A program made the translations under genes and the position numbers. DNA of 64,000 nt from Podarcis liolepis (Eukaryota). The stretch is taken from NCBI GenBank assembly GCA_965112155.1, contig OZ218098.1; one strand, given 5' to 3'. Shown piece after piece: positions 1-64,000 of the stretch. The first letter of the stretch is position 1; each line of letters starts with the position of its first letter. Under the pieces are notes generated by a model that was given only the letters and a program-made list of their open reading frames with translations, made no database searches and was not told where the DNA came from.

Positions 1-599
1 GTAATAAGAGCACATGCAAAAGATGAAGGCGAGGGAAGATCCCAGCTGGAAACCCCAGAGAGCTGCTGCCAGTCTGTGTAAACAGCACTGGGGTAGAAAG
101 GCTAATGGCCTGGGTTGGTACAAGGCAGCTTCCTATTTAAGACTTCTGGTTTCTCTTCAGACAAACATCTCAGTGCTCTGTTCCTGGAAGCCAACAAACT
201 GGCTGTTTGTGCCCAAGGGAGAAGTGGGGCAGCAGAAAAGGTGAGTCGGCTGTTCCAAGAGCGCAGCGCCAGCAGCCTCGTGAAGGAGTTTCCTCACGGC
301 AGTGCCGAGCCCAGCAAACCACTAAAAAGCAATCTGGGAAGGAGGACGCCCGGGTGAATCACTGCTTTCTCCTCTTTTGGCAGGGAAAGAGCCCCACAGC
401 CCTTCGACAGGCTTTGCGAGTGCGACTGTCTGTTCCCTTTTTGCTCCATGGCAGAAAACCCTCCGCCTCGATATCCCCGGAGCCTCCTCGGTGCCTGCTT
501 GTTGCTTCAGCCTGAGCTGTGCTCAGCGGCTTAAAAGGAAAGAGCAGCGACAGGGCCTGCACACCGCACCGGTTGGAATCCCTGCTCGTGTGAGGGCTG

Positions 600-2200
600 C
601 GCCAGAGTCACGCACTCTCCACATGTGCAGAGGCGCTCCCACTATCCCTCGCCTGTCCCGACTGAAACCCGGCTCCTTCGGAAACTGAGCCCCGGCTGCG
701 GTTATGCGAATATCACCACCCCATTCCCCCACGCCGCCGCTTTAAATGCGGCCAGCTCAGCCTCTCCTGTTGCTGCTGGGCAGGGCCTCCCTTCATCCCC
801 ACGACGACAGCGGGATAATTGGATCAGAAGCTCCCTCCCTCTCGGCCCGAGGCAGGAGGGTGGAGGGAGCCTTCTTTTTCTTGCCCAGCGAGCTCGCGCT
901 CCTCGCTCGCCCGCCCGCAGCCCAGGCCTCTTTGCGCGGGAGTCGCGCAGCGCTCCCCTTCGGAGGTCTCCGGGGGGCTGCCTGGGTCCGCCTACCGCCC
1001 GGGAGGCGGGCCGGCCTCCCCCTCCCCAAACGCTTCGCTGTCCGCCCGGCCGCTTGAAATAGGGGGAGGGGCGACGGAGCGAACGAGAGCGAGAGTTTGC
1101 GCCGCGGGAGAGGAGCGAGAGGCGGATTGATCCAGGCAGGGTGGGCTTGGCGAGGAACGTGCCCAGCCTTTCCCCCCTCGGACGCTTCGCTAGTTGATCC
1201 CGGCGAGCCTCAGGACTCCTCTCCGAGCGTGAGTCTCCGGAGCAGCAACTTGGAGAGGTAAGTCTCCTAGTAACCTCCTCTCCCTGTGGGCTCTGCTCGG
1301 GGGCTGGACTACTCGCAGCGTCTCCAACAAGAGCCCATTCTTCTAGCAGGGAAAAGAAAGGGAGATTCTTTTTGGGTCCCCCCCCCCGTTTTGGGAGGGT
1401 GGGACCGAGGAGGTAAGTTCCTTTCTTGGAGCTGTTCCCGAGCAAGGAGCCACAGGATCCCTGTTCCCTTTTTTGCTGCGCTCGACCTCCTGCTCTGCGT
1501 CGTGGAAAAGGCGCTCCGAGCCCTTTCGCCTCGCCAGACAGAGAGCGATTGTCCTCCTCGAGGCAGCAGCTGCGGCAGCTTCGAGAAGGTAACGCAGCAG
1601 CGACTCTCGAGGGAGGGGGGGGGGAAGGATAACTGAGTCGTCTTTATTTTCCTCTCCGGACGGCTGGCGGGCGCCCGGGGCTGCTCTCGCCCTCTTTCCA
1701 CCGTCGTCGTCCTCGCTCCCCTCCTCCTCCTCTCCCCTAGTCAGGGCTGCTGCGCGTGCGGAGGCGGCGGGGCGCGAGCGCGCTCCGGGTCTCCCACGTT
1801 GCTCTCTGCGGACATTCTTTCCGCTGGATTGCGCGGGGGCAGGTAGGTCGTAGCCTCTGTCCGGGGCAAAACTGCCGCCGCCGCACCCACTTCCAAGATC
1901 TCTCCGATGAAGGAGAGTGGGAATGGGGGGCGGGGAGACATGGGTTTCTTATAACGGGTGGGAGGGACAGACGCGCTCGCCAACTTCTTCAGTTTTAAAC
2001 ATTAGGAACTAAGGATTTGGCAGCGTTCTGAACAGGTTTGTTTCATACTTGTGGTCCTCTCCCTCCTCCCCACCCCCTTTCCTGTCATCGCCAAGGCCGA
2101 TAACTTTCGGGTGGGAACCCCTCTGCTAGCGAGCACCCTCGTCTGATTGGTGCGGAACTGGGCTCGGGCGCGGGAGATAAGATGACAGAACTCCTTTGTG
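600..2200 (+). promoter_or_regulatory. PACSIN3: CpG island, probable PACSIN3 promoter and non-coding first exon(s)
   Basis: Very GC/CpG-rich stretch with strong + strand donors (GAG|gtaagt at 1258 and 1413, AAG|gtaacg at 1589). It is the only CpG island upstream of the PACSIN3 ATG exon. Boundaries approximate. Confidence 0.7.
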
Positions 2201-5200
2201 AAGGAGGATCTGGTGCGAGCTGCTTCCCACAATGAAACTGGAAGCCACAGGCCTTGCAGGGGAGTTTAGCAAGAGGGGCTGCCAAAGAGAGTAAAAGCCA
2301 CTAGGATCCTTCCCTCCACACTTATCATTCCCCCCTCCGCCATCTACAACTTGATGTTTGAAGGGCTGGGTAAAAACGCTTCTGCTTAGCCACCAAAATG
2401 AAATTTCCTCCTGCAGGAGATGACTGAATATTACAGTTCTGGGCCGATCGGAATTGATTTGTTTAAAAAGTGGGGTGCCAAATAAGAGTATACTACACAA
2501 TTGGTGATATCAAACTAAGTCATACTCTGAGTAGAGCCATTTATATTATATTATTGGCTAGCTTATACTGTAGTCTAAAATTTAGTTGTTTGTAATATAT
2601 AGATAGGATTTTTAAACTAATTTAGTATTTAAAGCTTTGGGAATTCGGACTGGAAAGAAGGGGTGGGACAGTTTCAAGCTGTATAGCTTGTACACTACAG
2701 AATTAAAATGGAAGTAGCAAACCTTGCCAGCAGAAGGTGAGATGCAAACAGCTGCAGTATTACTGCAGTTTTGTGCTGGGAGGAAAAAGTGGAAGGGAAG
2801 GTCCCCTTGTAGATGCTGAGGATATTATCTCTGTACGGTTGAGTGGCATTTTGTTGACGACTGAGGTATGGACATGCAGACACCAGGGGTTGCTCTCTGA
2901 ACCTGTGTGATCTTGTTACCTGGCTCCACAGATATTTTTATTTTTATTTTGGGTATTATTTTGTCCATGAAGGAAAGAAGCTAATATGCTGTGCTGATAT
3001 TCTTGTACAGGGAACTTAATACTGGATTTCTGTTGTAGCAAGAGAGAAAAGACCATCTGTGGTTTGTCCTTTCTTGGTCATGGAAGAGGTCAGAAGCTCC
3101 TCAAAGGAAATGTCAGAGGAGCTTTGCAAGCTGTACAAACTGTGAACCAGTATAACAGCTTTCTGTGCCAGCTAAATTTTCCCTACTTGTTGCACTTAAC
3201 ACAATCTATTTATTTGAAGGGCTGGTCAAAAGGAGGAGGGAGATAGCCACATGCAGCTTCAAATGTGCCCTTCTGGATTTCTCATACAGCAGATGGCTTC
3301 CAAAAATCACAAATACCAGGGACAGTAAAGTCAGCCATGAACCTATTTGCATGGAAATGTGTGAGGTTTTTACCGATGGTTATTAATATAATTCTCAAAT
3401 GCCTCCGATAGTATTAAAGAGTTAAAACCTTGCTTTAAAAGGCGTATGTTCATTCCACTAAACTTTACCTTGAATAACATTAAGAGGATTTGCAATTATG
3501 AAGCAGAGCGTTAAACAAATGCTGGATAGAACTGCTTCTAGGTGTGAGCCGATTGCTAGGTGGAGCAAGAATGGAATTTCTGCTACTGCATTACAGAGTT
3601 AGATGCATTGTGGCTCAGGGGAGGTTTGTTTTGCCCCTGGGTCTTCTGACAGTTCTGGCTGTTGAAGAAACTTAAGGGCTGCTTAAGTTGTCACACATAG
3701 TCACCAGGTAGGAAGTTGAAATGTGTGAAATGTACCATAATTGTCAGTCTGCCATCAGTTTTGGCTATTTTATTTTTTGAAATAGTCTTCTTCATACAAA
3801 ATAATCCCTTCAGCATGCCAAACACATGAGCCTTGCTTCTTCTCAAACCACTTTGATGTCTGCTAGGTGTAGGACCCCAGGTACTGTGAGGTATAAGATT
3901 GCTCCTCTGTTTCCACCAGCCTGACTTCTACTCTCTGCAGAACCATGTTGCTGCTTGCCCTAAACCCGGTGTATGGGGGAAACTAGAATAGGCGCAAAAA
4001 CTTTGTGGATTGTAAGACGCTGCAAAGTTAACTAGTAGTTTGTCTCTGTTCCTTACACCTTAACTGCAATACTTGTTCGATATAAATTGATGTAATAAAC
4101 TCATCCTGGAAACAACTGGAATAAGGGAAAATGTGACAACTATACTAGGCTATTTCCAGAGGTACAAGGTAGCTTTTGGCATGATAAACTGTGGTACTCA
4201 GTTCTAGGTCAGTCTTTGGTGCTTCTTTGCACTGTTAGCATATGTAATCAAGTAACTGATATCTTAAAACTTTGCCTGTTTGGGGCCTCGTGCTCAAACA
4301 GACGCCAACCACTGGTTTTATCACTTAGCATCACCCCAGCAGATCTGTAAATCTTTAAAGCAGGCTGAATACACCATCCTAAAGCAGATCTCTCCTCTTG
4401 CCCTCCTGTCAGGGGACCTAACATTTTAGGCCCATTTACCAGGTTTAATTGAAATAAGGGTTGAATTCCTTTATCTTCATATGCCAGCTTGAAACATAGT
4501 TTGATTAGCTGAAGAAAAACATCCTGGCGGAGGGCACGTTTCACTGCCTTGTATAGCAAATGGGTCAGTTCCTGACCTGGGAGACCATGGAAGCCCTAGA
4601 AGCTCAAAAAGAAGTCATAACATGTATAGCGGCATTTAGGAATGGAGCATATATGTGTAGTGATGAGTTCACAAGGTTTAAGCTAAAGAGGCATTATCTT
4701 TTGCAAGTTACTATGCATGTATTTGTTTATTATTTGTGCCCTGCTCTTCACTGAATGGTCCCAGGGTGAGTTACAAAAATAACACAATTAAAACAGGGAC
4801 AAATATATATTAAAACCAGAATATAAAACAACAAACTAGCCAATGACAAAGTGAACAAAACAACAGCACAGAATAGTAATGTAGGAGGAGGAAAAACACC
4901 TACCCCAAAAACACCCTATGTAAAGAGAGGTGACCCCCAACAAGGAGCTTCCTGATGCTCCAATATGCCCCTTGTGGGGGGTTGTCATCCCACAACCGGG
5001 ACATCTTCTAGACCAAAGTGCCATATTGTGTATGTGTGTGCATTTCATAGCTTGTGCTGTGCACATACTTTGTGCACTGAGTATCCAAGTACGAAAGTAA
5101 TCAACTGCTTGATCTGTGTGTCAATAGTGAGAAACGTACGTGTGGCCTGTACTGATTAATATATTTGAAGGAAACTGTGACTAATCTATCCTGTTGAAGT

Positions 5201-7651
5201 ACAATATTGTAAATCTGTTCTGCTTTAGCATTGTAAACGTGTTTCCTTATGGCATTCCTCCTCTCGCTACTGAACTCCTTTCCTAAAAGACCTTTTCTCG
5301 CTGGAGAAGATAAGCTTACCTTATCCATTCCTGCTGAATGGAATGCTCTATTGCCCATTTGGAATGGTGGCTTTTGGCTTCAGTGAGTGAGGAGGGGAAA
5401 TGGGCAAGGGAAGCTGCCCAGGGAAGCTGTTGGAATGCTAGTGACAGGAGGGTGGGTTCTCTGCCTTACTGCCACCCAATTATTTTATACGATTTGTGCT
5501 GTGTTTGTGATGCTCTATTGTTTTATTTTGTTAGTGCTATTTATCATTTGTAAGCCCCTTTGCAATTCATTTGAATGAAATGTGGCATAGAAAAATAATA
5601 AATGAAATCAATCAAATCCTGGCCACTACTGCCTACAAAAAAAATCCCACACATTCAGCATGGTAGGGTGATGACACTGGACTATTCTACAGGGACACAT
5701 TTGGCAAGCTAGCGTAGCCCATGCTCTCTCAGCCATATTTCCACATTATTATATAGGTATAATAATGATACTCTTTTCCCACAACACATTGCAAACTTGT
5801 GGCATCACTTTTCTTTGGTATGAGGTAAGAGTTGAAAGATCATGAACTCTGTTGTTACATTTTTGTTTTTAGTAGACATATTAGTGCCTGTTCACAGCCA
5901 CACAAAAATCCTGAATGATAATAATGTGGGACAGCAGTCACTTCTCTACCAGGAAAGACCAAAAAAGGAAGTTCCTTCTCCAGACTTCTCTTTGTTGAAC
6001 TGAGTAGCTCTGCTTCTTTGAATATCAGTCACTGTTATTTCATTCATTGCTTGCAAACACTGAAATATGGGAGCAAACCTGACTAAACAAGTGCTTTATT
6101 TTTTAACAGGATAGCTGGGGATTATGGTCCATTTGTGGGGTGCTGCTTCGCTTGTGAATTGTACCTCAGATGCTCCAGGCTAAACATGTAGTGTTAGATG
6201 AACCAAGGCGCTAGCCTCATTCTGCAAATCTGCCTTGACTTTTTTTTCCATTAAAAAAAACTTTTGGGTGCTTTAAATAAAACTGAACTGATCGGTGCTG
6301 CCTGTCATTAAAACAACATTCTTCTAGACTTGAACTAAACATGCCCAAGGCACTAATTGCATTACTTCCAACTTCCTGATGAACTCTAGAGGTAGCCTGC
6401 CTAGTATTCTCCATGCTGAGTTTGTTCATACAACACAGAATATTCTTCCTGCATAACAAAAACATTTCTGCATTTAGACAGAGATGGATGTTGGAAGGCA
6501 AGAAAACTCAAGCTCTTTCTGACCAGGATCTGGCATTAATATGTTAGCAACATAATATGATAGTACAGTATTAGTATATGTCTTCTGTTGAGATGGATAT
6601 GTATCAGTTGGGTAAAAGCTGAAATACAAAGTCAGCTATTGGGAACCATACAGAACAGCAAAGATGTCTTAGGGCAGCAGCTACTACTTTGTTTACAAAG
6701 CTTTATAGAGGCTTCAGTAAAATCCACCTTAAAGGTGAAGGCCTTGCTATAACTATATGGGAAAGCTAAAAACAGTGGTCTGTCCTATGGAACTCAGTTG
6801 AATTGCTCATACTGATGTTCTTATTGCCTTCTGCTAACCTTTAATGTTTGAAAATCCGTAACAATTTTCTGTAGGTATATTTACAATGGTATAAATAACT
6901 AGACATAGTAGCTGCTTCATTCAAGAGCAAAATGTTGAGTTGAATGAGGTGACTAGTGAAGCTATACAGGATTTTCATTCTTCTGTTTGATTCTTAAACT
7001 GCATTCTCAGTTATACGTTGTATGGGTTGAGCTTCGTAGATTATCACTTAAAAAACCTATTCTGTTTTCCAAAGAAAGGTATTATTGAGATGCTGTATTG
7101 CGGGATTCCAGATCCTGAGACTGGATATTCTGTGAAATACTTTTAATTTCTTTTTGGGGGGACAGAAAATAAAGAATTTCAAATTTAGACTGAACTGGAA
7201 CAGATATGCTTGTTGCTTATACGGTTGAGAAGTTTGCTTCTCAATTGGCTGTGCTTCCTTTAAAACCAAGATGAGCACTCTGTGGTCCTCCTGATGATAT
7301 TGGACTCCATCCCCCAACATGCCTGACCATGGGCCATGCTGGCTGGTGGGAGCTGTGGGCCACAGGTTCCCCATCGCTGCTGTAAAACAAGGATGGCCAG
7401 CTGGTGACCTGTGAGTGACCTCCAGTCCTGAAATTAACTTTTTTTCAGGCCCCTATTAAATTTCAATCATGATAATAGTAACATATTTTCTAAAGTTTTC
7501 CTTTTGAAAAGGAAACAGTTTTCAAAAGTTGCAAGATGTCATACTGCTATAAATACAAAAGCTAAAGAGAGATGCAGTTCTCTGCCATGTGCGCTATGAC
7601 TTTGGAGCCCTTACTGTTAGATGATGCCAACTATGTTGCAGGACCTGAATG

Positions 7652-7897
7652 CAGTGGTACCTCTGGATGCGAACAGGATCCGTTCCGGAGCCCTGTTCGC
7701 ATCCAGGAGCGAATGCAACCTGCGCCTGCGCGGGTCGCGACTTGCTGCTTCTGTGCATGCGCGTGATGTCATTTTGACCATCTGCGCATTCGCGAGCTGC
7801 GAAACCTGGAAGTAACACGCTCCGTTACTTCCGGGTCGCCGCAGCGCGCAACCCGAAAATACTTATCCCGAAGCTGCTTCAACCCGAGGTATGACTG
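7652..7897. mobile_element. Tc1/mariner(Tigger)-type non-autonomous DNA transposon (MITE)
   Basis: Ends CAGTGGTACCTC...GAGGTATGACTG followed by TA; CpG-rich interior; termini resemble the other CAGTGGTACC MITEs in the window. Confidence 0.7.
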
Positions 7898-7919
7898 TAC
7901 TGATAAAATGTTCAGACTA

Positions 7920-8935
7920 GTGGAATTTTTCAAACAGGACAGGAAAATCGGTTTCCAGGTGGAAAAATCAAAATTAGAAACTGAACTGTTAGAACCCAAC
8001 ACTAAGAATTTATCTAGAATGTATAACTTGTTGCTGAAATGGAATACACAGGATGAAACAGTTAAATCGGCTATGATTAAGTGGGCACAGGATGTTGGAC
8101 ATAACATTATGTCAGCTGACTGGGAATGGTTATGGAACACCGGCATTAAGTTTACGGCATGTAATGCCTTAAAGGAAAACATTATGAAAATGGTTTATAG
8201 GTGGTACATGACCCCAGTCAAGCTGGCAAAAATCTATCATTTGCCCGATAACAAATGTTGGAAGTGTAAAGAGTCTGAAGGTATCTTCTACCACCTTTGG
8301 TGGACATGCCCGAAGATTAAGGCCTTCTGGGAAATGATCTATAATGAAATGAAAAAGGTACTCAAATGTACCTTTTCTAAAAAACCAGAGGCCTTTCTCT
8401 TGGGCATTGTCGGCCAATTGGTGACAAAGAAGGATAGAACTTTTTTCATGTACGCTACAACAGCAGCAAGAATACTCATTGCAAAGTATTGGAAGACACA
8501 AGATTTACCCACTCTGGAAGAATGGCAGATGAAAGTGATGGACTATATGACATTGGCCGAGATGACAGGCAGAATCCGTGACCAACGAAAAGAGACGGTG
8601 GAAGAAGAATGGAGAAAATTTAAAAGTTATCTTAAGGACTACTATAAACTTAATGAATGCTAAAATGTTGTGGTTTTCAGAAACAAAGGGGTACAGGGAT
8701 ATAAGGTTAGAATTTAAAAGAGGACTAAGATGACAGAGATTGGAAAGTAACAATTGGGAGTTGCTAGTTGAATTATGGACATTGGGATGCAGGGAGGGGG
8801 GGTATGGGGAAGTCCAAGAAAAGAGGTTTATGAAAATATGTTTGAAACTATACGTGTATGTTTGTCATTTTTAGTGTTTGTTTTTCTTAAAAATTTTGTA
8901 AAACCAATAAAAATCTTATAAAGAAAAAAAAAAAA
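7920..8935 (+). mobile_element. 5'-truncated L1-clade LINE (ORF2 C-terminus, 3' UTR, polyA)
   Basis: Uninterrupted ORF to 8663 with CCHC knuckle CWKC...HLWWTC; AATAAA and A-tail; perfect 18-bp TSD GATAAAATGTTCAGACTA at 7902-7919 and 8936-8953. Confidence 0.93.
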
Positions 8936-9652
8936 GATAAAATGTTCAGACTAACCGGCCAAATAAATTTCGGGCCCCAGCCCACCATCTGGAGAGTATA
9001 GTGACTCCTGAGACTATAGAAGTTGGCCTTCCCTTCTCTAACCTTTACACTGACATTACATGGGTATGGATTGCTATATGTGGTGTAAAGAAGGGAGAGG
9101 TCAGAATACTGGCAAGCTCCCCACATCTCTCTCTAGTCATCTGTGTCAGCACTTGCCTCGCATAATCCACAGTCTTCAAAAGAGGTAGCTGAACACAGTA
9201 TTGACCACACAATGCCTCCTACACAGTAGTTTCTAGTCAATTACAGGGCCAGTTTCTGCTTGCTAGTACTGAGCTGTCATATCAGTGGACTAGCATAGGG
9301 TAGGTTTAAATCACTGACATCAGAACTATGCTACAAAATATATGGGATTGAGTTAAAAAGTGTTTTTCTTTTTATTTACAATGTTGTAGTGTTCACTGTT
9401 GCTTCTGTAACGTGCCTTGATGATGCAAATGAACTGCTCTGATCGGTTGGTAACCTTTTACGTAACTAACTTTATCACAAGTTAAGACAAGTTCTGTCTG
9501 AAGAAGGTATGAAAAAGCCATTCTGGGAATAGGCTTGGTAAATATCTTAAGGTCACACAAAAATGAGAATGTAAGAAAGGTTGTCTTATCATCTATCTAT
9601 CTATATCTATCTTCTGTTTTCAGATGCCCTCTAGCAGATAATAAGCCTAGGG

Positions 9653-9893
9653 CAGGGGTCAGCAAACTTTTTCAGCAGGGGGCTGGTCCACTGTCCCTCA
9701 GACCTTGTGGGGGGCTGGACTATATTTTGGAGGGGGAAAAATGAACGAATTTCTATGCCCCACAAATAACCCAGAGATGCATTTTAAATAAAAGCACACA
9801 GTCTACTCATGTAAAAACACGCTGATCCGCGGGCCAGATTTAGAAGGCGATTGGGCCGGATCCGGCCCCTGGGCCTTAGTTTGCCTACCCATG
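9653..9893. mobile_element. hAT-type MITE
   Basis: CAGGGGTCAGCAAAC...TTTGCCTACCCATG termini; perfect 8-bp TSD GCCTAGGG (9645-9652, 9894-9901); a second copy lies at 45294-45545. Confidence 0.85.
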
Positions 9894-12775
9894 GCCTAGG
9901 GTTAAACTCCTTAACTGATTTGTTGTGTATCACCTAGGGCTGTAGAAATTGATGGGATTTGCTACTTTTCAGGCCACTTAGTGTTTGTCCCATCCAGCAG
10001 TTTACCTTGGTAATCCTCAAAATAAACCTGGCAGGCCAGTATTACTCTGCTCCCATATTAGAAACGGGTGAGAAAGATGAAGCTGAGAGAGAAGCTCTTA
10101 CTAAGGCCAAGCAGTGAATTAATAGTGGGGCTGAGCATTGGACTAGAGATCAAGCTCATTGCGTATGCTCTTAACCTTGCACAGTGTAAAAGTGTGTGCC
10201 TCGGCATGTCTGATACTGGTTCTAAGGCATGTCTGCACACTCATTGGTTCTCTGGTTTCAGAGCATCTCTTCCTTAGTTCCTGATGTGTTTGGATTTTCC
10301 CTAAGCTTGACTTGAATAATCAATCATATGGTTAATGTTAGATTTTTAAGAAGGTCCACTGTCATAACAAGTCACTTATATAGCTGTTTATAGCAGAAGA
10401 GCCTGACATATCAGACCCCCAATATTGTATATCTGAAGTCCATAGTGGAAAATGTTTTGTTTAATCACAAGTGTTTATAGCCCAATGGTAGCTGCTTTTT
10501 CTTTAACCATTGCATCAAACAGCCTTTTGCCAATGCCCACTCCTTCCTCTCTCCACTCCCCGGTAAGATTGAATGAAAACCGAGGGACATAAAGATGGTG
10601 TTTCGAAGTGGTTTCGTCAGCTTTGATGTGCATTGTAGCCACCATGACCTATTTCAAAATTAAACATTGATTGATCCTGGTTTAAACAGGTTTTGCTTCA
10701 GGTTTAAGTGTACTTGTTTGGCTACAATTGGAATCCTACAAAAAATAAAAGTTTTATTGGTGAATCTTAACAGTTGAATTACCAGCTCTAGAGGAATGCA
10801 TAGTATGCAGTTTGTCTAGTCTCCTCTCATCCTGATCAACTTTTTAAAGTGGTTAACTCTCAAGTGGACTTTGCTCAAAGTCTAAACTAATTTCTTCTAT
10901 GATGCTCCTGCCCATTTTGTTGCACACGCTTCTTGTGAGCTTGTCTTTTTACTGCCTGTGCTTGGGAGTAGGGACTGCGAAACAACAGTGCAACCCAACA
11001 TTGGCATTGTTGAGCTTAGAGGAGGAGTTCTTTCTATGTACCTTGATAAAGAGTAGGAAGTAATCTGCAGTACAAGGTGGCATGGCAAACATCTAAGGGA
11101 AAGCATACAGCTGTGTTTTCAAGTTGTTTCTGTTTTTATCCCCAGCCTTTTCCCCTTTATCAGTGTGTGTTTTCTTCTTTGCTGCTCAGGATTTCTTCAA
11201 ATGACTAGTTTTTCTAGGCTGAAGTCCTTAGCAGATGTCTACACCTGGATAAGGCAATTGCTGAAGGCTATGGGTGGTTCTACTAAATCACATGACCTGC
11301 TATGTATAACCTTATACAGAAATTGCTCTCTGTATATTTGCTGTGTGCTTTTGCCAACATCTAAATGGAGTTAGTTGTGGTGGACAACAGAGTTAGTGAT
11401 CCCAAACTGGAAGCATCTTGATAAGTCTCGCCTGTGCTTATAATATGTCTGACAGAGGGCTGCGGAGATAGTATCTGAAACAGAAAACCTGGGATTAAAA
11501 GACTCTAATTTTACAGAATGCAGACTAGGGCTCTTCTTCTGGAGTGAGATCATGATTCTCCATGTAGAACTGGGCAGGGTGTGCGAGGGTGTATGGAGAG
11601 AAACAATTTGCCAGCAATACTAACTGGGTGAAGAAACATTCTGAGGAATGTGCCTATAGGGAGGTAATTACATTCTCAGAAACCAGCTATCAGTCTAAAG
11701 GGTTTGGGTTGTAAACCCAGCTAATGCTAGCAACATCCTTCCACTTGAGCCCATGAGCTCAGCGCTTTTCAGAAAGTGTCAATACAGTGATGACAATTTA
11801 ATGCATATAGTGCAAACTTTGTTTTGCAGCTCTAGAATATTGTGGCAGAAGCTGCATGGCCAAGAAGAGAGTATACATCCCACACCAAGATTCTATTTTT
11901 CGTATAACACTATCTTCTGTTAAAAAATAATGTAAATATTTGTAATAAAACAAAGTAATGAGGAGGAAGCATTATTTTGCACAGTATTGTGTGCATTACG
12001 CAGGCACAATTACTACTGGAACCAAGTGGAAATCAGCAGTGGACCAGTTTTAAGAATTGCCAGCTAACTTCCTTTTTTCCAGCAGGGATGTACCACAGTT
12101 AGTTCCTCATGCCCATTGTTTTGAAAGGGACATTGGAACAGTGTCTTGTTGGGGGGAAATAACACAGTTGCATCCTGCATTCCTAAACATTAAAGCTTTG
12201 GCAATGTGGCGAGGAACATAATTGTGCTATAATGTCATCTTGTTTCTGTGAGCTGTTGTATGGCTTCAAACAGTCTTTTTTCAATATGTGAAAAAAATAA
12301 ATTGGCACGTCTGGAAAAAACTGTCTAGCTTAACTTTCTCAGATGGTCACTTTTAAGTTGGTTTTGTTTTTGTTTTAAATGGGGGAAGAGTCAGGCAAGC
12401 ACATCCCACATGCAGCTTGAAGTGGTCCACAACCCCTTGGTTCTGCTGATTGGCATGAGAGTGCAAATAGATAACGTTATTAGATCAGACTCTGGTTTTA
12501 TGATGTGCCGAACCTTTAAAGCAGCTGTGGTTGATGGGAGCTGGAGAGCACGAAACATTTGGAAGTCAGCAAAGGCTGTTCTAAAGCAAAATTCCCCTAT
12601 GAAGCATGGGCTAAGCAGATCTGGTTGGTGGCATCTCACTCTAGCCCAGGACAGATCATAAGGAAGAAAGTGGCATCATACGTGGTTAGAGGCATAGACT
12701 GCAGAGGAGTGAAAAGCTGTTACTGGCAACTTCTCATCAATCAGTAGGAAGATCCAGATATAAAACATACAGAGA

Positions 12776-12925
12776 TTATTATTATTATTATTTATTATTC
12801 ATACCCCACCCATCTGGCTGAGTTTCCCCAGCCACTCTGGGCGGCTTCCAATCGAGTGTTAAAAACAATACAGCATTAAATATTAAAAACTTCCCTAAAT
12901 AGGGCTGCCATCAGATGTCTTTTAA
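12776..12925 (-). mobile_element. L2-type LINE 3' end with (TAA)n tail
   Basis: (TTA)n run followed by sequence similar to the L2 3' end at 46362-46730. Confidence 0.6.
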
Positions 12926-13459
12926 AGATGTCCATGTTGCACAGCTGGAAAGTTAAAAGTTTTAGGACCTAATTGGGGGAAAGTACAGTGAGTTGGAAGG
13001 GCACCTCCAGAGGCTCACAGAGGCTCCGCTTTGAAAGAGAGCCCTCATTATACTTTTTAGAATGTAGCTCTAAGTACTGTACTTGGGATTTTCAGAGTAG
13101 TTACTTCCATTCCACTGGCACTAACCATCCTTCGAATGTTGTTTCTATTTGAGGACTAAATGGTACATTTTTTTTAATGTTGAGAGAGCTGATAAATCAG
13201 TTAAATCTGGTCTCCTTTCCATGCTGAGGAAAATGTCGTCATCAAGGTTGTTGTTTTCCATAATTTACCATTTATTAAGGAAAATAATAAAACACAGCAA
13301 ATTCGTAACTATTTGTTATGAATCATGCCAATTTTTGTAAATCAACGCTCATAAAAACGTTCTGGTAACATGTCTGAGCACATCTAAATTCATAGGTTTT
13401 AAACTCCATTCTGTACTTTCACTTTCAATAAATTTGAATCAATATCGTAACATCTATTC

Positions 13460-13970
13460 TTCTTTTTTTAAAAAAAATTATTAAAGTTTTCTTGGTTTAC
13501 AAAGGTATGCGCAATGTCTCTTTTTTCAAGTTACATTTTCCATAGGTCAGTTTCATCTGTTGAGACATTAGGGTTACATTAGGAAGAAGGGGGGTGGAGG
13601 GGGGAAAGGCGAGTGGGGGTGGGAGGCAGTGTTTCTATTTTTCTTAATGTATGTGTGATGGGTTTTGTGTCAGAGTCGCTTGTGCGGGTTTTCTTTACTA
13701 TTCGCTTTTGTTTCTTTGCTGGTGAGAGAGGTTGGGGTTGGCCTCGGGTGTGGTTCCTTGTTTGTGATTGGCTGTGTTGAACTTTGTTTTCATGTGTGAG
13801 TGGGGTGGGTAGGTGTTTTTTTGAATCAGGTTAGCCGTATTGATTCGTATGCTGTTGATGGATTCTTGTCGTTGTCTTGTTGGGCTGTGTATGTGATAAA
13901 GAGGAGCCATACCGGGGTGAAGGTATCTTCTTCTATTTGTCCGCTTGTCAGTTTCAGGTTTTTCATGGAT
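13460..13970 (-). mobile_element. L1-clade LINE 3' fragment
   Basis: A-rich tail on the minus strand near 13460; 3' UTR-like segment; ORF end KLTSGQIEEDTFTPVWLLFITY resembles L1 ORF2 C-termini. No clear TSD. Confidence 0.55.
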
Positions 13971-14436
13971 GGTGGGCCCTCCCGACTCAACTCTTCTATC
14001 TGCTGTTCCCAGGCATGTCTCTCCCCGTACTGCTTTTCCCCTCCCCAACCAAAGAGGCCTCTAAATTCTGCAGAATAGGCTGGTGTACAGCTGTTGGTCT
14101 CTAGGGTTCTACTTCTGGATGGCTCTGAACTTTGCCTTTCATGTTGTTTTGGATTTTCTTCTTGGAGGAAGTAATTGAGTAAACTAGTTAATAGCAGCAG
14201 AAGTGTGAACAATGAATCTCTCCATCATCAAAGCAGAGGAACTGATTACAACGAATAACAGAAAAATGGAGTTAGAGTAAATACCCCCCCCTTTCCTTTC
14301 CTTTTGCTCCATTTTATAATAGCTACACCCCTTCATATTAATGAATCCCAATAAATGTATCTTTGTCTTCACAAAGTTTTTTTTTAAAGAGTTTTGTTCT
14401 GATATAATAGCTTGGAAGTCCCCCCCCTCCAAAATA

Positions 14437-14664
14437 CAGTGGGTACCTTGGGTTACATAACGCTTCAGGTTACAGACTCCGCTAACCCAGAAATAGTACC
14501 TCAGGTTAAGAACTTTGCTTCAAGATGAGAACAGAAATCGTGCTCCGGTGGCGCAGCGGCAGCAGGAGGCTCCATTAGCTAAAGTGGTGCTTCAGATTAA
14601 GAACAGTTTCAGGTTAAGAACGGACCTCCGGAATGAATTAAGTACTTAACCCCAGGTACCACTG
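14437..14664. mobile_element. Tc1/mariner-type MITE, family copy 1
   Basis: TA-flanked, TIRs CAGTGG(G)TACC...GGTACCACTG; near-identical to the copies at 34425, 47275 and 56414. Confidence 0.88.
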
Positions 14665-17524
14665 TATAGGGATTATTATATCAGGCAGTGTTCACCTGGC
14701 TGGTGCTTTGAAGTGCTGGAACACATTCAGTTGTTCCCTGAGTACATCGGGCACAACTAAAGGGTAAAAATGTATGTTCTGTATGTTAATAATAATAAAC
14801 AGAGTTGTCTGGTAGTCTGACTGGGAAACTTGCTTGGGTACATGCCTGAAGCAAATATTGAGTGCTACTAAACCTAGAGCAATTTCTACATTACGGAAAT
14901 AGGTAAAAAAAAAAAAAAATCCTCTGCACTGAAAAGAACCACGAATCTTCACAGTGAAACAAGTCATCAAACTCTCCAAACTGTAAATAGGACTTGGTGG
15001 CCAATATATTCTCCCCCCCCCCAGTGATTCCTAGTGTAAATAAAACACATTAAATATAGTTCCACAAACTATTTTAAGTCTGTAAATATGTTAAAAATGA
15101 AATATCCATGTGCAATGGGTTGAAAATTATAAATTTTGCCCCTTGGTTTGGTGTTTTGTTTTTTGGTTAATGCACAATTTTTCTGCTCTACTTGGCTCCT
15201 CTTGTTCCTTGGCTAGGGCACAGTACACAGATTGTGTCATCATTGTTCATAAAAGCACTTGTAATCAATGAGAATGCCATGGCAAATAACAGGAATTCTA
15301 AGGGAAACATGAGGAATACATGCAGCTTTTGCTATTTATCCAGTTATGTCTTTGGTTCAGTTGTTTTAGGAAGAGGTTGAAGAATGTATGAATCATTTGC
15401 AATTTATCAACTAGAGAAAAGCCTCACTGTGTTTGTTGTGCTACAGTAGCTTTTCCCCAACCCAGTGCCCAGTAGTCAAAAAGATCTGGAAGGCACCAGA
15501 TTGGGGGAGGCTGCATTATAACAAGAACGGTTTAAATATTGGGGAAACTATCAGACTCTGATGTAAGCTGCCAAATAGGAAAGCAGGACAGCCAAGCTCT
15601 TCGAGGCTTGTCTAGAAATGAATGGATCCTGTCCTTGGAGGGATGGTTTGGGAATGAACTCACTCCTCCTACAACATAGAGACGGGAGGGAGCAGATTGG
15701 TTAAATTTATTGAGCTGGAAGTGATCTGGCTTTCATAAGTAAGTTGACATTGAGGTTAGAAATGTACATGACACAAATGGCAAAATGCTTTGAAAGTACT
15801 GCAGTACTGTAATACAGCTGATTCATCTGGAGATGAGTCAGGAGAAGTGATACCATTACATATTAAAGTTAAAAATACCCCACCTTCAGCTGATGAGGGT
15901 GGTAACAAGCAAATATTTAGCTGTGAGCACATATGCTATAAAATGGTACTATTTAGGTGCTTAGAGAAAGCTGAGGATTTATTCTCTCACCTATTTCTGC
16001 ATTAATGAATTAATGGTGTCTTTTCCGTTAGATGTGGCACATTTGTTCACTTTCAGAGATAATGAAAGAAAGGTGGAAGCTGGAGAGCTCTAATTTCTCA
16101 ATTGAGCAACATCTATCTTGTTCCCCCCTTGGATTGAAGGCAAAATAAAATGTATGGTTGTCTGTAGAACTGCTGTGGACTGCATTCTGAATAAATTGGT
16201 ATCTGTTGGCAATACGAATTACAGTATCCTGAAACTAAGAAAATTATATGCTTAATGTTAGAGAAACATCTACGAAGTCATAGCTTTGGAGACGGGCTGG
16301 CTAAGCATATAAAGTCTAGTACAGATTTTTGAGGTACAGAAATATATTGGGCCCATATTACCGACTATCAGGAGCACAGAGGAGTGTTGAGTCTTTGATC
16401 TGGCAAACTGGTCTGTTTACATTGGAGACATCCAATATGGTTCCATATGCAGTTATTAACTGCTGGGAGATTTAAGAAGCTGAGTGTCCTGAAATCCCTT
16501 AGGTTGACTCTTCTCTGCCTCGCTGTTTTGCCAAGGTTTCTGGTGTGGAAATAAATGTCATCTCCTGCTTGGAAGATGTGTCACTTGTGGGACTGGAACA
16601 CTTGGCTAAATCTTCTCTGAAACTGGATCAGGCATTTGAAATAGGCATAGATTCCAAGGGAGAGGCCGGGAAATGCTCGTTCCTGGCTGCTTTCTCAACC
16701 AGGTGACTCTTCCTTAGGGAGTGCCCCCTGGACAAGGAAAAACACCCATTGCACAAGTGTGCATTCATAGGATTTACTTGCTGCTGTTCAGCACAAGAGC
16801 AACAGCTCCTTTGTTGAATACTAGCTTACCAAGCTCCTCTTCAAAAAGCATACTGTGTTTAAAAGCTTTACTGTGCCATAGCTGCAGCCCTCGAAGTGAA
16901 CTTTGGGTCACTCCAAAAGTGTGAGTACTAGTGTTTCTTTGTGTGTCATCTTAAAGGCCCAATGGATTAACAGCAGGTGGCGGCAATGCAAATCTTAAAA
17001 TTTAATCTAAGCGGTACAGGTATTTCCTGTTGCTTTGCTTTTTTCTTTACTGAATGATGATATGTTTCTTGCTTTTTGTTTTCTTTGTTATTGGTGTCTG
17101 ATTTGTTTTGCGTGCAATGTACCTTTGTTGGTTTGATTATATTATATTAAGTCTCAATAATACGTTGTAAAATCTAAACTAAGATTATTTATAATTGAAG
17201 TTGATACAGAACAGTCTCTGCTCCTCACCACAAAGTTTGTCATTAGCTCTTGGTGGCTATTGCTCAGTCACTTGTGCTCACATCCTGGCTAGTATTGTAA
17301 GCAGGTCTTCTTGGGACACAAGGTGGCAGGGAAGATAGAGAACACAGCGAGGACCTGGAAAGGTTTCTTGTTTTGGAATCCACTTTCTCAGAGGTCTACT
17401 GAAAGCTGGCTTTATTCTTGTTTATTTGCAGAATAATTAATATTAATAGAATACTAATGACTGTGGGTAATGTGGTTTCAATGGAGTGAATGAGAAAATA
17501 TTCCTGAAGTATGAAAAGAAAGTA

Positions 17525-17693
17525 CCGTATTTTTCGCTCTATAACACGCACCCGACCATAGCACACACGTAGTTTTTAGAGGAGGAAAATCCGTAGGCAT
17601 GCCACCCGTAGGCATTTCCTCCATAACACGCACAGACATTCCCCCTTACTTTCTAGGAGGAAAAAAGTGAGTGTTATGGTGCAAAAAATACGG
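17525..17693. mobile_element. Tc1/mariner(pogo)-type MITE
   Basis: TA-flanked TIRs CCGTATTTTT...AAAAATACGG. Confidence 0.75.
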
Positions 17694-20600
17694 TAAGTAA
17701 TGAGTAGGTAGAGGGTCCTGCAGGTCCCAAGTAGAACCATGTCAGGCTGGATCCCTTACTCCAGTTTGGAAACACTGGAACATGAGATTATCCCAGTTGA
17801 CAAACCTCATTGGACTTTGAGCCCCAAGTCCCGTAAAGATTACCTCTACTTGCTGATGTGCTGCGTGTTTAGATGTAACATAGGGTAATAAAATACATTA
17901 GCTTTTATCTGGTCACAATAGGTTGGATACCCCATGGGCAGCTTGTCTGTTGGTGTGTGCTGCTGCCAACCACAGAGGCACCGAGTGGTCCTGTTGGTGG
18001 AAAAGCTTCAGAAGGTTGCACTTTTCTTAAACTTCCACTCAAGTGCCCAGGCACCACCTGGGTGTATTGAAGGGTGGTGCACAGGGAGAGGTTCTGTTTT
18101 CAGTAAACCTATACAGGTGGATAATTTATAGCCAGGCTTCCTGGAATGTGTGGGCATGTGATGACAGCAGTCCATATGTTTCAAAGCTATAGGTCAAATA
18201 ATTCAAGTAATGAGGAATTCCCCCCCCCCCTTAAAATTCTGGCTTGTTCTGTGTTTGCCTCCCAACACAAACATTCTCAGCTTTCACTCTAGAAACTGAA
18301 GAACTAGATGCTTTAATTTGTTTGATTTGGCATCTTAAAGTCATTTAAATAACCCCTGAGCTGCAGATTCTGGACTATGTTTCTTGTGACTTTGGTGTTA
18401 CAGAATGGTAGCCTTGGACCTAGAGTTTGTATGTTCAAAAAACAAAAGAAACTCACAGACAGAGAGAAAGTGCTTATAATTTGAGAGGGAGGAGGGTGTT
18501 GGAGGGGCATAATTACTATAGTTAGAGAAACTCAATCCACTGTAGAGGAGTTAACCTTTCCCAAACAAGTTCTTAAAGTAAAAACAAAATGACCCCCATA
18601 GGTCACTCCTACAGTAACTTGACTTCTTAATTATTACACTCTGGGCTCTCCCTAGTTTAGCTCGCAAGGAATCAGCAGTTGTGTTGATGCGTTTAATAAC
18701 TTAAGTGGTCCCTGTATGAGCATCCCCACATGGTGCTGTGCATAAGTCAATATACATTCTGCCTTCAGAAGTTTGCAGCATTGCTTGGGGCCCAGTCGGA
18801 GCAAATCCAGCTGGGTAAACTTCATTTCCTAGCCTTTCAGATAGAAGAAATCACTTGTTGACTCAAATTATGTGGAAGCTGAATTTTGATTGTCCAAAGG
18901 CTATTTATTGTTCAATGAGTGTTGTTTTTATTTAAAAATGAGATGCATCTTTGAAAACCATAAATAAGCATCATTTTTATCTTGGCTGTAGGATGCCCAG
19001 AGGAGGAAGTCAGGCAGATTAATTGGGGCAGGTGGGAGAGCTGGGCTGTGGGCCAGTGCTGCCTGGACAGGAGATCCATGTTTGTGTTGGCTCCTTCCGG
19101 TTGGTGAGGAGCTGTTGCTTTGTACAGCTGTCCTGACTGGGCCTTTTCATACCACCCTGGTACTTCTAAACTCTGGGGTAATATCTTTTTACAGTAGGAC
19201 TTGGCATATTTCCAGTATATTTGCTAGAGATTGACACCTTGGATTGCAGGGGGTAGCTGCTCCTGTTGCTATATTTGAGGCTGCCCCTCCCTAGATTCTG
19301 CTGAAACTGAGAAGTACACTCTGGGTGAGAGGGATTTCTTAGTTGTCAGATGCAGTAGCTGTATTTGAGTTAGGCCAGTGAGAATTGGCTACAAAGCTGC
19401 GTTGACTCCACTTTTTCCAGTGTACTAAGCAAGCACTTTAAGAACCTAGAGACCTCCCTTCCATCCCTTGGCATCTGACAGCCTTGTGTTTGGGTATGTA
19501 AATCTGTAACAAAACTGGGACTCTTAAAATGTGTGTGAGGGGAAAGTGAGCCTAGTTAGTTGGGATGGAGTTTTTGGGCTTGCTTGGTAGCTGATTTAAC
19601 TTCCTTGGTGGTCAGGTGAGCTAGGGCTGTTAGAGTTTTCAGTACCTAAACCAGGAGCATGCATTTTAAAAACGCTTTCCCACGTAACAGGAGAGGGCTG
19701 ATGTGGCAACATAGCAGTGGCTTAATCTCCTCCTGTTTGGGTGCCAGTTTTTCTCTTAAGGATCTCTCGGAGCATTCAGTATCATGGAAACTATTGCCAC
19801 AAGTGTTTGAAGGGAGGATGAAACCCAGTCCTTTGTGCCATGGGAGCTCTGCCTTGCCATGGGAGCAAGTTGGATACCTTTCCAGGGTGTGGGGGAGCTT
19901 TTTATAGCAAGGAATGTGCAAGAGGCAATGAGCAACAGTCAAATATGTCCATCAGTCATTAACCATGAGCTAACCTTTATAGTGAGCTATGATAATGGAA
20001 TCCTCCTGTCACCAAAACAAGCTGTGGAGGGTGCCTGGGAACCTCTATTTTTGCTGTATATACATTACATGCATGCCAGCTGAGACCACTGACACAGTCT
20101 TACTAGAATTGTAGTGACTAGATAAGCATGTGTATATTGCCGAGTGAATATCTAGGAAAGTGAGACTGAGGAGGTGGTTTTAGGGTAGCATGACCAGTGC
20201 ACCAGAACAATGCTATAGGACAGAGCACAAGAGGTGGGGGTGCCAGGTGCCACTAAAATTTGAGAGCCCAAAGTCTGCCACTGGAGGCTGCTAGGGTGAA
20301 AAGTGAGCAAATGCACTACAGTGTTGCCACTCTTGTGGTGGTAAGATATAACTATGGTCTGCTTAAACCCAAGAGCTCAAGCGCTGACAATATTATTTTG
20401 TTCTGTTAAACAGCTTGGTAAGTTCTTTTCCTTCCAGAAAGGGAACAAACAAAAGTCCTTTGATAATACCGTAAGAATCAAGGCAGTCTGCAGAACCTTG
20501 GAGATTGACTGATGACATTAGCTTTTTGTAGGCAATGTAGTAATTCTGAATATTACATAGGGGCTTGGGTGTACTGAAATGACACATCTAGTCCCTTAAA

Positions 20601-21083
20601 AATCTATATACAGTCTTCCTCAGTGGATTCAGCTGTTGCAGGAGCAGCTTCCAGATTTCTCCCCTGGGACAGAGATCCCTTACCAGAGATGCCTCCCACA
20701 CTCCTGAGTGTGAACTGAATTGGAAAAGTAGGCAGCTGGGGTGAATGTGCCTTTGTACACTTGGGCATGTCCCAGTTTGGCCCTAACCCAACTCCTCCCA
20801 GCATTACGGAAAAGACTTGTCCTGTAAGTACTTTGTGCTGCTAGTGGTACTTGTATGTGAAGATTCCCCCACAAGGAACCAGAAGGCCTACCTTATTCTT
20901 GTCCCTGTAGATAGTGACCAACATTCCTATATAATGGGGCTAGCCTGTTTGGGTTTGGATGACACTCTACTTTTCAGTGTCTCATTGGAATTGCCATGTT
21001 CTGCTACACATACAGTTATTTTGCTTTTCTTCCCAGCTGCTCCAAAATCTGCAAAAATTCTCTGCTGCAAGGAAACCAGAGTG

Positions 21084-29930
<8,847 letters not shown>

Positions 29931-30113
29931 TTGCTTCCTCCCTTCCCCCTTAAGGTGTGCACCCTGCAAGCATTTTCTCCAGAGGTCACCAAATCAGTGG
30001 CCTCCAACTTGCATCAAAAACCATGAAAACAATCTGGAACTTTCTGAGGACACTCTTATTGTAACCAATGCTTCCTTTTAAACATCTAGAATTATGGTGA
30101 TGATTTTTTTTCT

Positions 30114-30119
30114 AATAAA
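30114..30119 (+). terminator. Proximal polyadenylation signal of PACSIN3
   Basis: AATAAA about 180 nt after the stop codon. Confidence 0.55.
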
Positions 30120-30990
30120 GGTATATAAAATTTTCTGAATCCTGTGTGCTATAATGGAATAGAAGGTGGAAAACGCCCCGTAAAATGCAAAGCACCCAAA
30201 CTCCTTTCCTCTTCTGTGCAGCGATTCCAACAAGCCTATTGTCTGCCAGCTGAATAAGTAGCAGTTGCTCTAAAAACGAACATTAAAGGATAGTTAGAAG
30301 CCAACTGTGGAATGGCAACTCTCCGACAGCTTATTCCTAGGCAAGAGTCAAACTAGCCATCTCAATTGCACCCCAACTACCTGTCTAGCAACTATATTAC
30401 ATAAGCTCCTATCCCAACTGCTGAATCTGTTGATAGTTTGCAGTACTGACTTCATATGGAAGCAAGGTATTGAAAACTATGCTGTTAAGAAGCGCAACTA
30501 GGATCTGATATTACTGTTACAGGACAAACCATAGTATCCTTCAGTATAGTCACATTGATTAGATGGAAAGCACTCAAATAGGCATTATGCTTGTGGTAAC
30601 AGATGTACATCAACTATACATGTGGGGCTCCTGTGCTACATCAGGATAGTTGTGCTAGTGGTGTTCAGAACCACCCAAGGAAGGTTTGCACAGGATGAAC
30701 GGCATAGCATTTCAGCCTATAATAGACTGACTGCTAAGAACTGCCTTTGCCTCACTTCTTCACATGCCCCATGGAGCTATTTTTACAGAGCACCACTGTT
30801 AGGCAGTGGACCACTTTGGGTCGGGTCCTCAGCAATCTTGCAAGAAGTTGCAAGGATCACTTGCTGTAGTTGGTGTCTTTTATGTAGCAAACGTGCTTTG
30901 CCTTGGGGTTGAAGTTTTGCAACAGGTGCAAGTCTGTTGAAATATGGAGTGCAGCTGTTGCAACAAGTAATCGCTCTCATTCCTGTGCTG

Positions 30991-30996
30991 TTTATT
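30991..30996 (-). terminator. Candidate polyadenylation signal of the THAP9-like gene
   Basis: AATAAA on the minus strand about 630 nt after the stop codon. Confidence 0.45.
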
Positions 30997-31317
30997 GACC
31001 TGGCCCAAGGCTTCAGCCACTTGGTGCTGGACTTTGCTTCTTGATAGCCAAAGGTCAAGAGTTATGTTCTAATCTGGGCTGCTGCCTCAGCTTTGCTTCT
31101 ACAGACCAGAGTGGGGTTGGTAACAAAAGCGATTGGGGAGGGGGGGAAGTCCCAATTGGGGGGACTAGTTGGAAAAAAGGCATATGGTTCTTAAAACTCC
31201 AGAGCTGGGACTGCACAACAAAGGAAGCCATGATAAGTCTGTAAGCGAAGTTCCAATATCCACTCGGGGAAACAACTTTATAAGGACCAGCTTTGCCAAT
31301 GTAAATAGGATACCAAT

Positions 31318-31385
31318 ATTCCTGCACTGCGGGGGGTTGAACTAGATGATCCTTGGGGTCTCTTCCAATTCCACAATTCTGTGAT
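31318..31385 (+). mobile_element. CR1 LINE 3' end fragment
   Basis: GGTTGAACTAGATGATCC...CTTCCAATTCCACAATTCTGTGAT resembles the CR1 3' terminus. Confidence 0.6.
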
Positions 31386-31626
31386 CCCCATGCTGTAAGC
31401 CCTGCAAAAATGCTTCCCAAAGGCACACACACATCACTTTCATGTGAAAAGTTAGAATGACCTTCTTGCATGTCAGTTCCGCATGGACCTCCCTGCCTGT
31501 GTCTGCTCCAATAAAAAAGCCAAGTGCAAAGCAGTCTCGTAGTTTTCTACCAGCTTGCAGCATATCATAAGCTACCACTTCTCTTACAAGGCCATGTAAA
31601 CATAAGCATTCAGCTTCCCACCACCT

Positions 31627-33571
31627 TCAAATAGGCACGAACCATTCCATAAGTCCACGCGTTTGCTGAGGCCAGTCCCTGCTGGGGCCATTCACATTCC
31701 CTGTCTTGTGCTTACCATTAGCCACTTTCAAAGAGCTGCTACATTCATGAGTCGGAGGGTTGGACAACTGCCCTTGCCCTGCCTCAAGCCACAGTTCCAA
31801 GAAGGTTCGCACAAGCTCCTGCAGCAGAGTGACGTAATGGTTGGAAACCACAGCGTTGCTCTCAAAGAGGTGGTTGCCCAGGGATGAGAACAGACTGGGC
31901 TCCTCACTCACATCTGCCAAGATGGCCAGCTGCCGCGCCAAGAACCCGCGGTGGCTGGAGTCTCCAAGGAACAAGGAAGGCAGGCCAACAACCTGCTTTG
32001 CTCGGCGGATCACCTTTTGTACGGACTCTGCCGGGAGGTACTTTCTTCCCTTGCTCTCCACGCACAGCAGGGCACTGCCCGCAGGCACACCCTTACAAGG
32101 GCACAAGAGGGCAGCGCGGCATTCGGCGCAGGAGAGGAGGGGCAGCAGCTTCCCCAAAACAACCCAGGAAATGCAGGCAATGGCGTCTTCCTCCAACTCG
32201 GCCAGAAAGGCTGGGGCTATGCCCTGTGTCTCTCGTGGAGGCCCAGTGCCCCGAGGCCAGTGCCAGATCTGCCCGCGAGCCAGAGGCCAGGAAGCCTGCA
32301 ACTGGAGGTTAGTTCTTCTGCGTAAGGATATGTCAAGCAGGTTTGGTGGGTCGAGGCCCAGACCAGAAAGAGCTCTGTTCAAGACAAGCCTGTATGCCTG
32401 CTGGAAGGTCCATGCGGGGCCAACACCTTTGTGCCCACGGGCTTGCTGTATGGCTCCCCTGCACCACTCCAGAGGGTCCAGGCTCCACCAACAGGACATC
32501 AAAGAAGTAGTGGGCTCGTCTTCTGCCTGTAGATGGGTCTGCGCCAGCCACTGAAAGCTGCGCAGGTTCACCAGGAAGCCAATGAAGCCCCATCGATGCC
32601 TGCTCAGCCCTACCAGCTCCCCGGTGGCAGTGCGGAGTTTGCGAAGCAGGTTCTCATACTCGTTGCAGAGGTTGTTGAGGGCGCTGGCACTAGCTTGGGA
32701 GAGGGGTGCCTTGAAACCTTTCCCATAGATGCCGCAGCTGCTGCACGCGTCAAAAATGGCACTCAGCAGCCCGATAAAGTGGGCGGTGGCTTCATGACCC
32801 TGAAATTGAGGCAGGCCGAGCCTCGCTGCAAAATGCAAGGCCTGAACCGTGCCCTCGCTGAACAACTGCGTGGCCCCATTTCCCCACACTTGCTGTTTCT
32901 GCGGGCTGATCGCTCCGGCCTGGCATGCCGCCCGGAGCACCACTTCTTCCTGCAGAGCCCCGAGATGCAGGAGGTAATCCCAGCAGACCGCCTTGCCGCT
33001 CACCTGGAGGCTGCCGGCGGCTTGTAGCAAGCGGTGGATCAGCGTCAACAAATGGCTGGGATCGAAGTAGTATGCTATTTCCAGCGTAGGAGTAGCTGGA
33101 TGGAAAAATGTGGACTTGACAAAGAGGCCGTCCACCACCACTCCCAGCCGCCTGGCTGTCTCGATATTGGGAGCTGTGGCATCAGACGTCACAGAGACCA
33201 CCTGCACGCCAATGTCGTACAGTTTGAGGATACAGTGGCATAGGAGCTGGGCTTGTATGTCCCCTCTAAGGGTGGCAAGGAGGAAGTAGCCAACAGGCAC
33301 TATCCACCGGCCTTGGAATCCAACAGCCACAAAGAGGAGGGCTTCTCCGGCTGCCGAAACCTCATCCGCATCATATTTACCAGCACCAAAGTCCATCAAA
33401 CCGTGCAAATGCCCGGTGGAAGGGTCATAGTGGCTTCTCCTTTCCAAAGGGATTGAGCCCATAAGGAGAGAGCACAACTTGAAGGTTTTCTCCCCTGCTT
33501 GAGATCTCTCCGCCAGAGCATTGAAGGCTTGTTGGCTGAATCCCGGTTCGTAATCCAGGTTTGAGAGCCAC
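31627..33571 (-). CDS. THAP9-like exon 6 (transposase core and C-terminus)
   Basis: Acceptor ccctcatag|G TGG; WLSNLDYEPGFSQQAF...CSLL...; 1945 nt open to TGA. Confidence 0.95.
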
Positions 33572-35033
33572 CTATGAGGGAAGAAGCATGGGAAAGAAAG
33601 CTAATCAGCTCCATGTTTGGTTCAAACAAAAATCTTTCTTCTACTGCCAAACTTCAGAGCCTGAGGATAGTATGTTTCTTTGCCCTCATGCTTAAGAAAA
33701 ATCAAAGCATGATGTTACTTTCATAAACTATTTTAGGCCATGCTTGTGCTAGAGGGCCTGAGAATAGTTCCACATGGGAAGGCAGAGCTTGCATCAGTTC
33801 TGCTTATATACTCTAGTTCTCTTTGCAGTATTTGAAATCCAGAAGAAGAAAAAATCTCCCATAAACCATCAGGTGAGCTTGAAAGCCTGTTTTCTTCCCA
33901 ACACACCAAATCATCCATGTGGTTTCCTTTAGGCTAACAGTGCATTTGGCACAGTTTGTGTGGGTCACTCTTAGGTTGCTTCCCAATGGGCTCCTAGTGC
34001 TATCTAATTGTTGCCTTTCTGTGAACTACAAGCAGAGTAACAATTGACTTTCCATAGTACAGGGCACTTTGTGCTTTTCCCACGTGTACATCCCCACCAC
34101 ACTGTGTCCACCACTCTCTACACCACTATTTTATGAGTCCATTTTTAAACACCTATATTTTAATTATCACTGAAAGATGTTTCTGGCTCTTGAAATTAAA
34201 GAGGCACATCATTATAGCACGGTACTTTGATTTTGCCAAGTGCCGGTTGTGTGGTTCTGTGATACACGTGCCTTTGCTATGTCTGCTTTTCTTGATGTTT
34301 CCATAGTCCAAAGTTGTTTTCCCAATATCTGGGCTCTCACAGAATAGCAGAGTACGTTTTCTAGTGACACATCTGATTTTAGTGTTTTAACTGATTTTTA
34401 CCATTTTGCATTGTATCTCTTGTACAGTGGTACCTTGGGTTACAGACGCTTTAGGTTACAGACCCCGCTAACCCAGAAATAGTACCTCAGGTTAAGAACT
34501 TTGCTTCAGGATGAGAACAGAAATCGCACGGCGGCAGCGGGAGGCCCTATTAGCTAAAGTGGTACCTCAGGTTAAGAACAGTTTCAGGTTAAGAACGGAC
34601 CTCCAGAACGAATTAAGTTCTTAACCCGAGGTACCACTGTAAACCACATAGAGACTATTGTAATTAAGTGGCACGTGCGTCTTATGATATTTTTTAGCTT
34701 ATTTCTTTGGTGCCACTGAGTGTTTGGATGGATGGGAGAAGACCAACCAATTCAGACTATCTTTCTTAGGTTGCAATCCTAGATGTATGTATGTGGGACA
34801 GAGAGAGAGAGAGAGAGAGATCATACTTTTTTTGAGAGAGCAAGACATATTTCTGAGAAAACCTTTAGAGGCTTGCAGTGATGCTTATACCTACAAAGTC
34901 TAGTTTTATCAACTAGCACAGCTGTTTCCTTTTCCTTGTGAATTGTCCATTCCTCTGCTTCCTTTTGCTAATAAATCTGATCTTACTTTAACCTCCAGTG
35001 GATGAAAAGCTTAACTTCTCTCTCTCTGTGTGT

Positions 35034-35071
<38 letters not shown>

Positions 35072-38000
35072 GGCACACTACATTCAAGTCTTTTTGTTCA
35101 CCTTGGCTTTCCCCTGAGTTTTGGGCATCATTTACCTCTCTCAAATTGCTTCCATACAACAATGTGATGCCAAGCCAGTGCAGAGGTTGTACTGTCATGC
35201 TGTACTAAACAAGGGACAGCCCGGGTTTAAATTCTGACTCAGTCCTGAAGCTCCCTGGATGACCTAGGGTCAGTCACCATCTCTCAGCTTAACTTGCTTC
35301 ACAGCATTGTTGTGAGGATAAAATGGGGGTCGGACATAGAACCAAGTATGCTACCTTAGGTTCCCTGGAGGAATTTGGGATATAAACAAAGGGCCAAATT
35401 CAACTAACCAGTCTCACTTGTGGAAGCCTGTGCAAGGACTTCCGCTAGTGCAATGAAGGTTTCTCCCTATCCTCCCACTGCATGCCCCCTGCACCTCTGA
35501 TAACAGCTCTGAGGCAGTCAGGAGAACCCCCAGAAGAGCAAGCGTGAGCTGACAGGGTGATCTGTTTAGGGCTACACTGAATTCCTCCCATAATAACCCA
35601 TGTAAAGTGATCAATTAGTTGGCTAGTACATTACTCAAATCTTTCAAGGTTCAATTCCAGTAACCTTGAAAGATTAACCATTTCCCCCCAGCATGCCTTC
35701 AAGGCCAGAGGTTTCTTGACCAACTGCATTTGGTGAAGTAGCAGTGCAATCCTAGCCATGTCTACAGAAGTAAGTCCTATTGAATTCCATGGGGCTTACT
35801 CAGAATAAATGGTGTTGGGCGGCAGCCTAAGCTATTGTTTACAAAAGTCCATGCATCGATAGTCTTCATGGTGCCACAGGCATCCATCTGTCCCTTGCAG
35901 GATGTCAAACTCATTTTTATCTGTCATCCAGCTCAGCCATCCAGCCCTAAATCCTTGGTTACCAACAGTTATATCCTCATGGTTTGACAATTTCCTCCTT
36001 TTGCCCAATATTGCATTTTTAATGAAAGCTTTTCCAGGGGATCTGCAAATATCTCCTCTGAGGAACCTGATTTTCAGATTTGGGCTCTTCTTTTTGGAAC
36101 AAAGGAATTTGCCCTACTTTCCTTGAGGGATTGTTACATTTGCCTGGAATTTGGTTTCCGGCAACCTGAGTGAAGGCATTCTTGATACAGGGCCTCTGAG
36201 GGTGGAACTCCCTTCCCCTCCAGATAACATCTACAGCAGCTCTTAGGAGTTTTCGCAGCTAGTGAAAACTTTTTTTTCATCTGGACATTTGGCTGAATTT
36301 CTCTGTCTCCTCTGCACCTCAAACTTCATATTTGCCCTTGTGGATTGTTTGATGTGGAATTTACTTGTGTAGCATGAGAACAGAGGAAGCTGCCTTATAC
36401 CAAGTCAGACCACTGCTTCATCTAGCTCCACAGTGTCTGCTCTGGCTGGCAGAAACCCTTCAGGATTTGGGGCAGGAGCCTTTTCCCAGCTCAGGGACTG
36501 AACCAGGGACTTTCTGCTTGCAAGTCAGATCCTCTGCAATTGTGGGCCTTCAGAAGATGGCCCAAGAGGTGTCATCCATGTCTGAGCAGTCAGTGGCAAA
36601 TCTTACAAAGAAAGCTTGCAGACAAAGTTCAGGAGTTCCTCTAGGTCTGTATGTGAGGTGTCCCGACATAATGAAGTAGTGTGTTTTCAGGCATTCCCCA
36701 CCCCTCTTTCTTTTCTCCCATCTTAAAAGTGTCACACTGGAAAAAGTAGTTTCTTCAGAAGAAGAAGAAGAAGAGTTTGGATTTGATATCCCGCCTTTCA
36801 CTCCCTTTAAGGAGTCTCAAAGCGGCTAACATTCTCCTTTCCCTTCCTCCCCCACAACAAACACTCTGTGAGGTGAGTGGGGCTGAGAGACTTCAAAGAA
36901 GTGTGACTGGCCCAAGGTCACCCAGCAGCTGCATGTGGAGGAGCGGGGAATCGAACCCGGTTCACCAGATTACGAGACTACCGCTCTTAACCACTACACC
37001 ACACTGGCCCAGCAAGCTAGAATGCATATATAGTGCCTATGTCTGTGCACTGTTGCTTTGCAACGTTTGCCTCTAGTTAACACAAACAAGATACAAATAA
37101 GAAAGACATACGTGCGAAGGGTGGTGACCTCTGGGAGCTGGAATGTCTTCTTCACGAATTCATAGGCCTTGGCTGAGAACAAATGCAGCGAGACGGCAAA
37201 GTTGCGGGTGGCAGCTGGGTAGTTCTCGCACAGGGCTCCCTCACACTGCAAAGTGAGCTGCAGGTCTGCTGAAGTAAAGAGGGTTCCTCAAGCAAGGGAT
37301 GGACAGTGAGGTGAAGCTAATTTGGGGTGATGCTGCAGAGGAAGAGTCTTTAACATTGGCCTCAGCAGTGACTGCTGCATTCAGACTGGAGGCTGGGAGA
37401 AGATTCAACATCCTCTATTTTCATGGGGAAGGAAACCGGGTCCAAAACCCAGGAGGACTGGGTGACCAAGAAAGCAGAGAAGGATGTACTTAAAGTTATT
37501 AAGGGTTTGGGGAAGTGGGGGAGATTTGTAGCAATTGCATACTGAGCACAACTGGCCAGTCGGAAATGCTGAGGAGGTAATCAAGTGAGGTAGGGGGGCT
37601 GAAACAATGCCAATATATTCCACATCTGGCAACCAATGTGCTCCTTTGGTTTCAGAAAGTACATGGGTAGATGACTCTAAAAAGCCCAGGACACAATTTT
37701 TTCACGGCCTTCTAGCAGCTACGGTGGTTCATTTACCAGAAGTAATGTATTTAGTGTTAACTCTGGGAGCGTATACTTGATTCTGACCAAACTAAGCCTC
37801 CTACAGCAAAATATACATAAGGAGGCATAGTATGGTTAGAATCAAGTATACACTTCCAAAGTTAACACTAAATACATTACTTCTGGTGCGTGAGCCGCTA
37901 GAGGGCTGTGAAAACTACCCCACGCATCTTAACCAAGCCTTGAAGCTGGTTTGTATCACGGCTCCCTCCGTGGAACCTTGAATGATTCTGAAACTGCACT

Positions 38001-40867
38001 GGTCTTATTGCAAAGGCCTCTGGCATGAAGAAGAGCCCCTTTGGCAAAGCTTACGGTGCTTACCGCTGAACTGGGAGCGCAGCGTGTGTTCCATGTCCTT
38101 CTGGAGGAGATGCTGCTCCCGCAGGCTCTCCAGCACACTCCACAGCTCCTGCTGATAATAGGAGAGGCGGCGCTGGGCTGCGTCCTGCTCCCGTTCAGTC
38201 CCCTGCACTGGGCCAGTGGGGATCAGAGACTTGGTTCTGCTGCCCATAGCTTCACTCAGACTATACTGATGCTCCGCTTGGATGAGCTCCACCTACAGGA
38301 AGACAAAGAAGACCCGTTGCTCCATCTCTTTAATTCTCTCACCATAACTTCCATGTTCTCCCAGCACCCAATGTTTGTCCATGCGGATTTTCCACAAAGG
38401 GCTGGATTTGCTTATTCCTGAAAACTAAACTGACTTCACCTTTCTCCTTTGCCTTGATTTTCCTTTTAGCCTCTCACCACAGCCAGAGTAAACCGTTCCC
38501 AGACTCCCTTCTCCCATCAGATTCACAATAGTTAGTGGATGTGGCCACTCTCCTTCTTTAAAGCTAACTTAGGATACTGTGATGGAAGTCAGGTTCTGCA
38601 GTTTGCTCCAGGAGCAAAGAATGTTCTACCTTTGTACAGTAGGCTGGTTCTACTCACACTTACACACACCCTCCATCCAGGCCCACAAGAAGCATTATTT
38701 GAGGTCAAGGACACATTCCAGCCAGGCACAAACACTCAAGGAGGATGCAATCTAAGAACAATTAGGGATGTGGCCTTGGAAGAGTGGGTGTGGCCTGGGG
38801 AGTGTCCAGAGGGCCAGAGAGGGACCTGGAGGGCCACATTTCACCCATGGGCCTGAGGTTCCCCATCTCCGCTATAGGCTTTGTCCAAGTCCCAATGGTA
38901 ATATAAGCTACATGCTAGAGCATTTAGTGACACACAGTTTTGTAATTTTAGATTCTGACTTAACGGTCTCCTGGTGGGGAGGAGGGGCTCTTCATATGGT
39001 AAGGTCCATTACTTTTTTCAGAATTTGGAGCCAGCTCTGCTGTGTTTAGCGTTCTCCTGCTCATTCTTCTGTGTGGGGCCCTTGACCTCTGCCCCAAAGT
39101 CCTTCCCAACAGCTGCATTGCTGACACTGGAGAAGGCACCAGCTACCCTCGCTGGTATACGTACTGCTTTGGCTTGTGCAGGAGATGAGTCAGCTGCTGG
39201 AGTAGCTTCGCTGATACTAGCCACTGGCCAACTGATGCCCATGGTTTTGACAGACTTTGATGGATGTTTCCCTTTTGTTGGTTCCTGTATTGAGAAAGAG
39301 TTCAAATGAATTAGACATAGCAATTCGACCAAAAAAAGAAAAAGGCCTAGTTGAAACAGACTGGATAAGCTAATGCTGTAGTAGAAGGCAAAAGTGACCA
39401 AAAAATAATCCCCAACAACATTGCCATGGTATTACTGGAACTAATTAAGCATACTTCAAACTTTAGAGGCTGGATCCAGGTTATGCCTTAGTCCCACACA
39501 ATGAATGAGGCAACTTACTCATGACTATCTTAAATTTCATCAATTTAACTGGGTGGAAAGTTAACCGCTCGGCTGCAATCTAGATACACTTATCTCAAAG
39601 TCCCACTGAAGTCACTGGGATTTACTTATGTGTAGACATGTGTTGATTGTGGCATTATGTTTGATCCAACCTACTCTCTATGTTATTTACTCATTGTCAG
39701 GCAAACCCAGATTTATTTCAAATGAAGAAAAAAGGCATTTCTGAGACCAGAATACAGATGAGGGCTTATGTATTGGAATAGCCATCCACTACAAAACTAA
39801 TTCACTGCACAATAAAGGTAACATTGTCAGAGACAGTTGTTCTCTTAGCCTCCTTCATGGTGTGCTGGTTTTCCAGTGTCTGACTTCAAACACAGAATTC
39901 CTTGCCTGTGCTCTGAAATAGTATAGTCTGAAGGTTAAGACACATCCCTTTTCCTCAACACCAGCTGTCAGGCATGGGAAGGGAATGAATTCTGGACTCT
40001 CGGAACAGAGACACGCAATGCCTACACTGATTTGACAGCAACTCTCCATGGCTCTAGGCAGGAGTCTTTAGCCAGCACTACCTCGAGATGCCAGACATTG
40101 CACCTGGGCCCTTCTACATGCAATGCAAATATTCTGCCTCTGCATCACCTTGCCTCCCCATTATTATCAGTGGGATATGGAAGGAAAACTGGCTTTGGAA
40201 GTAAAGCTTCGTAGCCTTTTCAGACAGAGGCCTAATCTCAAGCATGCCAGCTCTTCAGGTGCAGATTATTATATCAAACTTCCTAAAACATTTCCGATGC
40301 TGCTGGGCTACAAGGTACACACCAAAAACGACTATAAAAATCTATGCCCAATGACCACTACAGAAAATACACCAAAGACAAAAGAAAAGGAAGAAAATTG
40401 CACAGATGAATATGGTTCCTAAGGCATTTTGAGAACCAAAGGGGGGGAATGCTTCTTAATAAAAACTGCTTGGAACATTCCCCCACCCCACTGCAGCACA
40501 CCTAAGCATATTCCCCCCGCCCCCACTTTGACGTAGTGGGAACCATATCCATCTCTGCAGCTGTCCCTTTTTTTGTTTTAGGACTATGGAAATCCTCTGC
40601 TGAGCCCACAAGCCGGTGGCAGAACAGGAAAAGTGCTGGGAGACCTTGACCTTCATCAAAAGCTGCAATGTTAAATGCACTTACACAAAGAGGGGTACAA
40701 CCAATAGGATACAATGACACTTAACCTCTGACTAAATATGGATAGGACTGTTGGAAATGTTTGATAACAAAGTGTATAAGAAAGAAGGGAAACTCTGCAA
40801 TGTGTCTTCCTCTGGGAGAGTTATCAGCTGAAGTGTGGGATACAAATTTTCAAAATAAGGTAAATCC

Positions 40868-40905
<38 letters not shown>

Positions 40906-43900
40906 CTGCTACTTAAAGTGTCCCTGAATTTGGTGCATTTGCCTGACCACCTTATTCCTGCTGTTCCCTGATCCTTCTGTGTCTTGTCCCTCTGTTGAAG
41001 TGTGAGCTAATTTTGGCAGGGTGCCAATATATTGACTACTGTACAACACTTAACATACATTTAAGCACTTTAATAAATAGATTTACCCACTGAATATTGC
41101 TCCCAGTACAGCAATCCCTTCCTTGTTCCTGTCTTCCATTTCTACATATAGTACTATATTTCATGTCAGGCTATCATCTGGACACCCCTTCTATTGCCAA
41201 CAAATGGTCTGTCCTAGCAGGTATCTGGATAAAGAAGTTCTTTTGTGGCTCCTTCTTCACTGTATGACCCTTTGTCCGAGCAGCTGAATCAGAGACTCAT
41301 AAAATGTGTTGGCACTTCTTCAGCTTTCCAGTTCCTGCTATTACGGAGCAAAAAGCTGATGAACCACAGTTCTTCTCTTCCATTCCCTTTACATATACAC
41401 CCCCAAGGCCCACTACCAATTCCCAAACTCTCATCCTCCCTTACTGCATTTTCCTTCCTTCAACCCAAGTTTGCAAGTTTAAGTAAATCCTCTCCCTATT
41501 CTGAATCCCACTGCTTTTGGCAATGTGTCTTTTTCCTTCACATATTCCCACTTTCAATTCATTCTCTTGCACCTGTGTTCAGTGGATTACATACTAGGAA
41601 ATGTGTCTATCTACTCAACTGTCTTCAAAAATAAACACAATCACCTACAGCTTATTTTTCTTCATTTAACGGATGGTCTTAGAAGCCATTGCTTCCTGAG
41701 CAGCAGGGGTGAGGAAACTTTTTGGGCCCAAGAGCTGCACTGCCCCATGGAGAACCTTACAAGGGCCACATGCAAGTCATGGAGGAGGCCAGAGGCAAAA
41801 TTGGGCGGGGCACCAGATGGGACTCTTATCTACATAGGCTACATCCTAGTCATGCAAAAGTCATAACAATCTGTACTCCCTGACCCCCACATACACACAC
41901 CTTTCCATTCACACAAGCAAAAGGCATCATCACAGACATCTTCCAGCCAGGCAACAGTTCACAAGAAGGGCACAGAACAGGGACACTGAAGGGTGTGGCC
42001 TAGTGAGAGTCATGAGGGCCTGAAAGAAAGGCCTAGAGAGCCACATTCACCCTCAAACCTGAGGTTTCCTAACACCGCTGAATGAGAAGGGAAAAGTACC
42101 ATGGAAAAGTGAGGTTGTATCAAATCTTATTCATATGCAGAGAAGACCCACTGAAACTAACAGACATGACTAACTTGGGTTCATTAATTTTAATGGGCCT
42201 ACACCAAGCAGAAATTAGTTGTAGTCAACCCTTAGAGGTTTCGGGTTTTAGACTGGACCAGAACCTGAGGTAGCACATATTTTAGGGACAAAGGAGATCT
42301 AGGAGGAGGGCCCTTGAGGTTAGTAAATGAGAATCAAGCTGCAGCTCAGAAATCCCTCAGTGTGGCCCAAATTGCTGAGCAGGGCAGACAATTAAAAAGT
42401 CCAGCTAAGCTGCCAAGGTGAGCTGCACTACAGCTTTCCTGACCAGGGAAGAGTCACTAGCAGGAAGCCTTTCCTGTCCTGTACAAGGAAGACAAACATC
42501 CCTAATGCCAGCAATTCTTACATTTCTGCTGCCTTCACAGAAAACCAGGGGATGGGATCGGAAGCATCCACCTCTGCAGCTCTGTATTGTCAGAGACTAG
42601 GAATGCTGTCAGAAATTATGAGGCATTTGAGGGGCCTGGGTAAGATTTAGGGACGAGAACCAGCCTTCTTGTTCCTGTACCACAACTCTTTCCCCTCTAG
42701 GACAGCATGACTCACACCAAGGAGGACAAGAGACAAGCCCCTGGTTGTGCAATGTCATTTCCCCACCCCTTTGGCTATAAAAAATTCAAATGACTTTCCA
42801 TTCAAATGAATTTATTTCAACTTTTGGAAAGAGGCAAGGAGGGTGCACTCTCCCCAGGCGCTCATTTTTTGGACTGAGGTAGCAAATCCAGTTATTACAC
42901 CAGGGCCTACTCACAGGATGTTGCGGTTACCTCACTAATCCAAACCAGATGTTGAGGATCCCAGAGACCATTGCTTTCTTCATGCAGTAACCCAGGCCTC
43001 TCCCAGATGTGAGCAAGATATCAAGGCTGAGAGAAACCCCCTCAGAAAGTCCAAACAGTACCAAATAAGACTACTCCATTTAGAATGCATTTTGCATCTG
43101 CCTAGTTCTTTAAGAGGCCTGATTGTTCTACAAAGGCACCAAACTAAACTCAGTTCTCCTTCTGTGAGAAGGATTACAAAACAGGCCACAGGTAGGCTGC
43201 ATATGGATAAAATCACTTCTTTTGGGATGGTTCCAACCCCCACCCCCGGCCATCTTCTGTGTTTGTCATTTCCTTCTACCTTCTATGACCCCAGATGAAA
43301 GCTTTCAATTGCCATAGGTAGCGCAAGATCTTCTGCCTCAATCCACAAAGGAGATCTACCTAGCTCAGCATCTTGCTTCAAAGAGTAACAAGCCACATGC
43401 TGCTAGGGACTTGCTTCAAATCTTAATGTAACCCAGGATACCCTGCCCTCTTGGACATTTTGTTCCTGCCATAGCATGACATTTAACAACAGCTGTACAT
43501 ACTGAAACTTTTCGTGGACAGTGCTTGCATTATTCAGGGACTGAAGACAAGGAGGCAGGGCACTCTCCTGAAACAAACACTTGGCAGTTAAGAGCAGTGT
43601 GCCTATGTTGCAGCTTCAGAGGCATACAGATCACCCATTCTGAAAGAAAACAACAAGAAACACAGGACAGAAAGCCCCAGGGAGCTACGTTTTGGGCAGC
43701 CTATGCACTGATGAATACAACCAGCAATAAAGGGGGAGAGTGGGGGAAAGGTCCCACATTGCAGCCAAATCTGATGTTCCCTCTTGTGGCAAAACCAAAA
43801 CGTTATTCTGTGCAGAGATTCTTTTAGATTGGATCAGCAATACTTCCAGAAAAACAACCACCACCTCCTTATACCATGGAGGCGTGGAAAAAAGATTAGA

Positions 43901-46362
43901 TATGAGGCAAACACAACGAATTATGAAGTGGATATAAAGAGTGAGGGGCACACAGTCTCCCCCCCCCCTTTTTAAACGTCATAGCAAGGACAGAAAACAT
44001 GATCTTCCGATGTTGTTGTGAATCCAACAGAGATGATGGGAATTGTATCTAACAACATCCCTACCTCTGACTTACAAGCTACAGACAAATCAAGACCTTT
44101 CTGCTCTAAATAAGTGAGAGACAGGAACAAAACCTTAGTTCAACTCTCTTCCATCTTTATTCATTGAGCTATACCAATCCCAGATCCTACAAAGATGTGC
44201 ATCCAGGATAGACTTATCTGTAAGGTGAGAGTCTAGATGCTAACTTGTGTCAACATGCAGTCACATGGACACATCCCAGCTAACAACTAAACATTTAAGT
44301 TGACTAAGCTTTACTCAGAGTACACCCACTGAAATGAATAAACATGACTAAGTTAGGGCCATTAAGTTCAATGGGTCTACTCTGAGTAAAACTTAGTTGA
44401 ATGCTACCCTTGAACGAAGTAGCAATCTTATACTGTAAATACTGTAGGAAGAAGAGGGGAGATATCTGGCTATTGTACCAGGAGACCAGCCATTATATCT
44501 GAGGAAAACACACAACTCAGAAAGCATTGAAATGGTGTAAAAACAGCAGACCGCCCTCCCCCACACTTCCTACTACAGTACTAAGAAACTCTACCAAAGC
44601 CCACCAATCAGGGACTATAGGTGATGGTGCCCACAAATGGAGGGAGCCAGCGAACTCTTAATGACTCAAACACACACACACAAAGAGCAGGTGTCCCTTC
44701 ATCACAACATGAGAAACCAGCAGTAACTCTGCTGCTTGAAGCCCCAAAACATCCCAATAAGCAGGGGTTCAAGACTCCTTTTGCTGCTCTCAAACACAAT
44801 TTTGTAGCCAAAACACGCAAGGGAAAGGAAGAAGATCCCACCCAACACAGCACTCATGTTGTTCCCATAGCACATATAGAGCCGATCCCAAGCAGTGCCG
44901 GAAAGAGGCAAGTTGAGGGGCAGTTCAAGGTCCAGGCAACGAGTGTTCCAGCCTGGTACTGAGGTCTTTGAGCTGGAGCTACCGGAACCACACCCAGGGG
45001 TCCAGCTGAGTTTCATGAGCTGTTGTCAAAGAAAGACTCCCAAGTCTGGTACTTCCCTTTATGGACAGGTTTCCATTTGCTGTTTAAAACATTGTTGCTC
45101 CTACAAGCTCAGGGTCCATCCAGCCTTAGCTTCTGAGGCCAAACTCTCCCACTGTGCCAACAGCCCCATAGCGGCCTTGTCCAAGAGTCCCAACTTACTC
45201 ATCTCCCCAGATCTAGTCAGGTCTGGGGCTTTGCTAAGTACTGGGGGCTCCAGGTCATCCTCCAATGAGGAATTCTCCAGCTAATACATAGTACAGGGGT
45301 AGGCAACCTAAGGCCCGTGGGCCAGATGTGGCCCAATGCCTTCTCAATCCGGCCCGCGGATAGTCCAGGAATCAGCGTGTTTTTACATGAGTAGAATGTG
45401 TCCTTTTATTTAAAATGCATCTCTGGGTTATTTGTGGGGCACAGAAATTTGTTCATTCCCCTCCCCCAAAAAATATAGTCAAGCCCCCCACATGGTCTGA
45501 GGGACAGTGGACCGGCCCATGGCTGAAAAAGGTTGCTGACCCCTGATATAGCAGCAGCAGTAGTGGGGGCTCTCCAGCCTGCAAGATTACAGTGGTGCCC
45601 CGCAAGACGAATGCCTCGCAAGATGGAAAACTCGCTAGACGAAAGGGTTTTCCGTTTTGGAGGTGCTTCACAAAACGAATCTCCTATGGGCTTGCTTCAC
45701 AAGACAAAAATGTCTTGCGAGTTCCTGCGGGTTTTTCCCCCCTCCCCCCCTTTTTCTAAGCCGCTAAGCCGCTTATCAGCTGATCCGATAAGCCGATAAG
45801 CCGCTAAAAGCCGGTAATAGCGCTAATCCGTCAATGGGCTTGCTTCGCAAGACGAAAAAACCGCTAGACGAAGAGAATCACAGAACGGATTCTTTTCGTC
45901 TTGCGAGGCACCACTGTATTTAGGCCCACCAGGCTGCCCCATTTGGTCTGTGAAGGCGTTTTGGTCAATCCAAGCCCATCTGTCCTACACCGGATGTCAT
46001 ATATGTCATCAGGTGTCAGGCAAGCAAAGACAAAGCTCAGCCAAAAACGGTCTGGCTTGCAAAGCAGCTGATTGCAGGCACCTACAAAGTACTGTGCCCT
46101 TGGTTTGATTTCAAGCTGTGCAGGTCAAAGGAAGATGAGTCACCTGACATTACAGTGATGTTGGCTGGCTGACAGGTGGGCAACCCCATCCACTCATTAA
46201 AGTTGGCCCCTGGGTGGTGGGGAACATAAGGACCCTCAAGTCTTCTGACCAGCCAATTCCCCACTCCAGAATAGGGCATGGAGCTGAGAAGCAACCCATG
46301 CCCACTCAGCTAGTGTAACTGTAGTATCGAATTACAATGAAATTCTCTCCCACTGAATAATA

Positions 46363-46411
<49 letters not shown>

Positions 46412-49400
46412 ACCGCAGACATCCAACTGGCTTGCCCCAGACACTCTGGGCATCTTTCAACATAATATAAAAACATAGTGAGACATCAAACATTAAAAAC
46501 TTCCCGATACAGGGCTGTATTTGGAAAGTTGTGTAATTGTTCATTCTTTGACATCTGATGTGGGGGCATTCAACAGGGCGAGTGCCACTACTGAGAAGGC
46601 CCTCTGCCTGGTTCCGTGTAACTTCACTTCTCACAATGAAGGAACCACCAGAACGCACTCAGAACTGGACCTCAGAGCTGAATGATGGGGGCGAAGCTGC
46701 TCTTTTAGGTATACAGAGCCGAGGCCATGAAATCAGTGAGACCTGAAATTTCTTAAACTTGAATAGATTCTGCCTGAACTTGCAAGCAGAAATGGAAACA
46801 CTGCAACCAGGGTGTGGCGCAAACTCAGTGAAACGTTACACAAAGTGGCCATTGTCTGCCGAGCAATCATGTGTGGGTTTGCATATTGCAGGGCTCCCCA
46901 CAAAGCACTCCAGTGTTAAAAAAAACAAAACCCCAACCTTCTAGATGTCCGTCCCCCCTGTTATGTAAACCTAATAAGCAACCTGGAGGAAACTAAAATC
47001 TGGATCAAGTAGAGGAACTCTAAAAAAGAAATAGAAACATAAAGATACCCTGAAACACACATAAATTGGTCAGTCAACACGTTTTGAATTAATGCTCAAG
47101 GTGGTATAGAAAAGTTGAATACAATGGAAATAAGAGCTAAATATAACCTCCATTCTTCCTGTGTGCTAATATAATGTTACTGTTAAAACCTTCCTACCCT
47201 ACAGCAATGAAATATGGAGTGACACTGTGACATAAAGAGGAAATTGGGGGGGGAGGAACGATGACATTTTATTACAGTGGTACCTTGGGTTACATACGCT
47301 TCAGGTTACACACACTTCAGGTTACACACTCCGCTAACCCAGAAATAGTGCTTCAGGTTAAGAACTTTGCTTCAGGGTAAGAACAGAAATCGGGCTCTGG
47401 TGGCGCAGCAGCAGCAGGAGGCCCCATTAGCTAAAGTGGTGCTTCAGGTTAAGAACAGTTTCAGGTTAAGAACGGACCTCCAGAACGAATTAAGTACTTA
47501 ACCTGAGGTACCACTGTACAAGCAAATCTTCCAGAAGCATAGAAATGAACAGCGCAACTAGATAATGTGCAGGGGTGTGGGAAGTGTATTTACAGAACAA
47601 TCCTATTCTCGTGCTATGACAAAGAGGCAGTAGATAAGTCACCACTTTGTTGGCTGAATAGCTGCCACACCCAATGCAAGCTCAACCTGAAACAGTGTGG
47701 TGTGGAACACACAGCACAGAAATGCCAAAAGCAGTATAAACACAACAGACACAAACTCACTGCCCCTAGAAACATCCTAAAGCCTACAAGTTAAGGACCA
47801 TGCCTGGAATGAGAGCCAGTGTAGCGTAGTAGGGAGAGTATTGGACTAGGACCTGGAAGAACGGAGTTCAAATCCCCTCTCAGATATGAAGTGCACTGGG
47901 TGACTTTGCGCTAGTCACAATCTCTCAGCCTAACCTACTGTACAAGGGTGTTGCAATAGTGAAATGGGGATGGGGACAACTGTGTATACCACCTTGAACT
48001 CCTGGAGGAAAGGCAGGATATAAATGTAATAGTGAAGGATGCCCACCAATGGGGCATTTGGCCTCCCACTCCCACCTCCAAGCCCCAGCATCCAATTAGA
48101 GGTGCTAGGAGCACAAGGGTTGCAGGAGAAGCCCTGGTTTGTTAGAAAAGTGCAGCAGGGCTTCTGCTAAACCCTGCAGCCCCTCAACCAGCAGAGAGCG
48201 GGCCTTTTCTGTGGTGGCTCCTCATCTGTGCAATGCTCTCCGCAGAGAGGCTCACCTGCCACTATCATTACATGTCTTTAGGCGCCAAGCAAAAACATTC
48301 CTCTTTACCCGGGCCTCCAGCCATTAAATAATCTATGGCTTGTTAAATGTGTTTGTGGCAGGGACTGTTATGGTGAATATTTTATTAGCATGCATCTATA
48401 ATTATGCTCTGCATTATGTTTTTGATTATTATGCTCCGTGAAATATGTTCTTGATGTTGTACACCACTCTGGGATCTTTGGATAAAGGGTGGTATATAAA
48501 CTGAAATCATCATCATCATCATCTTCACTGTATGATTGTGCCCTTAAGTTTCTGGTATCTTCTTACTCCAAGCCCCTCACATGTCCTCCACCACACAGCA
48601 TATATTGTATAATAATATTATGGCTCCCCCCAGTGGTTCATGCTGTTGATGCACTACAGTGCTGGGAGAGGGAATCAAACACTTCTCCAAACTTTGAGGC
48701 TACTTGTTGCTGGGAACAGAGCAAGGGCAACAACATGAATTGGTGTGAGATAATCTTCAGGTGTACTAACATAGTGTCAGCAGCACTGTTTTATTATGAC
48801 TGCTTGCAGTCTTGTCTACCTTGGTAAAGGAAATCTTTATTACCCCATGAAATAAGGCAGCATGGCTTGGATCATGAGCAAGAACATCAAGACACACGGA
48901 AAGAAGAGTAGCAGTTAGCGACAAGAACACATGACCAGCATGTCAAAGTTTAAAGCCCTGCTGGATCACATCAAGGGCTGTTTAGACCAGTAGTGGCACA
49001 CCTTTTTTCAGACCAGGCTCCCTATTTCCTTCTGAGCGCCAGATTCCAGTGGTGGGTGGGGCAGTACCAAAAGTAGGCAGAGCAATAAATGCAAATTTAC
49101 CTTTCTATACACACTTACACATCATACACCCCTCTTTATCTTCCATCCAGACAAGCAAGACACATCATTAGAGCTCCAACTAGGAAACAATATTCAGGGT
49201 GTGAAGGGTATCAGCCTGGGAAGAGTTCCAAGTGCCGGAAGAAGAAGAAGAATTTGGATTTGATATCCCGCTTTATCACTACCCAAAGGAATCTCAAAGC
49301 AGCTAACATTCTCCTTTCCCTTCCTCCCCCACAACAAACACTCTGTGAGGTGAGTGAGGCTGAGAGATTTCAGAGAAGTGTGACTAGCCCAAGGTCACCC

Positions 49401-50820
49401 AGCAGCTGCATGTGGAGGAGCGGAGACGCGAACCCGGTTCACCAGATTACAAGTCTACCACTCTTAACCACTACACCACACTGGCTCTGCCAGAGAGGGA
49501 GGCCTGGAGGACTGTGTTTGGTCCCCAGGCCTGAGGTTCTCCATCCCTGATTGAGACCAACATCTTGGTTCCCAGTTACCAACCAGATGCCTCTGGGAAG
49601 CCCAACGTGAGGGTAAAAACCATCCCGTCCCCCCAGTAAATGGCAATTCAGAGACAGTTGGAGCTGGCCTATGACCATCATGATTAGTTACAACTGATAC
49701 TTTTAAAAGCAAAGTGGGAAATAAGATTATCTAAATCCTCGTGTTAAAACTCGACTGTTAGCTGACTGTGCCTCTTCAGACTGTGGGTGGGTGATCAAAT
49801 GGAGAAATGCTTTCTGATATTTTAGGTATACACTTGTCTGTGCAGAAAAATTATCAGTGGGAGGGAATGTGGACACTCATCCCTCACTTGTAGTCTTTAA
49901 GAATTTGGGGGAGCATATGGCTTCTATACAACTGGGCATCACAGGAGCCAACTCCTAGGGGCTGTGGGGGCTTTGGCCCCTACAATAAAATATTTAAGGG
50001 GGCCAGGCCCCCATAAAGTTGATGGGCATTTCCATTCAAATGGTGTGTGTGCACTATATCATGTGATCGATTATGCGGAGCAGGGTTTACCTGGGCCCCC
50101 ACAATATTTTATTTAAATTGGCACCCCTGCTGGGCATTCAGAAGCATCACTGCCTCTTGACAGCAGCGCAGCCCCATGAATCCTCTTTTATAGGCACCTA
50201 AGCTGGTGGCCACCACTGGGGGAGCAGTCACGGAGGCTAATACTCTGCTTTAAACCATGGTAGAGCATTGGCTACTTGGTGATACTGCCTGGCAGCACTC
50301 TCCTCCCTTCTCTGGCACTGCGATACCTTGAAGGAGAACACGGAGGGGATCACGCCTGCCTTCAGCCTCTTCTGTCCTCCATACACCTCGAATTCATCCT
50401 GGAAGAAATGATCTGAGCAGATGCAGGCGCCGGAGCCTGGGATCCACAGCTTCCTGGAGCCGGGCTCGATGCGATTCACAGCCAGCATCCACTTCTTCCT
50501 CAGTTCGTGGGCTTTGGGGAAGCTGCAGGAGGAAGAAGAGATGGGAAACTATAAATCCCACTGACTTTCCCCACATGGGCTGATGGTGCAGGTGACGACA
50601 CCGACTGACACAAAGCCCCGCCCACAACCTCACACCGGGCCCCGCCCCCTGGTAGCCAAAGCCCCGCCCCTGCCGCTAATAGGCTTAGAACCACCCACAC
50701 TCTCCATGAGGAGGCCCTATTACGGTATTCAGATGCAGACCTGTGGAATGAGAGGCCCTTGGCCCGGTTCTCCCGCGTGTCCCGGTTGGGGCAGTTAACG
50801 GCCGAGCAAGCTTTAGGCAT
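31627..50820 (-). CDS. THAP9-like P-element transposase-derived protein, spliced CDS of about 907 aa
   Basis: Join (minus) 50820-50741,50522-50327,39284-39165,38292-38064,37265-37112,33571-31627 = 2724 nt, open, all introns GT-AG. Contains a THAP C2CH finger, EHQY, a coiled coil, and VTSDATA / YYFDPSHLL / ATQLFSE / SLDPLE / CAEC motifs collinear with human THAP9 as I recall it. Orthology to THAP9 is unresolved, so no symbol is given. Confidence 0.92.
34425..34639. mobile_element. Tc1/mariner-type MITE, family copy 2
   Basis: TA-flanked CAGTGGTACC...GGTACCACTG. Confidence 0.88.
35036..35069 (+). repeat. (AC)17 microsatellite
   Basis: Read directly. Confidence 0.95.
36757..37008 (-). mobile_element. 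tRNA-derived SINE with (CTT)n tail (Squam3-like)
   Basis: Minus strand has A box TGGTGTAGTGG, B box GGTTCGATTCC and a (CTT)n tail; nearly identical to 49238-49488. Family name from recall. Confidence 0.85.
37112..37265 (-). CDS. THAP9-like exon 5 (helix-turn-helix region)
   Basis: DLQLT...YPAATRNFAVSLHLFSAKAYEFVKKTFQLPEVTTLRT; cagcag acceptor, gtatgt donor; phase 1/2. Confidence 0.92.
37697..37914. repeat. Long imperfect inverted repeat (foldback/MITE-like)
   Basis: Arms of about 95 bp, e.g. ACCAGAAGTAATGTATTTAGTGTTAACT / AGTTAACACTAAATACATTACTTCTGGT, with a loop of about 17 nt. Confidence 0.85.
38064..38292 (-). CDS. THAP9-like exon 4 (EHQY motif + coiled coil)
   Basis: VELIQAEHQYS...LESLREQHLLQKDMEHTLRSQFS; ctgtag acceptor, gtaagc donor. 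Confidence 0.9.
39165..39284 (-). CDS. THAP9-like exon 3 (low-complexity linker)
   Basis: ctttctcaatacag|EPTKGKHPSK...AQAKA|gtacgt, phase 0/0. Based on splice signals only, no homology support. Confidence 0.65.
40868..40903 (+). repeat. (GATA)9 microsatellite
   Basis: Read directly. Confidence 0.95.
41704..42078. mobile_element. Old hAT-like non-autonomous element
   Basis: CAGGGGTGAGGAAAC...CCTGAGGTTTCCTAACACC; related pieces near 38660-38870 and 48988-49549. Confidence 0.55.
44300..44410. repeat. Short palindromic MITE-like element
   Basis: ACTAAGCTTTACTCAGAGTACACCCACTGAA / TTCAATGGGTCTACTCTGAGTAAAACTTAGT inverted arms; diverged relatives near 2500 and 42130-42230. Confidence 0.6.
45294..45545. 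mobile_element. hAT-type MITE (same family as 9653, opposite orientation)
   Basis: CAGGGGTAGGCAA...TTGCTGACCCCTG; degenerate 8-bp TSD ACATAGTA/ATATAGCA. Confidence 0.82.
45590..45916. mobile_element. Tc1/mariner-type MITE (distinct family)
   Basis: TA-flanked TIRs CAGTGGTGCCCCGCAAGACGAA / TTCGTCTTGCGAGGCACCACTG; internal TAAGCCG tandem units. Confidence 0.85.
46362..46730 (-). mobile_element. L2-type LINE 3' end with (TAAA)n/(TAA)n tail
   Basis: Simple-repeat tail; the minus strand reads RQRAFSVVALALLNA, resembling the L2 ORF2 C-terminal RAFSVxAPxLWNxLP motif. Confidence 0.7.
47275..47516. mobile_element. Tc1/mariner-type MITE, family copy 3
   Basis: TA-flanked CAGTGGTACC...GGTACCACTG. Confidence 0.88.
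47811..48031 (+). mobile_element. Older tRNA/CORE-type SINE
   Basis: A-box-like and B-box-like (GAGTTCAAATCC) head and a CORE-like TCTCTCAGCCTAACCTAC; relatives near 35210-35385 and 63150-63350. Confidence 0.65.
48190..48500 (+). mobile_element. L2-type LINE 3' remnant
   Basis: RERAFSVVAPHLCNAL...FRRQAKTFLF peptide. Confidence 0.65.
49238..49488 (-). mobile_element. tRNA-derived SINE with (CTT)n tail (Squam3-like), copy 2
   Basis: Near-identical to 36757-37008; nested in an older hAT-like element. Confidence 0.85.
50327..50522 (-). CDS. THAP9-like exon 2 (THAP domain, C-terminal part)
   Basis: FPKAHELRKKWMLAVNRIEPGSRKLWIPGSGACICSDHF...LKAGVIPSVF; 196 nt. Confidence 0.95.
50741..50820 (-). 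CDS. THAP9-like exon 1 (THAP domain, N-terminal part)
   Basis: MPKACSAVNCPNRDTRENRAKGLSFH; 80 nt; donor AG|gtctgc. Confidence 0.93.
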
Positions 50821-51022
50821 CGTCTCCCACTCCGCGGCGAAAAGCCCCAATCCCGGCTCCCGCCAAGCGCGGTTACTTTGCCTCGAGCGTCATGGCGGCA
50901 ACGTCCGCGGCGCACTCTGGACTGACCCCGTTGGCGACCCGTCGGAGGGAAACACCCCGCGCGCGGATTGGTCCCCGCGGCGACCTGTTGCCGGCCGCGG
51001 TGGGTGCTGGGAAAAAGAAAAC
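50821..51022. promoter_or_regulatory. Bidirectional CpG-island promoter region (THAP9-like / ARFGAP2)
   Basis: 202 bp between divergent ATGs; CpG-rich; ATTGG (CCAAT box) at 50967-50971; YY1-like CATGGCGGC at 50891 and 51022; GC boxes at 50610-50670. Confidence 0.85.
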
Positions 51023-62993
<11,971 letters not shown>

Positions 62994-64000
62994 GTAAAAG
63001 TGATGAGTCCCATCTGGAAAGGAGTTTCTTGAAGGAACTGTTCAGGGACATACATGACTGCTCTTTAACCAGCACCTGACAAAAGGGCCTCTTAGGCTTT
63101 CCCAAGGCATTTTGCCTCAAGCACTGTCCAAAAGACACCAGTTTCAAAATGGCACCGTATTGTGGTCTGATGGACTAAACTTCAGAGATGAGGGTTCAAA
63201 TTTCCACTCAGCCATGAAGCTCCCTAGGTGACCTTGTTTCTCAGCCTAACCTATCCCGCAGGGTGGTTGTTAGGATAAAACAGGGAGGGAGAGAAACCTA
63301 ATGTGACACCCAAAGCTCCCAGGAGGAAAGGTGGGGCATAAATGTAATAATAGCAACAACATTTGCAATCAATACGAATGGATCTCAGAGCAATGCTTTG
63401 ACTAAGCCACTGATAAATGCTGGTTGCTCGAGTGATAGTCGCTCTGTTGCTGATTAGAGTAGGGGGCTTTTGTCTTTGTTTAACTGAGGAAAATAGTGAC
63501 CAGGTTTACACACTGCAGAAACCATAGTTTAGAAAAACAATTCACTAAACCTGTGGCTTAATGTGAACAAGCAATGTGCCTTAAGTGTACTGCTGAAAGG
63601 TTCTCACTGCACTCCCTGCCTGCTCCTGCTCCTGCTGCTCTGTGGACAAAACAAGCCAGACTTTGGCTTCTTGTAGCTTCTGGGCCATGGCCTGAAATTT
63701 GTTTGTCTCCAAACCACAAGCAGTAACAAAGGTTTGTACTTGGGTAGCTACTTGTGGGTTCTTCAGGGGAACAAACCCAACTCTGCCTGGTTTTGACTGT
63801 GGCATATCAGGAACGGGAAGAGTGCTGTGGAAACTTTGGAACAGCCAGCAACATGACACACTGATTATTCATTTAAAACTGGCTGGGTTTCAGCTATGGT
63901 TTAATGTGCTGTGTGAATCAATCCAGTGTATGACATAGCGCTTAGCTGAGGGGGCTTATGACATCCAACTAACTTGGAGTTGAACAGATGCGGTTCCAAT

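Follow-up and report, generated by a model that had tools for sequence, protein, structure and literature searches.

To our knowledge, the literature regards THAP9 as the only P-element transposase that was domesticated in vertebrates. Its canonical genomic position is presumably beside SEC31A/LIN54. The human gene has THAP9-AS1/SEC31A as its head-to-head partner (PMC9326536), and human THAP9 was reported to be active despite a non-canonical first catalytic Asp (PMC8230255). The zebrafish relative Pdre2 is a mobile element; it has 13-bp TIRs, is flanked by 8-bp target duplications, and also exists as deleted copies (PMC7776569).

The window analyzed here is a stretch of 64,000 nucleotides from the lizard Podarcis liolepis (contig OZ218098.1 of assembly GCA_965112155.1), with an N content of zero. 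It contains a gene that is likely a single-copy, P-transposase-derived host gene, representing an ancient paralogue of THAP9 that split off before the amniote ancestor and was lost in mammals and birds. The lizard gene and its orthologues are called clade A below, and true THAP9 is called clade B. No published description of the clade A paralogue was found in the literature.

Structure, expression, and surroundings of the lizard gene

The coding sequence is an open frame of 907 codons in six exons on the minus strand, from the ATG at 50820 to the stop codon at 31627, as established by tblastn and reading of the sequence. A 908-residue protein of Podarcis raffonei, 96% identical, matches six collinear minus-strand coding blocks in tblastn. 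The exon lengths total 2721 nt, which equals 907 codons, and the frame contains no internal stop codons and no frameshifts. Sequence reading and spliced RNA contigs supplied the exon boundaries, and the splice junctions, where checked, are GT..AG. Pfam searches were run exon by exon. The features of the locus are as follows.

50741-50820, minus strand: coding exon 1, with the ATG at 50820-50818 and the N-terminal half of the THAP zinc finger; it encodes MPKACSAVNCPNRDTRENRAKGLSFH plus 2 nt of the following codon, and the donor GT is at 50740-50739
50327-50522, minus strand: coding exon 2, second half of the THAP finger with the C-x2-H and GVIPSVF motifs (Pfam PF05485, E 2e-5); splice sites identified by direct sequence reading
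39165-39284, minus strand: coding exon 3, a linker of 40 codons
38064-38292, minus strand: coding exon 4, with the HCF-1-binding-type motif EHQY and a leucine-heptad, coiled-coil-like stretch; both ends set by spliced contigs
37110-37265, minus strand: coding exon 5, P-element-type helix-turn-helix (Pfam PF12017, E 3e-14); boundaries from spliced contigs
31627-33569, minus strand: coding exon 6 (coding 33569-31630, stop 31629-31627), 646 codons, with the split RNase H-like core, the GTP-binding-type insertion domain, and the THAP9 C-terminal domain
33459-33457, minus strand: Gly codon at the site of the first catalytic Asp, in exon 6
33393-33391, minus strand: Asp codon of the MDFG motif, in exon 6
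33183-33181, minus strand: codon of the second catalytic Asp, in exon 6
32469-32467, minus strand: codon of the catalytic Glu, in exon 6
50600-51400, no strand: CpG island and common bidirectional promoter (GC 0.647, CpG observed/expected 0.87)
51023-51611, plus strand: first two coding exons of the ARFGAP2-like head-to-head neighbour; exon 1 at 51023-51094, ArfGap exon within 51492-51611 (Pfam 6e-20)
21080-29930, plus strand: coding exons of the PACSIN3-like tail-to-tail neighbour, with a weak Pfam FCH match

The product of exon 2 is 100% identical to residues 27-92 of the P. raffonei protein, and about 15 residues of exon 3 are unmatched in true THAP9. Exon 6 matches the Pfam families TNP-like RNaseH_N (PF21787, 9e-32), GTP-binding insertion domain (PF21788, 3e-27), and THAP9_C (PF22824, 8e-11). 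The C-terminal domain contains a conserved CxxC motif.

A gap of 202 bp separates the ATG of the clade A gene (50820 on the minus strand) from that of its ARFGAP2-like neighbour (51023 on the plus strand). On the other side, the last (SH3) exon of the PACSIN3-like gene extends to about 29927, leaving 1.7 kb to the clade A stop codon. By comparison with the human sequences, these neighbours are probably PACSIN3 and ARFGAP2, and not their paralogues. The location between them differs from the presumed canonical position of THAP9.

Exons 4, 5, and 6 are joined exactly (33569 to 37110-37265, and on to 38064-38292) in spliced RNA contigs that come from three runs, belonging to three studies; the RNA is of low depth and originates from a sister species about 1% diverged. 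The depth in unique intron bins is zero in the same runs. In 867 nt of exon 6, there are 14 synonymous and six non-synonymous differences, corresponding to a pN/pS of 0.135 (binomial p 1.7e-5). Full-length identity among the lizard, turtle, and crocodile proteins of clade A is 62-74%, compared to 55-67% for the equivalent true THAP9 proteins, and among sauropsids clade A evolves more slowly than clade B. The sequence comparisons indicate that purifying selection acts on the clade A gene of crocodilians, turtles, and most squamates.

The intact transposase-type frame and the retained second catalytic Asp and Glu are also what a P-type transposon copy that is, or recently was, active would contain. 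However, the six exons are spread over 19 kb with introns full of repeats, and an inverted-repeat search of the window did not identify any TIR pair bracketing the region of 31.6-50.9 kb. Each annotated lacertid species has one clade A gene (90% cluster), and the orthologues follow the species tree over about 280 million years. The pN/pS of 0.13, the CpG-island promoter common with a neighbour, and the Gly at the first catalytic Asp site in all clade A members also speak against a transposon, the probability of which is practically negligible. The inverted repeats that are present are small intronic MITE-like elements.

The original prediction for this locus described a host gene and not a mobile element, with a complete six-exon frame of about 907 residues over 19 kb, free of stops and frameshifts, a CpG-island promoter, and no visible TIRs or target-site duplication. 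This description was borne out in each point, and the introns, the species-tree orthologues, the pN/pS well below 1, and the low-depth spliced transcripts of the sister species agree with it. The predicted series of THAP finger, EHQY, coiled coil, helix-turn-helix, RNase H-like core, and CxxC was recovered by Pfam and motif reading. The predicted interval between PACSIN3 and ARFGAP2 stands with respect to the PACSIN and ArfGap flanks, which are best described as PACSIN3-like and ARFGAP2-like.

Two clades of amniote THAP9-type proteins

Amniote proteins named THAP9 fall into two fully supported clades in the trees. Clade A, with the lizard gene, includes lacertids, an amphisbaenian, anguimorphs, iguanians, snakes, turtles, and crocodilians. 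Clade B contains mammals, birds, turtles, crocodilians, one gecko, and one cordylid. The SH-aLRT support is 100 for each of A, B, and A+B in the first tree, and the SH-aLRT/UFBoot values are 100/100 for each in the second. Clade A is the sister of all true THAP9 proteins, mammalian included, and the branching within each clade matches the species tree. An exhaustive HMMER search gave an identity gap between clade A proteins (61-69%) and the THAP9 of gecko and tinamou (32-34%).

The label "DNA transposase THAP9" is attached to the clade A gene at NCBI in lacertids, Varanus, Anolis, snakes, and Alligator, and lizard, turtle, and alligator "orthologs" from NCBI were accepted in a published analysis (PMC10824691). 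These names would fit a THAP9 orthologue that was relocated in reptiles and evolves fast. However, the lizard gene branches outside the clade of mammalian and avian THAP9, A and B are reciprocally monophyletic with full support, and clade A is the slower of the two among sauropsids. The true THAP9 proteins of the gecko and the cordylid are just 33-34% identical to the lizard protein. Moreover, both genes, with one protein in each clade, are present in Chelonia mydas, Chelydra serpentina, Crocodylus porosus, Lepidochelys, and Eretmochelys, where the two copies within a species are 34-36% identical. In Chelonia mydas, they are located on separate chromosome-scale contigs; the clade A copy is listed at NCBI as "uncharacterized LOC102930032". 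A relocated orthologue, which the original prediction had offered as an alternative, is thus very improbable. Its other suggestion, a second, lineage-restricted THAP9 paralogue, is supported by the separate clade and by the coexistence of the two genes in turtles and the crocodile. The trees and alignments identify the lizard gene as an ancient paralogue, and not an orthologue, of THAP9.

A different origin of clade A would be the independent domestication of a related P-type transposon, inserted between PACSIN3 and ARFGAP2 in an early amniote or tetrapod. The locus unlike the presumed THAP9 position, the very long clade A stem, and the residue at the first catalytic Asp site are in favor of it. 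The loss of this residue is not a shared derived state, because the site is Gly in clade A and still Asp in several clade B reptiles. Nevertheless, A+B is monophyletic relative to 28 of the closest transposon-type representatives (SH-aLRT 100; 100/100), among which vertebrate transposons are poorly sampled. Clades A and B have derived motifs in common that the outgroups lack (SVTSDATA versus TxDG, and YFFD.xH), and are alike in length, collinear architecture, position of [DE]HxY, and the QF(S/T)-DLQ junction region. Independent domestication is therefore distinctly unlikely, and divergence from the THAP9 lineage remains the preferred origin.

Grouping of clade A with sauropsid clade B was rejected by the AU test (p = 0.0008), which indicates that the split of A and B predates the divergence of mammals and reptiles. 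With a split that predates the amniote ancestor, the clade A gene would have been lost in mammals and birds. The original prediction had allowed for loss in mammals or gain in reptiles; the former agrees with this result, and the latter is rejected by the same test. The clade A stem is long (0.9 substitutions per site), and long-branch attraction toward the outgroup, composed mostly of unnamed transposon-like ORFs and one spider element without a named amphibian, fish, or lamprey THAP9, could exaggerate the age of the clade. In the proposed history, a P-element transposase would have become a domesticated host gene, and clade A, after branching from the THAP9 lineage ahead of the mammal-sauropsid divergence, would have been kept in crocodilians, turtles, and most squamates.

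Clade A was absent from birds, mammals, amphibians, geckos, and skinks in word-filtered searches of predicted-protein databases, and its survival, as judged from these sequences, is confined to non-avian reptiles. A predicted-protein search with gecko THAP9 as the query identified mammals, birds, turtles, crocodilians, and a cordylid; no true THAP9 of lacertids, iguanians, anguimorphs, or snakes was among the matches. Retention in the squamates sampled is apparently reciprocal, with only clade B in the gecko and the cordylid, and only clade A in the other lizards and snakes. Clade A is apparently the sole THAP9-type gene retained by lacertids, so that annotation gives it the THAP9 name. The expectation of two THAP9-type loci in this lacertid genome would probably fail.

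Conserved residues and putative function

The protein has the features of the P-element superfamily: a C2CH THAP finger, the PF12017 helix-turn-helix, and a split RNase H-like fold with an alpha-helical insertion and a C-terminal domain. The AF2 model of exon 6 (pLDDT 75.6) has Drosophila P transposase (6p5a_A) as its top PDB match in Foldseek (E 6e-17, TM 0.66, 428 columns). All clade A proteins retain the THAP zinc finger. Residues C5, C10, C62, H65, P29, W38, and P86 are conserved in 13 clade A proteins. The EHQY motif (residues 139-142) is located downstream of the finger, as is characteristic of the [DE]HxY motif of HCF-1-recruiting proteins, and E139, H140, Y142, and the leucines of the heptad stretch do not vary among the same 13 proteins.

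The roles of catalytic residues were assigned according to PMC8230255, PMC7776569, and bioRxiv 10.64898/2026.09.03.748810. The site of the first catalytic Asp (D230 of DmTNP) is Gly in 15 of 15 clade A sequences. The second Asp (D303 equivalent) is kept throughout clade A, and the Glu (E531 equivalent) is kept except in crocodilians, where it is replaced by Gln. Thus, clade A does not contain the complete DDE triad (D230, D303, E531). The second Asp is also kept by mammals and the transposon outgroups, and is lost in every sampled sauropsid protein of clade B (15 species). The GTP pocket of DmTNP is formed by K385, K400, V401, S409, F443, D444, N447, and D528 (PMC7776569); the pocket is degraded in clade A, and five of these eight residues are kept in the lizard protein, in which K385 is changed to Ala, K400 to Gln, and N447 to Ser. 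In clade A, WW..LDPLEWC takes the place of the YKEFR-type motif that surrounds the catalytic Glu.

GTP-dependent cut-and-paste activity has probably been lost in clade A, because every member has Gly in place of the first Asp, two lysines of the GTP pocket are missing, and the YKEFR-type motif is replaced. Loss of the first Asp by itself is not proof of lost catalysis, since human THAP9, which also lacks the canonical residue, was reported to be active. A residual metal-dependent nuclease activity employing the retained second Asp and Glu is possible but doubtful. It is unlikely that the reptile genes split the ancestral properties, with clade A, in which the second Asp and the Glu are strongly constrained, perhaps serving non-avian reptiles as a THAP9-type nuclease or recombinase that is catalytically competent. 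If it were, the apparently reciprocal retention in squamates would reflect partial functional redundancy.

We consider it reasonably probable that the clade A protein functions as a sequence-specific chromatin or DNA-binding factor. The original prediction had proposed a DNA-binding regulator, and the residue pattern is compatible with such a role, which we infer. Transcription would start from the CpG-island promoter common to ARFGAP2, followed by splicing of the six coding exons. The invariant C2CH finger would bind DNA, and the invariant EHQY may recruit HCF-1, by analogy with other THAP proteins. Oligomerization and further DNA contacts may come from the heptad region and from the conserved core of transposase origin.

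Comparison with known systems

The finding is incremental and does not define a new type of system. It points to a second P-transposase-derived gene, more than 300 million years old and strongly conserved, which was masked by the database name THAP9. The orthology is corrected in that the paralogue is the gene that bears the name "THAP9" in lacertids, Anolis, Varanus, snakes, and Alligator mississippiensis. Because the paralogue carries the THAP9 name, studies pooling NCBI "orthologs" (PMC10824691) may have mixed two genes. Clades A and B, in which different catalytic residues were lost, offer a natural comparison of the transposase features selected after domestication. The loss in mammals and birds and the apparent reciprocal retention in squamates can be used as a probe of redundancy.

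THAP9 of mammals and birds is the nearest relative of clade A in the trees. The two have the same domain order, similar lengths (903 residues in human THAP9 and 907 in the lizard protein), and a large last exon. The first Asp is non-canonical in both, being Lys in mammalian THAP9 (bioRxiv 10.64898/2026.09.03.748810) and Gly in clade A. However, they are 32-36% identical, even inside one genome, and clade A differs by a 15-residue insert in exon 3, the WW..LDPLEWC motif in place of YKEFR, the missing GTP-pocket lysines, and the second catalytic Asp, which sauropsid THAP9 lacks. The head-to-head partner is ARFGAP2-like, in contrast to THAP9-AS1/SEC31A of human THAP9 (PMC9326536).

DmTNP (PDB 6P5A/6PE2) is the closest structural match of the modelled exon 6 product and a direct sequence match to clade A across the RNase H and GBD region, with about 20% identity. 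The lizard protein retains the equivalents of D303, D339/H342, D528, E531, V401, S409, F443, and D444, whereas D230 is changed to Gly, K385 to Ala, K400 to Gln or Arg, and N447 to Ser (lizard). Unlike the DmTNP element, the clade A gene has introns, lacks TIRs and a target-site duplication, and is fixed as a host gene. The zebrafish Pdre2/THAP9 transposon of the vertebrate P superfamily has the same domain set as clade A (PMC10983969, PMC7776569), but its TIRs, target duplications, and deleted copies have no counterpart at the lizard locus.

The HCF-1-binding THAP regulators, including THAP1 and THAP11/Ronin, have a C2CH finger, [DE]HxY, and a coiled-coil-like stretch, as does clade A (PMC13631171), in which this module is invariant as a whole. 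In contrast to regulators of the THAP1/THAP11 type, which lack a transposase core, clade A proteins contain about 650 conserved transposase-derived residues after the N-terminal module.

Structure and surroundings of the gene

The six-exon THAP9-type gene, derived from a P-element transposase, is located on the minus strand at exactly the predicted coordinates: the ATG starts at position 50820, and the TGA ends at 31627. The complete six-exon reading frame of about 907 residues that had been proposed is also borne out, with exons summing to 2721 nt (907 codons) and containing neither stops nor frameshifts. Six collinear blocks of the window are matched in tblastn by the closest database protein, P0001, the 908-residue Podarcis raffonei "DNA transposase THAP9 isoform X1", which is 96% identical. 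The window contains no N bases. Exon boundaries were set from splice-site reading and spliced RNA contigs.

Exons of the gene (splice sites / RNA contigs) and the neighbouring PACSIN gene
50820-50741, minus strand: exon E1
50522-50327, minus strand: exon E2
39284-39165, minus strand: exon E3
38292-38064, minus strand: exon E4
37265-37110, minus strand: exon E5
33569-31630, minus strand: exon E6, followed by the stop codon at 31629-31627
21.0-27.4 kb, plus strand: exons of the PACSIN gene other than the last

The exons were searched individually, and the annotated protein P0001 served as a proxy where full length was required. Pfam places the THAP finger on E1 and E2 and the P-element HTH on E5, whereas E6 carries the TNP-like RNaseH_N domain, the GTP-binding-type insertion domain, and the THAP9 C-terminal domain. 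The AlphaFold2 model of the E6 product has a mean pLDDT of 75.6, and its best PDB match is the strand-transfer complex of Drosophila P-element transposase (6p5a_A; E 6e-17, TM 0.66, 428 aligned columns). The window species is a lacertid near Podarcis, with an identity of 97.7% to P. muralis, of 96% to both P. raffonei and P. lilfordi, and of 94% to Zootoca. The ESM Atlas search returned generic arthropod P-transposase clusters only.

Isoforms one alanine apart at the exon 4/5 junction are present in Podarcis (908/907 residues, P0001/P0343) and in Chelonia (910/909 residues, P0312/P0307). This suggests a NAGNAG-type alternative acceptor (window 37265-37268) conserved since the lizard-turtle split. 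The E5 acceptor at 37265 is the one used in the spliced RNA contigs.

The start codon is separated by 202 bp from that of a plus-strand neighbour beginning at 51023, the second exon of which encodes an ArfGap domain (Pfam 6e-20). The predicted CpG-island promoter was recovered at 50600-51400 (GC 0.647, CpG observed/expected 0.87). On the other side, the last (SH3) exon of the plus-strand PACSIN gene is positioned 1.7 kb beyond the stop codon. Judged by the human sequences, the flanking genes are presumably ARFGAP2 and PACSIN3, not ARFGAP3 and PACSIN2. A second CpG-rich block at 1-2000 (GC 0.62, CpG observed/expected 0.74) is a possible promoter for the PACSIN3-like gene or for the gene next upstream. 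A plus-strand open frame of 251 residues (7908-8663), which precedes the PACSIN coding exons (21.0-29.9 kb), recalls LINE ORF2 C-termini in its CWxC…H…W.CP pattern and has no Pfam match.

The original prediction had noted no visible terminal inverted repeats, and the gene is indeed not flanked by an inverted-repeat pair; the inverted repeats detected are those of small MITE-like elements in its introns. These short elements (34414-34650, 47272-47522, and 45588-45918) have terminal inverted repeats TACAGTGGTACCTYGGGTTA, with a related TACAGTGGTGCCCCGCAAGACGAA type. The copy at 34.4-34.8 kb reaches a word depth of at least 1e5 in RNA runs, and the family is therefore very abundant and transcribed. 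A SINE-like repeat is present twice, in opposite introns (36711-37092 and ~49200-49550), and the copies have a common pseudo-ORF (…NLKAANILLSLPPPQQTLCEVS…) and very high depth in RNA runs. There are no Rfam matches in 29.5-53 kb.

Expression and selection

RNA-seq, suggested in the original prediction as a check, yielded spliced contigs from three small runs of three studies on one species, which is ~1% diverged from the window. In the contigs, 33569 is spliced to 37110-37265 and this exon in turn to 38064-38292, without intron sequence, as in X17 record 9 (1433 nt), X11 record 2, and X19 record 21. Because unique intron bins have zero depth, the contig-bearing runs represent RNA. In a raw-read RNA-seq run, reads on exon 6 are no more than sparse, indicating low expression in that sample.

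A dN/dS well below 1 had been named as support for a novel paralogue. For the first 867 nt of exon 6, the listed differences number 20, of which 14 are synonymous and 6 non-synonymous, and the pN/pS estimated from these differences is 0.135, in line with purifying selection (binomial test against neutrality, p 1.7e-5).

Two THAP9-type genes in reptiles

The gene is already annotated, under the name THAP9 or as an uncharacterised LOC. Literature searches found no paper recognising two THAP9-type genes in reptiles, and a published evolutionary analysis accepted the NCBI lizard, turtle, and alligator "orthologs" of THAP9 at face value (PMC10824691). The sequences described below separate into clade A, formed by the gene studied here and its relatives in non-avian reptiles, and clade B, the true THAP9.

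HMMER was run exhaustively against 1.84 billion representatives and revealed a gap in identity: two clusters (one from Alligator) are 61-69% identical to the query, followed by a leopard-gecko "THAP9" at 34% and a tinamou "THAP9" at 32%, below which are transposon-type ORFs at 31% or less. With the gecko protein as seed, the matches were true THAP9 proteins from mammals, birds, turtles, crocodilians, and one cordylid lizard, and among predicted proteins none came from lacertids, iguanians, anguimorphs, or snakes. Searches seeded with the gene itself or with a profile of 13 clade A proteins gave an identical set of 19 proteins. They belong to lacertids, Rhineura, Varanus, Elgaria, Anolis, Phrynocephalus, boid and pythonid snakes, turtles, and crocodilians, together with a broken cobra model, and to no other groups. 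Clade A proteins are 62-74% identical over their full length across sauropsids.

Chelonia mydas has both genes, one annotated as "uncharacterized protein LOC102930032" (134.4-Mb contig) and the other as "DNA transposase THAP9" (142.3-Mb contig), as do Chelydra serpentina, Crocodylus porosus, Lepidochelys, and Eretmochelys by cluster membership. Within one species, the two proteins are collinear and 34-36% identical. Isoforms of clade B proteins differ by internal-Met starts only and provide no exon-junction information.

Absences from taxa refer to predicted proteins, not genomes. On that basis, true THAP9 is found among squamates in Eublepharis and Hemicordylus only, and clade A in Lacertoidea, Anguimorpha, Iguania, and Serpentes only, so that squamates look reciprocally sorted for the two genes. 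Ophiophagus "THAP9, partial" (36% identity) was considered as a second paralogue and rejected, since the alignment shows the clade A gene itself. This king cobra protein (P0019, Ophiophagus hannah "THAP domain-containing protein 9, partial") matches clade A in broken blocks only and represents a poor gene model or else a gene in decay. Other colubroid snakes are absent from the clade A matches.

The phylogeny with THAP9 and P-type sequences that had been proposed was calculated twice (tree 1: 62 rows, LG+C20 PMSF; tree 2: 35 rows, 575 columns, iqtree2 LG+F+G4, ultrafast bootstraps, with an AU test on the same run). Outgroups were mostly transposon-type ORFs, and the trees contain no named amphibian or fish sequences. 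In both trees, clades A and B are separate, A, B, and A+B have full support, and each clade mirrors the species tree. Clade A has a long stem (~0.9) and short internal branches in both trees, and its placement could be affected by long-branch attraction. When clade A is constrained to group with sauropsid THAP9, the log-likelihood falls by 34 units, and the AU test rejects this arrangement (p-AU 0.0008). All sauropsid clade B proteins sampled have lost the second catalytic Asp, with Ala in its place in reptiles and Gly in birds, whereas the residue is retained in clade A, in mammalian THAP9, and in the transposon outgroups. The trees and the AU rejection agree with this character, and together they indicate that A and B separated before mammals and sauropsids diverged and that clade A, absent from predicted proteins of mammals and birds, was lost in both.

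Judged from its sequence relationships, the gene is thus not THAP9 but a second, separate THAP9-type gene, and therefore a second domesticated P-element transposase gene beside THAP9. Of the alternatives in the original prediction, the second paralogue stands, with its own clade and both genes in turtles and a crocodile, and the relocated THAP9 does not; loss in mammals is retained and extended to birds, and a gain in reptiles is rejected by the AU test.

Conserved residues and probable function

The N-terminal module is invariant in the 13 clade A proteins, including the C2CH zinc ligands, the Pro/Trp/Pro signature of the THAP finger, EHQY, and the leucine-heptad stretch. EHQY fits the HCF-1-binding consensus common to most THAP proteins (PMC13631171). 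The transposase core is conserved, and its chemistry is a mosaic. Glu (E531/E613) is retained, with Gln in crocodilians, and the Asp equivalent to D304 of human THAP9 (hTHAP9) is retained in all but two species. Of the eight GTP-contacting residues listed for Drosophila P-element transposase (DmTNP; PMC7776569), the lizard retains five and has lost both lysines. The YKEFR motif, important for hTHAP9 integration according to a 2026 preprint (10.64898/2026.09.03.748810), is replaced by WW..LDPLEWC. The invariant N-terminal module and the mosaic core favour a role as a DNA-binding, HCF-1-recruiting regulator, in which the former transposase core would serve as a scaffold. Residual nuclease activity is possible.

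The second-Asp motif of true THAP9, read from an alignment including P0020, P0186, P0187, P0334, and P0198, is VTSAATA in the gecko, cordylid, turtles, and crocodilians, VTSGA in birds, and VTSDATA in mammals. By the human criterion (hTHAP9 D374), THAP9 of birds and reptiles is expected to lack catalytic activity.

Compared to DmTNP, all clade A members keep the second Asp (DmTNP D303, hTHAP9 D374), whereas the beta-1 Asp (DmTNP D230; part of the "DEM" motif in transposon outgroups) is Gly. The canonical first Asp is likewise missing from human THAP9, which is nevertheless reported to be active (PMC8230255).
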